From an uncultured Flavonifractor sp. (GTDB lineage Bacteria > Bacillota > Clostridia > Oscillospirales > Oscillospiraceae): a stretch of DNA of 64,000 nt. Both the position numbers and the translations under genes were made by a program. Within the stretch, counting starts at the first letter, position 1, and every line of letters begins with the position of its first letter. The notes below the pieces were generated by a model that did not search any database, was not told the DNA's origin, and saw only the letters and a list, made by a program, of their open reading frames with translations. Location of the stretch: NCBI GenBank assembly GCA_944385575.1, contig CALWXT010000002.1:15476-79475 (forward strand), given 5' to 3'. Shown here in pieces: positions 1 to 64,000 of the stretch.

Positions 1-264
1 GGCCTGATCCTGTACGATCCCCTGTGGGGGACGGCAGCCTGTGTGACCGGACTGGCCATCACCCTTATTACCGGCTGGCTGCCCCTGGGCGCGGTGGTCA
101 TTCCGGTGGTCTACCTTCCTCTGGCCCTGCTCTTTCGGGGCTGGGAGGCGGGCGCGCTGGCGCTGGTGCTGACGGTGCTGATGATAAGCCGCCACCGCCG
201 GGGACTGGAGCGGATCAGACGGGGCGAGGAGCCGAGAAAATTCCGCCCAAACAAATCAGAGTAA
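1..264 (+). CDS. plsY: Glycerol-3-phosphate acyltransferase PlsY-like membrane protein, 3' part (5' truncated by window)
   Basis: Hydrophobic helices ending in RHRRGLERIRRGEE, resembling the PlsY C-terminal RHxxNIxRL..G.E motif; frame open from base 1. Confidence 0.6.
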   Translation, partial: GLILYDPLWGTAACVTGLAITLITGWLPLGAVVIPVVYLPLALLFRGWEAGALALVLTVLMISRHRRGLERIRRGEEPRKFRPNKSE

Positions 265-283
265 CAAAATCGAGGGATGCCTG

Positions 284-787
284 ATGCACGACGAACTGAC
301 GCAAAAAGATCTTCAAATGATGAAGGAGGAGCTGGACTACCGTCGGATCCAGCTCCGTCCCCAGCTGCTGGAAGCGGTGAAGGAGGCCCGGGCCTTCGGG
401 GATCTGAGCGAGAATTTTGAATACAAGGCGGCCAAGCAGGAGAAAAACCGCAATGAGGGCCGCATCCGCTACCTGGAGAATATGATCCGCACTGCCCGGG
501 TGATCCGGGAGGAGCCGGTATCCGACGGGGTGAGCCTGTACGATAAGGTGACGGTCTATCTGGAGGATGAGGACGACACCGAGACCTACCAGGTGGTGAC
601 AACCATGCGGCAGGACGCCCTCCACGGCCTTATCAGCAAGGAGTCCCCTGTGGGCAAGGCCCTGCTGGGCCGCAAGGTGGGGGAGATCGTACATATCCAG
701 GTCAACGAGACCTTTGGCTACGATGTAAAGATCCTCTCTATCGAGAAGGGGGAGGACGACGGCTCCGTGCCCCTGCGGGGCTATTAA
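284..787 (+). CDS. greA: Transcription elongation factor GreA
   Basis: ARAFGDLSENFEYKAAK and ISKESPVGKALLG motifs. Confidence 0.95.
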   Translation: MHDELTQKDLQMMKEELDYRRIQLRPQLLEAVKEARAFGDLSENFEYKAAKQEKNRNEGRIRYLENMIRTARVIREEPVSDGVSLYDKVTVYLEDEDDTETYQVVTTMRQDALHGLISKESPVGKALLGRKVGEIVHIQVNETFGYDVKILSIEKGEDDGSVPLRGY

Positions 788-789
788 AA

Positions 790-813
790 AGCGGGAACGA
801 ACCCGTTCCCGCT
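790..813. terminator. Intrinsic terminator hairpin between convergent genes
   Basis: AGCGGGAACG-aacc-CGTTCCCGCT perfect 10-bp stem with upstream A-run. Confidence 0.8.
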
Positions 814-1192
814 AAAGAAGGTTTTTCAGGGTCAGCTGCTCCGCTTCATAGAGCAGCTGGATCTGGGTGATCAGCCGGGCGTTGGCGGCGGCATACTCGC
901 CGTATTCCCGGCTGTCCAACAGGGCCAGTGTCTCCCGGAACCCGGCGTAGATGCTGTCGGTGTCGGCGTGACGAAGCAGGACGTGGAGATAAACGTCCCG
1001 GTCCGCCCAGGTGTCCTTGGCCTGATCGGTAAGCGTCCTGGCCTGCTCCCATTGCTCTGCCGCCGCCAGCTCGTCCGCTTGCTCCAGCAGGCCGGCCAGG
1101 GTGTCGGTAAAGCCGTGGAGAGAGCGGATATGGAACAGGGTTCCGGTAAAGATTGCCCCCAAAAGGAGCAGCGCGATCCAGAAGCGTTTCAC
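812..1192 (-). CDS. DUF4363-like membrane-anchored protein
   Basis: N-terminal TM, helical body ending TLKNLL; overlaps the stop of the DUF421 gene. Confidence 0.75.
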   Translation of the reverse strand: MKRFWIALLLLGAIFTGTLFHIRSLHGFTDTLAGLLEQADELAAAEQWEQARTLTDQAKDTWADRDVYLHVLLRHADTDSIYAGFRETLALLDSREYGEYAAANARLITQIQLLYEAEQLTLKNLL

Positions 1193-1869
1193 TTGTCCGC
1201 CTCCTTTTTTGCCAGATAAACGGTATTTTGCTCATCCACCGTCAATAGGAAAACATCTTCCGTCCGTTGGACGTTGTGCTGACGCAGCTGGTTTTTCAGC
1301 CACTGCTCACTGAGCCCCCGGCTATGCAGGGTGCGTGTGATGACCCGGCCATCATTGATGATGACCATGGGCAGTCCCGGCTCCTGAGGAGTCAGGCCCA
1401 TCTGCCGGGCGGTGACCGGCTGCTGGGCGGCGTAGAGCAGAACGGAGATCTGGCCGTTGGTTTCCAGAATGGCATACTTGACGGCGGACAGGTCGGTGAT
1501 CCCCTTCATCCGCAATTCCTCCATCAGCTCGTCCAGCGTGAAGCGGTTTTTCCGCATTTCGCTCTGCCGCAGCTTTCCGTTTTCCACGATGACACTGGGG
1601 CGGCCGCAGAGTACCGCCCGGAAGCGGACGCTTTTCATGGTGAGCACTGACAGAGCCATGGTCAGGCAGAGCAGGGTGAGGATGGGGATAAGACCGGTGA
1701 GCAGGGGGATGCCGAAATCCTGCATGGGCACGGCGGCCAGATCGGCAATGAGCAGGGCAAGCACCAACTCGGAGGGCTCCAGCTCGCCCACCTGACGCTT
1801 GCCCATGAGCCGGATGCCTATGATAATGAAAGCATACAGAATAATGGTGCGCAGAAAGGCGATGACCAT
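1189..1869 (-). CDS. DUF421/YetF-family membrane protein
   Basis: RLMGKRQVGEL and AILETNGQISV motifs; GGAGG RBS before ATG at 1869 (shorter than the ORF track call). Confidence 0.9.
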   Translation of the reverse strand: MVIAFLRTIILYAFIIIGIRLMGKRQVGELEPSELVLALLIADLAAVPMQDFGIPLLTGLIPILTLLCLTMALSVLTMKSVRFRAVLCGRPSVIVENGKLRQSEMRKNRFTLDELMEELRMKGITDLSAVKYAILETNGQISVLLYAAQQPVTARQMGLTPQEPGLPMVIINDGRVITRTLHSRGLSEQWLKNQLRQHNVQRTEDVFLLTVDEQNTVYLAKKEADK

Positions 1870-1905
1870 AACAGACCTCCCAAAACACGGGCTTACTGGT
1901 TCAGT

Positions 1906-2781
1906 ATGGCCGTGGGAACCGCCATTATGCGGGAGATGTATAAAAGAAAGGAGCTTTTCTTGAAAAAGAGAACGAAAACGTTGCTGCTGGCAGGCGGGAT
2001 CGTGGCCGGCCTGCTGGTGTGGAACGGTTTGGATACCAGTTTGACGATCAGAGAATATGCGGTGGAGAGCAAAAAGGTGGATCACCCGGTGCGCCTGGCG
2101 CTGCTCACCGATCTGCACTGCTGTTACTACGGGGAAGGCCAGCGGGAGCTGCTGGACGCGGTGGCAGCGCAGAAGCCCGACCTGGTGGTGCTCAGCGGAG
2201 ACATTGTGGATGACGATCCCAGCATGCCCGAGGAGCGGGCTCTGGCCACCGTAGAGTCTCTGGCAGAGCAGTGGCCGGTCTATTATGTGACCGGCAACCA
2301 TGAATTCCGAACCGGCCGGGTGGACGAGATCAAGGCGGAGCTGCGCGACCGGGGCGCGGTAGTGCTGGAGGGGGAGACCGCGCTGGTAACGGCGGCGGGC
2401 CAGACCATTCAGATCTGCGGTATCGACGATCCCGGCGTAGGGGCAAGCGCCTGGCAGCGGCAGCTGGATGATGTGACCTCTGCCCTGGAGGCGGATGTGT
2501 TTTCCGTACTGCTCACCCACCGGCCCGAGAGGGTGGAGGACTATACCGGTCGGGGCTTTGACCTGGTGCTGGCGGGCCACGCTCATGGGGGGCAGTGGCG
2601 AATACCTGGTCTCATCAATGGCCTTCTCGCCCCTAACCAGGGACTCTTTCCCCAGTATGCAGGCGGCGAATACGATCTGGATGGCACCACCCTTATCGTC
2701 AGCCGAGGCCTGGCCCGGGAGAGTACCCGTGTTCCCCGCTTCTATAATCCACCGGAAGTGGTGATCATTGAGGTGACATAA
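1906..2781 (+). CDS. Calcineurin-like metallophosphoesterase (YkuE-like)
   Basis: DLH, GDIVD, GNHE, GHAHGGQ and SRG motifs; N-terminal TM; start uncertain. Confidence 0.9.
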   Translation: MAVGTAIMREMYKRKELFLKKRTKTLLLAGGIVAGLLVWNGLDTSLTIREYAVESKKVDHPVRLALLTDLHCCYYGEGQRELLDAVAAQKPDLVVLSGDIVDDDPSMPEERALATVESLAEQWPVYYVTGNHEFRTGRVDEIKAELRDRGAVVLEGETALVTAAGQTIQICGIDDPGVGASAWQRQLDDVTSALEADVFSVLLTHRPERVEDYTGRGFDLVLAGHAHGGQWRIPGLINGLLAPNQGLFPQYAGGEYDLDGTTLIVSRGLARESTRVPRFYNPPEVVIIEVT

Positions 2782-4748
2782 AAACAGGAGGGTACGGAAC
2801 CGTGATTCCGTACCCTCCTGTTTTTGATCCCGTATTCTTTTGTAATATGCAAAGTCCCGGTGGTACCCCGGGGTACCTTCACCTGGAAGATGTGAACTGC
2901 GCCGTCGCCGTCGTGCTCCGGGTCTACAGTGAGCACGCCAACCTCCTGTGTGCCGTCCTCTGTCTGGAGGCTCAGCCGGGCCAGCTGCACAGGTGTTTTG
3001 ACTTCCCCGTCGGTGGTGAGGGTTACCGTATAGGTGGCGAAGTCGTCCGCGTAGTCCGTCAGTGCAAAGGTAAACTGGTTTCGGAGGGTCACACCGCCGG
3101 AGGTGATCGTGTCACTTAGCCAGGCACTGAACTGCCGGTCCATACTGGCCTCTGCCACTGTCAGACTGGTGTCAGGCACCAGAAAATCCATAGCGACGCT
3201 CCCGCCGTCGGCCTCAGCGGTGACGGTGCACCGGCCGGGGGACAGGGCGGTGACCACAAAGGAGGCGCCGCGGTTGTCAGTAAAGTCCCGGTCTACCTTC
3301 AGAATATCCGGCCGGGAGGTGGAGTAGTTCACATCCGCCCCCACAGGGCCGTCCATACCGGCGTCAAAGTACCAGGCGTAATAGTAGGGGATGAACGGGT
3401 CGTAGGGCCGGCTGGGGTTGTAGATGCACAGGGCGTTCTGCGCCTTGTCCTCCAGGCAGACCACCCAAGTTTCCCCAATCTGGGGACACTCGGAGCTCTG
3501 GAAGGGCTCAGCAAAGGCCAGACCGGCGGAAGGACGGTCCTCTGCCGGGTCGTGGATGGTGACAGTGCAGGACTCCGTCCCCGCTCCGGCGATGACGGCC
3601 CGCACCGTGGCGGTGCCCGGCTCCAGGCCTGTGACGGTGCAGGATTGATCCTCATTTACTTGGAGAGAGGCCGCCTGGACTCCACCGGAGGGGAAGGCGA
3701 TCTCCCAGTACACACCGTCGTTGCTTGCGTTGCTGGGGATAGGGGCGGCGGTGAGGCGGAAGGTCTCACCCGTGTCCAGGTCCAGCTGACGGATGGAGAT
3801 GCCCACGCCGGTAGCGGGGATCAGTTCATTTTCAACCCGGACCAGGCAGGCGGCGGAAGCATTTCCGACCTTGGCTGTAATGGTAGCGGTGCCCGCCGCC
3901 AGGGCGGTGACTGTCCCGTTTTTGTCCACGGTGGCCACGGCGGGGGCCGAGCTGGTCCAGGTCAAAGATGTTCCCGCCGGTTCCGCCGTGGCGGTAAGCT
4001 GGGTGCTGTCCCCCACGGTGAGGGTGAGACTGTCGCGGTCCAGGTATACCCGTTCAACTCCATCCTGCCGTTCCAGGGTGAGGGCCTGCCGCAGGCTGGG
4101 GCGTACCAGCCGGGTGACCAAAGCGGCCACGCTGGACCGGTCGATCACGGTGTCCGGATGGAAGGTGCCCTTCCCGTCGCTGCCGGTGAGCACGCCGGCC
4201 CGGTAGAGCAGGTAGATGGCGTCGTAGTGCGCTGCCCCTTCCGGCACATCAGGGATCATGCCGTCGTCCACCGTGTTGATGGGCTCCAGCGCTTCTGCTG
4301 GAAGGGCGCTGGCCAAAATGGCAGCGAACTGATCCCGGTGGGCGTAGGTCTTCGGGGAAGTAGCGGCTTCTGCGGTGAAGATGCCGTTTTCTCCGGCATA
4401 GTCCAGATAGACCTGGTACCAAGGGGAACCCTGGGCAAACTCTGCCGCTCCGGTATGGTAGATGCTGTGGATGCGTGCAGCCAGAGCCACCGTCTCAGCC
4501 AGGGTGATGGTCATGCCTGGCTCAAACTCTCCCTTGCCGGTGCCCTGCATGAGGCCCAACTCATAGGCCGCTCCCACACTTTCCCCATACCAGCTGGAGG
4601 CGGGTACATCCCGGAAGGTACCGGAGGTATAGGTGTTGACCGGCTGAAAGTTTTTGAGCCCGTCCGCGTTTGCTGCAAAGCCAGGAATGGTAAGGAGTAT
4701 TACGGATGTCAATGCAGCCGCCAAAAATCGCCTGACGTGTCTCATCAT
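2742..4748 (-). CDS. Secreted S-layer-homology (SLH) protein with Big_2 Ig-like domains
   Basis: Signal peptide; SLH repeats (FRDVPASSWY..GLMQG; IPDVPEG..GVLTG..FHPD); Ig2 motif WTSSAPAVATVD. Confidence 0.85.
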   Translation of the reverse strand: MMRHVRRFLAAALTSVILLTIPGFAANADGLKNFQPVNTYTSGTFRDVPASSWYGESVGAAYELGLMQGTGKGEFEPGMTITLAETVALAARIHSIYHTGAAEFAQGSPWYQVYLDYAGENGIFTAEAATSPKTYAHRDQFAAILASALPAEALEPINTVDDGMIPDVPEGAAHYDAIYLLYRAGVLTGSDGKGTFHPDTVIDRSSVAALVTRLVRPSLRQALTLERQDGVERVYLDRDSLTLTVGDSTQLTATAEPAGTSLTWTSSAPAVATVDKNGTVTALAAGTATITAKVGNASAACLVRVENELIPATGVGISIRQLDLDTGETFRLTAAPIPSNASNDGVYWEIAFPSGGVQAASLQVNEDQSCTVTGLEPGTATVRAVIAGAGTESCTVTIHDPAEDRPSAGLAFAEPFQSSECPQIGETWVVCLEDKAQNALCIYNPSRPYDPFIPYYYAWYFDAGMDGPVGADVNYSTSRPDILKVDRDFTDNRGASFVVTALSPGRCTVTAEADGGSVAMDFLVPDTSLTVAEASMDRQFSAWLSDTITSGGVTLRNQFTFALTDYADDFATYTVTLTTDGEVKTPVQLARLSLQTEDGTQEVGVLTVDPEHDGDGAVHIFQVKVPRGTTGTLHITKEYGIKNRRVRNHGSVPSCFYVTSMITTSGGL
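2780..2825. terminator. Bidirectional intrinsic terminator
   Basis: AAAAACAGGAGGGTACGGAA-N6-TTCCGTACCCTCCTGTTTTT perfect inverted repeat. Confidence 0.9.
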
Positions 4749-5055
4749 AGAATCTCCTTTCCGTTCTGGGACGAAACCTCACTGTGTAGTCTAGAGTAGC
4801 ACAGCTTTTTTTATAAAGCAATATTGTGCTAATGCAGGATTATTCGGTAATCTGAGACGAATTTCGAGAAAAAATACCTAAATAAAAATATTGTTGAAAA
4901 CAAAATATTTTGGATTGTTCAAGCGCGAAGAGCGGAAAAACAGATAGAATTTTCTTGTTTTTTGTCCAAAATTCCAATTTTTCAAAAAGAGGAAAAAGTC
5001 GGTTGCCATAGGAATTTTTTTCGGGTATACTCAAAAAGATAATTAAGGGAAAGGC

Positions 5056-6153
5056 GTGATGCAGGAGATGAAAGCGACCTTGATCTTGGAGAGCGGCGCA
5101 ATGTTTCAGGGCGTCAGCATCGGCTCTCCGGCAGACCGGGTGTGCGAGATGGTGTTCAACACCTCTATGACCGGCTACCAGGAGATTTTGACCGACCCCT
5201 CCTATGCAGGACAGGGCATTGTGATGAGCTATCCCCTCATTGGTAATTATGGCGTGAATCACGAGGATAACGAGTCCTCCCGTCCCTGGGTGGAGGCGTT
5301 TATTGTCCGTCATCTGTCCCGCCGTGGGAGCAATTTCCGCTGCGAGGGTGAGCTGGACGCTTATTTGAAGCAATATGATATTACCGGGATCGAGGGCGTT
5401 GATACCCGGGCATTGACCAGAATACTCCGCAGTCAGGGGACCATGAATGGCATGATCACCTGTGCGGAGCATTTTCATGTAGAGGAGTGCCTGGAGCGCA
5501 TCCGTGCCTACCGGGTGGAGGGCACCGTAGAGAAGGTGACCCGCAAGGAGGCCCAGGTCTATCCCGCCCTTACCACGCAGCAGCTCCGGGTGGCTTTGAT
5601 GGACTACGGCGTGAAGGAGAACATGATCCGCTGCCTCCAGAAGCGGGGCTGCCAGGTGACGGTTTACCCCGCCCACACCCCGGCGGAGACCATCCTCACC
5701 GGCGGCTTTGACGGCGTGATGCTGTCCAACGGCCCCGGTGACCCGGCGGATAACGTGGAGATCATCAAAGAGGTGCGCAAGCTCTACGAGTCTAAGATGC
5801 CTCTGTTTGCCGTCTGTCTGGGCCACCAGCTGCTGGCTCTGGCTACCGGCGCCGAGACCAGAAAGATGCGCTTCGGCCACCGGGGCGGCAACCACCCGGT
5901 GAAGGATCTGGCCGCCGGCCGGGCCTTCATCACCAGTCAGAACCACGGCTATGTGGTCACCGCCGAGAGCGTAGACCCCGCTGTGGCGGAGATTTCCCAC
6001 GTCAACGTCAACGAGGGCAGTGTGGAGGGCCTGAAGTACAAGCGGCCCAACTGCTTCACCGTCCAGTTCCACCCCGAGGCCTCTCCCGGACCCATGGACA
6101 CGGAATATCTCTTTGACCGCTTTGTGGACAGCATGAAGGGAGGGGATCGGTAA
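5056..6153 (+). CDS. carA: Carbamoyl-phosphate synthase small subunit
   Basis: [29 protein letters not shown]. Confidence 0.97.
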
Positions 6154-9100
6154 TGCCTAAGAATCCGAATATTAAGAAGGTATTGGTGCTGGGCTCCGGC
6201 CCCATCGTTATCGGCCAGGCCGCTGAGTTTGACTACGCCGGTACCCAGGCCTGCCGCGCCCTGAAAGAGGAGGGTGTGGAGGTGGTGCTGGTCAACTCCA
6301 ACCCGGCCACCATCATGACCGATAAGGACATCGCAGACCATGTGTATATCGAGCCGCTGAACATTGCCAGCGTGGAGCAGGTCATCCAGAAGGAGCGGCC
6401 CGACTCCATCCTCCCCACCCTGGGAGGCCAGACGGGCCTCAACCTGGCCATGAACCTGCACGAGCAGGGAATTCTGGACCAGTACGGTGTGCGCCTGCTG
6501 GGCACCAGCCCCGAGTCCATCCGCAAGGCGGAGGACCGCCAGGGCTTTAAGGACGCCATGGAGGCCATCGGCCAGCCCTGCGTCACCTCCGACGTGGTGG
6601 AGAGCGTGGAGGACGCCGTAGCCTTTGCCGGCAGCATCGGCTATCCCGTCATCGTCCGTCCGGCCTACACCCTGGGCGGCACCGGCGGCGGTATCGCCTA
6701 CGATGAGATGTCTCTGCGGGAGATCGCAGACCGGGGCATCCACCTCAGCCGTGTGGGTCAGGTGCTCATCGAGCGGTGTATCTCCGGCTGGAAGGAGATC
6801 GAGTTCGAGGTCATGCGGGACTCTGCCGGCAACGTGATCCAGATCTGCTCCATGGAGAACGTGGACCCTGTGGGCGTCCACACTGGCGACTCTATCGTGG
6901 TGGCCCCCACTCAAACCCTGGCCAACCGGGAGTTCCAGATGCTCCGCAAGGCATCCCTGGATATCATCTCCGCCCTGGAGATCGAGGGCGGCTGCAACGT
7001 CCAGTTGGCCCTCAACCCCGACAGCTTTGAGTATGCCGTCATTGAGGTCAACCCCCGTGTGTCCCGCTCCTCCGCCCTGGCCTCCAAGGCCACCGGCTAT
7101 CCCATTGCCAAGGTGGCGGCCAAGATCGCTTTGGGCTACACCCTGGACGAGATCCCCAACGCAGTGACCGGCAAGACCACCGCCTGCTTTGAGCCCACCC
7201 TGGACTACTGCGTGCTCAAGATTCCCCGCCTGCCCTTTGATAAGTTCACCACCGCCAGCCGCACTCTGGGCACCCAGATGAAGGCCACCGGCGAGGTCAT
7301 GGCCATCGGCAACTCCTTTGAGGGCGCCCTGATGAAGGCTATCCGTTCTCTGGAACTGCCGGTGAAGTCCCTCCGCCTGTCCGGCCTGGACGAGCTGTAC
7401 ACCGAGGAGATCGAGGATCGCCTGGTGAACATCGACGACCAGCGTCTCTTTGTGGTGGCGGAGGCCCTCCGCCGGGGCTTCTCGCCTGAGAAGATCAACA
7501 AGATCACCAAGTATGACCTGTGGTTCCTGGACCGCCTCCAGGCCATTGTGGATATGGAGGACAAGCTGGACCACGGCCATCTGGACGCCGACACTCTGCG
7601 TCAGGCCAAGGAGATGGGCTTCTCCGACGCCTGGATTGCCGCCCTGTCCGGCAAGGAGCGGGGAGAGATCAAGACGCTGCGGGAGAGCTACGGCATTGTG
7701 CCCTCTTTCAAAATGGTGGACACCTGTGCCGCTGAGTTTGAGGCTCAGACCCCCTATTACTACTCTACCTATGATGCGGAGAACGAGGCGGCGGAGGAAC
7801 TGCACCTGCCCAATGTGGGCGAGCTGGCTCCCCACATCCCGGAGGCTCCCTACCTGACTGCTGCCGCCGCGGAGCCTCACCGCAAGGCCCCGGCTGAGGA
7901 GCGCAAGAAGGTGCTGGTGCTGGGCTCCGGCCCCATCCGTATCGGCCAGGGCATCGAGTTTGACTACTGCTCTGTCCACTCCGTCTGGGCCTTCAAGCGT
8001 CTGGGCTATGAGACCATCATCATCAACAACAACCCCGAGACCGTGTCTACCGACTTCGACGTGGCTGATAAGCTGTACTTCGAGCCGCTGACTGCCGAGG
8101 ACGTAGAGGCCGTGGTGGAGCTGGAGAAGCCCTGGGGCGCCGTGGTGCAGTTCGGTGGTCAGACCGCCATCAAGCTGGTCCAGGCCCTGACCAATATGGG
8201 CGTGCCCATCCTGGGTACCTCCGCCGACGGCGTGGACGCCGCCGAGGACCGGGAGCGGTTTGACGAGATTCTGAACCAGTGCCACATCCCCCGTGCCGCC
8301 GGCAAGACCGTATTTACCACCGAGCAGGCTCTGGAAGCCGCCCACGAAGTGGGCTACCCTGTTCTGGTGCGCCCCTCCTACGTGCTGGGCGGCCAGGGCA
8401 TGGAGATTGCCTACAACGACCGCAACATCATCGAGTTCATGCGCATCATCAACCAGGTGGAGCAGGAGCATCCCATTCTGGTGGACAAGTACCTCATGGG
8501 CCGTGAGGTAGAGGTGGACGGCGTGTTCGACGGGGAGGATCTGCTCATCCCCGGCATCATGGAGCACATCGAGCGGGCCGGCGTCCATTCCGGCGACAGT
8601 ATTTCTGTCTATCCTCCCATCCACATCGAGCAGAAGCACAAGGACACCATCTACCGCTACACCTACGACCTGTCCAAGGCTCTGGGCGTGGTGGGCCTGG
8701 TGAATATCCAGTTCGTCATCTACGACGATACCGTGTACGTCATCGAGGTCAATCCCCGCTCCTCCCGTACCATTCCCTATATCTCCAAGGTCACCGGTGT
8801 GCCCATCATCGACCTGGCCACCAAGGTCATGCTGGGCCAGAAGCTGAAGGACCTGGGCTACGGTACCGGCATCTATAAGGAGGCCGACTACTACGCCGTG
8901 AAGATGCCGGTCTTCTCCTTCGAGAAGCTGACTGACGTGGACACCGGCCTTGGCCCCGAGATGAAGTCTACCGGCGAGTGCCTGGGTCTGGCTGAATCCT
9001 TCCCCCAGGCTCTGCTGAAGGCCTTTAAGGGTGCCAACATGAAGGCTCCCAAGAAGGGTGGACGGATCATCGTCACCGTCAAGGACGAGGACAAGGGAGA

Positions 9101-9449
9101 GCTGATCGGCATTGCCCAGGGCTTTGCCGATATGGGCATCGAAATCCTGGCTACCAGCGGTACCTGCGACGCCCTCAACGCCGCCGGCATCCCCGCCCGT
9201 AAGGTGGCCCGTGTCTCCGAGGCTCACCCCAATATCCTGGACATGATCGCCTCCGGCACCGTGGACCTGGTCATCAACACGCCCACCCGGGGCCGCCGCC
9301 ACGATACCGACGGCTTCCGCATCCGCCGCTCCACCGTGGAGCACTCTGTGGCCTGCATCACCGCCATTGATACAGCCCGGGCCATGCTCACCGTCCGCAC
9401 CCAGGGTCGTTCCTCCGACCTGCGGCCCATTGATATTACCCAGATCTAA
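6153..9449 (+). CDS. carB: Carbamoyl-phosphate synthase large subunit
   Basis: [15 protein letters not shown], two ATP-grasp halves, C-terminal MGS domain; TAATG coupling with carA. Confidence 0.97.
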
Positions 9450-9522
9450 ATAAATTGGGAACTTCCTCCTTTCAAATTCGTCTGATATAATAACAGGACA
9501 GAATTTGGAAGGAGGAGTTTTT

Positions 9523-10149
9523 ATGCGCAGATGGTTGGCAATGGCTCTGGCGGCGGGACTGTTGGCCGTGGGACTGTCCGGGTGCGCCATGGAGGCAACC
9601 ACGGAGAAGCCGGTGATCTACCTCTACCCGGAGGAGGAGACCCAGGTGAATGTCAAACTGGACTATGATGGCACGCTGACATCAACTTACCCTTCCTATG
9701 AAAATGGCTGGACGGTGGATGCGGCCCCAGATGGCACCCTCACCGATCCCTCCACCGGGCGGCAGTATTACTGCCTGTACTGGGAGGGGGAGACGGACAC
9801 GGAGTATGACTTCTCCACCGGCTTCTGTGTGGCGGGAGCGGACACCGCCGCTTTTTTGGAGGGTGCTCTGGCCGACCTGGGTCTGACGGAACAAGAGGCC
9901 AACGAGTTTATTATTTACTGGCTGCCCAGGATGGAAGGGAACGCCTGGAACCTGATTTCCTTCCAGACTACGGCCTACACCGACAGCGCTGTGCTTACCA
10001 TTGACCCGGTACCTGATACCCTGATCCGGGTGTTTATGGCCTGGCAGGGCCTGGACGAGCCGGTGGAGGTACAGCCCCAGCGTCTCACCGCCCCGGAGCG
10101 CACCGGCTTCACCGCCGTGGAGTGGGGAGGAACGGAGGTAACGCGATGA
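9523..10149 (+). CDS. Lipoprotein of unknown function (KPVIYLYP family), copy 1
   Basis: Lipobox LSGC; KPVIYLYP...VEWGG; GGAGG RBS before ATG 9523. Confidence 0.8.
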   Translation: MRRWLAMALAAGLLAVGLSGCAMEATTEKPVIYLYPEEETQVNVKLDYDGTLTSTYPSYENGWTVDAAPDGTLTDPSTGRQYYCLYWEGETDTEYDFSTGFCVAGADTAAFLEGALADLGLTEQEANEFIIYWLPRMEGNAWNLISFQTTAYTDSAVLTIDPVPDTLIRVFMAWQGLDEPVEVQPQRLTAPERTGFTAVEWGGTEVTR

Positions 10150-10790
10150 AAAAATGGCTGCTGCTGATGCTGGCTTTGACCCTGCTGGCTGCGGGACTGG
10201 CTGGCTGTGCGAAAAACGTGCATGAGGATGGTGCCGTGGCCCCTGCCAAGCCAGTGATTTATCTTTATCCCGAGCGTGAGACACAAGTCTCCGTCACCCT
10301 GGATTTTGACGGGGAACTGACCTCCACTTACCCGGCGTACGGGGAGGGGTGGACGGTGGACGCTTCTCCCGACGGTACCCTCACTGATCCCCTTACCGGC
10401 AGGGAATACTACTGCCTGTTCTGGGAGGGTGAGACGGACACAGAGTATGACTTCTCCACCGGCTTCTGTGTGGCGGGAGCGGACACCGCCGCTTTCTTGG
10501 AGGATGCTCTGGCCGACCTGGGCCTGACGGAACAAGAGGCCAACGAGTTTATTATTTACTGGCTGCCCAGGATGGAAGGGAACGCCTGGAATCTGATTTC
10601 TTTCCAGACTACGGCCTACACTGACAGTGCTGTGCTTACCATCGACCCGGTACCTGATACCCTGATCCGGGTGTTTATGGCCTGGCAGAGCCTGGACGAG
10701 CCGGCGGAAGTACAGCCCCAGCGTCTCACCGCCCCGGAGCGCATCGGCTTCACCGCCGTGGAGTGGGGCGGAGCGGAGGTCAAATCCTGA
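10146..10790 (+). CDS. Lipoprotein of unknown function (KPVIYLYP family), copy 2
   Basis: Lipobox LAGC; ATGA overlap with copy 1; 3' half nearly identical to copy 1. Confidence 0.8.
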   Translation: MKKWLLLMLALTLLAAGLAGCAKNVHEDGAVAPAKPVIYLYPERETQVSVTLDFDGELTSTYPAYGEGWTVDASPDGTLTDPLTGREYYCLFWEGETDTEYDFSTGFCVAGADTAAFLEDALADLGLTEQEANEFIIYWLPRMEGNAWNLISFQTTAYTDSAVLTIDPVPDTLIRVFMAWQSLDEPAEVQPQRLTAPERIGFTAVEWGGAEVKS

Positions 10791-10793
10791 ATG

Positions 10794-10830
10794 AAAGCCG
10801 CCGAACCAACCGGGTTCGGCGGCTTTTCTT
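10794..10830 (+). terminator. Intrinsic terminator
   Basis: AAAGCCGCCGAACC...GGTTCGGCGGCTTTTCTT. Confidence 0.85.
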
Positions 10831-10839
10831 GTGGAAGCC

Positions 10840-10868
10840 TTGCACTTTGGAGGAAAATGTGATATTCT
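10840..10868 (+). promoter_or_regulatory. Sigma-A promoter of guaA
   Basis: TTGCAC-17 bp-TATTCT with TG extended -10. Confidence 0.6.
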
Positions 10869-10937
10869 AAACCGTAAAATTTTTGCTTGTTGTTTTGGAA
10901 AATATCATAGAAGACTCCATAGAAAGAAGGAACGTGC

Positions 10938-12479
10938 ATGTCCCATCAGACCGTGATCGTCCTGGACTTCGGCGGCCAGTACAACCAGCTTATTGCCCGC
11001 CGTGTGCGGGAGTGCGGCGTATACTGCGAAGTCAAGCCCTATACCACCCCCCTGGAGCAGCTGAAAGCCATGGAGCCCATCGGCTTCATCTTTACCGGCG
11101 GCCCCAACAGCGTGTATGACGAAAAGGCACCCCACGTGGACCCCGCCATTTTTGAGCTGGGTGTGCCCGTGCTGGGTATCTGCTACGGCTGCCAGCTCAT
11201 GGCCCATACCCTGGGCGGCCAGGTCACTGCCGCTCAGGAGGACACTGCCCGGGAGTACGGCAAGACCGAGACCTATTATGATACTGCCTGCAAGATCTTC
11301 AAGGGCCTGCCGGAGAAGGGAATCTCCTGGATGAGCCACGGAGATTATATGGCCAAGGTGCCCGAGGGCTTTGCTCTCACCGCCCACACCGACGCCTGCC
11401 CCAACGTGGCCATTGCCGACGAGAAGCGGGGCTTCTACGGCGTGCAGTATCACCCTGAGGTGAATCACACCGAGCACGGAGTGGATATGATCCGTAACTT
11501 CCTCTATGAGGTGTGCGGCGCCACCGGCGACTGGACCATGGGAGATTATAAGAATACTGCCATCAGGGAGATCCGGGAGAAGGTAGGGGACGGCAAGGTG
11601 CTGCTGGCCCTGTCCGGCGGCGTGGACTCCTCCGTGGCCGCCGCCCTGCTGGCTGAGGCGGTGGGCAAGCAGCTCACCTGTGTGTTTGTGGATCACGGCC
11701 TGATGCGCCTCAACGAGGGCGACGAGGTGGAGGCCGCTTTTGCACGTTGGGACATCAACTTTGTCCGTGTGGACGCTGAGGCCCGGTTTCTGCTGAAGCT
11801 GGCCGGCGAGTCTGAGCCGGAGCGCAAGCGGAAGATCATCGGCGAGGAGTTTATCCGCGTCTTTGAGGAGGAAGCCAAGAAGATCGGTCGTGTGGATTAC
11901 CTGGTGCAGGGTACCATTTATCCCGACGTGATCGAGTCGGGCGCCGGCGACGCCGCCGTCATCAAGAGCCACCACAACGTGGGCGGTCTGCCCGACTACG
12001 TGGACTTCAAGGAGATCATCGAGCCGCTGCGTCTGCTGTTCAAGGACGAGGTGCGTCAGCTGGGCCGTGAGCTGGGCCTGCCCGAGTACCTGGTCATGCG
12101 TCAGCCCTTCCCAGGCCCCGGCCTGGCCATCCGCGTCATCGGCGACCTGACCAAGGAAAAGCTGGACACCCTGCGGGAGGCCGATGCCATCTACCGGGAG
12201 GAGATCGCCGCCGCCGGTGAGGACAAGAATATCAACCAGTATTTCGCTGTGCTCACCAATACCCGCTCTGTGGGCGTCATGGGTGATGGCCGGACCTACG
12301 ACTATACCCTGGCCCTCCGGGCGGTGACCACCAGCGACTTTATGACCGCCGACTGGGCCCGCATCCCCTATGACGTGCTGGACCGCATTTCTACCCGCAT
12401 CGTCAATGAGGTCAAGGGAATCAACCGCATTGTTTACGATATTACGTCCAAGCCCCCGGCAACTATCGAGTGGGAGTAA
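10938..12479 (+). CDS. guaA: GMP synthase (glutamine-hydrolysing)
   Basis: LDFGGQY, GICYG, QYHPE, SGGVDS, C-terminal KPPATIEWE. Confidence 0.98.
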
Positions 12480-12524
12480 CGACATAGGAATCCCCCAACA
12501 CATCATATAGACAAATAAACAACG

Positions 12525-12574
12525 AAGCCCCTACCGCAAGCACAATATATAGTGCAAGCGGTGGGGGCTTTTTT
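12525..12574. terminator. Long hairpin terminator between guaA and int
   Basis: AAGCCCCTACCGC-aa-GCAC..GTGC-aa-GCGGTGGGGGCTTTTTT. Confidence 0.7.
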
Positions 12575-12600
12575 GGTACGCCGTACCATAATCGTACCGT

Positions 12601-13755
12601 TTACTTTTTTCCGGCCTCTTTTTCGGCCTTTTCCAGCCTTCCGGCAACGGCTCCTAGGTCATCTGCCGTGGCGCCTATGCCTCCGGCCCTCCGATCCAGA
12701 TCGACGGCCAGCGTGTCCATTTTATCCGGGTACATATGGGAGTAAGTGGACATGGCTACCTCCACCGTATCGCCCAGGCGTTCAGCGACGGCGACGATGG
12801 AGTACCCCAGATCCACCAGCAGCGCGGCATGGCTATGCCGGAGGTCATGTATCCTGATCTGTTGCACACCGGCGGCCGCTGCGGCCCTGTTCAGTTCCCG
12901 GTTCAGCGTCCCATGGGTGAAGTAAAAAATCCGGTCGGAGGGCTGGATTTCATATAGGGCCCCGATATAGTTTTCCACTTCCTCATAGAGGAAGGCGGGC
13001 ATGGAGACATCGCGGACGCTGTTATCGCTCTTCGGGGGGCCTGCCTCGTCCTCCCCGTTTTTGCGGTGGTGCGTCTTGTCTATCCGGCAGATATGGGAGG
13101 GAAGTATATCGGCTGGCGTGAGGGCCAGGCACTCCCCCACCCGCAGCCCGAGCCAGTACAGGAGCATGAAGGCCACCCGGAAGGCTGGCTTCTCTACCTG
13201 GGCAAGCGCCGCCTCAAATTCTGCCGTCGTCCAGAACTTCATGCGGCCCGCCTTCTTCTTCCCCATGAATCCGGCCGGCCGGCACGGGTTTTGCCGCAGT
13301 CCATAGTACATCACCGCATAGTTGAAGATGGAAGAAAGCCGGCTGTTGATCGTCCGAAGGTAGGTTGCTGCATACTTTTTCCCTGTGCGGGGATTCGTTT
13401 TGGACATCAGCTCATTTTGCCATTTGCGGATCGTCACGGCGTCTATTTTGTCGACCTGGAGGGAGCCGAAGAACGGAAGCAGCCACTTTTCAATGATGCT
13501 GTCCTGCGTTCCCCGGGTCGTGCCCCTGACGCGGTGCTCTGCGTCCTCTTGGTAGAGTTCCACCAGGGAGGCGAAGAACATATCACAGCTCCGGCTATTC
13601 TTCAGAAGGAATTCTCTCTCGAAGGCCAGCGCGGAACTCCGGGTGTCGAACCCCTCCCGCTTCTTTTTCTTCCGCTTCCCTGTCCAATCCTCATACCAAA
13701 AAGCAGCCATCCATTTGACCGCGCCGCTCTTGGTCTTGTATTTGTAGGCAGGCAC
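12601..13755 (-). CDS. int: Tyrosine integrase
   Basis: Arm-binding N-terminus (KKREGF); GLRVGE, K, IHDLRHSHA, RLGD and catalytic Y (TYSH). Confidence 0.95.
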   Translation of the reverse strand: MPAYKYKTKSGAVKWMAAFWYEDWTGKRKKKKREGFDTRSSALAFEREFLLKNSRSCDMFFASLVELYQEDAEHRVRGTTRGTQDSIIEKWLLPFFGSLQVDKIDAVTIRKWQNELMSKTNPRTGKKYAATYLRTINSRLSSIFNYAVMYYGLRQNPCRPAGFMGKKKAGRMKFWTTAEFEAALAQVEKPAFRVAFMLLYWLGLRVGECLALTPADILPSHICRIDKTHHRKNGEDEAGPPKSDNSVRDVSMPAFLYEEVENYIGALYEIQPSDRIFYFTHGTLNRELNRAAAAAGVQQIRIHDLRHSHAALLVDLGYSIVAVAERLGDTVEVAMSTYSHMYPDKMDTLAVDLDRRAGGIGATADDLGAVAGRLEKAEKEAGKK

Positions 13756-13807
13756 CGAAAACTCACCTCACGCCAAAGGCCCCAGCCCGCCGGCCAGGGC
13801 CTCGATT

Positions 13808-14296
13808 TTATTCTTCCTTGGAGCTATTGCCTCCGGCCGCCTCCAGGGCGGCCTTCAACTGATCCGCGGGGAGAGGGCCGCTCTGGCCTTCCCTATGTTC
13901 ATCGTACACTTTGAGCAGGTCTAAAAAGGTCAGCGCCTGCTTCCGTGATTTCTTGGTGAGCGCGAAGTATTCCTTCACCAAAGCCAGCGCCTCGGGATTG
14001 GAGGCGCAGTCCAGAAGGGCCTTCCGGTCTTCCTCGCCCAGGTTTCCGGCGCAACTCAACAGCGCCGCGATGTGCGGGGCGGAATATGTGGTGCCCCGCT
14101 TACGCTCGTCAGACAGGCCCAGGATATAGTCCGTGGAAACATCGAAGATGATGGACAGCATACGGAGCTTATCTTCCGTCAAGCGTATATCCTCGCTTTC
14201 GTATTTTGTCACGGTGGCGTCCCCAACGCCGAGCCGGGCCGCCAGCTCGCGCTGGGACATTTTGTGCTCTTTCCGCAGAGCAGCAATACGGTTCAT
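13808..14296 (-). CDS. CI-like XRE repressor
   Basis: HTH MSQRELAARLGVGDATVTKYE...FDVSTDYILG; GAGG RBS before ATG 14296; divergent from cro. Confidence 0.85.
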   Translation of the reverse strand: MNRIAALRKEHKMSQRELAARLGVGDATVTKYESEDIRLTEDKLRMLSIIFDVSTDYILGLSDERKRGTTYSAPHIAALLSCAGNLGEEDRKALLDCASNPEALALVKEYFALTKKSRKQALTFLDLLKVYDEHREGQSGPLPADQLKAALEAAGGNSSKEE

Positions 14297-14315
14297 AGTA
14301 CAACACCTCACAGTC

Positions 14316-14443
14316 ATTTTACTATTTCCTCTCGGGAAACACAAGTATTATTTTTCCCGTGAGGAAAATTTTATAAACCCTCTTGACTTTCCTAAAAGGA
14401 AACATTAAAATGGTGACCGTAAATGAAACTTCCTCAAAAGAAG
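14316..14443. promoter_or_regulatory. Genetic switch: divergent promoters and TTTCC-N5-GGAAA operators
   Basis: Palindromes at 14325-14339, 14353-14367, 14388-14402 and a degenerate copy at 14429-14443; rightward TTGACT(14383)-17-TAAAAT; leftward TTGTGT-17-TAAAAT. Confidence 0.85.
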
Positions 14444-14453
14444 TGAAAGAGAG

Positions 14454-14666
14454 GTGAGCAACTTGACGAACAGGCTTCAGGAGCTTCGGATGAAGCACGG
14501 AGAGACCCAGCGCAAGATGGCCGATATTATGGGCATCAAGACCACCGGGGCCTACTGCAAAAAGGAGCTCGGCTATATTCCTGTTAGCCTCGAAGAAGCC
14601 TACGCAGCGGCCACCCACTGGGGTGTGACTATCGAGGAGATTTTTTTTGCAGATAAAGTTTCCTGA
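14454..14666 (+). CDS. Cro-like XRE HTH protein
   Basis: 70 aa, LQELRMKHGETQRKMADIMG..YCKKELG..TIEEIFF. Confidence 0.85.
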   Translation: MSNLTNRLQELRMKHGETQRKMADIMGIKTTGAYCKKELGYIPVSLEEAYAAATHWGVTIEEIFFADKVS

Positions 14667-14723
14667 AAATCAGTAAATCAAACCTCTTTGAAAAAATTTT
14701 ATCACAAGGAAGGAGTGAGATAT

Positions 14724-15203
14724 ATGCCCAAAAGCGCCACGAAAGCTGTCGGAAATGCGTTTTACGAAGCACGGATCGAGGCAGCAAAGTGCAACGACCG
14801 GCTGGCCAGCCGTGAGGGGGCCGCCGAGGAGTTGGGCATTGACCGCACACGGCTGGCACGGATTGAGCTTGGGAGCTTAATTCCTTACCCAGAGGAAGTG
14901 CTTCTGATGGCGGAGGCGTATGGGGCCCCACAGCTCACGAACCATTACTGCTCTTCGTGCTGCCCTCTCGGGAAGGAGACCATCCCGCCGTGTGAGCTCC
15001 TCCAGATAGACCGCCTAACGGTTAAGGTACTCAGCGCCGTCCGCAACGCCGCCTTTATTCAGGAGGGAATCCTCGATGTGGCCGAGGACGGAAAGGTCAC
15101 CCGGGAAGAGATTCCGAAGTTGGAGCAGGTCAGCGATGACCTGGAGGAGCTGGAGAAGGCGTCTATGGCCCTTCGGCTTTGGATCAACAAGTACATCAAA
15201 TAG
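14724..15203 (+). CDS. Phage HTH regulator (CII-like position)
   Basis: SREGAAEELGIDRTRLARIELG HTH plus helical C-terminus with DGKVT; AGGAG RBS. Confidence 0.7.
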   Translation: MPKSATKAVGNAFYEARIEAAKCNDRLASREGAAEELGIDRTRLARIELGSLIPYPEEVLLMAEAYGAPQLTNHYCSSCCPLGKETIPPCELLQIDRLTVKVLSAVRNAAFIQEGILDVAEDGKVTREEIPKLEQVSDDLEELEKASMALRLWINKYIK

Positions 15204-15212
15204 GAGGCCCGT

Positions 15213-15404
15213 ATGGAAAACGAAAGAAAGGAGCAGCCATCCCGCTTTGTGAAAGTGCATGAGGTAATGGAAATCTGCGATTGCAGTGAGAGCCACGCCT
15301 ATCGGATTATGAAGCAGCTCAACGACGAGCTGAAGAAGCGCGGCTTCATAACCACCGCCGGCCGGGTGCCGCGGAGCTACCTCATGGAGCGGATGCACAT
15401 ATAG
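15213..15404 (+). CDS. xis: Excisionase-like winged HTH
   Basis: 63 aa, EVMEICDCSESHAYRIMKQLN..GRVPRSY typical of Firmicutes Xis. Confidence 0.7.
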   Translation: MENERKEQPSRFVKVHEVMEICDCSESHAYRIMKQLNDELKKRGFITTAGRVPRSYLMERMHI

Positions 15405-15407
15405 CAG

Positions 15408-16064
15408 ATGCGATATTACGCAAAGACCGTTCTCGGCATTTTTGCCCTGGTTTGCCTGGCATTCCTCGCCGGCACTTTGAATGAGACGGCAGCCAAAACA
15501 GCCGCCCATCCCCCGGAGGTTGAGACCGTCCAGGTTGAAGAGCCAGACTTTCCTCCAGCCCAGACACTTCTTTATGAAGAGCCAGAGCCCACCGTGGAGC
15601 CGGAGCCGTCCATTCCCATCTATGACATTCCCCTATCACCGGAGCTTCAGGAGTACACCTACAACCGCTGCGAGGCCCTGGGCCTGGTGGCCCCCGGGGT
15701 GGATTACCAGACCGTCCTCGCCCTGATGTCCAAGGAGAGCGGCTACACCGCCGACGCGGTGAGCGGCACCGGGGACTACGGGATTATGCAGATTAACACC
15801 GTCAACCATGAATGGCTCCGGGAGGAGTTGGGGATCACCGACTTCCTGGACGCAGAGCAGAGCATCGACGCCGGCACGGAAATGCTGGCCCGCCTTTCAG
15901 AGAAATACAGCGACCCCCACAAGGTGCTAATGGCTTACAACATGGGTGAGGGCGGAGCCTCGAAGCTCTGGGCCCAGGGCATCACCAGCAGCGAGTACAG
16001 CCGGGACATTATGGCCCGGCGGGCCGAGATCATCGAAGGGGTGGTGGTATGCGGCAGCGATTGA
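15408..16064 (+). CDS. Membrane-anchored SLT lytic transglycosylase
   Basis: N-terminal TM, PE-rich linker, KES (catalytic E), GIMQI, AYNMG. Confidence 0.85.
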   Translation: MRYYAKTVLGIFALVCLAFLAGTLNETAAKTAAHPPEVETVQVEEPDFPPAQTLLYEEPEPTVEPEPSIPIYDIPLSPELQEYTYNRCEALGLVAPGVDYQTVLALMSKESGYTADAVSGTGDYGIMQINTVNHEWLREELGITDFLDAEQSIDAGTEMLARLSEKYSDPHKVLMAYNMGEGGASKLWAQGITSSEYSRDIMARRAEIIEGVVVCGSD

Positions 16065-16393
16065 GCCCCCTGTCCCCGGCCGAGCAAAAGGTGGCCGCCC
16101 GGCAGTGCCAGTTGATAGACCATTTCATCGCGGCCCAGCGGTTGCCCAAAGAAGAGTATTACGATGTAGCGGCGTTTGGCTTCTTGCTTGCGGTGAAGAA
16201 ATGGTTCAGCCGGCCAGACCTTTATCAGTATGAGTTCAGCACCATCGCCTGGGCTTCCATGCGGTCGGCAGTTGGGAATGAAAGGAGGAAGGAGCAGCGG
16301 CGCATTCAGACCGTAAGCTTGGAAGACCCCATTCCTGGGGCTGTCTCCCTAAAGTGGGGGGACATTATCACAGAAGAAAACCTGGTTTCTTGA
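16049..16393 (+). CDS. Truncated sigma-factor region-2-like protein
   Basis: YYDVAAFGFLLAVKKW..FSTIAWASMRS..VSLE pattern. Confidence 0.55.
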   Translation: MRQRLSPLSPAEQKVAARQCQLIDHFIAAQRLPKEEYYDVAAFGFLLAVKKWFSRPDLYQYEFSTIAWASMRSAVGNERRKEQRRIQTVSLEDPIPGAVSLKWGDIITEENLVS

Positions 16394-16408
16394 TGAAGGA
16401 GGTAAACA

Positions 16409-16699
16409 GTGAAAATCACCTACAATGTGGAGCACCTTCCCGAGCGGAAGCGTGGCTGGCGCGAGAGCGAGGAAGTCCTTGCTATTAAGGCGTTCCTCGC
16501 TGACAGGGAACAGAAAAATATGCTCATTGAGTATGACGACGCCAAAGATGCCAAGCGGCGGTACGACAGCCTTCGCAAATTCCGAAACAGCAATAAGCTC
16601 CAGATGGTATTCGACCTTTACCGAGCTGATACGGCCATCTGCATCATCAAAATCAATCGGCCCGCCGGCTTCAGAAAACCGACCAGCAAGGGGGAATGA
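16409..16699 (+). CDS. Hypothetical phage protein
   Basis: AGGAGG RBS, GTG start, co-oriented early operon. Confidence 0.7.
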   Translation: MKITYNVEHLPERKRGWRESEEVLAIKAFLADREQKNMLIEYDDAKDAKRRYDSLRKFRNSNKLQMVFDLYRADTAICIIKINRPAGFRKPTSKGE

Positions 16700-16702
16700 G
16701 CT

Positions 16703-16831
16703 ATGGCATTCTACAATGTGTGCCCTTTCTGCGGTGCCCATCTCGACCCTGGGGAGCGGTGCGACTGCAAGGAGCAGCAGAATGAGCGGCAGCAGGCCGC
16801 AGAGAAAGAGAAGGAGGCCAAAACGGCATGA
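16703..16831 (+). CDS. Small Zn-finger phage protein (42 aa)
   Basis: MAFYNVCPFCGAHLDPGERCDC; ATGA overlap with next gene. Confidence 0.65.
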   Translation: MAFYNVCPFCGAHLDPGERCDCKEQQNERQQAAEKEKEAKTA

Positions 16832-17190
16832 CGAACATTATCAAGGTCAAGTTTTTCCGCGGCAGCATTCCCGCCGGCAAGGAGTACACCTACCTGACGC
16901 CGGAACCCGTCGATGTCGGCGATGTGGTAGACATCGAGACCAAGATGGGAAAAACCCGCGCTATGGTCTGCCAGGTTGATGTCCCGGAGGTCGAGATCGC
17001 CCCGTTCCGGGCCCGGGCAAAAAGCATCATCGGCCGCGCACAGTGCCAGTGTGAGCGGTGCGAGGAGTTTACCCCCATCGGCGAGGGCGACCACATCTGC
17101 GGTGCCGATCCGCACCGTATGCCGGTCTCCGACTATATGCCGACCGAGGATTACTTCTGGTGCAAAGGCACCCACTTCGTGGAGGGATAA
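16828..17190 (+). CDS. Hypothetical phage protein with Cys-rich C-terminus
   Basis: GGAGG RBS; GKEYTY..VGDVV..; CERC..C..C. Confidence 0.7.
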   Translation: MTNIIKVKFFRGSIPAGKEYTYLTPEPVDVGDVVDIETKMGKTRAMVCQVDVPEVEIAPFRARAKSIIGRAQCQCERCEEFTPIGEGDHICGADPHRMPVSDYMPTEDYFWCKGTHFVEG

Positions 17191-17193
17191 AGC

Positions 17194-17475
17194 ATGAAGA
17201 GAAAACTGTACCTTGGGCGCAGCGCCATCCTTGGGCTCCGCCTCGGCGCCTTCCTGCTGGGTATCATGGCGGCCTTGGCCCTGGCCCACATCGGCTTCCA
17301 GACCTACCAGGCCAGAACCGGCCTCCCCGGCGGAGAGCTTACCATCATCCCCGCCTTTGCCCTCTTCTTCTGTGTCGGCTGGACGGCCAGAGAAGGCAGC
17401 CTGCGGCGGAAGGCAGACCACCAGAAGGGGGGAAAGCATTGTGCAACTGGCACCAGCGGCCGCAGCCAGAGATAA
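17194..17475 (+). CDS. Small membrane protein
   Basis: Two TM segments, GGEL motif, GGAGG RBS. Confidence 0.6.
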   Translation: MKRKLYLGRSAILGLRLGAFLLGIMAALALAHIGFQTYQARTGLPGGELTIIPAFALFFCVGWTAREGSLRRKADHQKGGKHCATGTSGRSQR

Positions 17476-17773
17476 GGCGGTCTCCTTCCTGGGTGTAGAG
17501 ATACCCGACGACCTGTGGGAGCCGGCCTATCAGGCAGCCATCAGGAAGCTGGAGTACATCGTTAGCCATTACGGCGACCTCGACGGGTTCCGCCTTGGCG
17601 CTTCATACCTCGGGAAACTGGCCCAGGAATACCTTTCAGCCCGTGCGCTATCTACCTTCTGCGCCGAAAAAAGCGCAGAAAAAAAGACCGCCTCCGAAGA
17701 GGACGGCCTTCACGACACCAACAGTATATCAGAGATTACCTCCAAATGTCAACCAAAGGAGTGTGTCAAATGA
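17441..17773 (+). CDS. Hypothetical phage protein
   Basis: GTG after GGGGG; AIRKLEYIVSHYGDLDGFRL; ATGA overlap with ATPase. Confidence 0.6.
   Translation: MQLAPAAAARDKAVSFLGVEIPDDLWEPAYQAAIRKLEYIVSHYGDLDGFRLGASYLGKLAQEYLSARALSTFCAEKSAEKKTASEEDGLHDTNSISEITSKCQPKECVK
17679..17752 (-). ncRNA. Predicted short antisense RNA (promoter plus terminator)
   Basis: Minus-strand TTGACA-18-TATACT with TG extension, then cUUCGg hairpin and U7 tail. Confidence 0.55.
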
Positions 17774-19761
17774 GGATCAATACCCTTCACATTGAAAACT
17801 TCCAGGGCATTCGTGACGCGACATTCGACCTGGGAGGCCACAGCGCCAGCATTTATGGGGACAATGGGACGGGGAAGACCACCGTGTTCAATGCCATCAC
17901 CTGGCTGCTCTTCGACCGGGCCAGCACCGGCGCCAAGAACTTCACCCCCAAGACCAGGGGGCCGGGCGGCGACCTTCACCACTTGGAACACATGGCGGAG
18001 GCGCAGTTCATCATGGATGACGGCCGCCTCGTCCAGCTCCGCAAGGTCTTCCATGAGAACTACAAGAAGAAGCGCGGCGCGGCCACGGCCGAATTTGACG
18101 GCCACAGCATCGACTTCTACATTGACGGCGTTCCCGTCAAGGAGAAGGAGTACACGGCCACCCTTCAGGCGCTCTGCGGCGGCGCCGAGAAAATGAAGAT
18201 GCTTACCATGCCCAACTACTTCCCCGAGGAAATGGCCTGGGACGCCCGCCGGAAGATTCTCCTGGAAGTCTGCGGCGATGTTACCGACGGCGATGTGATT
18301 GCCGGTCACCCGGAGCTGGAAGAGCTGGACACCTATCTGCTCATGCCTGGCACCACGCGCCAGTTCTACTCCGTGGAAGAGTACAGGAAGGTCGCCGCCG
18401 CCCAGAAGACGGCCATCAACAAGCAGCTCCAGGAAATCCCCGGCCGAATCGACGAGGCCCAGAGGGCCATCCCGGAGGTTGACGCCTCCCCCGAGGAGAT
18501 CACCGCGGAGCTGGAGCGCCTGGAGGCCCAGAGCCAGAAGATCACCCAGCGGAAGGCGACCATTCTCGCCGGCAACACCGCCACCGCAGAGGCCCAGAAG
18601 AGAACGGCCGAGGCCGATGCGAAGGTGGCAGAGGCCAGAGCTGCCTATATCACCAACGCATCCACCGTCAACGCCGGCATCAACGCTGCCATCGGCGAGG
18701 TGCAGCGCCAAATCGTGGCCGTCCGCGGCCGGCTTAATGAGGCCAAGGCCGAGGCGGAGCGCCAGGAGGCCCTCGCCGAGCGCATGGCGGCCCGCCGGAA
18801 GGAGCTGCTAGAGGAGTATAGCCGGATTCAGACCGAATATTGGGATGAAGGGGAGGCCACCTGCCCCACCTGCCACCAGGCGCTCCCCGCCGACCAGGTG
18901 GAGGATATGCGCCAGCAGTTCAACATTCGGAAGAGCAACCGCCTCCAGGCCATCAACGAAAAGGGCCAGAAGGAGGCCAGCAAGGACATGATCGCCGCCG
19001 CCCAGCAGGCCGCCGCGACCGAGCAGCAGAAGGCGGAGGCGGCAGAGATGGAGCTGAAGGGGCTGGAGCAGCAGCTATCCGCCCTTCAGGGGAAGCTCGC
19101 CCAGACGCCGCCCTTTGAGACCACCCAGGAATACCACGACTTGACGGAATATGCGGCCAAATGCCGGGCCGAAGAGGCAGAGGCAGGCATGGACACCTCC
19201 GCCGCCCTGGAGGGCGTAAACAACGAGCTGGAGTCCGTACAGGGCCGAGCCCGGGAGCTTCAGCGTAAGCGCAGCTTCTTGGCACAGGCCGAGACCCAGC
19301 GGAAGCGGATCGCCGAGCTGGAGGCCCGGGAAAAAGACCTGTCCTGCCAGTATGAGGAGCTGGAGAAGGGCCTCTATCTGTGCGACCTCTTCATCAAGGC
19401 CAAGGTGGATATGCTGACCGAGCGTATCAACAGCAAGTTCAAGTCCGTCCGCTTCCGACTTTTCCAGGAGCAGGTGAACGGGGGTGTGAAGGACGATTGC
19501 GAAGTCCTGGTTCCCACCGCGGAAGGCGTTCTGGTGCCCTACACCTTCGCCAACAACGCCGCCCGCATCAATGCCGGCCTGGAAATCATCGGTGCCCTCT
19601 CTGCCCATTGGGGGCTGACGATGCCGGTCTTCATCGACAACGCCGAGAGCATTACCCACATCGCCTCTCTGCCGTCCCAGGTTGTGCGCCTGGTGGTATC
19701 AGAGGCAGACAGCCGGCTCCGCTTGGAGGTAGACGCGGCGGAAACCGAGGGGGCCGCATGA
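17770..19761 (+). CDS. SbcC/Rad50-like coiled-coil ATPase
   Basis: Walker A GDNGTGKT, long coiled coil with CPTC Zn hook, Walker B VFIDNAES. Confidence 0.9.
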   Translation: MRINTLHIENFQGIRDATFDLGGHSASIYGDNGTGKTTVFNAITWLLFDRASTGAKNFTPKTRGPGGDLHHLEHMAEAQFIMDDGRLVQLRKVFHENYKKKRGAATAEFDGHSIDFYIDGVPVKEKEYTATLQALCGGAEKMKMLTMPNYFPEEMAWDARRKILLEVCGDVTDGDVIAGHPELEELDTYLLMPGTTRQFYSVEEYRKVAAAQKTAINKQLQEIPGRIDEAQRAIPEVDASPEEITAELERLEAQSQKITQRKATILAGNTATAEAQKRTAEADAKVAEARAAYITNASTVNAGINAAIGEVQRQIVAVRGRLNEAKAEAERQEALAERMAARRKELLEEYSRIQTEYWDEGEATCPTCHQALPADQVEDMRQQFNIRKSNRLQAINEKGQKEASKDMIAAAQQAAATEQQKAEAAEMELKGLEQQLSALQGKLAQTPPFETTQEYHDLTEYAAKCRAEEAEAGMDTSAALEGVNNELESVQGRARELQRKRSFLAQAETQRKRIAELEAREKDLSCQYEELEKGLYLCDLFIKAKVDMLTERINSKFKSVRFRLFQEQVNGGVKDDCEVLVPTAEGVLVPYTFANNAARINAGLEIIGALSAHWGLTMPVFIDNAESITHIASLPSQVVRLVVSEADSRLRLEVDAAETEGAA

Positions 19762-19937
19762 TGAAGGACGAAGTAAAGCGGATCACCGTCGAGTATGCCG
19801 ACGGGCGCACCGAGACCATCCCCCGGACGAATGTTCTCAAATTTGGAAAATACACCGTTGAAATCGGCCTGAAATTTGAAGTAAAGCCGGACACCTTCGC
19901 AATCGTCGCCAAAGGCCACAATATCTATTTATTTTGA
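19758..19937 (+). CDS. Small hypothetical protein
   Basis: ATGA overlap with upstream stop, 59 aa. Confidence 0.5.
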   Translation: MMKDEVKRITVEYADGRTETIPRTNVLKFGKYTVEIGLKFEVKPDTFAIVAKGHNIYLF

Positions 19938-19957
19938 ATATCGAGGAGGAAATCAGC

Positions 19958-21064
19958 ATGGCAACCAATGAGACCAACACCGGAACCCTTCAGCCCAAGA
20001 CCGACCAGGCCGTGGCGCCTCGCGGGAGAAACAGTGAGCGGTTCACCGCCAAGGTGATGAAGGAGTTCGGCAGCTCCGCCGGCGTTCCCCAGGTGACGGA
20101 CTTCCAGCGGCAGCTTATCCAGGGCTACTTCATCAGCATTGACCGGGCCCTGAAGGCCGCGGAGGAGGAGCGCCTTCGTAAGAACGCCAACAACAAAGAC
20201 CACAAGTACGACAACGACCTCCCCGTGACCTGGGAGAATGTGAACCTCACAGACCTTGCCCTCGATGTCGTCCACTATGCCCGGATGGGGCTGGACATGA
20301 TGCAAGACAACCACCTTTTCCCCATCCCCTACAAGAATAACAAGGCCCAGAGGTACGATGTCACCCTCATGCCCGGCTATAACGGAATCCGGTATATCGC
20401 AGAGAAGTACGCCCTGGAGCCCCCCCTGGCCGTCACCGTGGAGCTGGTCTATTCTACGGACACCTTCGAGCCCATCAAGAAGGACGCCGCAAACCAGGTG
20501 GAGAGCTATCGGTTCATCATCAACCAGCCCTTCGACCGGGGCGCCGTGGTGGGTGGCTTCGGCTACATCGAGTACACCGATCCCCAGAAGAATGAGCTGG
20601 TCATTATGACCCTACACGACATCGAGAAGCGCAAGCCGGCCTATGCCTCCCCCAACTTCTGGGGCGGCACCCAGAAGGTCTGGGAGAACGGGAAGCAGGT
20701 GGAGAAGCAGTCCGAGGGCTGGTTTGAGGAAATGTGCATCAAGACCATCAAACGCGAGATTTACAGCGCCAAGCATATCCCCCGCGACCCCAAGAAGATC
20801 GACGACGCCTATCAATACATGAAAATGCGCGAGGCCCGGTTCGCAGAGATGGAGGCCCAGGCAGAGATCGACGCCAACGCCAACGGGGTGGTCATCGACA
20901 CCACGCCTGCCTTCCCCTCGGAGCCGGCGGCGCTTACCGAAGGCGGCGGGGCCCATGTCATCCATACAGACCCGAGAACCGGAGAGGTTAAAGAGCCTGT
21001 TCCCGCTGCCGGAGCCCCCCAGACCGAGGGGCAGCAGACCACGCTCGGAGGCCCTGATTTCTGA
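19958..21064 (+). CDS. recT: RecT-family single-strand annealing recombinase
   Basis: GLD..NHLFPIPY, GYNG, ELVYSTD, EEMCIKT; next to ATPase and nuclease. Confidence 0.85.
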   Translation: MATNETNTGTLQPKTDQAVAPRGRNSERFTAKVMKEFGSSAGVPQVTDFQRQLIQGYFISIDRALKAAEEERLRKNANNKDHKYDNDLPVTWENVNLTDLALDVVHYARMGLDMMQDNHLFPIPYKNNKAQRYDVTLMPGYNGIRYIAEKYALEPPLAVTVELVYSTDTFEPIKKDAANQVESYRFIINQPFDRGAVVGGFGYIEYTDPQKNELVIMTLHDIEKRKPAYASPNFWGGTQKVWENGKQVEKQSEGWFEEMCIKTIKREIYSAKHIPRDPKKIDDAYQYMKMREARFAEMEAQAEIDANANGVVIDTTPAFPSEPAALTEGGGAHVIHTDPRTGEVKEPVPAAGAPQTEGQQTTLGGPDF

Positions 21065-21765
21065 TGGAGGTTAAGGTTCTCGCGTCCGGCAGCAGCGGAA
21101 ATGCTTACCGCATAAGTGACGGAGAAACAGCCCTGCTGCTGGACGCGGGGATTCCCCTGAAGGCCATACAGGCCGGTCTCGGCTTCAGAGTACGGGACAT
21201 CATGGGCTGCTTCGTCACACACGCACACAAAGACCACAGCAAGGCCGCCAAAGACCTGGCGCGGCTTGGGGTAGACATCTACACCAGCAGGGGCACCGCG
21301 GACGCCTGCGGCCTCACAGGCCACCGCATCAAGGTCGTGCGGGCCCTGGAGGAGCTGGTGGTCGGCACCTTCCGGGTGCTCCCTTTCGATGTCCAGCATG
21401 ACGCCCCGGAGCCCCTCGGTTTTCTTTGCACCAGCACCGCGACTGGAGAAAAGCTGCTTTATTTCACAGATACCTATTACCTGAAGTACAGGTTCCAGGG
21501 CGTCACCCACATCATGGCCGAGTGCAACTACTCGGAGGAGGGAATCAGGAACAGCGTGGAGGCCGGTTATATCCCTATTGAGCTGGTTCCCCGCCTGGTG
21601 AAGAGCCACATGAGCTTAGAACATCTGCTTGATATGCTCCGGGCCAATGACCTTCGGCTTTTGCGCCAAATCTACCTTATTCATCTCAGCGAGAACAACA
21701 GCAACGCGGAGAAATTCAAAGAAGAAGTACAGCGGCAGACCGGCGCGGAGGTCTATGTCTGCTGA
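21064..21765 (+). CDS. Metallo-beta-lactamase-fold nuclease
   Basis: SGSSGN, LDAG, THAHKDH, ECNY, SHMS, HLS. Confidence 0.9.
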   Translation: MEVKVLASGSSGNAYRISDGETALLLDAGIPLKAIQAGLGFRVRDIMGCFVTHAHKDHSKAAKDLARLGVDIYTSRGTADACGLTGHRIKVVRALEELVVGTFRVLPFDVQHDAPEPLGFLCTSTATGEKLLYFTDTYYLKYRFQGVTHIMAECNYSEEGIRNSVEAGYIPIELVPRLVKSHMSLEHLLDMLRANDLRLLRQIYLIHLSENNSNAEKFKEEVQRQTGAEVYVC

Positions 21766-21771
21766 TCGGAG

Positions 21772-22623
21772 GTGAGCAGGATGGCATGGATTGAATCCCA
21801 CCAAGAACTATGGCGACACCCAAAAACGAAAAAACTTGCCCGCCTCCTTCATATTTCCATCCCGACCGCTGTGGGGCATCTGCACGGCCTCTGGTATTGG
21901 GCCATGGACTTCGCCCAGGACGGAGACCTCTCGACCTATGACGCCGAGGACATCGCCGATGCCGTTATGTGGGAGGGCGACGCCCAGGAGTTTCTGGACG
22001 CCCTGGTCGAAGCCAAATATGCCGACCGGACGGAGCACGGTGTCGTGATCCATGACTGGTTCGACTACGCCGGCGGCCTGCTGGAAAGCAAGGCCCGGAA
22101 GCGGGAGCAGTCCAGGCTCCGTGTCCAGGAGTACCGGAAAAGGAAGCGAGAGGCGGCCGCCAATGCGGAGCAGCACCCCCCTGACCCACCCTCACCATCG
22201 GAGCCGGAAGAACCGGAAGAGGGTGAAAAACCTGGGAAATCGCCCCCGGTTCCATACGCCAAAATCATGGCGGCCTATAATGAAATCTGCATCAGCTTTA
22301 GCAAAATCATTTCTATGGAAGGAGAGCGGCGCCGGGCTGTCGGGGCCCGCTGGGCCAAATGGCCCAGCCTGGAGACCTTCAAGACCGTTTTCCAGAAGGC
22401 GGAGGCCAGCGACTTTATGCGGGGCTGCAATAAGCAAAACTGGGTCGCGGATTTCGACTGGATGATGAAGTCCAGCAATATGCAGAAAATTCTCGAAGGG
22501 AAATACGACAACGGGAGGTTGAACAATGGAACAGGTAGCAAAGATTCTGGGCCAGGGCATGGCCGGCAACCCCCCGGGCCGGCGCCCGGCACCAGTGGCT
22601 TCAAGCCGGCAGATGGTAGCTGA
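21772..22623 (+). CDS. Phage replication initiator (replisome organizer)
   Basis: AWIESHQELWRHPKTKKLARLL N-domain; C-domain WVADFDW..KILEGKYD; upstream of the loader. Confidence 0.85.
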   Translation: MSRMAWIESHQELWRHPKTKKLARLLHISIPTAVGHLHGLWYWAMDFAQDGDLSTYDAEDIADAVMWEGDAQEFLDALVEAKYADRTEHGVVIHDWFDYAGGLLESKARKREQSRLRVQEYRKRKREAAANAEQHPPDPPSPSEPEEPEEGEKPGKSPPVPYAKIMAAYNEICISFSKIISMEGERRRAVGARWAKWPSLETFKTVFQKAEASDFMRGCNKQNWVADFDWMMKSSNMQKILEGKYDNGRLNNGTGSKDSGPGHGRQPPGPAPGTSGFKPADGS

Positions 22624-23545
22624 ACCAGACCCTGAAGAGTTCAAAATCCATCCCCAAAAGGCACAGGAGCTGGGCTACACCTACAACCAGGAGCCCCCAC
22701 CGCCCGAGGTCTGCCAGTTCTGCGGTCGGCTGCTCTATCACTACGGAGCAGTTATGCCAGGACAGCGCCATGTTTTTACCTGGTTCGATGAAGCGGAGCG
22801 GTGCGACTGTGCTGGCGCCCATGAATACTGGCGGCAGCAGGACGAGGCCCAAAAAGCAGCCAAGGAGGCCGAGGCCAGAAGGAAAGAGCAGGAACGGATT
22901 GCCCAGCGCATGAGGAAGCTCCTGGACGACAGCGGCATGGGTGGCCGCTTCCAGACGCGCACCTTTGAGCGGTTCGTTGTTGACGACGAAAACCGCCGGG
23001 CCTTCCGTGCCGCGAAGCGGTACGCCGATAGCTTTTCCCTCATGCTGCCCGCCAGGGACGAGGCCGGCCGCGTCAGGCCGCCCAAGAAAGAGCGGAACGG
23101 GCTCTTCATCAGCGGGACGAAGGGAACCGGGAAGACGCACCTGGCCGCCGCCATCGCCAACCAGCTCATTCAGGGAGGAACGCCGGTGATCTGCATGACG
23201 ATGATAGACCTTCTATCGAAGATCAAGGCGACCTTCGACCGGGGCGGAGGGGCCTCCGAGGCCGACATTCTTCGGATTTACAAGGATGTCCCCCTTCTTA
23301 TCATCGACGATATGGGCACCGAGCAGCCCACAGACTGGGGACTATCAAAGATTTACACCATCATCAACGCCCGGTACGAAGCCTATATGCCCACCATCGT
23401 CACCACGAACTACTCCGGAGAAGAGCTGATCCGGCGCATGACGCCGCCCAACGATGACGGCTACACCGCCGCCAAGACCATCGACCGCCTTCAGGAAATG
23501 TGCGGGGGCATCGAAATGTCCTGGAAGAGCTGGCGGCTCCGGTGA
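22526..23545 (+). CDS. DnaC/IstB-like helicase loader ATPase
   Basis: CQFC..CDC Zn site, GTKGTGKT, LIIDDMG, VTTN, DRL; GGGAGG RBS. Confidence 0.9.
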   Translation: MEQVAKILGQGMAGNPPGRRPAPVASSRQMVAEPDPEEFKIHPQKAQELGYTYNQEPPPPEVCQFCGRLLYHYGAVMPGQRHVFTWFDEAERCDCAGAHEYWRQQDEAQKAAKEAEARRKEQERIAQRMRKLLDDSGMGGRFQTRTFERFVVDDENRRAFRAAKRYADSFSLMLPARDEAGRVRPPKKERNGLFISGTKGTGKTHLAAAIANQLIQGGTPVICMTMIDLLSKIKATFDRGGGASEADILRIYKDVPLLIIDDMGTEQPTDWGLSKIYTIINARYEAYMPTIVTTNYSGEELIRRMTPPNDDGYTAAKTIDRLQEMCGGIEMSWKSWRLR

Positions 23546-23556
23546 AAGGAGATACC

Positions 23557-23871
23557 ATGAAGCGTAATTGCCGTAGAGATACAGAAGAGAAGTCCATCCA
23601 TGAGAGGGCAGTCCGGCTTCGGAAGATGACCGACGCCCAAATCTGTGAGTTTATAGATCACACCTACCAGCGCGGAGTTTCCGAAGGCGCGGAGCTGGCC
23701 GCAGCCCAGGCGGTACCCCCCGACGGTGGCGCTGCGGTCAGGAAGTTCATTGCCTTTTTGGAGAGCCGGGTCGGCTCCGGCAACCGGATCGGGAAAGGCA
23801 CTATCCTCTACCTGAACCGGGAGCTGGAGGTCGCCAACGCCGCCGGCGTATTCACGGAGGCCACACAATGA
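23557..23871 (+). CDS. Hypothetical phage protein
   Basis: AAGGAG RBS; HERAVRLRKMTDAQI. Confidence 0.7.
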   Translation: MKRNCRRDTEEKSIHERAVRLRKMTDAQICEFIDHTYQRGVSEGAELAAAQAVPPDGGAAVRKFIAFLESRVGSGNRIGKGTILYLNRELEVANAAGVFTEATQ

Positions 23872-24467
23872 GGGCTCGGCTGAATACATACGCAAACCGA
23901 GGGCGCCCCTTTGAAGAGCTGTTGAAGCTGGCAAGCTCAAGATACCAGGCCGCCGGCCGGGGTGTTATCCGCAAGGTTCCGACTGAATTTCTCCCCATTC
24001 GGGACGCCCGCGGGGAGGTCGTGAGCTGCAAGGTCGAAGAGAAGAGCTGCGTCGATTTCCTGGGTAGGTTTTACAATATCCCGGTCGCCGTGGAGGCCAA
24101 GCACACCGACGGCCGCCGGATTCGGTTTGACCGGGTGGAGCCACACCAGGCGGAATATATGGACGCCTGGTGCAAAAGCCCGGGGGCTGTGGGCCTGGTG
24201 GCCGTCAGCTTCAGCATGAAGCGGTTCTTTGTCGTCCCGTGGCAGTTCTGGGAAGCTGCCCGGAGCGCATGGGCCGCCGGCGGCCCGCCGGGGGCGTCTG
24301 TCCCTGTGAAGGAATATGGGTGGTTCTGGGACACACCTGGAAAGGCCAGCGTTTCCCCGGAAGAGCTTCTCCCGGATTGGGAGATCAGCATGGGCGGCCG
24401 GTTCGCCCTTCCATATCTGGACATCATCGAACAAATGGCAAGGGGGAAGCAGAATGGAACGAATTGA
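23868..24467 (+). CDS. recU: RecU-like Holliday junction resolvase
   Basis: NRG..FE, KVPT, VDFLG, EAKHT, HQ. Confidence 0.85.
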   Translation: MRARLNTYANRGRPFEELLKLASSRYQAAGRGVIRKVPTEFLPIRDARGEVVSCKVEEKSCVDFLGRFYNIPVAVEAKHTDGRRIRFDRVEPHQAEYMDAWCKSPGAVGLVAVSFSMKRFFVVPWQFWEAARSAWAAGGPPGASVPVKEYGWFWDTPGKASVSPEELLPDWEISMGGRFALPYLDIIEQMARGKQNGTN

Positions 24468-24717
24468 TAAAATCTTGCCCGCCTTTCGGTGGGAACAGGT
24501 CAGAGCAGCCGCAAAGGTGCCCCTGATTTGTGTGTATAAAAGTCCCGCAGACTACCCGGGGAAATATGTCGCCCGGCTCTGGGATTTGCAGCGCCCGACG
24601 GGATTCATCGTCGTGGCAGACAACCTGGAGCAGATCATGGAGGCAATCCCCGAAGGGATGGTTCCATTCAATCGGTCTGGGGAAGACGACCCTGTCATTG
24701 TGGAAATCTGGATTTGA
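24454..24717 (+). CDS. Hypothetical phage protein
   Basis: VYKSPADYPGKYVAR...DDPVIVEIW. Confidence 0.7.
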   Translation: MERIDKILPAFRWEQVRAAAKVPLICVYKSPADYPGKYVARLWDLQRPTGFIVVADNLEQIMEAIPEGMVPFNRSGEDDPVIVEIWI

Positions 24718-24735
24718 GCAAGGAGGCCCCGCGTT

Positions 24736-25098
24736 ATGCGTTGCAAACTTTTCAACTGTGATAAGAGGCACGGACACTATTGCTGCGCGGTGTGCCACCT
24801 TCGGAGCCAATGTCAAAACCCATGCCTAAATAATCCGGAGCGGTGCGGCCAGCTCCGTCAGGAGACGATACATGAGCTGATGAAAGAGCATGGCGTCCAG
24901 AAGGTCACAAAGCTGGAGCTCCAGAAAATCTTTGACACTGGGAAGCCACGGGGCCTTTTTTATCACGGATCACCAAAAGACGGCTATGTCGGCATTGACA
25001 ACCGCACCGGAGACGCTTGGACAGAAGAATTTAAGCTCATGGAATCCTGTGTCCAATGGCTGATCGGGAAGGCACCAAGGGAGGAATATGGGCCATGA
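24736..25098 (+). CDS. Cys-rich hypothetical protein
   Basis: AGGAGG RBS; N-terminal Cys cluster; GIDNRTGDAWTEEF. Confidence 0.7.
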   Translation: MRCKLFNCDKRHGHYCCAVCHLRSQCQNPCLNNPERCGQLRQETIHELMKEHGVQKVTKLELQKIFDTGKPRGLFYHGSPKDGYVGIDNRTGDAWTEEFKLMESCVQWLIGKAPREEYGP

Positions 25099-25301
25099 AG
25101 AAGTATGTGTGCCCTATCTGCCACAACGAAGAGCACCTTCCGGGCGCCCGGTTCTGCATGGTATGCGGGGCTGGTTTCCCGCTAAAAGACCAGCCCTCGC
25201 CCCCGGGCCCGTGTAGCCTGTGCGACTACGGAGGCCGTCACCTGGACGCCCCGCCCTGCTCTTTCTGCCCGGCGACCAGGAACGGCAGGAAGGGGGTGTG
25301 A
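25095..25301 (+). CDS. Zinc-ribbon protein
   Basis: CPIC..ARFCMVCG, CSLC..CSFC. Confidence 0.6.
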   Translation: MKKYVCPICHNEEHLPGARFCMVCGAGFPLKDQPSPPGPCSLCDYGGRHLDAPPCSFCPATRNGRKGV

Positions 25302-25306
25302 GCGCC

Positions 25307-25666
25307 GTGAGCAGCCATGATGAGCGTGATATATTCACAATACCGGCCCGCCGGTGCAAACGGTGTGGCGGCCTCCTGACGAGCGCCCAGGCCCTCCGTG
25401 ATGGGTATGGCCCCTGCTGCCTCCGGAAAATGAAGCAAGAGGCCCGGGAGCGAGAGGAAGCCAAAAATCAGTACAGTTTATTCCCGGGAGAGGGCGCTGG
25501 CAGCTCCTCTCCCCTGAACGGGGCCTGCGTGACCGGATTAAGCCCCTCCGGTCACTGTTGGGCGGCCGTCTATTGCCCAGAACCCTACGACTGCTGCGCC
25601 GCCTGCCCGGAGCATTGCAATCTCCGGTGCGGATGGCTGAAGAAGGAAGGCGATCCCAACGGCTAA
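25307..25666 (+). CDS. DUF6011-like Zn-binding protein
   Basis: CKRCGGLLT...GYGPCC plus a second Cys cluster. Confidence 0.6.
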   Translation: MSSHDERDIFTIPARRCKRCGGLLTSAQALRDGYGPCCLRKMKQEAREREEAKNQYSLFPGEGAGSSSPLNGACVTGLSPSGHCWAAVYCPEPYDCCAACPEHCNLRCGWLKKEGDPNG

Positions 25667-25673
25667 AACCGAA

Positions 25674-26351
25674 ATGACGAAGGCCATCGAGAAGGCCCTG
25701 CGCTATTACCACCCTTCCGAGGTGTGCGGCGTCCGTGTGAACAAGTTCAGGAGCAGCCACACCGCCTTCGAGGTGCCCGTGGTCTGCGGCACTATCAAGG
25801 CCGGCCTGGTGGACTGTATGCGGGTACAGGAATACTTCGGCGGCATCTGCCGGGAGGAATATTGTTACCTTGCCCACTATGTCGAAAGGGGCAAAGAGTG
25901 GGCAAGGGCGATGGATGAAGGATTTACCTGTATTCGTGGCTATGGCCCCGGGGAAAAGCCGGAGCTCTGCGACGAGGTGGGTTGCCGATGTCGCCATATC
26001 CGGGAGGTCGGCCACCAGGAAATCCTTATCACCTGCTATGAGATAAAGGTCTCCAAGAGCGACTTCAAAAGCAAGCACGGCCACAACTTCGTGGGCAACT
26101 GCAATTACTATGTAATTCCAAATGAGCTTTATGCGGCCGTGGCCGACCTGGTGCCGGAGGACATCGGCATTATTTTATATCTCCATGCCGGGAGCTATGT
26201 CGGCCTGCGCCGGAAGAAGGAATGCACCTTCAGGGAGCTCACCGACGAGGAGCAGAAGTGGTTCATCCTCTCCACCATGAAGCGGCTGGAGGAGACCACC
26301 TGGAAAGAACGGGCCACAGGTAGCCAAGACTGCGACCTGGGCCTTTGGTAA
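25674..26351 (+). CDS. MmcB-like PD-(D/E)XK nuclease-fold protein
   Basis: FEV..VD.....YEIKVSKSDF..NYYV. Confidence 0.6.
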   Translation: MTKAIEKALRYYHPSEVCGVRVNKFRSSHTAFEVPVVCGTIKAGLVDCMRVQEYFGGICREEYCYLAHYVERGKEWARAMDEGFTCIRGYGPGEKPELCDEVGCRCRHIREVGHQEILITCYEIKVSKSDFKSKHGHNFVGNCNYYVIPNELYAAVADLVPEDIGIILYLHAGSYVGLRRKKECTFRELTDEEQKWFILSTMKRLEETTWKERATGSQDCDLGLW

Positions 26352-26366
26352 GGAGAGGCAGCTACG

Positions 26367-27386
26367 ATGATGAACAAGAGTAAGATTGATTGGTGCGATT
26401 TCACCTGGAACCCCGTCACCGGCTGCACCCGGGGCTGCCCATACTGCTATGCAGCCAAGCAGGCCCACCGCTTCTGCGGTGACACCCGCTTCAACCGGAC
26501 TTCTCCGCAGATCGCGGAGGTCGGAGACAGACTCTATATCCTGGAGCAGCCCTTCAAAAGCGACCGGGAGACCACCATCCCATTCCCGGTGGGCTTCCGG
26601 CCCACCTTCCACCGCTACCGGCTGTCCATGCCGGCGGAGAAGCACAAGCCGGGCACCATCTTCGTGTGCAGCATGGGCGACCTGTTCAACCGGGATATAC
26701 CGACGCGCTGGATCGTGGAGGTATTCGACGCCTGCGCCGCAGCGCCCCAGCATAATTACTTATTCCTGACGAAGTTCCCGGAGCGATACCAGGAGCTGGA
26801 GCACCTGGCGCTCCTCCCCCATGAGGGCAACTTCTGGTATGGGACGACCATCACCAGAAATCATGAGCTCAGTCGCATTTCCTACCTTCCGCTCACCGTT
26901 CACCGCTTCGTCAGCATTGAGCCCATTTTAGAGGGCGTAAACCTCGACCTGGGCCCTGTCCTTAACCCGGCCGGCCCAGCGGCCGTCGTGCCCCCTGTCG
27001 AATGGGTCATCGTCGGGGCGGAGACAGGAAACCAGAAAAGCAAAAAGCTGCCCAGCCTGGAGTGGCTGACAACCATTCTCGACCAGGCCCATGAGAACCA
27101 TATCCCTGTTCTGATGAAGGACAGCAAGGAAATGCGATCCGTCTGGGGAAATGCTATCCCCCAGGCATTTCCCACCGGCCTGGAGCCCATGCCGCAGGAC
27201 AACAGCATTCCCCACTGTAAGGAGTGTGAGCACCGAGAGGAAACCCCGCAGGGGCGCCGAGGCACCGCCATCGCCTGCCAGATCGGCTGGGAAGCCGAAG
27301 GCTACCACGACCGGCCGGCCCGCCCGGTGCCTGGCCGCTATACCCGCTCTTCGCCTCCCTGGTGCCCCCGGAGAAAGGAGAAGTGA
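26367..27386 (+). CDS. DUF5131 (gp37/gp68) radical-SAM-like protein
   Basis: WNPVTGCTRGCPYCYA, FVCSMGDLF, LTK, FVSIEP, WVIVGAE. Confidence 0.9.
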   Translation: MMNKSKIDWCDFTWNPVTGCTRGCPYCYAAKQAHRFCGDTRFNRTSPQIAEVGDRLYILEQPFKSDRETTIPFPVGFRPTFHRYRLSMPAEKHKPGTIFVCSMGDLFNRDIPTRWIVEVFDACAAAPQHNYLFLTKFPERYQELEHLALLPHEGNFWYGTTITRNHELSRISYLPLTVHRFVSIEPILEGVNLDLGPVLNPAGPAAVVPPVEWVIVGAETGNQKSKKLPSLEWLTTILDQAHENHIPVLMKDSKEMRSVWGNAIPQAFPTGLEPMPQDNSIPHCKECEHREETPQGRRGTAIACQIGWEAEGYHDRPARPVPGRYTRSSPPWCPRRKEK

Positions 27387-27393
27387 CCAGGGC

Positions 27394-27582
27394 ATGGAAG
27401 ACCAAGAGTATTACTACGATGTTTCTTATCGGAGAACCAAGCAGGGGCCCGAGGGGTATGTCCGCCGGCCGGATATGGAAAGTGTAACGGAGTGGCTGAA
27501 GAACAACGAAGGCCAGCTTCACATTGTGATGATCCTGCGTATACCAGGCAACCCGGAAGGGCTCCAAGATCGTGAAGTGTGA
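27394..27582 (+). CDS. Small hypothetical protein
   Basis: AAGGAG RBS, packed operon. Confidence 0.5.
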   Translation: MEDQEYYYDVSYRRTKQGPEGYVRRPDMESVTEWLKNNEGQLHIVMILRIPGNPEGLQDREV

Positions 27583-27757
27583 GGTGAATACAATTACCAT
27601 CAAGAACCTATCGACACTTTCCGACCATTCCGCGGTGGCCCGGGTGGCCTCCCTTATGGCCGGGGACACCCACTCGGCCACCCATGACTGGCGGGAGGTC
27701 GAGATCGTGAAGATCGCCCAGAGAGGGAACACCTACACCGTGACCGACAAGGAGTGA
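27572..27757 (+). CDS. Small hypothetical protein
   Basis: Overlapping start and stop with neighbours. Confidence 0.5.
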   Translation: MKCEVNTITIKNLSTLSDHSAVARVASLMAGDTHSATHDWREVEIVKIAQRGNTYTVTDKE

Positions 27758-27762
27758 CCATC

Positions 27763-28125
27763 ATGCCATGTGAACCTGTTTTCGATAAGGGGAAGCTGGT
27801 TGGGTGGATGTGCCGGCGCGGCAGAGGGAAGCCAAAGCCCCCGCGCTGCTATAAATGCGGGGCCCCGGCCACTTGCCTCTGCGACCACAGGGACATGGAG
27901 CCGAGCTATCTGGAGGACGAGTACGGAAATAAGCTCCGGAAAATCTGGCTGCCGCACATGGACACCTGCAACCGTCCTATGTGCGCCACCTGTGCCCACC
28001 ACTACGACCCGGACACCGACTTCTGCGACGAACACAACAGCGAAATTGCCAGGGTGCGGAGCGCCAAGGCGGAGCAGCTATACCAGGAGCAACTCCGCGC
28101 CCTGGGTATTGAGGAGGAGCCATGA
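27763..28125 (+). CDS. Cys/His Zn-binding hypothetical protein
   Basis: CYKCG..LCD..CNRPMCATC..FCDEH. Confidence 0.65.
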   Translation: MPCEPVFDKGKLVGWMCRRGRGKPKPPRCYKCGAPATCLCDHRDMEPSYLEDEYGNKLRKIWLPHMDTCNRPMCATCAHHYDPDTDFCDEHNSEIARVRSAKAEQLYQEQLRALGIEEEP

Positions 28126-28301
28126 GCAGGAAAAAGAACCTTCGCCGATTAAGTACCCTCGTTACAGCACAGACCATGGGAAACCTGGAGAAGCTGGCTA
28201 CCATGGCCGGCTACGGAAACACCGGCCGGGTCATTGACAAGCTGGTGCGGGATCACATGCTGTCGCTCCGGATTGGGAGCCGAAAGGAGAATATGAAGTG
28301 A
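28122..28301 (+). CDS. Small ribbon-helix-helix-like protein
   Basis: MSRKKNLRRLSTLVTAQTMGNLEKLA..GRVIDKLV; GGAGG RBS, ATGA overlap. Confidence 0.55.
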   Translation: MSRKKNLRRLSTLVTAQTMGNLEKLATMAGYGNTGRVIDKLVRDHMLSLRIGSRKENMK

Positions 28302-28597
28302 ACACGATAATCCTCTATGCCTTGGGAATCGCCTCCCTGGTTGTTTTGGTATCTGGGACGCTTTTCATGGTCGTCCTAATCATTTACGGCATTCAAAAAA
28401 TTTGGGCAAAAGTTTCTGCCTGTGCCAAGAACACACGGGAGTATATGGAACACCGGCAAGATTATATTCTCTATAAACGGGATTACATCTATTGGGAGGA
28501 AAGCAAGCGGGCCAAAGCGGACAGGTGCCACCGCTGCGAATATCGGAAAAAGTTTATGGAGGCGGAAGAGAGGGCAGACGGTGAAAATCATCCTTGA
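28298..28597 (+). CDS. Small membrane protein
   Basis: N-terminal TM, AAGGAG RBS. Confidence 0.6.
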   Translation: MNTIILYALGIASLVVLVSGTLFMVVLIIYGIQKIWAKVSACAKNTREYMEHRQDYILYKRDYIYWEESKRAKADRCHRCEYRKKFMEAEERADGENHP

Positions 28598-29114
28598 TGT
28601 GCTGGCAATCCTTGCTTTAGCATTCGTGCTGACCGAGCTCCTTTGCACCAGGGCCAAAGCTAAAGGGGCCATTGATGTAGAGTTCAAACCGCTGGACGAG
28701 CCGACATCGCCGCCATGCGCCCGCCGTTCCCATGGATGGCAGGACAGCCCCTCGCGGGAAATAGCCTCCCAGCTCTTCGTGGAAGGGCTTCCGGCCGAGT
28801 TAAAGCGGGCCCTTCGGCGTAATGCGGAAGAGCTGGAGAAGGTGGAGAAGTGGCGCCATTATGCGGAACACGCCAAGAAAGGGCGCACCAGGAAGAAATA
28901 CCGGAACAAGCTGCGGGAGTATCACCGGAGCCACCCCTTCCCTTGGTACTGGCTCCCCAGCAGCATGGAGTTGACCTCCGGCCTTGGGTATTCCAGCGGC
29001 CGGGGGCTCGACAGCGGATCGCATGATGTAATCTGGTGGCGGCAGAACCCTGGGCTTCTCTTCCCGGTGGGCGAAGGCGGTCGTATCGCTGATTGGGGGC
29101 CGAGACCGCTGTGA
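28581..29114 (+). CDS. Hypothetical protein with N-terminal TM
   Basis: GTG start; AKKGRTRKKY basic motif. Confidence 0.5.
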   Translation: MKIILDVLAILALAFVLTELLCTRAKAKGAIDVEFKPLDEPTSPPCARRSHGWQDSPSREIASQLFVEGLPAELKRALRRNAEELEKVEKWRHYAEHAKKGRTRKKYRNKLREYHRSHPFPWYWLPSSMELTSGLGYSSGRGLDSGSHDVIWWRQNPGLLFPVGEGGRIADWGPRPL

Positions 29115-29485
29115 AAGACACGACCTGGGGCCTGTCTCCCGAGACCATGAAAGATATTCAGGAGTTCGCCAGGGCATTGAAGGCGGCCGTTGCCACCGCC
29201 TGCGACGAGCTTATCGCTGCCGCTGAAGCTGTCAGGGCCTCATATATAGAAGCGCGTCAGGAGGCAGAGCCTACCATTGACGCCATTATGGCCCTGTTCG
29301 GCGAAATGGAGGACGCTGGAGAGCCGCGGCAGCGAGGCGGGGGTATTCCTTGCCCCCGCCCGTCTCGCCGCCTGTGGCCCGCGGAGCGGCTGCCTGGGGG
29401 CAAATGCCGGGCGCAGTACATCAAGCGCATTCGTCCGTGCGCCCGATCCACAATCAAGCAATACCGGAACCGGAGAAAGCCATAG
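29093..29485 (+). CDS. Hypothetical protein
   Basis: ORF in operon orientation; start uncertain. Confidence 0.45.
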   Translation: MGAETAVKDTTWGLSPETMKDIQEFARALKAAVATACDELIAAAEAVRASYIEARQEAEPTIDAIMALFGEMEDAGEPRQRGGGIPCPRPSRRLWPAERLPGGKCRAQYIKRIRPCARSTIKQYRNRRKP

Positions 29486-29506
29486 GGCCACGGAGAGGAG
29501 GAGACC

Positions 29507-30106
29507 ATGAAGAGCACAGACAACACGGGAACCGCGGGGTTCCTCTATGCGTGTATCAGCTCCAGGGTGATGGAGCAGGCCGTTCAACAGGGCATCGACG
29601 CCGGCGTGAAGGCCGCCATGGACTATATCGAGGCCGAACGCATGAAGGCCCGGAAAGGTCGGCAGGACAGGCGGCTCCACAACACCCGCCTCCTCCTGAA
29701 GAACTACCGCCTTTTCAAGCAGCACACCAAGGGGGCCATTTTCCGGGCCGACCAGGCCAAGGAACACGCCATTGATATTCTGGATGGCCTGGACAGCTTC
29801 GACATGGACGATGGCCTCTATATCGAGAGCATAAAGAAGAGCCAGCAGCGCACCCTTATCATCCTGGCCCACATTGACCAAATGCTGGAGCTCTACAAGG
29901 CGTACTGCTATGCCAGCAGCAACAAGGAAGAGGCCCGGCGCTATGGGGTGCTCATGGCCTACTACATCGAGGAGCCGAAAAAAAGTGCCCTCGAAATAGC
30001 GGGCACTTTTGACATCGACAAGCGCACCGTCTACAAGGACATCAAAGCGGCCGTAAACCCGCTTACCACCTTGCTTTTCGGCATTGACAGCCTGAAGCTG
30101 GAGTGA
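29507..30106 (+). CDS. Late transcription activator (RinA/ArpU-like position, sigma r4-type HTH)
   Basis: Last early gene before packaging; C-terminal EIAGTFDIDKRTVYKDIK HTH. Confidence 0.75.
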   Translation: MKSTDNTGTAGFLYACISSRVMEQAVQQGIDAGVKAAMDYIEAERMKARKGRQDRRLHNTRLLLKNYRLFKQHTKGAIFRADQAKEHAIDILDGLDSFDMDDGLYIESIKKSQQRTLIILAHIDQMLELYKAYCYASSNKEEARRYGVLMAYYIEEPKKSALEIAGTFDIDKRTVYKDIKAAVNPLTTLLFGIDSLKLE

Positions 30107-30127
30107 CCATTTTCCGCCCTCTTCTCA

Positions 30128-30172
30128 GGGCACAAAGTGGTCATCGACAATTCACTTTCTATGTGCTAAAAT
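30128..30172 (+). promoter_or_regulatory. Putative late promoter
   Basis: TCGACA(30144)-17-TAAAAT(30167) with TG extension; GGGCAC box upstream. Confidence 0.55.
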
Positions 30173-30193
30173 TGATAGCGTGGAGGATTGGAA

Positions 30194-31909
30194 ATGAGCA
30201 CCAACATCACCACACCGGCGGCCCAGCCACGGGCCACCACTCCGGACGGATTCAAAGTCTGGTGCAGCTTCGACGAGATCGTGAAACTGGACACCCTGAA
30301 GCCGAATCCCCGGAACCCTAACAAGCACCCGGAGGCCCAGCTCGACCTCCTGGCGAACATCATCAAGAAGGGCGGCTGGCGGGCGTGTATAACCGTCAGC
30401 CGCCGCAGCGGTTTTATTGTGAAAGGCCACGCCCGGCAGGAAGCCGGCGCCCGGGCCGGCGGTCTCTACGCTCCTATCGAGTGGCAGGACTACGCCACCG
30501 AGGCCGACGAGATGGCCGACCTGATCGCCGACAACCGGATCGCCGAGCTGGCGGTGCTCGACGAGCAGGGCATCACCGAGCTGCTGGCGGAGCTGGAGGT
30601 CAACACCGTGGGCCTTGACCCTGAAATGAGCGGTTTTACTTCCGAGCAGATCAGGGACATGGTGGAGAAGGCCAAGAAGGGCCAGGATGAAGCGGAGAAG
30701 CAGGCCGCCCACTTGACCCTCCAGCAAAAGTTCCTGATTTCTCCCTTCACCGTTCTGGACGCCCGCGGGGGCTTCTGGGCCGAGCGCAAGCGGGCCTGGC
30801 GGGCCCTGGGTATTCGCTCCGAAATCGGCCGCGGTGCCGACGAGAAGAAGACCGAGGGCGGCCTTACCTTTGCCCGCAGCTCCCAGCCCCCGGCGGTCTA
30901 CCAGGCCAAGAATGAGTATGAGGCCAAGATCGGGCAGAAAATCTCCTGGGAGGAGTTCGCCGAGCTCTTTCCCGAGGTCATGGCCCAGGGCGGCACCTCC
31001 ATATTTGACCCGGTTCTCTGCGAGGTGGCCTACCGCTGGTTCTGCCCGCAGGGGGGCTCCATCATTGACCCCTTCGCCGGCGGGAGCGTCCGCGGCGTCG
31101 TGGCGGCCCTCACCGGCCGACGCTATACCGGCGTTGACCTTTCCGGCCGCCAGATCGAGGCCAACCTTCAGAATTGGGAGGAAATCTCTCACGAAAGCGT
31201 CTTGGAGGACAGTGACGACATCGAAGTGCCGGCGCCCCGCTGGATAAACGGGGACAGCAGCCACATCGACGAGCTGGCCCCGGGAGAATACGATTTGTTC
31301 TTCACCTGCCCGCCCTATGCCGACCTGGAAGTGTATAGCGATAAGCCAGAAGACCTGTCCAACAAGGATTATCCGGAGTTCCTGGTGCTCTACCGAGCTA
31401 TTATCCAGAAGGCGGCGGCCATGCTGAAGCCGAACCGCTTCGCCTGCATCGTTGTGGGCGATGTGCGGGACAGCTGGGGCTTCTACCACAACTTCGTGAG
31501 CGACACCATCGCGGCCTTCCGGGACGCCGGCCTGGAGCTCTACAACGAAGCCATCCTGATTATGCCCTTCGGCAGCCTCCCGATCCGGGCCGGCAAGCAG
31601 TTTGCCAGCGGCCGGAAGCTGGGCAAGGCCCACCAGAATGTGCTTGTGTTCTGCAACGGAGACCCGGCCCAGAGCGGGGCCTTCAACCTGGAGGAGCCGG
31701 AGGGGTATGCGCGGGACATTGACCGCTATCTCGCCGCCGGCGCCGGCAAGCTGGGCCAGGAGCACCAGAAGGTGTTCGTTTTCTCCAAGGGAGACCCCAT
31801 CCAGGCATCCGCCGACATCGGCGCACCTGAAGATATGGAGGCCCTGGAGGACACCGACAACGCCCGCCTCTTGCGGGAGCTGCTGGGCAGCGAACACCCT
31901 GAAGAATAG
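30194..31909 (+). CDS. ParB-like domain fused to amino-DNA methyltransferase
   Basis: PNPRNP..IVKGHAR..IADNR (ParB); IIDPFAGGS (motif I); TCPPY (motif IV). Confidence 0.85.
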   Translation: MSTNITTPAAQPRATTPDGFKVWCSFDEIVKLDTLKPNPRNPNKHPEAQLDLLANIIKKGGWRACITVSRRSGFIVKGHARQEAGARAGGLYAPIEWQDYATEADEMADLIADNRIAELAVLDEQGITELLAELEVNTVGLDPEMSGFTSEQIRDMVEKAKKGQDEAEKQAAHLTLQQKFLISPFTVLDARGGFWAERKRAWRALGIRSEIGRGADEKKTEGGLTFARSSQPPAVYQAKNEYEAKIGQKISWEEFAELFPEVMAQGGTSIFDPVLCEVAYRWFCPQGGSIIDPFAGGSVRGVVAALTGRRYTGVDLSGRQIEANLQNWEEISHESVLEDSDDIEVPAPRWINGDSSHIDELAPGEYDLFFTCPPYADLEVYSDKPEDLSNKDYPEFLVLYRAIIQKAAAMLKPNRFACIVVGDVRDSWGFYHNFVSDTIAAFRDAGLELYNEAILIMPFGSLPIRAGKQFASGRKLGKAHQNVLVFCNGDPAQSGAFNLEEPEGYARDIDRYLAAGAGKLGQEHQKVFVFSKGDPIQASADIGAPEDMEALEDTDNARLLRELLGSEHPEE

Positions 31910-31920
31910 ACCACCACAGC

Positions 31921-31947
31921 GCGGGGGCTTCGGCCCCCGCTTATTTT
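31921..31947 (+). terminator. Intrinsic terminator between methylase and terS
   Basis: GCGGGGGC-TTCG-GCCCCCGC-TTATTTT. Confidence 0.75.
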
Positions 31948-31969
31948 GTGCAGGAAGGAGGATACCACC

Positions 31970-32599
31970 ATGAAGCCGAAGAAGCCGCCGGAGCCGTCCT
32001 ACAATGGGGAGCTCTGGGAGCAGATGAACGGAGAGACCGCGCTCCAGTATGAAAAGTTCTGCGCCTACCGCGATATGCGGTATAAACCGGCCGACCGGGC
32101 CAAAGACCCGCCGAAGCTGGACATCACCGTAAGCCGGAGCCTGCGGGGCCTGGCGAAATCCCTGGGCATCAACCACAAGACCCTGGAGCCTATCAGCTCG
32201 ACTTTCCGCTGGGTGGAACGGTGTGAAGCCTACGATGCCTATATCCTCCGGCGCCTGCGTGAGAAGAATGAGGCGGACATTCTGAAAATGCGGGAGACCC
32301 ACGCGGCCCTCGCCAACCAGATGTTGAAGAAGGCGACCGCCCGGCTCCTGACCATCCAGGACAAGGACATAACCGCCGCCGACATTGTGCGCCTGGTCGA
32401 TGTCGGGGTCAAGATAGAGCGGTTGAGCCGCGGGGAGAGCACAGAGCGCCAGGAGATCACCGGAGGAGCCAACCTTCGCCACAGCGGCGCCGTCACCATG
32501 ACCGCGCCGGACAGCATCGACCTCTCTGGGCTCTCTGACGAGGAGCTGGGCCAGCTTGAGCAGCTATTGGGAAAGCTACATCAGGAGCCCGGCGTTTGA
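31970..32599 (+). CDS. Terminase small subunit
   Basis: WEQMNGET..F..YRDM, HTH, W..R...YD; directly upstream of and overlapping terL. Confidence 0.75.
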   Translation: MKPKKPPEPSYNGELWEQMNGETALQYEKFCAYRDMRYKPADRAKDPPKLDITVSRSLRGLAKSLGINHKTLEPISSTFRWVERCEAYDAYILRRLREKNEADILKMRETHAALANQMLKKATARLLTIQDKDITAADIVRLVDVGVKIERLSRGESTERQEITGGANLRHSGAVTMTAPDSIDLSGLSDEELGQLEQLLGKLHQEPGV

Positions 32600-34061
32600 T
32601 CCCGGGACGCTGCAAGCCGCCATCCGAAAGGAGAAGGCGGAGCGCAGCCTTTCCGAGTTCATCCGCCAGGCGTGGCCGGTAATCGAACCAGGCACGGAGT
32701 ACATCGAGAACTGGCACACCGACCTCATTTCCGAATACCTTCAGGCGGTGAACCTAGGCCAGATCCACCGCCTGATTGTCAATATCCCTCCCCGGCACAT
32801 GAAATCTATCCATGTGACCGTGAGCTATCCCGTATGGACATGGCTGCGGGCACCGGCCAAACGGTTTATCAAGGTCTCATACAGCGACTCCCTTTCTCGA
32901 AAGCACAACATCCTATCCCGTGATATTATCCGGTCGCCCTGGTATCAAGAGAACTGGGGCGACCGTTTCCACCTGAAGGACGATGTGAACCGGCAGAACG
33001 AATTTCGCAACGACCACCAGGGCATGATGATGTCTACCTCTGTCGGCGGCTCTCTGACTGGCGAAGGCGGCGATGTCATCATCATTGACGACCCGCAGAA
33101 CCCCCTCCAGGCCAACAGCGAGACCGAGCGGCAGAACAGCATCAACTTCTTCAAGAACACCCTCCAGACCCGTCTGAACGACCCCAAGAACGGCACGATT
33201 ATCATAATCATGCAGCGGCTCCATGAGAGTGACCTGACCGGCTATGTTCTGTCAGAGAATCTTGGGTACACCCACCTCTGCATGCCGGCAGAGGCGGAGC
33301 AGCGCACAACCATCACCTTCCCCATCAGCAAGAAGCAGATCACCCGGGAGCCGGGAGACCTGCTCAACCCCAGCCGCTTCGACAAGGAAGTCCTGGACGC
33401 TCTGAAGCGGAGCATGGGCTCGGCGCAGTACGCTGGGCAGTTCCAGCAGACTCCGGCTCCGGCCGAGGGCATTATCTTCAAACGGGAGTGGATGAACAAC
33501 ACCTTCACAGAGCGCAGTCTCCCGCACCAAAGCATTCTTATTCAGTCCTGGGATATGGCCTTCACCAAGAGCGAAGGCAGCGCCAAGGTGGCCGGCTTCG
33601 TGCTCTCCATGGCCGGCAGCAATGTCTATATCCGTGACCTGGAGAACGACAAGATGACCTTCACCGAGAGCGTGGCAGCCGTCCGGCGCCTCACCGGGAA
33701 ATGGCCCAAGGCCCGGGCAAAGGTGGTCGAGAACAAAGCCAACGGCCCGGCCATTGTGGATCTTCTGAAGAAGGAAATCCCCGGTATGGTCGAATTCAAC
33801 CCAAAGGGCAGTAAGGAGGAGCGGGCCATATCCGTTACCCCATATTTCGAGGCCGGGAACATCTGGTTCCCAGACCCCAAAGAGGCACCATGGGTAAACG
33901 ATCTGATCCGAGACCTTCTGATATTCCCCCGAGGCACCTTCAAGGACACCACCGACGCCCTGGTACAGGGCATCTTGTACCTCATGGATAAGCCGGCGAC
34001 CACCGGCCCGCCAAAAGACATCAGCACCACCCACCAAAGTTACTGGCGCGGCCAAAGATAG
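32556..34061 (+). CDS. terL: Terminase large subunit
   Basis: PPRHMKS, TGEGGD, IIIDDP, MQRLH, QFQQTP, SWD, ENKANG, DTTDA. Confidence 0.95.
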   Translation: MSSYWESYIRSPAFDPGTLQAAIRKEKAERSLSEFIRQAWPVIEPGTEYIENWHTDLISEYLQAVNLGQIHRLIVNIPPRHMKSIHVTVSYPVWTWLRAPAKRFIKVSYSDSLSRKHNILSRDIIRSPWYQENWGDRFHLKDDVNRQNEFRNDHQGMMMSTSVGGSLTGEGGDVIIIDDPQNPLQANSETERQNSINFFKNTLQTRLNDPKNGTIIIIMQRLHESDLTGYVLSENLGYTHLCMPAEAEQRTTITFPISKKQITREPGDLLNPSRFDKEVLDALKRSMGSAQYAGQFQQTPAPAEGIIFKREWMNNTFTERSLPHQSILIQSWDMAFTKSEGSAKVAGFVLSMAGSNVYIRDLENDKMTFTESVAAVRRLTGKWPKARAKVVENKANGPAIVDLLKKEIPGMVEFNPKGSKEERAISVTPYFEAGNIWFPDPKEAPWVNDLIRDLLIFPRGTFKDTTDALVQGILYLMDKPATTGPPKDISTTHQSYWRGQR

Positions 34062-34284
34062 GTTTCTGCCCGGAAATCGAAGCAGAAATTCGGCCATTTT
34101 GGTATAATTTCCCTTGTGTCTAACAGGAGGTGACAAAGCGTGGTGGGTACATTTTGGCAGCGGCAGTCCTATACCCGGCCGCCATGGCACGGCTGACGCG
34201 GATCATCGTGGAAAGGAGCAGAGACAGGCAAATCTTCTTTCGCCGGTCAGATGCCCTTCCCAGGCATAAAGGAGGCCACAGAAA

Positions 34285-34449
34285 ATGAGAGCTGCCAGAT
34301 ACATCATCACCATCTGCGCCGACGACACCCCCGCCACCATCACCAGGCCGGACGAGACCGGCGCCCCCGTGACTCTGATCGTCGCCCGCACCTTTGAAGA
34401 AGCCTCGGCCCTCTACCACCAAGCAGAGGGCGGAAGACCCGAAGCGTAA
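34285..34449 (+). CDS. Small hypothetical protein (54 aa)
   Basis: AAGGAGG RBS, followed by a terminator at 34455-34481. Confidence 0.5.
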   Translation: MRAARYIITICADDTPATITRPDETGAPVTLIVARTFEEASALYHQAEGGRPEA

Positions 34450-34504
34450 AGCACAGGGGGCCCCGAATTGGGGCCCCCTTTACAAAAATCTTCTCAGTAT
34501 AGTA

Positions 34505-34532
34505 TTGCAGAAATAGCGGAACATGATATAAT
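34505..34532 (+). promoter_or_regulatory. Moron promoter
   Basis: TTGCAG-16-TATAAT with TG extended -10. Confidence 0.65.
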
Positions 34533-34560
34533 TTCCATATCAGCATTGGGGTGAGGAACA

Positions 34561-35232
34561 ATGAAGATAATCGGAATACTATCTGCCAATTTGGTATTTT
34601 TCTCGCTCATTGCATTTGGAATTACTTTTCCATTATGGATCATACTTAAAATTATGCACAAGAAGCCAAAAAAGCGGATTTTTATCATCCCGCTTCTCAC
34701 ATTTGTAGTGTTCTTCGTTATATTTGGCTTCACATACACGCCAGACCCAAACGCCCCGGCGGAGACCGTGACACCACAGGATGCTGTGTCTTCATCAAAA
34801 CCGGAGCTGGAGCAAAACGGCAGCCAAGAACCGGAGAACTCAACCGGGCTTTCAAAACCTACGATAGACCATGACGATACCACAGCGCCAGAGGTTATAC
34901 CGGAACCAACAACACCAACACCGGAGCCGGAACCGGAGGAAACGCCAGAGCTGGAAACACCAGAGCCAGAAGTCACCCCCACCCCGGAGCCGGAACCGGA
35001 GCCCACACCAGAAGCAACACCGGTGCCCACGCCGACACCGACGCCGATGCCCGATCCGGAGCCTGTCGAGACCACCCCCCAAGAGATTTATGTCGTTATC
35101 ACCCCAACCGGCTCTAAATACCATTACCCAGGGTGCCGCCATGTGAACTCCTCCACTGCGACCACATTAACACTGGAGGAGGCCAAAAGCATGGGCTACA
35201 CTCCTTGTGGTACTTGCCATCCGCCAATGTAA
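34561..35232 (+). CDS. Moron membrane protein: two TMs, Pro/Glu/Thr stalk, C-terminal Ada-like Zn module
   Basis: AT-rich 5' end; EPEPEPTP repeats; TPTGSKYHYPGC..AKSMGYTPCGTC. Confidence 0.85.
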   Translation: MKIIGILSANLVFFSLIAFGITFPLWIILKIMHKKPKKRIFIIPLLTFVVFFVIFGFTYTPDPNAPAETVTPQDAVSSSKPELEQNGSQEPENSTGLSKPTIDHDDTTAPEVIPEPTTPTPEPEPEETPELETPEPEVTPTPEPEPEPTPEATPVPTPTPTPMPDPEPVETTPQEIYVVITPTGSKYHYPGCRHVNSSTATTLTLEEAKSMGYTPCGTCHPPM

Positions 35233-35238
35233 ACCAAC

Positions 35239-35273
35239 AAAGCCAGTCGCTTTTGCGGCTGGCTTTTCTCTTT
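35239..35273 (+). terminator. Moron terminator
   Basis: AAAGCCAGTCGC-TTTT-GCGGCTGGCTTTTCTCTTT. Confidence 0.8.
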
Positions 35274-35283
35274 GAAAAAAGTG

Positions 35284-35324
35284 TTGACTTTTTGAGCCAC
35301 AATAATTATAATATTTTTGTGGCA
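35284..35324 (+). promoter_or_regulatory. Strong promoter with overlapping operator
   Basis: TTGACT-17-TATAAT; GCCACAA...TTGTGGC inverted repeat straddling the -10. Confidence 0.8.
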
Positions 35325-35342
35325 CAGAAAGTAGGTGATGAC

Positions 35343-35516
35343 TTGAGCCCACGCACAGGTCGTCCAAAATCAGATGCACCGAAAGGAATCGAGGTTAAGG
35401 CCAGAATTGATGCCGCCACCAACAAACGGCTCAATGACTACTGCGAGAAGCACCAGAAGACCAGAACCGATGTTGTCCGAGAAGGTATCAATCTGATTTT
35501 GGAACAAGAAAAGTGA
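35343..35516 (+). CDS. Ribbon-helix-helix (Arc/CopG-like) repressor
   Basis: TTG start after AGGTG; GRPK..IEVKARID..LNDYC..TRTDVVREGI. Confidence 0.8.
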   Translation: MSPRTGRPKSDAPKGIEVKARIDAATNKRLNDYCEKHQKTRTDVVREGINLILEQEK

Positions 35517-35615
35517 AGGACACCCGCCGCCCGTCAAAGCATAGCGAGTGTCCTCCGAAACACAACCCCGAGGGATTGATAAATCCATTCTATCAGGCCT
35601 CCGGGGGAATTTCAA
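35505..35615 (-). ncRNA. Predicted antisense RNA (about 75 nt) with its own promoter
   Basis: Minus-strand TTGAAA-17-TAGAAT with TG extension; 14-bp stem with G-U pairs followed by a U-rich tail. Confidence 0.65.
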
Positions 35616-35630
35616 GGAGGAAAAATAGAA

Positions 35631-35867
35631 ATGGACACAATTCACATGTGCTATGAAGGTTATATCCACTCCGAAGTATACCAGCAGCCGACCGAAAAGG
35701 GCCAGGAGTTGAGCGATATTCTCGCCCAGACCGCGGAGCTCCTTCCCAAGCGGGAATACCTGATTTTGGAGGAGGCCGTCAATCGGTATTGCAGCCGGTA
35801 TGAGGAGCGGGCCTTCGCCGCCGGCTTCCGCTTCGCAACCAAGTTGTGGACGGAGGGCCTGGCATGA
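35631..35867 (+). CDS. Small helical hypothetical protein
   Basis: AAGGAGG RBS; EERAFAAGFRFATKL. Confidence 0.75.
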   Translation: MDTIHMCYEGYIHSEVYQQPTEKGQELSDILAQTAELLPKREYLILEEAVNRYCSRYEERAFAAGFRFATKLWTEGLA

Positions 35868-36085
35868 CTACGAGAGAGACTATCGAAGCCGAGCTGAAGC
35901 AGATGGTATTTGACCTCCTCCATGAGCGTGATCGCGAGGAGCTGGAGGAGGGCCACAAGGACGCCTTGGCCCATGTCGCGGCCGCCGAGCAGGCCGGTAT
36001 CCTGGACAACACCCAGGCCACCGCCTGGAGGAATGAGGTCGAGAAGGCCACCGAGTTCAGCAGAATCCGCATGAAGGGAGAGTAA
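35864..36085 (+). CDS. Small hypothetical protein
   Basis: ATGA overlap, GGAGG RBS. Confidence 0.65.
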   Translation: MTTRETIEAELKQMVFDLLHERDREELEEGHKDALAHVAAAEQAGILDNTQATAWRNEVEKATEFSRIRMKGE

Positions 36086-36092
36086 CAGCCAC

Positions 36093-36851
36093 ATGGAAGG
36101 TCTTCAGGTATTCCAGTACCAAGGCAAAGGTGTCCGAACCGTTGACCAGAATGGTCAGCCCTGGTGGGTGCTGGCCGATGTGTGCGAAGTATTGGAGTTG
36201 AAAAACCCTGCAAGAGTGGCCGCTCGTTTGGACGAGGACGAAAAGAATACCCTAACTTTTGTGAAGGGTATTTCTGGCCCTGGGAATCCGACTATGACCA
36301 TCATCAATGAGCCTGGGCTTTACTCGGTGATCCTGCGGAGCAACAAGCCGGAGGCGAAAGCCTTTAAGCGGTGGATTACCCATGAAGTCCTCCCCACCAT
36401 TCGCGCCACAGGGGCCTATGGAGGCCCCCAGGCCACCCCCGCAATCGCTGATACCCTGGAACGCATGACGGGCGTTGTGGAGGCGCTGACGGGCCGTATC
36501 GAGGCCCTGGAGCGGCAGGCACAAGGAAAGCTGAATTTTGAGCCAACCGGGACGCCGCCGGGTGAAATACCTCGCACTACACGGCGCCACTGGATGAGGA
36601 AATTCAACGAAAAGCTGGAGTCCATGCAATACGACCTGGGCATATCAAAACCGGCTATCCTTCGCCGCCTCTATGACCAAGTGGAAAAGCACTTTGATGT
36701 CGTTCTGGATGAAGAGCGATTCCGGTATATTGAAAAAACCGGGCAAGAAGAGTGCTCTGTGCTTGAAATTATCTACCGAAATGAGGAGTATCGGGCCTAT
36801 TTCCAGTATATTATCAACCAAAAGATGGGCCCTGAGTATTGGGATTGGTGA
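36093..36851 (+). CDS. BRO-N domain antirepressor
   Basis: PWWVLADVCEVL, INEPGLYSVILRSNKPEAKAFKRWITHEVLPTIR.TG.Y. Confidence 0.9.
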   Translation: MEGLQVFQYQGKGVRTVDQNGQPWWVLADVCEVLELKNPARVAARLDEDEKNTLTFVKGISGPGNPTMTIINEPGLYSVILRSNKPEAKAFKRWITHEVLPTIRATGAYGGPQATPAIADTLERMTGVVEALTGRIEALERQAQGKLNFEPTGTPPGEIPRTTRRHWMRKFNEKLESMQYDLGISKPAILRRLYDQVEKHFDVVLDEERFRYIEKTGQEECSVLEIIYRNEEYRAYFQYIINQKMGPEYWDW

Positions 36852-36896
36852 CCCCCAGAGGGGCCGGGAGCTCTTGCCCCTGGCCCCTTTCCCATA

Positions 36897-37250
36897 GTTA
36901 CGCACCTGTTACGCATTACACGAGAGTAACAGGTATACTACACCTTGTAACGGTAACGCACAGGAAATGCACGGAATTATTACACCTGATTTCAGTAACA
37001 AACGCCGTGTGTTTCTGGTGTATTTCCGCGTGAGCAGAGAACCCTTCTCTTCCTCACCTGGGGGCAAGAAAAGAGCGGGAAGTTATGCACATATCCAGTT
37101 GAAAATGTTGAAAGTTTTCCTGGGGATATTCACTTTTCAGAACCTTTCCAAAGGGGTGAAGTGTGTAACGCACCTGTAACGCACCAGTAATCCGCTGTTA
37201 CGCGCCTACCTAACCTAACCATACCAAACCAAACCCAACCTAACCATACC
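36897..37250. repeat. Iteron-like GT(A/T)ACGCA repeats, DnaA box and 5-nt periodic CC(A/T)AA tract; putative phage origin
   Basis: Copies near 36897, 36908, 36953, 37165, 37176 and 37197; TTATGCACA at 37083; (CCTAA/CCATA/CCAAA)n at 37205-37250. Confidence 0.7.
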
Positions 37251-37430
37251 AGAGGTATGGAGGCTCACCCCGGGCCAGGGCGTAAGTCTGATTTACCCCC
37301 CTCCTATCCCCTGGGCACCCTGTGGGCATGGGCAGGGCAATTTCACGACCTGAACAACAGAACATAGCCAGTCGCACGGTCGCCACCTTGGCGGCCGTTT
37401 TTCTATTCACTGGAGAAAGGAGGAATCCGA

Positions 37431-38840
37431 GTGCCTACACTACATGAGATAGGCAGAATAGGCCAAAACCGATGGGGCGGCGTCTTCCGTGAAGAGTTCC
37501 TGACGGAGCTTCAAGGATGGCGCGGCGTCCGGGTCTACAAAGAGATGTCGGAAAACGACGACATTGTGGGGGCTATCCTTTTTGCAATCGAGATGCTGAT
37601 CCGGCAGGCCACCTGGGACATCCAGCCGGGCGGAGACACCGCCAAGGACAAGGAGGCCGCCGAGTTCGTGCGGAGCTGCATGGACGATATGAGCGACACC
37701 TGGACGGACACCATCGCGGAAATCCTTTCCTTCCTGACCTTCGGCTGGAGCGCCCATGAGATTGTCTATAAGCGACGCATTGGCCGGAGCAACGATCCCC
37801 GCCTCAAAAGCAAGTATGGGGACGGTCTGATCGGCTGGCAGAAGCTGCCCATCCGGGCCCAAGAGACCCTTTATGAGTGGCGATATGACGATCGAGACAA
37901 CTTGATGGGGCTTGTTCAGATGCCGCCTCCGGACTATGGCCTGATCGAGATACCCGTGGAAAAGTTGTTACTCTTCCGCACAAAGAGCCGGAAAGGAAAC
38001 CCGGAAGGACGGAGCATCCTCCGCAACGCTTACCGGGATTGGTACTTCAAGCGACGCATCCAGGAAATCGAGGGTATCGGCATCGAGCGAGACCTCGCCG
38101 GCTTCCCAGTGCTAACCGCCCCCGTGGGCGTAGACATCTGGGACAGCGAGGACAGCGAAATGGTCTCCATCCGGCAGCGAGCGGAACACATTGTGCAGAA
38201 TATCAGACGGGACAGCCTGGAGGGGCTGGTCAAACCGGCCGGCTGGACGATGGAGCTTCTATCCACCGGCGGCCGCCGGCAGTTCGACACCAACGCCGTT
38301 ATCGAGCGGTACGACAGCCGGATCGCCATGACGGTGCTGGCTGACTTCGTGCTGCTGGGCCACCAGCAGGTCGGTAGCTTCGCATTATCCAGCGACAAGA
38401 CGAAGCTCTTCAGCACCGCCATCGGCGCCTACCTGGACATCATCTGTGAGGTTTTCAACAACCAGGCAATTCCGCGACTTATCGACCTAAACGGTGACCA
38501 CTTCAAGGAAATCACCAAATACCCAAAAATGACCCACGGTGATGTGGAGAGCCCGAACCTTGCCAACCTTGGCACCTTCCTCCGGGAAGTCACCGGGGCA
38601 GGCATACTTATCCCGGACGAAGGCGTGGAGGACTATGTGCGCCAGGCCGCGGGGCTCCCGGATCGCCTGGAGGACTATGGGACACAGCTCAACCAAAACA
38701 ACCGGGAACGCCAGAGGCAGCCCCAGGTCCAGCAGGGACGCACCGCAGCGGGCCAGGAGGAGGGCCAGGAAGGCGAACTCCCGGATGACGACGAAGCGGC
38801 CGTAGAGGCCGCCAAGCGGCGCCTTGGGAGGGATGATTGA
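37431..38840 (+). CDS. Portal protein (DUF935-like)
   Basis: 469 aa upstream of MuF; GNPEGRSILR, GIERDLAGFP, GSFALS; AAAGGAGG RBS. Confidence 0.85.
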   Translation: MPTLHEIGRIGQNRWGGVFREEFLTELQGWRGVRVYKEMSENDDIVGAILFAIEMLIRQATWDIQPGGDTAKDKEAAEFVRSCMDDMSDTWTDTIAEILSFLTFGWSAHEIVYKRRIGRSNDPRLKSKYGDGLIGWQKLPIRAQETLYEWRYDDRDNLMGLVQMPPPDYGLIEIPVEKLLLFRTKSRKGNPEGRSILRNAYRDWYFKRRIQEIEGIGIERDLAGFPVLTAPVGVDIWDSEDSEMVSIRQRAEHIVQNIRRDSLEGLVKPAGWTMELLSTGGRRQFDTNAVIERYDSRIAMTVLADFVLLGHQQVGSFALSSDKTKLFSTAIGAYLDIICEVFNNQAIPRLIDLNGDHFKEITKYPKMTHGDVESPNLANLGTFLREVTGAGILIPDEGVEDYVRQAAGLPDRLEDYGTQLNQNNRERQRQPQVQQGRTAAGQEEGQEGELPDDDEAAVEAAKRRLGRDD

Positions 38841-41800
38841 TGCAGCGGATCGCCATGATGAAGCGGGCCCGGGTGTATCCCATCCTGAAGGCAAAAAAGA
38901 GCAAGGGCGCCCAGGATGTTCTTGACCGCCTGAACTCCTTCCTCAATGCCGCGGAGCCAGAGCCGGTCTACTGGCTCACACGCTTCTGGAATGACCAGCA
39001 GCAGGCCGTTACCTACAAGGAGCTGCGGGATGCCATCCAGCAGGGGTATCTTGACGAGAAGACCCTGGCAGCCTGGCAACAGGACTATGCTAACTTCGTC
39101 AATGAGCACCTGAAGGGAATCTGGCAGGACGCAGCCAAGGCAGCAAATGCCGCCCTGGAGGCGGCCCACCCCGACTTCTTCTATGACCCCATGGGGGAAG
39201 GCATTCAGAACTGGACGGCCACCCATGGCGCCGAATGGGTAACGAATATCTCCGACGAGCAGCGGGAGGCCATGGTTTCCATGATAGACCGGGCCACCAC
39301 CGGAGCCTGGACAGGTGACGAGCTGGCTCGGGCCATCCGGCCCCTGATCGGCCTGACCAAGGCCCAGGCCCTCGCCAACCTGAACTACTACGAGCACATG
39401 AAGGCGACCCTTCTGGAGAATAACCCCACCATGAAGCCCGAGACGGCAGCCAAGCGGGCCAAGGAGGCCGCGGCAAAGTACGCCGCCAAGCAGCACCGCC
39501 AGCGGGCCTATACCATCGCCACCACGGAGCTGGCCTTTGCCTACAACAAAGGCGCCGACGATGGCATAATCCAGGCTCAGCAGCAGGGCATCATCGGGAA
39601 AGCCAAGCGTGTCTGGGTGACCGCTGGCGATGATGGTGTATGCCCTATATGTGCAGCTCTTGATATGCAGTCAATCGACATGGATGAAGAGTTCGACTTC
39701 AAGGGGAAAAGCCTATATGGTGGCCAGAAGAAAACGCCTCCAGCACATCCGAGATGTGGGTGTGCTGTGATGTACGAAGTCGAGCTTCCAGACATGGAGC
39801 CAGAGAAGCCAGAGGCGCCCCCGGTGACCTGGGCAGAGCCCCAGACTCCGGAGCCTCCGGAACCCCCGCCGGTGGTGAGCGCCCCGGGGATTGGGATGCC
39901 GGATGGCATGACCCATATGGGCCATGCAAACCTGGGCGGAACCGGGGAAATGCACCTATACCGGGATGCTGACGGCCAGGACTGGCTATTCAAGCCGGCC
40001 CAAACCAAGAGTGGAACCCCAGAATCCTTCCGGGCCTATGTCCAGGAGGCGGGTTACAAGGTGCAGTACATCGTTGACCCGGACACGGCCGTTCCTGTCG
40101 GAGTCGGGGAGCTGGACGGGAAGTTCGGTGCCTTCCAGAAACGGATCACCACCATTGGGAGCGCAACGGACTACAAAGCCTGGCAGCACAATGGAGGCCC
40201 CCTTCCTGATAGCGCCGCCCAGCAGTTCCAGCGGGAGCACATCACCGATTGGCTCCTCGGGAACTACGACAGCCACGGCGGGAACTTCGTCACCGACAGC
40301 GCCGGCCGGCTGGTAGGCATTGACAAGGAGCAAGCCTTCAAGTACATCAGCAAGGACGGCGCACAGGCCATGAGCTACGCCTTCCACCCCAACAAGAGCT
40401 ACGGGGAAACGGAGCCTATCTACAACACCATTTACCGCCGCTTTGCCAAGGGAGAGCTTGACCTTGACCTCCAGGACACCCTTGTCTATATCAAGCGCGT
40501 CGAGGCCATTCCTGACAGCGAATACAGGGAGATTTTCAGGGAGTACGCCGAGTCCCTACATGGTAAGGGTAAAGAGGCCGAGGCCCTTCTGGACAGCATT
40601 GTGGAACGGAAAGACAACCTTCGGGAGAGCTACCGGTCTTTTTATTCCGACCTCCTCACCGAGCGCACCGGGAAGAAGCAGGTGTTCACTTGGGCGGACG
40701 AACTCACCCAGCAGGCGAAGCAGCCCCTGGCAGCCGTTACCCATTCCACAGACGCCCTGAAGAAGATGAATGTGGCCGAGCTGAAGCAGCTTGCCAAGCA
40801 GCAGGGCATCCCGTACTACAACAAGTTCAACAAGAAGGAGCTGGTCGAAGCCATATCCGACCCGGTAAAGGCCGTGGAGATCAGCGCAAAGACCAAGGCA
40901 AAGTTGTTGAACCTGGAGGCCACCCGTGCCGAGCGCCTGGGTCGGAAGGCAGAGAAACAGCCAAGTCCGCCTCGCTCTGGGGCCATTGACGCCGGCGACC
41001 TGTTCCAAGACTTCGGGCAGATTCCGACCCAGCGCATCGGCGTCGCGGTATCCAGCGATGAGGGCATGGTGGAGGGCCTGAACCTGACCGCCCGGAAAAT
41101 CAACCTGGACGGCCAAGATGTCTATGAAATTACCGGGAAGCTGGCTGAAGGAACCTGGTCAAAGACCTGGGACGCCCTGAAAAAGCAGAGCGAAGTAAAG
41201 CAGCTCACCTTCGAGCAGGCAGACGATACCCTGGCCCTTCTGTCTTCTCGTCCGATAAATATGCACGGCGTTGAAATCAAGGCCCGCACACTGGAGGACT
41301 CCGGCAGCACCTTCCAGCTCTATGTCCATAACGGTTCCCAGCAGTACAATGCCTGGAAGGGTTTCTTCCGGATCAGGGTGCCGGCCACCGGAAACGGGGC
41401 GGCAGACGCCAAGGCAGCAAAAAACCTCCTTGACAGAGCCGGCCTTTCCAACCTGGCTTCCACACCGTCAGCAGCGGCCGAGGCGACATTCAAGAAAAGA
41501 AGACTCCTATGGCAGCACGCCCCTGGGAGAATGAAAGAGCTGAATGGGTTGCAAGGCGCTGCTTTGGAGAGTACACTGGATACAATCCTTCGGGAGGAAG
41601 GCATTGACCCGGGCAGAGTTGGGAGAATGGTTATGCGGAAAGTGTTCGACGGCTATCAGACCCTTGTGGAAGAGGGCATCAGCTCCGAATACCAGCAGGC
41701 CGGCCTTAAATATCTATGGGCCGGCGTGAGAAGACCGGAAGCCCTTGTCGGTATGCTGAATGGAAAGGGCTTCATGTCTACCAATTCCCGCTGCCTATAT

Positions 41801-42256
41801 GGCATGGACTTCACCGGGGCAAGCCCGGGAGATGACATGAGAAGCGGAGGAAGCGACAGCGTATTCACCCGGATCGGCGTCAAAATGAAAAACGGTAAGC
41901 AGCCGCGATTCGACGACAGCTATCTCGGTAGGAATTATCGGGTCATCATCGACCCCAAAGAGTTGGAGCGCACCGACTGGTACGCATACACCAGTGACAG
42001 CTACGGAACCACGGAAGAGAGCGAACTGCTCGGGAGGAAAAAGGCTATGGATTTTATTGACGCCGTGGCCACAGCCTGGCGACCGAGTAACGAAGTCATG
42101 TTCCGGCACGGCATACCGAAGGAGCACTTCACTGCGATCCTGTGCCCGGACGATGCCAGTCGGGCCAAACTCCTGTCCGAGCTGAAGGGCGCAGGGATCA
42201 CCAAGATAAACGGGACACCAATCGAGGACTTTGTGAAAGTGGGGAACGAGATATGA
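38840..42256 (+). CDS. MuF (SPP1 gp7-like) minor head protein with kinase, Rho-N-like and ART-like extensions; candidate polymorphic toxin
   Basis: IATTE..WVTAGDDGVCPIC..HPRCGC MuF core; LGGTG/FKP/NYDSHGGN/ID kinase; MNVAELKQLAK..KKELVEAI; GFMST..VFTR..NEVMF. Confidence 0.85.
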   Translation: MQRIAMMKRARVYPILKAKKSKGAQDVLDRLNSFLNAAEPEPVYWLTRFWNDQQQAVTYKELRDAIQQGYLDEKTLAAWQQDYANFVNEHLKGIWQDAAKAANAALEAAHPDFFYDPMGEGIQNWTATHGAEWVTNISDEQREAMVSMIDRATTGAWTGDELARAIRPLIGLTKAQALANLNYYEHMKATLLENNPTMKPETAAKRAKEAAAKYAAKQHRQRAYTIATTELAFAYNKGADDGIIQAQQQGIIGKAKRVWVTAGDDGVCPICAALDMQSIDMDEEFDFKGKSLYGGQKKTPPAHPRCGCAVMYEVELPDMEPEKPEAPPVTWAEPQTPEPPEPPPVVSAPGIGMPDGMTHMGHANLGGTGEMHLYRDADGQDWLFKPAQTKSGTPESFRAYVQEAGYKVQYIVDPDTAVPVGVGELDGKFGAFQKRITTIGSATDYKAWQHNGGPLPDSAAQQFQREHITDWLLGNYDSHGGNFVTDSAGRLVGIDKEQAFKYISKDGAQAMSYAFHPNKSYGETEPIYNTIYRRFAKGELDLDLQDTLVYIKRVEAIPDSEYREIFREYAESLHGKGKEAEALLDSIVERKDNLRESYRSFYSDLLTERTGKKQVFTWADELTQQAKQPLAAVTHSTDALKKMNVAELKQLAKQQGIPYYNKFNKKELVEAISDPVKAVEISAKTKAKLLNLEATRAERLGRKAEKQPSPPRSGAIDAGDLFQDFGQIPTQRIGVAVSSDEGMVEGLNLTARKINLDGQDVYEITGKLAEGTWSKTWDALKKQSEVKQLTFEQADDTLALLSSRPINMHGVEIKARTLEDSGSTFQLYVHNGSQQYNAWKGFFRIRVPATGNGAADAKAAKNLLDRAGLSNLASTPSAAAEATFKKRRLLWQHAPGRMKELNGLQGAALESTLDTILREEGIDPGRVGRMVMRKVFDGYQTLVEEGISSEYQQAGLKYLWAGVRRPEALVGMLNGKGFMSTNSRCLYGMDFTGASPGDDMRSGGSDSVFTRIGVKMKNGKQPRFDDSYLGRNYRVIIDPKELERTDWYAYTSDSYGTTEESELLGRKKAMDFIDAVATAWRPSNEVMFRHGIPKEHFTAILCPDDASRAKLLSELKGAGITKINGTPIEDFVKVGNEI

Positions 42257-42615
42257 GCATTGACCGCCGAAAAGCCTACTACTACCGCTGGACAGGAGAA
42301 AAGAAGTTCTCTGGTATTGCCGTGGATGTCCATATCCATACTGGGCTGGACGGGAAGGAGCTTCGCTTCATATCCCCGCCGGAGCGCCCCCACGCACAGC
42401 CCGGCGCCGTGATCCGGGAGACCGCCGACGGATTCATCTTCCAAAGCGACGGATTCAAGCCCGGGGAATGGGTATTCAAAGAGCTCACCATCGAGGAGTT
42501 CCGCCGCTGGATCTGCAAGCGTGTCGGAATGGGGGATGCTATCGCCTCCAAGATTGCCACCACCGACGACCTTCACGAATGGTATCGGAAGACCTTTCAC
42601 TTCCCAACTGAATGA
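42253..42615 (+). CDS. Candidate immunity protein for the MuF toxin
   Basis: ATGA overlap with MuF stop; 120 aa; followed by terminator 42622-42655. Confidence 0.65.
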   Translation: MSIDRRKAYYYRWTGEKKFSGIAVDVHIHTGLDGKELRFISPPERPHAQPGAVIRETADGFIFQSDGFKPGEWVFKELTIEEFRRWICKRVGMGDAIASKIATTDDLHEWYRKTFHFPTE

Positions 42616-42676
42616 CCCGACAGGGGCGGGGCGCCGCGGCGCTTCGCCCTTTTTCTATGCCAAGGAGTGATTCCAA

Positions 42677-43150
42677 ATGTTTACCTTCAACGAACTGGTC
42701 GGCCGGCAGCCAGACGGCGTGAAAAAGACCGCCGGAACAATTACAGGCCGGTTCTCCATCAAAAAGGCCGACGAGGACAAACACCTGGCGTTTGGGTGGG
42801 CCTATGTATCACAGGATGAAGAGGGCCAGCAGACCGAGGACTGGTCTGGCGACCAACTGGAGCCGGCCGAGCTGGAGCAGGCCGCCTATGGGTTCGTGGA
42901 GCTCTATCGTGAAGGCGGAGAGATGCACAAAAGAGGCGGATGCGCTGTCCTGGTTGAGAGCATGGTCTTCACCACCGAGCAGCAGAAGGCCCTCGGAATC
43001 CCGGAAGGCACCCTTCCGGTGGGCTGGTGGATCGGATTAAAAGTCACAGATGATGATGTCTGGGCCAAGGTCAAGGATGGCACATACCCGATGTTTTCCA
43101 TCGAGGGCTCGGCCATCCGCGAAGAAATCCCGGAGGAACCGGATGATTGA
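42677..43150 (+). CDS. XkdF-like prohead serine protease
   Basis: FGWAYV, EMH, VES, WWIG.KV..D.W..VK.G..MFSIEG. Confidence 0.85.
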   Translation: MFTFNELVGRQPDGVKKTAGTITGRFSIKKADEDKHLAFGWAYVSQDEEGQQTEDWSGDQLEPAELEQAAYGFVELYREGGEMHKRGGCAVLVESMVFTTEQQKALGIPEGTLPVGWWIGLKVTDDDVWAKVKDGTYPMFSIEGSAIREEIPEEPDD

Positions 43151-43254
43151 CCATTTTCGTGGACTCACGAAAATGATGCAGCGATAAGCCGAGAGGCAGC
43201 GGGCGCCCGCTGCCTCTCTGTTTATATACACCACAAGGAAAGGAGGAAATCACG

Positions 43255-44490
43255 GTGCCCACCAAACTGAAAGGGCTTGAAGTGACGAAGGTGGACTTTG
43301 TAGACGCCGGGGACAACAAGCGGGCCGATGTCGTCCTCTTTAAGCGAAAGGACAACGATCAGTCCCAGACCATTCCAGCCCAGAAACCTGCCCAAGAAGG
43401 CGCCCTGAAGCGCCTGTTCACCAAAATCGCAAAGGCAATCGGCCTGCCCGATGAGGAGGTAGACGAAGCCGTTTCTGAAATCCAGAAGGATGCCACCACA
43501 TTCGACGAGAAGGTGGCCCAACGGCAACGCCGGAAGACGGCGGATGAAATCTGGGACTTCTGCTGGATGCTTCAGGACAGCCTTTGCTCTATCTTCTGGG
43601 ATGAAAACCTGACAGACACCGAGAAGCAGGGGAAAATGAGCGAAAGCCTCACTGAGTTCTCGACGGCCGTTCAGGGGGCTATCCCTAAATGGGCCGGCGG
43701 AACCCCCAGCGCAATCGCCAAAACCGCCACACCCACCATCGCACCCGAGCGCCTGGAGTTTGCCAAGCAAACCCGCGACCGCCTGGACGAGCTGATCGCC
43801 AAGGCGGAAACCCCCGACCCGGCCGAAGAGCCGGAAACCCCACCCGATGATCCTAATGCCAAGAAAGGAGCACACGAAGACATGAAGATTGACAAGAGCA
43901 AGCTGACCCCCGAGGAGCTGGCCGCTCTCGATGCAATCGAGAAGAAGGCCGGAATCCCCGACGACACCGCGCCGGCTTCCCAGCTCGGCGCCACCGAGCC
44001 CCCGGCCACCGAGCCAACCGCCAAGGCCGCCCCCGCTGCCCAGGAGCCCGCCGCCGGCACCGAAGACGATGACATCTACAAGGGCCTGCACTCCGCCGTG
44101 AAGGCCGAGCTGGAGCGGCTGCGGAAGGCTGCAGATGCCGCCGAGGAGCGGGAGCTTCAGGAAGTCGCCAAGAAGTATGAGATCATCGGCAAGAAGGCGG
44201 AGGAGCTGGTTCCCCTGCTGAAGAGCCTGAAGGCCGCCGGCGGCGACGCCTATGGCCAGATGATCGCCGTCCTGGACGCCGGCGTGGAGGCCATGGAGAA
44301 GTCCGGCATCTTCAGCGAGGTGGGCAAGCGTGGCGGCGGCGGAAGCACCAGCGGCGACGCATGGGCCCAGATCGAGAAGCACGCCGAAGCAATCCAGAAG
44401 AGCGTCCCCACTATGAGTTGGCCGGAGGCTGTGGACAAGGCGTGTGAGCAGCACCCCGAGCTCGTACATGAGTATGAGAACGGCCGATAA
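43255..44490 (+). CDS. Scaffold protein with protease-like N-terminal strand
   Basis: LEVTKVDFVDAGDN N-terminus; acidic coiled-coil body; precedes capsid genes. Confidence 0.7.
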   Translation: MPTKLKGLEVTKVDFVDAGDNKRADVVLFKRKDNDQSQTIPAQKPAQEGALKRLFTKIAKAIGLPDEEVDEAVSEIQKDATTFDEKVAQRQRRKTADEIWDFCWMLQDSLCSIFWDENLTDTEKQGKMSESLTEFSTAVQGAIPKWAGGTPSAIAKTATPTIAPERLEFAKQTRDRLDELIAKAETPDPAEEPETPPDDPNAKKGAHEDMKIDKSKLTPEELAALDAIEKKAGIPDDTAPASQLGATEPPATEPTAKAAPAAQEPAAGTEDDDIYKGLHSAVKAELERLRKAADAAEERELQEVAKKYEIIGKKAEELVPLLKSLKAAGGDAYGQMIAVLDAGVEAMEKSGIFSEVGKRGGGGSTSGDAWAQIEKHAEAIQKSVPTMSWPEAVDKACEQHPELVHEYENGR

Positions 44491-44504
44491 AAAGGAGGAT
44501 CACC

Positions 44505-44897
44505 ATGGGATATTTCGGTACTATCATCAACCCCAGCGCGACCATCACTGCCAAGGCGGCCGCCAAGATTGAGAACGGTGCCTTCCTGGCAGCTACTCTC
44601 ACCAAAGACGGCGTGGCTGTTGCCAAGGCCGGCGAGGCACCCATCGGCATCTTCATCGCGGAGACCGAGACCATCGAAGCCGGCGAGGACACCACCATCC
44701 AGGTCAAGGACATGGGCCTTGGCATGACGGGCGCTGCCGTGGACACCGGCGACCTCCTGGCTGCTGACGCCAATGGCAAGCTGATTAAGGCTACCGGCGG
44801 CGCCTTCGCCCTGGCGGTGGCCCTGGAGACGGCCACCGCCGCCGACCAGGTTATTCCCATCCAGATCAGCAAGCCCGGCTATACCGCCGCCGATTAA
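44505..44897 (+). CDS. Capsid cement/decoration protein (DUF2190-like)
   Basis: Ala/Gly-rich beta protein, GDLLAADANG..ALETA; directly before major capsid. Confidence 0.75.
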   Translation: MGYFGTIINPSATITAKAAAKIENGAFLAATLTKDGVAVAKAGEAPIGIFIAETETIEAGEDTTIQVKDMGLGMTGAAVDTGDLLAADANGKLIKATGGAFALAVALETATAADQVIPIQISKPGYTAAD

Positions 44898-44926
44898 GGC
44901 AGCTATCAGAAAGGAGACTGCAACAC

Positions 44927-45952
44927 ATGAACAACAACAGAAGCACCGTTGCCGGCATCCAGGCCGACATTGCCAAGGGCTGGAAGCCGAACAACTACCT
45001 CACCAATATGTCCATGGCCTACTTCGCCCAGGCCGGAACCTATGTCGCCCCCAGCATTTTCCCCATCTGCCCCGTGCCCCTGGCCTCCAGCTACTACTAC
45101 AAGTTCAGCAAGGCCGACCTGGCACGGGACAATGTGCGCCGCAAGCCTATGTATGGCAAGGTGCAGCCGGCCATCATGGGCCAGACCGACGACACCTACA
45201 AGTGCGAGGTCGATCAGGTCATCGTGGGTATCGACCAGATCGAGGCCCTGAACTACCAGCGCAGCCGGGCCCCCGGTGTGGCTGACCCCCGCCGGGCCAA
45301 GGTTCGCTTTGCCTCCGAGCAGATGCTCATTCATCTGGATATTGTTTTCGCCTCCAGCTTCTTCAAGGCCGGTGTGTGGGGCCAGGAGTGGACTGGCGTA
45401 GCGGCAAGCCCCAGCGGCAGCCAGTTCCTGAAGTTCGGCGACGCCAACTTTGATCCCGTCCACTTCTTCGACGAGCGGATTCGGGACATCAAGCAGAGCG
45501 GCCGCCGGACGCCCAACCGCCTGGCCCTGGGCTATGACGCTTATCTGGCGCTGAAGAACCACCCCGACATTTTGGAGCGGGTGAAGTACACCGGCACCAC
45601 CGCCAACCCCGCCCGCGTGACGCCCGCCGTCCTGGCGGAGCTCTTCGGCGTGGAGCAGGTCAAGGTTCTGGAGAGTACCTACAACGCCGGCGGCATCGGC
45701 CAGGAGGATATGCAGTTTATCTGCGACACCAACGGCGCCCTGCTGTGCTATGCCACCCCCAGCCCCGCCATCGACGAGCCCTCCGCCGGCTATATCTTCA
45801 CCTGGGATATGCTGGGCAACGGCTCTTGGACTGCCTTCGACCAGTACGACGGTGAGAACGGCACCCACAGCGAGTTTGTGGAGGGCCTCATGTCCACCGA
45901 TATGCGGAAGACCGCCGACGACCTGGCGATCTACTTCAAGGACTGCGTGTAA
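44927..45952 (+). CDS. Major capsid protein
   Basis: 341 aa; LTNMSMAY, IFP.CPV, PNRLALG..LKNHP; head-module position. Confidence 0.85.
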   Translation: MNNNRSTVAGIQADIAKGWKPNNYLTNMSMAYFAQAGTYVAPSIFPICPVPLASSYYYKFSKADLARDNVRRKPMYGKVQPAIMGQTDDTYKCEVDQVIVGIDQIEALNYQRSRAPGVADPRRAKVRFASEQMLIHLDIVFASSFFKAGVWGQEWTGVAASPSGSQFLKFGDANFDPVHFFDERIRDIKQSGRRTPNRLALGYDAYLALKNHPDILERVKYTGTTANPARVTPAVLAELFGVEQVKVLESTYNAGGIGQEDMQFICDTNGALLCYATPSPAIDEPSAGYIFTWDMLGNGSWTAFDQYDGENGTHSEFVEGLMSTDMRKTADDLAIYFKDCV

Positions 45953-45966
45953 GAGAGGAGGCCCCT

Positions 45967-46407
45967 ATGAGCGATTTTATCTGCGCCAAGGGGCTCACCC
46001 TGGGCGGCGTCGCCTACACCCCAGGCGAGGACATTCCTGCCGGGGCCGTTCTTCCCAGCCGTGTCCGGGCCCTGGTTCGCCAGGGCTATATCGTGGCAAA
46101 GGCGAAAGCGGCCCCGGCGCCCGCCCAGGAGCCCCAGGAGCCGATGCAAGTGCCGGCCCCTATCACTATCCCCCTTACCAAAGACGGCGGCGTATACGAA
46201 GTCGTGGCAGCACCTGAGGACATCATTACAGCCGTCTCTGTCATGCAGCTTACCCTTGACGAAGCCTCGAAGGTCATCGAGGACACCGAAAGCAAAGAGG
46301 CTCTAATCCTGATTCATGCCCTCGATAGCAGGAAAGGAATCAAGGAGGCCGCAAGTAAGCGCGCCGGGGCCCTGGCGGAGCCAGATGGAGGCGGGGGTGA
46401 GCCCTAA
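45967..46407 (+). CDS. Hypothetical head-associated protein
   Basis: GGAGG RBS; position after capsid. Confidence 0.65.
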   Translation: MSDFICAKGLTLGGVAYTPGEDIPAGAVLPSRVRALVRQGYIVAKAKAAPAPAQEPQEPMQVPAPITIPLTKDGGVYEVVAAPEDIITAVSVMQLTLDEASKVIEDTESKEALILIHALDSRKGIKEAASKRAGALAEPDGGGGEP

Positions 46408-46847
46408 TGCTCACTTATGTCTATGAGCCGGGCAAAATCGCGGAGAACGGGAAAGACCGTATGCGCTTCGAGCTCGGCGATACGATGGTAGAGGGGGCAG
46501 CCGAGACCTGTGCCCTCTGCGATGAGGAGTACGAAGCTGCCCTTGCGCTCTACCCAAATAGCTGGCGCCGGGCGAAGCTGGCCCTTCTGGAAAGCATCGT
46601 CCACCGCTTCTTCTACGAAGTGGACACAAAGGTGGGCCCCTTGTCACTTTCCCTCCGGCAGAGGGCAGATGCCTGGAAGCTTATGTATGACGAGCTGAAG
46701 GACGAATGCGCCAAGCTCTCGGCTCCCACCGCAAATCCGAAGGCCCTGGCCCGTCCCCCGTACTTCTACGAGGGAATGCACGACAACCGGGAGCTGGGCG
46801 GGACGGCCAAGGGTGGAAAGCGAGGTGGGCGCTTTGTTCTACCTTAG
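46407..46847 (+). CDS. Head-tail adaptor
   Basis: RFELGD..LCDEE pattern; position. Confidence 0.65.
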   Translation: MLTYVYEPGKIAENGKDRMRFELGDTMVEGAAETCALCDEEYEAALALYPNSWRRAKLALLESIVHRFFYEVDTKVGPLSLSLRQRADAWKLMYDELKDECAKLSAPTANPKALARPPYFYEGMHDNRELGGTAKGGKRGGRFVLP

Positions 46848-47193
46848 GCCTGGGAACCTATTCAAAGATTTCTGGGTGGAAAAGGCTGTTCACGGGAAGA
46901 CCGACCGCGGGCGGAAGACGGTCTCTTTTCAGGCAGAAGGCGCCCAGCATATCCTTGCCGTTCTTGCAGAAGCCAAGCCTGACGAAATAGAGAGGTTCCG
47001 GCAGCAGAGCCAGCACCCCATCACCCACACCATCACCCAGCGCGGGAGCGCGAAAGCCAAGGCGGAAGACCGCCTTGTGCATGGCGGCCGCTATTTTTAT
47101 GTCCAGGGCGTGGATTGCCCGGGAGACTTGGGCCTCTGGACTATTTACTATGCCGAGGAAAGGAGCGATGTCGATGGAGATCAACCTGGATGA
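46834..47193 (+). CDS. Head closure protein
   Basis: THTI..DRL..GRYFYVQGV..YYAEER; TTG start after GAGG. Confidence 0.6.
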   Translation: MFYLRPGNLFKDFWVEKAVHGKTDRGRKTVSFQAEGAQHILAVLAEAKPDEIERFRQQSQHPITHTITQRGSAKAKAEDRLVHGGRYFYVQGVDCPGDLGLWTIYYAEERSDVDGDQPG

Positions 47194-47593
47194 TACCGTA
47201 TCGGGGATTGTCGAAAAGATTACCAAGCAGGCAGTATCTCGCGGTTTTGTGGCTGCCAATAAGCTCAAAAAGGCTTCGCTTCTTGTGCTATATGGACAGC
47301 GCAGCGGCCGGATATACAAGCGTCCTTACTCTTCCAGCACCTACACGGCCTCTGCGCCAGGGGAGCCGCCCGCCAGAAGAACTGGCATTTTCCGAATGAG
47401 CTGGCAACCACAGGTCAAATCTTCAAAGGCCGGAAAGACTGTCAACATTCGGCCCGCCATTTGGACAGATGTGAAGTACGCCCCTACCCTGCAAGATGGC
47501 ACCAAGAAAATGGCCCCGCGTCCTTTCCAAGAACCCATCATCGAGCGGGCCAAGAATGAGATCATAGCGATATACAGCCAGCCCTTCGGCTGA
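47174..47593 (+). CDS. HK97 gp10-like neck protein
   Basis: SAPGEPPARRTG, YAPTLQDGTKKMAPRPF. Confidence 0.75.
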   Translation: MEINLDDTVSGIVEKITKQAVSRGFVAANKLKKASLLVLYGQRSGRIYKRPYSSSTYTASAPGEPPARRTGIFRMSWQPQVKSSKAGKTVNIRPAIWTDVKYAPTLQDGTKKMAPRPFQEPIIERAKNEIIAIYSQPFG

Positions 47594-47603
47594 CGGAAAG
47601 GAG

Positions 47604-47921
47604 ATGCTTATGCCGCTGCTGAAAGAGAGCGCCATTAAGGCGTTCGATACCACGGCCGTCCATGTGGGCGACTTGGTACGGGCACAATACCACACCTGGC
47701 CGGAGCCCAGAAACGGCGTCATCGCCTCCGTCAATGAGCAGGAACTGGCGGTGCTCTACCTCCCCGGCCTTCGGAATGTGTCCAACTATTTCCCCATCGC
47801 GGCCGCCGAGGTCGCAGACGGGAAGTGGACGGTGCTCTGGTCGTCTGACCTGAAGACCATCCAGGAGGAGGGCGACGCCGAGGAGCCCGGAGGGGATGAA
47901 GAAGGGGGCCAGACACCGTGA
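47604..47921 (+). CDS. Hypothetical protein
   Basis: AAGGAG RBS; packed operon. Confidence 0.6.
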   Translation: MLMPLLKESAIKAFDTTAVHVGDLVRAQYHTWPEPRNGVIASVNEQELAVLYLPGLRNVSNYFPIAAAEVADGKWTVLWSSDLKTIQEEGDAEEPGGDEEGGQTP

Positions 47922-48778
47922 CACTGGAAGACCTGATTTATTCCCGCCTGACTGGCTGGGAAGCCCTCACGGCCAAGCTGGCCCTCGTTGATGGGCAGCC
48001 GGCTATCTACTATCAGGTGGCACCGGGAGACACGGCGGACGGCTGGGACGGGAAACCGCAGTACCCCCGTATTGACTACACCGTGGATATGCAGAGCAAC
48101 CCGGAGCGCCATGCTTCAGGGGTGATGACGGCGAACATTTGGTGCAGCGAAACCGGAGAGCCTCCAGAAAGCCTGGAGCCAGAGCTTCGGGCAGCCATCC
48201 GAGATGTATTCCTTCAGCCGGACAGTGGCCCACCGTTCAGCTTGTCGTGGGCCCGCTCTGACGCCTTCCAGGCCCAGAGCCGAGAAACCCTGGTGAACGG
48301 GATCACCGTCCAATTTGACATCTACGCATTCCCCACCCAGGAAACAACTGATCCTGACCCTATCCTGGCGATAAATGAATACCTGAAGAAATGGGCCCCA
48401 GATGCCCTTGTCATCGGCAAGGACACGCTGGAGCCCTTTACCTTTGCCTCGGAGGAGCGGCCGGTCTTCTACTTCCGGCTGGCCGAGCTTTCTCTATTCC
48501 GGGAGACGAACACCGTAGCCTGGATGGACGGGGTGCTGGTGGGTCACATTTTCGCACCGGAGGAAATCCGCCTGAAATGGCTGAAGGCCCTGGCGGATTC
48601 CCTATCGCTGGATGGCGAGGTCATCATGCTGGACAAATCCCCCATGTTCCTCACCAAAATCAAGGCGGACAGCAGCGCCTCACCTCTTGCGGTCGGGCAG
48701 CTCCGCCTTTCAATCCGCTTCGGCCTGTTGCGCCGAAGGAAGTACGCACACCCGCTTATAAACACCTATCATTCGTAG
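47918..48778 (+). CDS. Tail terminator-like protein
   Basis: Position before sheath; YPRI motif. Confidence 0.55.
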   Translation: MTLEDLIYSRLTGWEALTAKLALVDGQPAIYYQVAPGDTADGWDGKPQYPRIDYTVDMQSNPERHASGVMTANIWCSETGEPPESLEPELRAAIRDVFLQPDSGPPFSLSWARSDAFQAQSRETLVNGITVQFDIYAFPTQETTDPDPILAINEYLKKWAPDALVIGKDTLEPFTFASEERPVFYFRLAELSLFRETNTVAWMDGVLVGHIFAPEEIRLKWLKALADSLSLDGEVIMLDKSPMFLTKIKADSSASPLAVGQLRLSIRFGLLRRRKYAHPLINTYHS

Positions 48779-48792
48779 GAAGGAGGAGCACT

Positions 48793-49005
48793 ATGCCCCA
48801 GAAATCCACCGAGAAGAAACCGGGGGCGCCCGCCCCCACAGCGGCGGAGTATTCCGCCCAGGAGCTGATCGCCGCCGCACGATCCGCATTCGGGGTTTCC
48901 CCTGACATCATGGCTGCGGCGCTGAAAACCGCCGGTCTCACCCGTGCCACCAAGGCCAAGGCCCGGGAGCTGGCCGAAAACTTTGCAAAGAGGGAGGTCA
49001 AGTAA
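48793..49005 (+). CDS. Small tail-region protein (YqzN/YkzM-like)
   Basis: AGGAGG RBS; FGVSPDIMAAAL..F.KREV. Confidence 0.6.
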   Translation: MPQKSTEKKPGAPAPTAAEYSAQELIAAARSAFGVSPDIMAAALKTAGLTRATKAKARELAENFAKREVK

Positions 49006-49008
49006 GGA

Positions 49009-50424
49009 ATGGCAGGAACCTTTACCATTGGCGAAACCAAAGTCCGCCCCGGCGTCTACCACCGCTATGAAAACGCCGGAAATGTGTCTCTTGCCGGCGC
49101 CATCAACGGTATCGGCGCCGGTGTTTTCCAGGCCAACTGGGGCCCCATGAACGAGGTGGTCGAGCTGGAGCCCAGTTCCAAGGTCAACCAGATTTTCGGT
49201 TCCGGGAAGACCGAGGATCTGATTACGGAAATGTTCAACGGGGGTATCACCTCTGGCTTCTTCGTCCGCGCCGGCACCGGCGGAACAGTCCCAACCATCA
49301 CCCTGAAGAATGCGGAAGAGGCCGACGCCGGCACCCTTCAGGGCGCCTATGTGGGTGACCGGGCCTTCACTGTCACCATCCGGGACAGCATCACCAGCGA
49401 CGAGCGCGAGTGCATCGTCTACGACGGCACCACGGAGTTCCTGAAGGTAACCTTTGCCCCCGGGGAGGATGAACCCGCGGCCCTTCAGGCGGCCCTGGCG
49501 GCGCAGAGCCAGGATTTTATCTTCATTCCTGCGGAGAGCGCCGTCGGCCCCCTGAAAGATGTGCTCCAGAGCCCCTTTACCCCCGGCACCAACCCGACCG
49601 CCTCCGCCACCGAGTACAGCAACGCCTTCGACGCCCTGGAGGCCCATACCTGGAATGTCCTCTGCGTGGACACCGAGGACAGCGCCATCCACAATCTGCT
49701 GGCCTCCTATCTCGACCGCATTTATGGGGCGGGTGCCTACCCCATGGGCTGTGTGGCACCTCTGACCAGCACCCCGCTTGATACCCGCATGACCAACGCG
49801 GCAGCCTTCAACAATGAGAAGGTCGTCTATGTGCTGAACTCTGCGAAGGACGCCACCGGAAAGGTCTATGAGGGCTACCGCCTGGCGGCGCGGATCGGCG
49901 GCATGGTCGCGGCCATCGCCTCCAATCAGAGCCTCACCCATGAGGTCGTCTCCCAAATGACCGACCTGGTGGAATCCCTGACGAACACCCAGGTCATCAA
50001 TGCTCTGAAAAAGGGTTGCCTGGTGCTCACAAAGAATGAGAGCGGCCAGGTTTGGATTGAGCAGGGCATCAACACCCTTATCACCCCCAGCGGGGAGCAG
50101 GACGAAGGGTGGAAGAAAATCCGCCGTGTCAAGACCCGCTTCGAGCTCATGCAGCGCGTGGACGACACCACCGAGAAGTTGATCGGCAAGGTGGACAACG
50201 ACACCGATGGCCGGGCCACCATCGTCGCCGCCGGCAACGGCGTCATTAAGACCATGATCGGGGAAAAGAAGCTGCTGACCGGCACCCAGATGATGGAGGA
50301 CGCCAATAACCCGGCCCAGGGCGACAGCGCATGGTTTGTCTTTGAGGTCTACGACAAGGACAGCGTGGAGAAGGCATACATGACCTATCGCTTCCGCTTT
50401 GCGGCAGACACCAGCGAAGCCTAA
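49009..50424 (+). CDS. Tail sheath protein (XkdK-like)
   Basis: KVRPGVY, WGP, IEQGINTL, WKKIRRV. Confidence 0.92.
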   Translation: MAGTFTIGETKVRPGVYHRYENAGNVSLAGAINGIGAGVFQANWGPMNEVVELEPSSKVNQIFGSGKTEDLITEMFNGGITSGFFVRAGTGGTVPTITLKNAEEADAGTLQGAYVGDRAFTVTIRDSITSDERECIVYDGTTEFLKVTFAPGEDEPAALQAALAAQSQDFIFIPAESAVGPLKDVLQSPFTPGTNPTASATEYSNAFDALEAHTWNVLCVDTEDSAIHNLLASYLDRIYGAGAYPMGCVAPLTSTPLDTRMTNAAAFNNEKVVYVLNSAKDATGKVYEGYRLAARIGGMVAAIASNQSLTHEVVSQMTDLVESLTNTQVINALKKGCLVLTKNESGQVWIEQGINTLITPSGEQDEGWKKIRRVKTRFELMQRVDDTTEKLIGKVDNDTDGRATIVAAGNGVIKTMIGEKKLLTGTQMMEDANNPAQGDSAWFVFEVYDKDSVEKAYMTYRFRFAADTSEA

Positions 50425-50443
50425 CAGAGAGGAGTGAGAAACG

Positions 50444-50899
50444 ATGGTAAATAACAGAGGCCCCATTGATACCCGCCTGGCCCTGACAGGGAAGGACGGA
50501 GCCCTTTATAGCGATGATGGTACCATGCTGGCGACCTGCGAGACCTTCCAGACCCAGGTGAATGTCACCAACGCGAAATACCAGCCCCTGGGTGACGCCC
50601 AGGAGCATGAGGTATTCCAGAGCTACGGCGTGACCCTCTCTTTCACCGAGATCGTCATCACCGACGAGCGGTTCATGTCGGAGTTCTTCGAGGGAATGAC
50701 CACCGGCGTCATGCCGAGCTGGAACTTCCAGGGCGTGGTCTACGGCCGCAACGGAAGTGAGCAGCGCATGAACTACCGCCAGTGCGTCCCCAGCGGCGCC
50801 ATTGACCTTCAGAACCTCACGGTCGGCGACCTGCTGAAGCGTGCCTGGTCTATGTTCGTCAATGAGCCCCCCGAGCTTCAGAAGCTCCTCACCGCGTAA
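50444..50899 (+). CDS. Tail tube protein (XkdM-like)
   Basis: 151 aa after sheath; LTGKDG start. Confidence 0.85.
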   Translation: MVNNRGPIDTRLALTGKDGALYSDDGTMLATCETFQTQVNVTNAKYQPLGDAQEHEVFQSYGVTLSFTEIVITDERFMSEFFEGMTTGVMPSWNFQGVVYGRNGSEQRMNYRQCVPSGAIDLQNLTVGDLLKRAWSMFVNEPPELQKLLTA

Positions 50900-50961
50900 G
50901 CACAGGGCCGCGCCCCACGCCAGGGCGCGGCCCCATTCCATTCTGACAGGAGGAAATTTTT

Positions 50962-51513
50962 ATGGACAGCATCGAAATGGGCGCTATCAATAATTCGGCC
51001 TACCAGGGCCAGGAGCCCGAGACCGTCGGCGAGGAAATCGACCCCAGCACCAAGGAGGGCAAGGAAGTCCTCCGGAGCTATGAGGACGATATTCTGGGTG
51101 GCCTTCTGGCCGCTGCCAGCTTCGAGCACAGCGAGGAGGAGACCTACCCCATGGAGGTCGCCAGAAACGGCGTCGTGCTCTTTAAGTTCCGGGTACACCC
51201 CCTTCACGAAGAGGACTACCAGAAGTGCCGGGAGCGGTACACGAAGTATGTCCGCAACAAGCAACTCGGTATCCGCGTCCCTGAAAAGACCGACACCATC
51301 GCCTATCGGAATGCCCTCATTTATGAGGCCACCGTCAAGGAAGACCGGGAAAAGCTCTGGGACAACCGGGAGGCATGGCGCCGCCTCGATGTCATCAACG
51401 GCGTGGAGCTGATCGGCCGGGTTCTGAAGGCCGGAGAGAAGGACGCCATCCTGGAGTACATCGACAAGATCAGCGGCTATTCCATGATGGCGGAGGACAC
51501 CGTAAAAAACTAA
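50962..51513 (+). CDS. Tail assembly chaperone (XkdN-like)
   Basis: LKAGE..ISGY..VKN end; slippery A_AAA_AAC before the stop. Confidence 0.85.
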   Translation: MDSIEMGAINNSAYQGQEPETVGEEIDPSTKEGKEVLRSYEDDILGGLLAAASFEHSEEETYPMEVARNGVVLFKFRVHPLHEEDYQKCRERYTKYVRNKQLGIRVPEKTDTIAYRNALIYEATVKEDREKLWDNREAWRRLDVINGVELIGRVLKAGEKDAILEYIDKISGYSMMAEDTVKN

Positions 51514-51710
51514 TTATGGCCGGCGGGAGGGCGACCCTCCTCCACCATGTCCTCCAACGGATAGGCTTTGAGGCATGGGCGGCCGCGGCTGGCTTCGATT
51601 CCGTGGAGGCAGCTATGAAGTCCCGGGGCACGGGAATATTTATCCGCGCCTCAATGCGGGCCCAGATAGCAGCCGACACCAACGGAAGGGGGGAACAAGA
51701 TGGCGGCTGA
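51504..51710 (+). CDS. Minus-1 frameshift extension of tail chaperone
   Basis: A AAA AAC at 51504-51510; -1 frame open to 51710, overlapping the TMP start. Confidence 0.7.
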   Translation, partial: KKLIMAGGRATLLHHVLQRIGFEAWAAAAGFDSVEAAMKSRGTGIFIRASMRAQIAADTNGRGEQDGG

Positions 51711-54700
51711 AACTTTCCGCATTGAAATACCTATTGATGTCGAGGACAATACCGACCCTGGCGTGAGCAGCGCAAAGCGAAAGGTGAAGTCATTCGACGA
51801 TGTGAACCGCAAGACGCAAGAGCGCCTGGACAAAATGAATCGCACCAAGTACCGCGTTGTGCTGGATGCCCTGGACAGGGCCAGCAGCGTCGTCGGGGCC
51901 GTCCGCTCCAAGGTGGGCGGGATCGCCGGCAAGACCTTCAGCTTTTCCATGAAGGTCATTGATGTGGCGACCGCCCCCCTCCGGGGGATATTGAACCTCG
52001 TGACCTCGATAGAAGGGGCGGTGCTGGGAGCCACAGGCGCCTTTGCTGCCATCTACCAGCCCATGAACCTCGCCGGCGACTACGAGCAGACCGTGGTGGC
52101 CTTCAACACCCTGCTGGGCAGCGCCGAAAAGGCCAGCAAGTTCCTGGCAGAGGCCCAGGAGTTCGCCAACACAACGCCCTTTGAATTCCCGGAGCTGCTC
52201 GACAGCAGCAAGCTCCTTCTGGCCTTCGGCTTCGAGGCAGACAAGGTTCTGGGCATGATGGAGACCATCGGTGACACCTCCAGCGGCCTCGGAGCTGGTG
52301 CTGAAGGTATCGACCGGGTCACCCGGGCCCTGGGCCAGATGTATGCAAAGGGCCGCGTCCAGTCTGAAGAGCTACTTCAGCTCCAGGAGATGGGCGTCCC
52401 GGCGGCGGAGATCCTTCAGGAAGAATTGGGGTTGACCGCCGAGCAAGTAGCCAACATCGGAAATGAGAGCGTAAATGCCTCCGTCGCCATCCAGGCCCTT
52501 CTCACCGGCATGGATAAGCGTTTCGGCGGTATGATGGCAAACCAGTCCAAGACCGCCAAGGGCATGATAAGCACCATCACCGACACCCTCCAGAACAACC
52601 TGATCCGCAACTGGGGCGAAGGCTTGTGGGAAGGCATCAAGCCCGGCCTGGAAAAGGTGACGACCTGGCTCGACGAGAACCAGGACATCGTGGCCGAGTG
52701 GGGAGAAGCCTGGAAAGACGCCGGAGCCAATATCAGCAAGTGGGTCATGGAGCGGATAGATGGCCTCCGAAAGACCATCACCGACCTTGTGAACTCCAAG
52801 GAGTGGCAGGACGCGGAGACCTTTGGTGAGAAGGTAAGCCTTGCCTGGGACAAGATCATCGCGGAGCCCTTCAATACCTGGTGGAACAGCACCGGACGGG
52901 CCTGGCTGACCGAAAAGGCGGCCAGCATCGGAGAGGGGCTCGGCAGCGCGATCACCACCGGCCTCTTGACCCTCCTCGGAATTGATGTCAGCGGGGCCCT
53001 GGAGGACGGAAAGACCGTGGGTGGCTCCTTCATCGAGGGCTTCACCGCCGGCTTTGACACCGAGAAAATCACCGCAGCCCTGAAGACCTGGGCCAGCGAG
53101 AACAAGGAGATTGTCGCTGGTATCGGGATCACCATAGGCGCCAAAATGCTGGGCGGTATCATAAGTGGCCTGGGTAAGCTGTCCGACCTGAAAAACCTAC
53201 TCGGAGGAAAGGGCAGCAAGGCCGCAGCGGCCGCCAGCGCAGTAACCGGAAATCAGTACACGACCACCACTATGACCGTCACGGCCAGCGTCGTCAATGT
53301 TTACGGAAACAGCATGGGGAACCGGGCCAGTCAGGCCGCAACAGCAGCGAACGCTACGGGAGCGGCCGGGAGCTTCCTGCCGGCCCTCCCCGGAGCTGGG
53401 GTAGCCAGCCGGGCCCTAACAGGGTCCACGCAGGCCGCTCTTCCAGGAGAAGCGCAACTCGCCCTGCCCGGCACCGTTACAACCGCAGCCAGCGGCGGCG
53501 GGAAAGCTGCCTGGCTTGCCCAGGCACCAGGCGGCGTTATCGGCTCCCTTCTGGCGAAAGCCGGCGTAGTCCTTGGCAGCGGCGCCAGTACGGCGGCCGG
53601 GGCTGCAGCAGCCGGGGCCGCTGGAATTGGCGGCGGAATCCTGGGCGGTATCGGCATTATCGACGGTATCAGGAACATCATCAGAGGAACCCAGACCACC
53701 GGGAAGGAAGCCCAGAATGAGTACGCAAAGGGCGGCACGAAGATCGGCATGGTAGGCGCTGGAGCGGCCGCAGGGGCCGCTATCGGCTCGGTCGTCCCTG
53801 TGGTCGGCACCGGCATCGGAGCTCTTGTGGGCGCCGGCGTCGGCGGCATAGGGGCCCTTCTGGGCGGTGACAGCATCGGCCAGGCCCTGTCGGACGCTCT
53901 GGACGAGGGCGGATGGCTCAACAACATGGGCGACGCCATCGGCACATTCTTCTCCGAGACCTTACCGGAAAAATGGGGCGAGTTCTGGGATGGAGTAGGC
54001 AACTTCTTCACCGAGACCGTACCATACGGCATCGGCTACGCAACCGGTGCCATTCAGACCTTCTTCACAGAAACCATCCCGGCAAAATGGACGGAGTTCT
54101 GGAACGGTGTGGGGAATTTCTTTACAGAGACCATCCCTGCATGGGCCGAAGGGGTAAAAACTGGCGCCATCAACTTCTTTACCGTCACAATCCCCACAAA
54201 ATGGAATGAGTTCTGGGGCGGCGTCGGGAATTTTTTCACCGAGACCGTTCCAGCTTGGGTGGAGACCATGAAGACCGGAGGCGTGAATTTCTTCACGGTC
54301 ACTATTCCGACGAAGTGGACGGAGTTCTGGAACGGTGTGGGGAACTTTTTCACGGAGAGCATACCAACCTGGTGGGGCAACCTAACCAGCAAGGTCTCTG
54401 AGTTCTTCACCGTAACTATCCCAAACGCCTGGAATGGCTTCTGGGATGGCCTATGGTCAAGCGTCAGCGGCTTCTTCGGCGGTGTGTGGGATAAGGTGAC
54501 CGGGGCCTTCAGCTCCGGCTATTCTGACGCCACAGAGCACGCCTGGGGCGGCATTATGACAAAGCCCCACATGGGCATCGTCGCCGAAGACGGCGCAGAG
54601 AGCATTATCCCCCTGTCCCCCTCGAAACGGGGGCGTGGGATTGACCTGTGGCAAAAGACCGGCCAGGCCCTGGGTGTACGCCCCTATGCTGAAGGGGGCA

Positions 54701-54954
54701 TCGTCGGGGACACCGATGACACCTCCGTTCCCTTGGGGCCGACAGGAGGCGGGGGCGATACGCCAAGGTTTGATATTCACCTGGAAATGAGCCCGCAGTT
54801 CATCATCGAGGCCCGAGAGAGCGGCATCGACGAGGATACCATCGTGAACATCATCAAAGCCCGGATTCGGGAGATGGTGGATGACATCAGCGACGAGCTG
54901 GCCGAGCGGCTGGCCCGTATTTTTGCCAATATGCCAGTGAAAGGAGGCGCGTGA
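51700..54954 (+). CDS. Tape measure protein
   Basis: FANTTPFE, ALGQM..EELLQL tape-measure domain; periodic W/F repeats; HAWGG..VAEDGAE. Confidence 0.93.
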   Translation: MAAETFRIEIPIDVEDNTDPGVSSAKRKVKSFDDVNRKTQERLDKMNRTKYRVVLDALDRASSVVGAVRSKVGGIAGKTFSFSMKVIDVATAPLRGILNLVTSIEGAVLGATGAFAAIYQPMNLAGDYEQTVVAFNTLLGSAEKASKFLAEAQEFANTTPFEFPELLDSSKLLLAFGFEADKVLGMMETIGDTSSGLGAGAEGIDRVTRALGQMYAKGRVQSEELLQLQEMGVPAAEILQEELGLTAEQVANIGNESVNASVAIQALLTGMDKRFGGMMANQSKTAKGMISTITDTLQNNLIRNWGEGLWEGIKPGLEKVTTWLDENQDIVAEWGEAWKDAGANISKWVMERIDGLRKTITDLVNSKEWQDAETFGEKVSLAWDKIIAEPFNTWWNSTGRAWLTEKAASIGEGLGSAITTGLLTLLGIDVSGALEDGKTVGGSFIEGFTAGFDTEKITAALKTWASENKEIVAGIGITIGAKMLGGIISGLGKLSDLKNLLGGKGSKAAAAASAVTGNQYTTTTMTVTASVVNVYGNSMGNRASQAATAANATGAAGSFLPALPGAGVASRALTGSTQAALPGEAQLALPGTVTTAASGGGKAAWLAQAPGGVIGSLLAKAGVVLGSGASTAAGAAAAGAAGIGGGILGGIGIIDGIRNIIRGTQTTGKEAQNEYAKGGTKIGMVGAGAAAGAAIGSVVPVVGTGIGALVGAGVGGIGALLGGDSIGQALSDALDEGGWLNNMGDAIGTFFSETLPEKWGEFWDGVGNFFTETVPYGIGYATGAIQTFFTETIPAKWTEFWNGVGNFFTETIPAWAEGVKTGAINFFTVTIPTKWNEFWGGVGNFFTETVPAWVETMKTGGVNFFTVTIPTKWTEFWNGVGNFFTESIPTWWGNLTSKVSEFFTVTIPNAWNGFWDGLWSSVSGFFGGVWDKVTGAFSSGYSDATEHAWGGIMTKPHMGIVAEDGAESIIPLSPSKRGRGIDLWQKTGQALGVRPYAEGGIVGDTDDTSVPLGPTGGGGDTPRFDIHLEMSPQFIIEARESGIDEDTIVNIIKARIREMVDDISDELAERLARIFANMPVKGGA

Positions 54955-54957
54955 TCC

Positions 54958-55623
54958 GTGGATGTCTATATTACTGAAAAGGAGAGCGGCACCCGGATCG
55001 CGCTCTCCATGCTTCCCGAAAAGACCAAGCGGAAGGCAAGCACCAAGTTCCAGAGCTATGACATCATCAATGTGGGCGAAGTCAAGGTGCCCCGGGGCAC
55101 AAAGCTGCTGACCTTTTCCTGGGACGGCATCTTTCCTGGAGCCGGCCGGAAGAATTATAGCTTCGTGAAAAGCCACTTCTGGATGGAGCCCAAAGAGTTG
55201 GAGGGGATTTTTGAACGATGGCGGAAAAACGGAACTACCCTGATCCTTATGGTGACAGAGACCTTCATCAACCATGAGGTCTGTGTTTCCGACTTCACCG
55301 CTACCAACAGCGGAGGCGCCGGCGATGTCTCATATAGCGTCACCTTCACCGAAGCAAAGGAAATCAAGGTTTATACCACCTCCGAGCTTAATATAAAGCC
55401 CTCGGCAAAGACCAATGAGACCAGCTCGGCCACCAGGCCGGCGCCGGCGGCTGCCTCGGCCACGACCTACACAGTCAAGAGCGGGGACAGCCTGTGGGCC
55501 ATTGCAAAGCAGTACCTCGGAGACGGTTCCAGGTACAACGAAATCTATGAGCTCAACAAGGACACCATCGGCAGCAACCCCAATTTGATATATCCGGGCC
55601 AGACCTTCACCTTGCCCAGCTAA
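54958..55623 (+). CDS. XkdP-like LysM tail protein
   Basis: YTVKSGDSLWAIAK..NPNLIYPGQ. Confidence 0.9.
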   Translation: MDVYITEKESGTRIALSMLPEKTKRKASTKFQSYDIINVGEVKVPRGTKLLTFSWDGIFPGAGRKNYSFVKSHFWMEPKELEGIFERWRKNGTTLILMVTETFINHEVCVSDFTATNSGGAGDVSYSVTFTEAKEIKVYTTSELNIKPSAKTNETSSATRPAPAAASATTYTVKSGDSLWAIAKQYLGDGSRYNEIYELNKDTIGSNPNLIYPGQTFTLPS

Positions 55624-55636
55624 AGGAGGTGCCGAT

Positions 55637-56899
55637 TTGATAGATGCCAGAAAGCTGAAGTATAAAATCATCGGCATTTTGGAGGACGGCACCCAACTGG
55701 ACATCACAGGGGCCACCGAAGACCAGGGGTGGGAGGAAGGCGAAGGAGAACTTGCCCTGCGGATCAACCTCACCGTCTACAATGCCAAATACCGCGGGCA
55801 ATACCTATCGGACATTCTGAAGCCCGGCTGCATCGTTGCCATTGTGGCTGACTGGGGTGATGGGACGGAGGAGGTGGCCCGGGGATCCATCGTCGATTGG
55901 GACACCACCAACCGGAGCTCCGAGGACACCTTTTCCATCCTGGCGTATGACGAGCTCTTCGACTTCCAGAACAGCCAGGATAATGTCTATATTACCGCCG
56001 GGACGGGCACCAAGGCCGCGCTGACGGCCATTTTTTCAGATTGGGGTATTCCTATCGGAGAGTACAAAGGGCCCGATGTGGCCCACGCTAAGACCGTGTT
56101 CAAGAACGAATATTTGAGCGACATGGTCGAGCAGCTTCTTGATGATGCGATGAAGCAGGGAGCCCCAAAGTGTATCATCCGCGCTGTCCAAGGCGCTATC
56201 CGTGTGCTCCCAGAGGGGAGCAACACCACGATTTATCACTTCGACGAGGACAGCAACATCGAGGTCACCAAGGACAAGGTGAGCACCCAGGGGCTTGTTA
56301 CCCGTGTGAAGGTGGTCGGAAAAGAGGACAGCGAGGGCCGCCAGCCGGTGGAAGCCATCATTGATGGGCAGACCGAGCTTGGAATCCGTCAGCGGATATA
56401 TAACCGCCAGGAGAACGACAGCCTGGCAACGGCGAAGACGGCGGCCCAGGAAATCATCACCAACAGCGAGGCCGACACCAGAACCACTTCCATCCAGGGG
56501 CCCGATGTTCCCATGATCCGCCGCGGAGATAAGGTGCATATCAACGGTCGCACCCTCAACGGCTATTTCATCGTCTTATCCGTCCAGCACAACGCCGCCT
56601 CCGGCTCTATGACCATGGGGGTGAAGGCGTTCCAGGAGGAGGGCACCGCCGGCCAGAGTAACCAATCCCAGACAGAGCAGGCCCAGGGAAACCAGGAGAC
56701 TACCGGCTCTGGCTTCAGCCAGGGAGACCGGGTGATTCTGAACGGCGCTGTCTACCGGGACAGCTATGGCACCGGAAAGGGAAAGACCTGCAGCAATTAC
56801 ACAGGAACCATTACCATCGCCGTGGACACCAGCCGCCCGTGCCCCTATCACATTGACGGAATCGGCTGGGTCTACCCGAACACCATCACCAAAGCATAG
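55637..56899 (+). CDS. XkdQ-like baseplate hub with SH3-like C-terminus
   Basis: Position and size; VTRVKVVG; C-terminal PYHI..GWV. Confidence 0.75.
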   Translation: MIDARKLKYKIIGILEDGTQLDITGATEDQGWEEGEGELALRINLTVYNAKYRGQYLSDILKPGCIVAIVADWGDGTEEVARGSIVDWDTTNRSSEDTFSILAYDELFDFQNSQDNVYITAGTGTKAALTAIFSDWGIPIGEYKGPDVAHAKTVFKNEYLSDMVEQLLDDAMKQGAPKCIIRAVQGAIRVLPEGSNTTIYHFDEDSNIEVTKDKVSTQGLVTRVKVVGKEDSEGRQPVEAIIDGQTELGIRQRIYNRQENDSLATAKTAAQEIITNSEADTRTTSIQGPDVPMIRRGDKVHINGRTLNGYFIVLSVQHNAASGSMTMGVKAFQEEGTAGQSNQSQTEQAQGNQETTGSGFSQGDRVILNGAVYRDSYGTGKGKTCSNYTGTITIAVDTSRPCPYHIDGIGWVYPNTITKA

Positions 56900-56912
56900 G
56901 ACAGGAGGCAGT

Positions 56913-57374
56913 ATGAGCCAGGCAGAAGGAAATCCGGGTGTAAACAAGCTGGCCCGTGCAATAAAGGGCCGCATTGACCGGGAGCGAGAGGCTTACTCCT
57001 CTCTCGTCTTGGATTTTGGGGAAATCCAGGGGGATTACAGTCTGAAAACGAACACTTTTCCCAAAACAATCCCCAAGGGCGATTACATGGTGTGCAGACA
57101 GCTCACCTTGGGCCCTACCGACACCCATCTGACCTATACCATCGAGCCGGGAAACCCAGACGACGGCACCCACAACCACGGAAGCAGCGGTACGCATGGC
57201 GGCCATGTCAGCGGGGATGGCAGCCACACCCACACCAATGAAGGCCCCCATGTCCACGATGTCCTGATCCCAGAGAAAATGCGCAAGCTGCTTCCCGGCG
57301 ACCGCGTCCTCGTGGCGTGGGTACAAAACGACGCCGTGGTGATCGACCTGATCCTCCCCGCCAGCGTCTTGTGA
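56913..57374 (+). CDS. XkdR-like baseplate spike with His-rich loop
   Basis: DFGEI..; L.PGDRVLVAW..VVID; HNH, HTH and HVH motifs. Confidence 0.7.
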   Translation: MSQAEGNPGVNKLARAIKGRIDREREAYSSLVLDFGEIQGDYSLKTNTFPKTIPKGDYMVCRQLTLGPTDTHLTYTIEPGNPDDGTHNHGSSGTHGGHVSGDGSHTHTNEGPHVHDVLIPEKMRKLLPGDRVLVAWVQNDAVVIDLILPASVL

Positions 57375-57387
57375 GAGGAGGCGACCT

Positions 57388-57837
57388 ATGGCAGAGCAAA
57401 GCCTTTTCCCAACTTTTTCGGTGCCCGTCATTGAGACCCCGACGGCCGCACAGGAGCGGAAATACCGGCGCAGCCTATACTTTGACTATGCCACCGGGGA
57501 TTTCCGGCAGGACGGCGCCGGGAAGATCGTGGAGGCGGATGGCCGAGAAGCCTATAAGCAGTGGTGCATGAAAGTCGCTATGACCGAGCGTTTCACCCGG
57601 CTGGCCTACACCACGGACATCGGAACTGAAATGATAGACGCCCTGAACCAGGAAGACCGGGAAGCGGTTCAGAGCGCCGTCGAGCGCACGATCACCGAGG
57701 CGCTCATGGTAAATCCAAAGACAGAATATGTCCGGGGATTTTCTTTTACCTGGGAGGGCGATTCCTTGTCCTGCACCTGTATCGTGAAGGGGCACGACTG
57801 GGAGGAGTTTTCCGTCGGAATTCCAGCTTCAAAGTGA
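57388..57837 (+). CDS. XkdS/DUF2634 baseplate wedge (gp25-like)
   Basis: FDYATGDF, QWC..TER..YTTDIG.E, ITEAL. Confidence 0.8.
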   Translation: MAEQSLFPTFSVPVIETPTAAQERKYRRSLYFDYATGDFRQDGAGKIVEADGREAYKQWCMKVAMTERFTRLAYTTDIGTEMIDALNQEDREAVQSAVERTITEALMVNPKTEYVRGFSFTWEGDSLSCTCIVKGHDWEEFSVGIPASK

Positions 57838-57851
57838 GGGGGTGAAAAGGA

Positions 57852-58997
57852 ATGTCAACAGAATTTGTTGCACCGAGCTGGCTGAACGACCAAGATGCCG
57901 AAACCATCCACAAGCGGATGATGGCGGCCCTGCCCGCAGACATTGACGACACCGAGGCCGGCTTCCCTTGGGATCTGACAAAGCCGTCTGCCTTGGAGAA
58001 AGCAGAGCTTCTGCAATTTCATTTGGTGGAGACCCTGAAGCTCATGTTTCCCATGTGGGCATATGGGGAGTGGCTTGACTATCATGCGAACCGGATTCAC
58101 CTGACGCGTCGCCCTGGCACTCCGGCATATGGGACGCTCACCATCAGCGGACTTGTGGGGACGACCATCCCCAAGGGGTTTGTATTCGCTGTTCCGGCTG
58201 TTGGGAATTCCCCTGCGGTTGAATTTTTGACCGAAGAGGAAGTGACCATCGACGAATCTGGAACCGTTGAAGTAGGCGTAGTCGCCGCCGAAATTGGGCT
58301 GACCGGAAATGTGCCAGAGGGCGCCGTTGCCATTATGGCAGAGCCCATGACAGGTATTACAGCCGTCACTAACACGGAGCGGGTCACCGGCGGGACGGTC
58401 GAAGAGGACGACGATTCCCTCCGGGAACGCATACTGGAGGCTGAGCGGGCCGGAGAGGCCAGCTTCGTGGGCTGCGACGCCGACTATATCCGATGGGCAA
58501 AGGAGGTGCCCGGCGTCGGTGAAGCCTTCGTGATCCCCCAATGGAACCCAGAGGTCAAGAACAGCGTGAAGCTCGTTGTTCTGGACGCCAACGGAGAGCC
58601 TGCCAATGAGCGCATATTGCAGGAGGTCTTCAATTACATCATATCCCCAGACGACCGTATCAACAGGAAGGCTCCCATCGGGGCCATACTGACGGTAGCG
58701 GCGCCAACCATGGTGCCGATCACCTATGCCCTTAAAGCGACGCTGCGGGCCGGCTATGATGCCGCCTCTGTCCGCGTAGCCATCGAGAGCGACATCTGGA
58801 ACTACTATGTGCAGGCCAAGGAAGACAACCTTGTGAAGTACAACGAGATTCACGCCCTCATTACCCGTTCCCCGGGCATTTTTGATTTTACCAGTCTCAC
58901 CCTAAACGGGAAGACTGATAACATAGTGCTAAAGCAGGATGAATACCCGGAGACAGAGAGCATTGACCTCGGGGTGCCGGAGGGGGTGTCCATGTGA
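57852..58997 (+). CDS. Baseplate J-like protein (XkdT)
   Basis: AYGEWLD, GGTVEEDDDSLRERI, DYIRWA.EVPGV. Confidence 0.9.
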   Translation: MSTEFVAPSWLNDQDAETIHKRMMAALPADIDDTEAGFPWDLTKPSALEKAELLQFHLVETLKLMFPMWAYGEWLDYHANRIHLTRRPGTPAYGTLTISGLVGTTIPKGFVFAVPAVGNSPAVEFLTEEEVTIDESGTVEVGVVAAEIGLTGNVPEGAVAIMAEPMTGITAVTNTERVTGGTVEEDDDSLRERILEAERAGEASFVGCDADYIRWAKEVPGVGEAFVIPQWNPEVKNSVKLVVLDANGEPANERILQEVFNYIISPDDRINRKAPIGAILTVAAPTMVPITYALKATLRAGYDAASVRVAIESDIWNYYVQAKEDNLVKYNEIHALITRSPGIFDFTSLTLNGKTDNIVLKQDEYPETESIDLGVPEGVSM

Positions 58998-59890
58998 TTG
59001 AACTCGAACATTTCCCCACAAGCCAGAGCGCCCAGCGGATGATGTCCCGCATATCTCCCATTTACGGAAAAGCCTATGTCGGGAAATGGCTGTTCCAAGT
59101 GATGGGCATTGAATGGGATGGCGCTTGGTTGAGGTTTAGTGAGCTACGCGATCAGGCTTTTCCGGAGACAACAACTTGGGCCATCGATTACTGGGAGCAG
59201 CGATATGGTATTGTACCAACACCATATGTTACTTTGGAAGAACGACGCCGGGAGGTGATGTATAAGCGAAATATACGAGCGCCAATGAATCCAGCACGAA
59301 TGGAAGCTATTATCCAGACCATGACTGGATTTCCAGCCAGAATTACCGAGAATGTTGCAGATTACACATTCTCGGTAGAAGTTTTTATTGGCAGTCAAAA
59401 CTTCGACTATGATTCAATATTAAAAAAGCTAAAGCGGATTAAGCCAAGCCACCAGGACATGATTATGTCCATGACGTCGGTTACCAAAATAGTCATCCAA
59501 ACCGTCTGGGGATATGTCCTGTACGCCGTCCGCCGGTGCGGTACCTGGCCCCAGGCGGCCACCCGGGGAGGAGTGACCCGGGAGCTGGTGGTAGTGGAGA
59601 CGGGGGACGGTCAGGCGGTTTACACCGTCCCGGCCACCGGGGAGGCCGTCACCGGCACCTGGCCCCAGGCGGCCACCCAGGGAGGACGGGCCGGAGCGGT
59701 GGTGATCGTGGAGGGAATGGACGGGCAGGCGGTCTATACCGCCCCGGCCACCGGGGAGGCCGTCACCGGCACCCACCCTCAGACCGCCACCAAAGGCGGA
59801 GCAGGGGAGGGCGGGCTCACCTTTACGGAGACGGCCGGCGCGGCCGCAGTGACCGCAAGGCCCTGCGGGAGTCCGCTGGGCACATTATAG
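58994..59890 (+). CDS. XkdU/DUF2313 baseplate protein with 38-aa C-terminal repeats
   Basis: TTWAIDYWE..GI..LEERR, KPSH. Confidence 0.8.
   Translation: MIELEHFPTSQSAQRMMSRISPIYGKAYVGKWLFQVMGIEWDGAWLRFSELRDQAFPETTTWAIDYWEQRYGIVPTPYVTLEERRREVMYKRNIRAPMNPARMEAIIQTMTGFPARITENVADYTFSVEVFIGSQNFDYDSILKKLKRIKPSHQDMIMSMTSVTKIVIQTVWGYVLYAVRRCGTWPQAATRGGVTRELVVVETGDGQAVYTVPATGEAVTGTWPQAATQGGRAGAVVIVEGMDGQAVYTAPATGEAVTGTHPQTATKGGAGEGGLTFTETAGAAAVTARPCGSPLGTL
59540..59880 (+). repeat. Three imperfect 114-bp tandem repeats
   Basis: GG(T/C)ACC..CAG..GCCACC units at 59540, 59654 and 59768. Confidence 0.85.
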
Positions 59891-59902
59891 AGGAGGGATA
59901 TC

Positions 59903-60208
59903 ATGCTCACAGACACCGCCCTGGAAAAGTTCAGGGTCTTTGTCAAACGCAACATCTATCGGGCCAGATACCGGGTTGGCTCCACCTGGCGGGAGGCAGC
60001 CATCAATGAGGTGGAGATCCAGTCCGGCGGTACCGTCCGGGCCTGGCTGGCCATCAACCCCGGCGGGGCCGCCACCGTCAACCGGGTGGAGCTGCTGGAC
60101 CCCAACGGGGCCACCTGGGCGTACCAAAATGTCTCCATCTCGGTCACCGCCCAGCAGAGCGGCATCCTGTACTGGTTTGACTTTACCATCAAAGAGGAGG
60201 TGGCTTGA
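59903..60208 (+). CDS. Tail/baseplate-associated protein
   Basis: AGGAGG RBS; beta-rich 101 aa. Confidence 0.7.
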   Translation: MLTDTALEKFRVFVKRNIYRARYRVGSTWREAAINEVEIQSGGTVRAWLAINPGGAATVNRVELLDPNGATWAYQNVSISVTAQQSGILYWFDFTIKEEVA

Positions 60209-60723
60209 TGTACAAGCGTACATACTGGCTGGATCATGTGAGAGTGCCGGACAACACCTATAACGTCAAGGCAAACGGGGACGGAACGTCCACCATTACC
60301 CCCGCTGGGAAAGTGGTTCAGCAGGGGGTATTTCAGGATCAGGCCCATTTTAACAACATGGAGGTTGGTATCTCGGACGTAGACCGGGCCATCCGTGTCC
60401 TGATCGACGGCTATCTGGCCCTCCGCAGGACCCAGGAGCAGCATGGGGCGGAAATCATGGGGGAGACAAAAGAGGTGACCCTGACCAACAGCAAGAGTTA
60501 CCCCTTCAATTCCACGGTTAGCGCCCCCGTCTCGGTGGCATTGACCACTAACCGCAAAAACCTGTACTACTCCATTGAAGCCACCGCCACCAGCGTGGAG
60601 GGCGGCCTGGTGGGGGATATCCATATCACGGACAAGCAGCTTAACGGGTTTAAGGTCAGCTTTGACGGCTCGGCCAAAAGCGTGACCCTGACCCTGAGAA
60701 TCAAGGGAGGAATGGTGGCATGA
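60208..60723 (+). CDS. Tail fibre attachment-like protein
   Basis: YKRTYWLDHV..QQG..FNNME.GI; DKQLNGFKV. Confidence 0.65.
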   Translation: MYKRTYWLDHVRVPDNTYNVKANGDGTSTITPAGKVVQQGVFQDQAHFNNMEVGISDVDRAIRVLIDGYLALRRTQEQHGAEIMGETKEVTLTNSKSYPFNSTVSAPVSVALTTNRKNLYYSIEATATSVEGGLVGDIHITDKQLNGFKVSFDGSAKSVTLTLRIKGGMVA

Positions 60724-61100
60724 GCGCGAAAATCACAGTAGTCGAGATCAATGAGGGAACTAAGATCGCCTGGAAGCAGAGCACCACGAAGTTGACCTTT
60801 GGCGATGATGAGCTGATGGTCAACTGTGCCGCCTATCAGCGGGACTGGCCGGTACATCTGGACATCTGTGGGGACGAGAACGGAAATCTGGTCATCGGCA
60901 CCGGCACCGGCCGGTACTATGTGGCCCAGGTGGACATCCCCGCCCGGGAGTACGCCGAGCCGGAGCCCGTGGAGGCGGTGGCCCTGGCGGAGAGCGACGC
61001 CGGCGCGGACGCCCAGCAGTCCACCGAAGCCGAGCCCGTCCCCCTGGATATGGCAGATGTGACCCTGACCCTGTGGGCCATTGATGGCCTGCGCGAATAA
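60720..61100 (+). CDS. Tail-associated hypothetical protein
   Basis: YYVAQVDIP..PLDM..VTLTLW. Confidence 0.65.
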   Translation: MSAKITVVEINEGTKIAWKQSTTKLTFGDDELMVNCAAYQRDWPVHLDICGDENGNLVIGTGTGRYYVAQVDIPAREYAEPEPVEAVALAESDAGADAQQSTEAEPVPLDMADVTLTLWAIDGLRE

Positions 61101-61116
61101 TTTTGGAGGTGTAATT

Positions 61117-62211
61117 ATGGCAAATTTTGATACCAGCGGCCTGGCTCTGGCCGCTGTCTGCCCCAGCAATAAGATGATTCTGGACGACAAGGGGATGCCC
61201 GGCTTTTATGTCCAGGTAGGTGCCCAGAAGCTCTCTGCCCTCCTCACCGGAGGAGACGACACGGTGCATCCCGCATTCCGGGTCAGCGGCGTGGAGAAGC
61301 CCTATATTTATATCGGCAAGTATCAGGGTGTGGAGGACAACGGCAGGATATACAGCCTGCCCGGGGTGGACCCCAAGGTGAGCATTACCCACGATCAGTA
61401 CATTGACCGCTGCCAGGCCAAGGGATCGGGCCACCACTGCATCACCGCCGCCGAGCGTGCCTTTTTGGCCCTCTGGTGCCGCAAAAACGGCACTATGCCA
61501 AAAGGTAACAACAATTACGGAAAAGATTCATCTGAAGCCTTATACACGGCAATCCCGGCGGCGTATGACGCAGATGGACGGATCGCCCGGCTGCTCACCG
61601 GCACCGGCCCGCTGTCGTGGCGCCATAACGGAGCCTTGGACGGCATCTGCGACCTGAACGGAAACATCTGGGAGTGGGCGCTCGGCATCCGCCTGGTCCA
61701 TGGAGAACTCCAGGTAATCCCCTGGAACAACGCCGCCGACCCGGATGTTGATATGAGTGCCACGTCGGCACAGTGGCAGGCTATAAAGGCTTCGGCATCC
61801 TCGTGGGAAGATCTGTTTATCCCGCCTAACGGTCAGGGCACGACAACCGGCAGTGTAAAGCTGGATTATGTGTCCGAGCACTGGCAGTGGGCCACTACCA
61901 TCACCTCCCAGGAGGACAGCATCCGCAACGCCGTTTTTTATCTCACCACAGCCTCCGGCCTCAGTCCGGCAGCAAAGCTGTTTCTGCAGACCATGGCCCT
62001 CCTGCCGGAGGATGGGCAGGAGGGTGATACCTACGGAGGAGATTATCTTTTCGCCAACAACGCTGCTGAGGCTCGGTATGCGTACTGTGGAGGCGGCTGG
62101 AATAATGGCTCTGGTGCGGGCGTGTTTGCCTTAAATTTCGGCTATGACCGCTCTTATTCGTACTCTAATGTAGGCGGGCGACCCGCCTACGCGGAGCTGG
62201 CAGCGGAATAA
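61117..62211 (+). CDS. Receptor-binding protein, FGE/C-type-lectin fold (Mtd-like DGR target type)
   Basis: HPAF, IGKY, DLNGNIWEW, C-terminal GGGWNNGSGAGVFALN..RS.S.SNVGGRPA. Confidence 0.8.
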   Translation: MANFDTSGLALAAVCPSNKMILDDKGMPGFYVQVGAQKLSALLTGGDDTVHPAFRVSGVEKPYIYIGKYQGVEDNGRIYSLPGVDPKVSITHDQYIDRCQAKGSGHHCITAAERAFLALWCRKNGTMPKGNNNYGKDSSEALYTAIPAAYDADGRIARLLTGTGPLSWRHNGALDGICDLNGNIWEWALGIRLVHGELQVIPWNNAADPDVDMSATSAQWQAIKASASSWEDLFIPPNGQGTTTGSVKLDYVSEHWQWATTITSQEDSIRNAVFYLTTASGLSPAAKLFLQTMALLPEDGQEGDTYGGDYLFANNAAEARYAYCGGGWNNGSGAGVFALNFGYDRSYSYSNVGGRPAYAELAAE

Positions 62212-62223
62212 GAGGTGATGCCG

Positions 62224-62559
62224 GTGACCATTGATTTTTGGACGTTCGCGGCGGCGTTCATCTCCGCTATGGGCGTCCCCAGCACCATCATGGGTCTTAT
62301 TGTCTGGAGGCTGAAAGGCCGCATTGATGAAAGGGACAAGGCCCAGGAGGAACGAAACAAGGCCCAGCAGAAGCTTATGGTGCTCCTCGTCCAGTCCACC
62401 AGGGCCTCTATCGCCCTGGGCGAGGCCACCGCCCACGCCATGCAGCGGGGGCATACCAACGGCGACATGGAGGCCGCGCTGAAATACGCGGCCGATGTGA
62501 AGCATGAGCAGAAGGACTTTTTGGCAGAGCAGGGAATACACAACCTGTTCGACGAGTGA
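62224..62559 (+). CDS. Single-TM coiled-coil lysis-region protein (holin-like)
   Basis: N-terminal TM; ALGEATA..NGDME. Confidence 0.6.
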   Translation: MTIDFWTFAAAFISAMGVPSTIMGLIVWRLKGRIDERDKAQEERNKAQQKLMVLLVQSTRASIALGEATAHAMQRGHTNGDMEAALKYAADVKHEQKDFLAEQGIHNLFDE

Positions 62560-62572
62560 AAGGAGAATTGCT

Positions 62573-62926
62573 ATGACTTTTGACATTACCCCCATCGTTG
62601 AGGCCGTCGTCGCCGTTGTGTGCGCGGTCGTGACCTGCGTCCTCATTCCCTACATCAAGAGCAAGACCACCACCGAGCAGCAGAAGGAAATCAACGCCTG
62701 GGTGAAGATCGCCGTTTCCGCCGCAGAGCAGATTTATACCGGATCCGGCCGCGGCGAGGAGAAGAAAGCCTACGTCCTGGAGTGGCTTCGGTCCCACGGC
62801 GTCACCGTGGACGACGAGAAGCTGGGTGCCATGATCGAGGCGGCAGTCTATGAACTGTCCCAGGGCATTATCCCCCTGGAGGGCGTGGCCGTCGTGGAAG
62901 GCGGTGATACCAATGACGGCGATTGA
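62573..62926 (+). CDS. LL-H family holin
   Basis: TM then WVKIAVSAAEQ..GEEKK..IEAAV. Confidence 0.85.
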   Translation: MTFDITPIVEAVVAVVCAVVTCVLIPYIKSKTTTEQQKEINAWVKIAVSAAEQIYTGSGRGEEKKAYVLEWLRSHGVTVDDEKLGAMIEAAVYELSQGIIPLEGVAVVEGGDTNDGD

Positions 62927-63899
62927 CAGAGTGATCGCAACCGCCCAGACGGAGATCGGCTACATCGAAAAGGAGACCAACTCCCAGCTCGACAGCCCGA
63001 CCGCCAACCCGGGAGACGGCAACTGGAATAAGTACGCCCGCGACTTGGATGCCTTGGACATCGTCTATAACGGCGATAAAAACGGGTACGCCTGGTGCGA
63101 CATCTTTGTGGACTGGTGCTTCATTTATACCTTCGGCCTGGAGCTGGGCATGGCCCTTCTCTGCCAGGCAAAGGAGGGCCTGGGCGCCGGCTGCACCTAC
63201 TCCGCCCGCTACTACAAGGACAAGGGGCAGTTCCACACCAGCAATCCCCAGGCCGGAGATCAGATTTTCTTTACCAACGACGGCGGAAAGACCATGTACC
63301 ACACCGGCCTCGTGGTGAAGGTGTCCGGCACACGGGTCTATACCATCGAGGGCAACACCAGCTCACTCCCTGGCGTAGTAGCCAACGGCGGGTGTGTCCG
63401 GGATAAGAGCTACCCCCTGGGGGCCAGCTATATCGGCGGCTACGGCAGGCCCGACTATTCCCTTGTCCCAGACAGCGGGGAGCCCAGCACCCCGAGCGAG
63501 GCGACCGGCGGTAGCTACACCGTGGTGGCAGGCGATACCCTCTCCGTAATCGGCAGCCGGCTCGGCGTGTCCTGGCAGGACATCGCCCAAGCCAACGGGA
63601 TCACCGCCCCGTACACCATCTACCCCGGACAAATTCTTGTAATTCCTATGGAGGAGGACGACGAAATGAGCTATGAGCAGTTCAAGCAGTACATGAGCCA
63701 GTACCGGAAGGAGCTCCAGGACAACGATAAGGGCGACTGGAGCAAGGAGGCCCGGGAATGGGCCGTCAAGGTCGGCCTGTTCGCTGGTAACGGCACCGAC
63801 ATCAACGGGGAGCCCAACTATATGTGGCAGGACTTTCTCACCCGTGAGCAGGCCGCACAGATCTTCTATCGCTTCGCCCTGGATCATGGACTGGTATGA
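62913..63899 (+). CDS. Endolysin: CHAP + LysM + SLH-like
   Basis: WCDIFVDW, HTGLV, TIEGNT; YTVVAGDTL..IYPGQ; WA..GLF.G..TREQ. Confidence 0.9.
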   Translation: MTAIDRVIATAQTEIGYIEKETNSQLDSPTANPGDGNWNKYARDLDALDIVYNGDKNGYAWCDIFVDWCFIYTFGLELGMALLCQAKEGLGAGCTYSARYYKDKGQFHTSNPQAGDQIFFTNDGGKTMYHTGLVVKVSGTRVYTIEGNTSSLPGVVANGGCVRDKSYPLGASYIGGYGRPDYSLVPDSGEPSTPSEATGGSYTVVAGDTLSVIGSRLGVSWQDIAQANGITAPYTIYPGQILVIPMEEDDEMSYEQFKQYMSQYRKELQDNDKGDWSKEAREWAVKVGLFAGNGTDINGEPNYMWQDFLTREQAAQIFYRFALDHGLV

Positions 63900-64000
63900 G
63901 CGGCATGGAAAAAATGCTTCTGTTGCTGACAGGGCTTCTCCTCGTCCTGATCGGCATGGCTATTGCTGGGAACCACCGAGCCCCGTCCCGGAGACGGAAA
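63896..64000 (+). CDS. Membrane protein, 5' part (truncated by window)
   Basis: ATGA overlap with endolysin stop; hydrophobic N-terminus. Confidence 0.5.
   Translation, partial: MSGMEKMLLLLTGLLLVLIGMAIAGNHRAPSRRRK

Follow-up and report, generated by a model that had tools for sequence, protein, structure and literature searches.

The question raised by this locus is whether a phage head protein that carries two predicted enzymes, an atypical kinase and an ADP-ribosyltransferase (ART), delivers two toxins with a single antidote, as an earlier note on the sequence had proposed. The locus lies in a window of 64,000 nucleotides (the whole stretch of DNA analyzed) from an uncultured Flavonifractor sp., a gut bacterium. 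Its features, in window positions, are listed below.

37431..38840, + strand: portal protein gene (PHROG 113 portal, E 5e-93), with a stop codon overlapping the MuF gene's start
38840..42256, + strand: MuF-kinase-Rho_N-middle-ART gene, encoding P0001, 1138 aa from ATG (222 relatives)
38840..39784, + strand: MuF minor-head (portal-associated) region, residues 1-315, ending in HPxCxC (Pfam Phage_Mu_F at 210-311, E 1.4e-8; PHROG head morphogenesis, E 1e-37)
39785..39892, + strand: Pro/Glu-rich linker, weakly conserved (divergence boundary among close phage variants)
39893..40723, + strand: predicted atypical kinase (PI4KII/CtkA-like), residues 352-628, with K385, E403, D477, H479, N482 and D495 (alignment columns, model, fold matches)
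40757..40855, + strand: Rho_N (helix-extension-helix) module, residues 640-672 (Pfam, E 8.8e-9)
40973..41671, + strand: unnamed beta-sheet domain (about 712-875) and helical connector (structure model)
41672..42253, + strand: predicted DarT-fold ART, residues 945-1138, with R984, D999, F1009, R1011, D1053, N1084 and E1085 (model, fold search, alignment)
42253..42615, + strand: predicted immunity protein gene, encoding P0002, 120 aa (ATGA-coupled)
42622..42651, + strand: terminator-like hairpin of 13 pairs after the P0002 gene (at this place in 11/28 relatives vs 0/560 shuffles)
42677..43150, + strand: XkdF-type head protease gene, the downstream boundary (Pfam Peptidase_S78_2, E 5e-25)

The genes for P0001 and P0002 are thus placed between those for the portal and the head protease of a temperate prophage with an integrase and a tail sheath. 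The same arrangement is present on contigs from other studies and is therefore not an assembly artefact. The domain coordinates proposed earlier for 38840-42256 fit the translation (H303, L365, I494, L640, E1085); the ORF is also listed from a TTG at 38837. The ATGA coupling noted earlier was likewise found, the TGA of P0001 overlapping the ATG of P0002, and the proposed terminator corresponds to the hairpin listed above. The total number of hairpins in the locus region is not enriched (11 vs 7.0 +/- 2.4). A sigma-70 scan revealed no promoter preceding the partner gene (one site in 6.6 kb, elsewhere), and PADLOC gave no match for P0001 or P0002. The family architecture is constant over more than 100 clusters (43-89% identity). 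Per-domain dN/dS values of P0001 against four relatives were 0.07-0.28 where computable, and purifying selection acts on all P0001 domains and on the partner.

The MuF core ends at HPRCGC (H303, position 39746), where the earlier note had placed its end. The Rho-N/HeH-like module suggested at 40757 (L640) is a Pfam Rho_N domain; it is missing from one sub-clade and likely binds nucleic acid. The middle domain stays with the ART in relatives that lack the kinase or MuF. A fold search with the C-terminal model gave no clear match for it (best T3SS-chaperone, START and CYTH-like folds, Z <=5.1); there was no usable match in the ESM Atlas and nothing named in BFVD.

Structural comparison was needed for both enzyme assignments, because the Pfam PI3_PI4_kinase match to P0001 is weak (E 0.07) and a match to Pfam DarT (PF14487) is absent. 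PDB sequence searches with P0001 and alignments A1, A2 and A4 returned nothing for either enzyme domain. The kinase model (pLDDT 94.1), whose C-lobe comprises five helices, best matched PI4KII-alpha (Z 14.1) and CtkA (Z 12.9). The kinase part of the earlier HipA/PI3K-like call thus stood, but HipA (Z 9.2) is not the closest fold, and the domain is judged from its model to be nearer PI4KII/CtkA. No Pfam HipA_C match was found in P0001, while two distant relatives match below the cut-off; a HipB-type antitoxin gene was not found next to P0001, which is flanked by the portal gene and P0002. The fold and the Lys/Asp/Asn/Asp catalytic layout are shared with PI4KII-alpha, CtkA, MavQ, Fam20 and HipA kinases; in contrast to these, DKE replaces DFG/DxG, there is no HipB-type partner, and identity to solved structures is at most about 16%. 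Residues K385, D477, N482 and D495 are invariant, all six listed columns are invariant or nearly so, and no other domain of the P0001 family is as conserved as the kinase. Its motifs map as LGGTG (L365, position 39932), DWLLG (D, 40247), NYDSH (N, 40262) and ID (I494, 40319).

The proposed DarT-like C-terminus was confirmed at the level of the modelled fold. With the C-terminal model (pLDDT 91.8), the top four ART matches, over residues 945-1138, are all structures of DarT1 or DarT2 from DarTG systems (PDB 8baq, 7omv, 7omu, 7yk3; PMC11543638; Z 8.1-9.1, rmsd 3.4-4.1, 10-14% identity). The motif order is the same and the position of the catalytic Glu is kept: E1085 (position 42092) is conserved in 141/141 relatives and aligns with the DarT1-type Glu (profile comparison, E 5.7e-5, probability 66%), while the DarT2-type comparison was weak (probability 4.5%, E 0.009). 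The comparison profiles were derived from the 19 of 401 phylum-wide genomes in which DarT was found; a search of 61 near genomes detected none. As had been noticed, the first His is absent, the NAD-binding His of DarT strand 1 being replaced by A961 in P0001; a His is present in 76 of the 141 distant relatives. The DarT1 residues R52/D54/M71/N104 (R-x-D, Met, Asn) have no evident ART counterparts, as the profile alignment is gapped there. The ART family comprises about 2300 clusters, and the region has no match in 50,697 GenBank phages.

No family in Pfam, PHROG or NCBIfam matches P0002. Within the locus, a macrodomain (DarG) or NADAR hydrolase antitoxin is absent next to P0001, and the neighbouring gene has no Pfam family. 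A partner gene follows the ART in 161 of 162 scorable loci and in 71 of the 73 loci of a second, overlapping set; there is redundancy among the partner loci, 29 of which supplied the partner profile. At one ART locus (L250) no partner-like gene follows. The predicted complex of P0002 with the toxin scored 0.81 (best of three controls, 0.00), a level attained by 116/157 solved complexes and 2/215 mismatched pairs. Prediction runs share at least 85% of contacts, with a partner pLDDT of at least 86, and 28 of the 31 listed toxin-side interface residues fall in the ART, whose cleft and active site P0002 is predicted to cover. These results support the view that the coupled gene behaves like an immunity gene. 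Partner identity follows ART identity (rho 0.80), a correlation confounded by descent: the near-equal value for the kinase (rho 0.73) is what shared descent would give.

Natural variants indicate which part of P0001 the partner accompanies. A MuF-middle-ART protein without the kinase (L247, the only complete kinase-less locus found with readable downstream DNA) retains the partner (E 1e-30). All three complete loci with a kinase and no ART (two distinct proteins) are devoid of it, as is a 313-aa short MuF protein consisting of the MuF region alone (L099). In McProf gp54 and Onyinye gp16, a kinase of this family (26-38% identity; HMM E 8e-40 and 5e-28) lies upstream of a VIP2-type ART, followed by a small protein of a different, unrelated family. 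Kinase-less forms are scattered over several places of the MuF tree; the kinase has been lost repeatedly. Since the partner is kept without the kinase, is gone without the ART and gives way to another small protein beside a VIP2-type ART, P0001 is likely to combine one immunity-guarded toxin with a dispensable kinase, rather than two toxins. The notion of two warheads therefore survives as two enzyme folds whose catalytic-type residues are conserved, but a second toxin is unlikely; the immunity candidate gained support, and its being single is no anomaly, as it tracks the ART.

Variation at the C-terminus among related prophages, for which the earlier note had asked, was not seen: among the listed MuF relatives there are only losses (kinase-less and short MuF forms) and no toxin swap. 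As the searches mostly started from the cargo, they may have overlooked MuF relatives with a different C-terminus. One candidate swap (L081) was rejected, as its break adjoins an oppositely oriented glycosidase-like gene, and a locus with the large gene in pieces and an intact partner (L097) was set aside because of its long-read-type assembly.

MuF toxins of temperate phages with small downstream ORFs have a published precedent (Jamet et al. 2017, PMC5576092), exemplified by Bxa/Bsi of Bacteroides stercoris (PMC11699363). Similarly to these, P0001 is anchored by MuF and encoded in the head module of a temperate phage of Bacillota; it has a C-terminal ART, and downstream lies a small (<150 aa) gene whose product is, or is predicted to be, a contact inhibitor. 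It differs in its DarT fold (Alt/VIP2-type ARTs are often fused to MuF; PMC9503650), in the interposed kinase and Rho_N module, in an immunity protein without a family, and in a C-terminus that is fixed across the phage family among the listed relatives. Phage polyvalent proteins, which are thought to be injected early, also join several enzyme domains, including ARTs and kinases, in one head-associated polypeptide, according to their published descriptions (Iyer et al. 2017, PMC5512222; 2022, PMC9503650). As described there, however, their ARTs are of the H-Y-D type (Tox-ART-HYD2), whereas a Glu and a DarT fold are found here; their kinases (PMC5512222) lack the C-terminal subdomain, whereas the helical C-lobe is kept here, and P0001 has a dedicated inhibitor gene. 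Fusion of the ART to a virion protein and a predicted steric inhibitor, in place of a macrodomain or NADAR hydrolase, distinguish the locus from DarTG; P0001/P0002 is neither a DarTG nor a HipBA system. The T7 kinase (PMC13645617), compared as a functional analogue and not by relatedness, likewise has a kinase followed by a likely nucleic-acid-binding module, but the kinase of P0001 is likely virion-borne and not expressed early.

We consider it fairly probable that P0001 is packaged as a MuF head protein and injected with the phage DNA, and that its ART is toxic and inhibited by P0002 in the producing cell, the kinase being a non-lethal helper. Toxin and inhibitor would be co-translated late from the head operon, consistent with the overlap of their genes, and the inhibitor is predicted to occupy the substrate cleft of the ART, with H47 of P0002 facing D1053. 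By comparison with SPP1 gp7 and with the model proposed in the literature for MuF toxins, MuF would dock a few copies of P0001 at the portal, from which the protein would be ejected without its inhibitor. In the new host, the ART would ADP-ribosylate a target by means of NAD+ and E1085, and may thereby stall the host. The kinase, held on nucleic acid by Rho_N, might phosphorylate nucleic-acid-bound host proteins, e.g. defence or transcription factors, by analogy with the T7 kinase, but pre-loaded in the virion. The absence of the DarT His and of a Pfam DarT match, together with the moderate DarT similarity, count against this explanation, and 1138 aa is large for a protein to be ejected.

As targets of the ART, bases of single-stranded DNA or RNA are favoured, at slightly under an even chance; a protein is a weaker candidate, mere hydrolysis of NAD+ is rather improbable, and an inactive ART more improbable still. 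The same mechanism with another substrate, i.e. modification of a protein (e.g. at arginine, possibly by OspC/CopC-type ADP-riboxanation) or hydrolysis of NAD+ alone, is a possible though less likely variant. It draws on an ESM Atlas feature search with the ART, which gave the OspC family at 0.91 (163/256 features in common), a score under the Atlas threshold for the same family, and on the lack of an evident match to the DarT1 catalytic set (PMC11543638). Moreover, D999 and D1053 are invariant in the ART family and may correspond to the two aspartates used by OspC3, D177 and D231 (PMC11598138). However, SopF, CopC, CteC and OspC3 (Z 5.7-5.9) rank after DarT and Tpt1 in the fold search, about 3 Z units below the DarT structures, and at E <= 1 Pfam DarT matches 9 of 26 ART family members (best 1.2e-4), whereas OspC matches none; among 50 relatives, two match DarT at E <= 1e-3, below the curated cut-off.

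Both enzymes might instead be mild tools of host takeover or counter-defence, like T4 Alt and the T7 kinase, with P0002 silencing the ART during head assembly. This is doubtful: low-toxicity roles have been proposed for MuF-ARTs (PMC5576092), the architecture is fixed and not polymorphic, and the highly conserved kinase is repeatedly joined to unrelated ART clades in head modules, but an inhibitor that is almost always present, is tightly coupled and, by prediction, covers the cleft is what true toxins typically have (Bxa/Bsi, RhsP2/RhsI2). That both enzymes are toxic warheads, one or both of them neutralized by P0002, is very unlikely. HipA-type kinases are toxins, and the active site of this kinase is intact and conserved; the distribution of the partner and the repeated kinase loss speak against a second toxin. 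Even less probable is a role within the lysogen itself, in abortive defence or as a toxin-antitoxin pair (a DarTG-like anti-phage system), without virion delivery. The DarT fold would suit such a role, as would a standalone middle-ART gene with a partner-like ORF in a non-phage context (L177), but the cargo is fused to several head anchors (MuF, and Phage_min_cap2 in P0210), and the late head-operon position, the lack of a PADLOC match and the lack of a macrodomain or NADAR neighbour are against it.

In the literature covered, mostly outside subscription papers, no description was found of the P0001 architecture, of its ART family or of its kinase in MuF proteins; supplements and alignments of PMC5512222, PMC9503650 and PMC5576092 could list these domains. 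With respect to those sources, the locus is a variant of MuF-toxin or polyvalent head cargo for whose ART and immunity families no description was found, and none of the ART, inhibitor and phage kinase families is named in the profile libraries searched.

Most characterized cases of MuF cargo involve one known toxin. The natural deletion series found here (the full form, forms without Rho_N or without the kinase, and short MuF) tells which part requires the antidote. DarT is known for defending the host against phages, a role that a capsid-delivered enzyme modifying DNA or RNA would, if true, reverse. More speculatively, and with rather low confidence, the DarT fold may have been turned into a virion weapon: an injected nucleic-acid ART of an undescribed family, with an undescribed contact inhibitor, plus a nucleic-acid-tethered kinase disarming host defences at DNA entry, before phage expression. 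Such a recurring, pre-loaded kinase-plus-ART kit would have been put together independently, with a DarT fold in clostridial phages and with a VIP2 fold in mycobacteriophages. The mycobacteriophage proteins, that of McProf with a VG15 anchor, have no annotation beyond minor capsid and/or ADP-ribosyltransferase; since the kinase thus sits unannotated in cultured phages, its injection with phage DNA is directly testable.

The MuF protein P0001 is encoded within a temperate prophage, which is inserted directly after a gene recognized from its sequence as guaA-like. In addition to an integrase, the prophage gene set includes terminase, portal, XkdF protease, major head protein and tail sheath.

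10938-12479, guaA-like gene, next to the prophage
12601-13755, prophage integrase
38840-42256, forward strand, P0001 (1138 aa): MuF, kinase, Rho_N, middle and ADP-ribosyltransferase (ART) regions
42253-42615, forward strand, P0002 (120 aa): predicted immunity protein, the partner

Translation bore out the 1138-aa and the ATGA-coupled 120-aa open reading frames of the earlier note, and its motif coordinates agreed. The MuF and Rho-N modules it had named were recovered by profile libraries, which detected no other domains in P0001. A search with residues 345-1138 returned 222 relatives; the 120 matches listed are mostly full-length proteins of the same layout (43-89% identity). Across 112 aligned full-length proteins conservation is highest in the kinase (residues 352-628; mean top-residue frequency 0.76), followed by MuF (0.65), ART (945-1138; 0.61) and the unnamed beta-sheet middle domain (about 712-875; 0.54). 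In comparison with four relatives, dN/dS lies between 0.07 and 0.28 in the five domains and between 0.07 and 0.37 in the partner (2 of 24 values were not computable).

Its model (pLDDT 94.1) makes the kinase region an atypical kinase whose predicted site looks intact: across 30 sequences K385, D477, H479, N482 and D495 never vary and E403 hardly ever does. Foldseek yielded at least 500 matches at E ≤ 0.001; those listed are almost all kinases, and among them PI4KII-alpha and CtkA have the best TM-scores. A fold search also placed PI4KII-alpha (Z 14.1, rmsd 4.1, 229 aligned) and CtkA (Z 12.9, rmsd 3.6, 204 aligned) ahead of MavQ (Z 11.7), Fam20 (Z 11.4) and HipA (Z 9.2). The kinase proposed earlier as HipA/PI3K-like thus keeps its atypical fold, but HipA is not its closest match. 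The fold alone is compatible with a protein or a lipid substrate; we favour protein, because phosphoinositide use is not known in clostridial hosts.

The C-terminal region is predicted to work as an ADP-ribosyltransferase of the DarT neighbourhood. In the model of residues 712-1138 (pLDDT 91.8) the top Foldseek match was DarT (E 5.5e-4; DarT1 TM 0.58 on target). The top four rows of a wider fold search were DarT chains, matched over residues 945-1138 (Z 9.1, 8.8, 8.6 and 8.1; rmsd 3.4-4.1; 155-166 aligned), followed by Tpt1 (Z 6.4), SopF (5.9), CopC (5.8) and OspC3 (5.7). The ART profile gathered 2315 clusters at 50% identity. Among 141 ART domains from the matches listed, G1003, R1044, D1053, G1056 and E1085 are invariant, R984, D999, F1009, D1046 and N1084 occur in 139-140, and at position 961, 76 carry His, 28 Ser and 21 Ala. 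When the profile was compared with that of four DarT1-type proteins (probability 66%, E 5.7e-5), E1085 fell on the catalytic Glu and A961 on the DarT His, in agreement with the absent first His already remarked upon; comparison with nine DarT2-type proteins was weak. The DarT1 catalytic residues given in PMC11543638 had no confident counterparts. A Pfam DarT match was obtained for 9 of 26 family members (best E 1.2e-4). The region is not classed as DarT, since it misses the family cut-off, the His and a hydrolase antitoxin; the suggested DarT-like C-terminus stands as a predicted fold. Likeness to OspC, whose chemistry uses two Asp (PMC11598138), is a weaker lead than DarT.

BFVD and Atlas also list proteins resembling the ART region from giant viruses, from an iridovirus and from a baculovirus, all of them uncharacterised (DUF5846/DUF5863 in Atlas). 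P0261 (3027 aa) carries two ART domains of this type and three PI3/4-kinase stretches, P0218 joins NUDIX to middle and ART, and P0215 and P0174 have intein-like segments close to the MuF end.

A partner homologue lies directly downstream of the ART gene in 161 of 162 scorable loci (179 examined; 11 lack the ART and 6 are cut off before a possible partner). There is redundancy among these loci: at 85% identity the first 80 complete genes reduce to 29, and 29 partners went into the partner profile. The lone exception is L177, whose 122-aa open reading frame matches the partner weakly. Its 594-aa middle-ART protein (2146-4332) lacks MuF and kinase and adjoins tuf- and rpsJ-like genes in what looks like a chromosomal setting; many ART-profile matches resemble this type. 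A second, overlapping set retained the partner in 71 of 73 loci, the misses being L237 (weak match) and L250 (no match). The predicted P0002-P0001 complex scored 0.81 against 0.00 for the best control. Of solved complexes, 116 of 157 attained that mark, as did 2 of 215 mismatched pairs (counts approximate for the alignments used here). At least 85% of contacts agree between runs, with partner pLDDT of at least 86. In the model 28 of 31 listed toxin-side interface residues fall within the ART, around its conserved cleft (963-965, 991-1002, 1009, 1027-1032, 1052-1057 and 1080-1083), and the nearly invariant H47 of the partner contacts invariant D1053.

Which enzyme the antidote follows can be read from loci lacking one of them. 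The kinase is missing from the MuF-middle-ART proteins P0197, P0206, P0209 and P0252; of the kinase-less loci, L247 alone is complete with downstream sequence that can be read, and there the partner is retained (E 1e-30). A distant-kinase alignment retrieved 68 loci, of which three complete ones (two distinct proteins) lack a P0001-type ART, and none of the three has a partner. L099 is a short-MuF locus from the same family of phages; there the protease gene follows with no partner between. The partner is kept in L247, absent without the ART and different beside a VIP2-type ART, and so, by these comparisons, it accompanies the ART. The earlier note's dual effector with one antidote accordingly reads more probably as one ART toxin with its antidote and an accessory kinase. 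In a midpoint-rooted tree of 34 MuF regions (5 of 29 non-redundant loci, truncated or with another anchor, were omitted), five kinase-less rows are scattered over several places, two of them in a starred sister relation to kinase-bearing proteins, as is L099 to a full-length protein; this placement fits repeated loss of the kinase. L094, L098 and P0210 bear the kinase-to-ART cargo on another head anchor (Phage_min_cap2 in P0210), with the partner kept in L094 and L098.

The kinase matches 12 mycobacteriophage records. McProf gp54 (L257, 2788-6345) consists of a VG15 anchor, an unannotated kinase and a VIP2-type ART; Onyinye gp16 (L258, 2961-6983) has an unannotated P0001-type kinase followed by a VIP2-type ART, and Phrappuccino gp195 (L259, 3405 onward) an unannotated kinase of the same type. 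The small proteins after McProf gp54 and Onyinye gp16 are related (35%, E 3e-13); P0002 is unrelated to that of McProf. A standalone kinase in the head cluster of L284 (4501-9556) precedes a pair of genes bearing VIP2/ART domains; in P0167 and P0169 the kinase is fused to VIP2. The kinase-ART pairing is thus recurrent with unrelated ARTs.

Observed gene order, overlap, conservation and linkage, with predicted folds and a predicted inhibitor-ART complex, lead us to lean towards one guarded ART toxin and a dispensable kinase, virion-delivered, nucleic acid being the likeliest substrate. P0001 would be packaged at the portal and then ejected, as in the SPP1 gp7 and MuF-toxin model (PMC5576092). 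ART toxicity would be held off by a contact inhibitor, as for Bxa/Bsi (PMC11699363) and RhsP2/RhsI2 (PMC11833690), and Rho_N may steer the kinase to nucleic-acid-bound proteins, by analogy to T7K (PMC13645617). Head proteins with several enzymes are a known class (PMC5512222, PMC9503650, PMC3482391). In the main texts of the literature searched we found no description of the P0001-type ART family, the P0002 inhibitor family or the kinase-in-MuF architecture, and PMC7824862 and PMC12977621 contributed nothing decisive.

Named relatives belong to Bacillota (Oscillospiraceae, Lachnospiraceae, Christensenellales, Thermoanaerobacterium and others), and the same kinase and ART occur in 4 of 401 genomes of a phylum-wide set, source genome included. 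The locus DNA occurs in chicken-gut, other gut and sludge metagenomes; a 57.8-kb contig from a separate study spans it except for a diverged 97-base linker. The linker (39785-39930) is also diverged in close phage variants (X4, X8), which show 162 differences over 2.5 kb of portal-MuF versus only 42 over 3.5 kb from kinase to protease, as if the cargo had been swapped as one unit.

Between terminase and portal lies an insert of lower GC (34561-36851) with small open reading frames, a Bro-N antirepressor-like gene (E 5e-25) and a gene for a 223-aa protein that runs from a hydrophobic N-terminus through a Pro/Glu linker to an end with a weak Ada-type metal-binding match (Pfam E 0.14). Immediately upstream of the terminase genes, a 573-aa gene (30188-31909) encodes a DNA methylase domain (N6_N4_Mtase, E 7e-9), and immediately outside the prophage there is a tandem pair of very similar lipoprotein-like genes (9505-10790).
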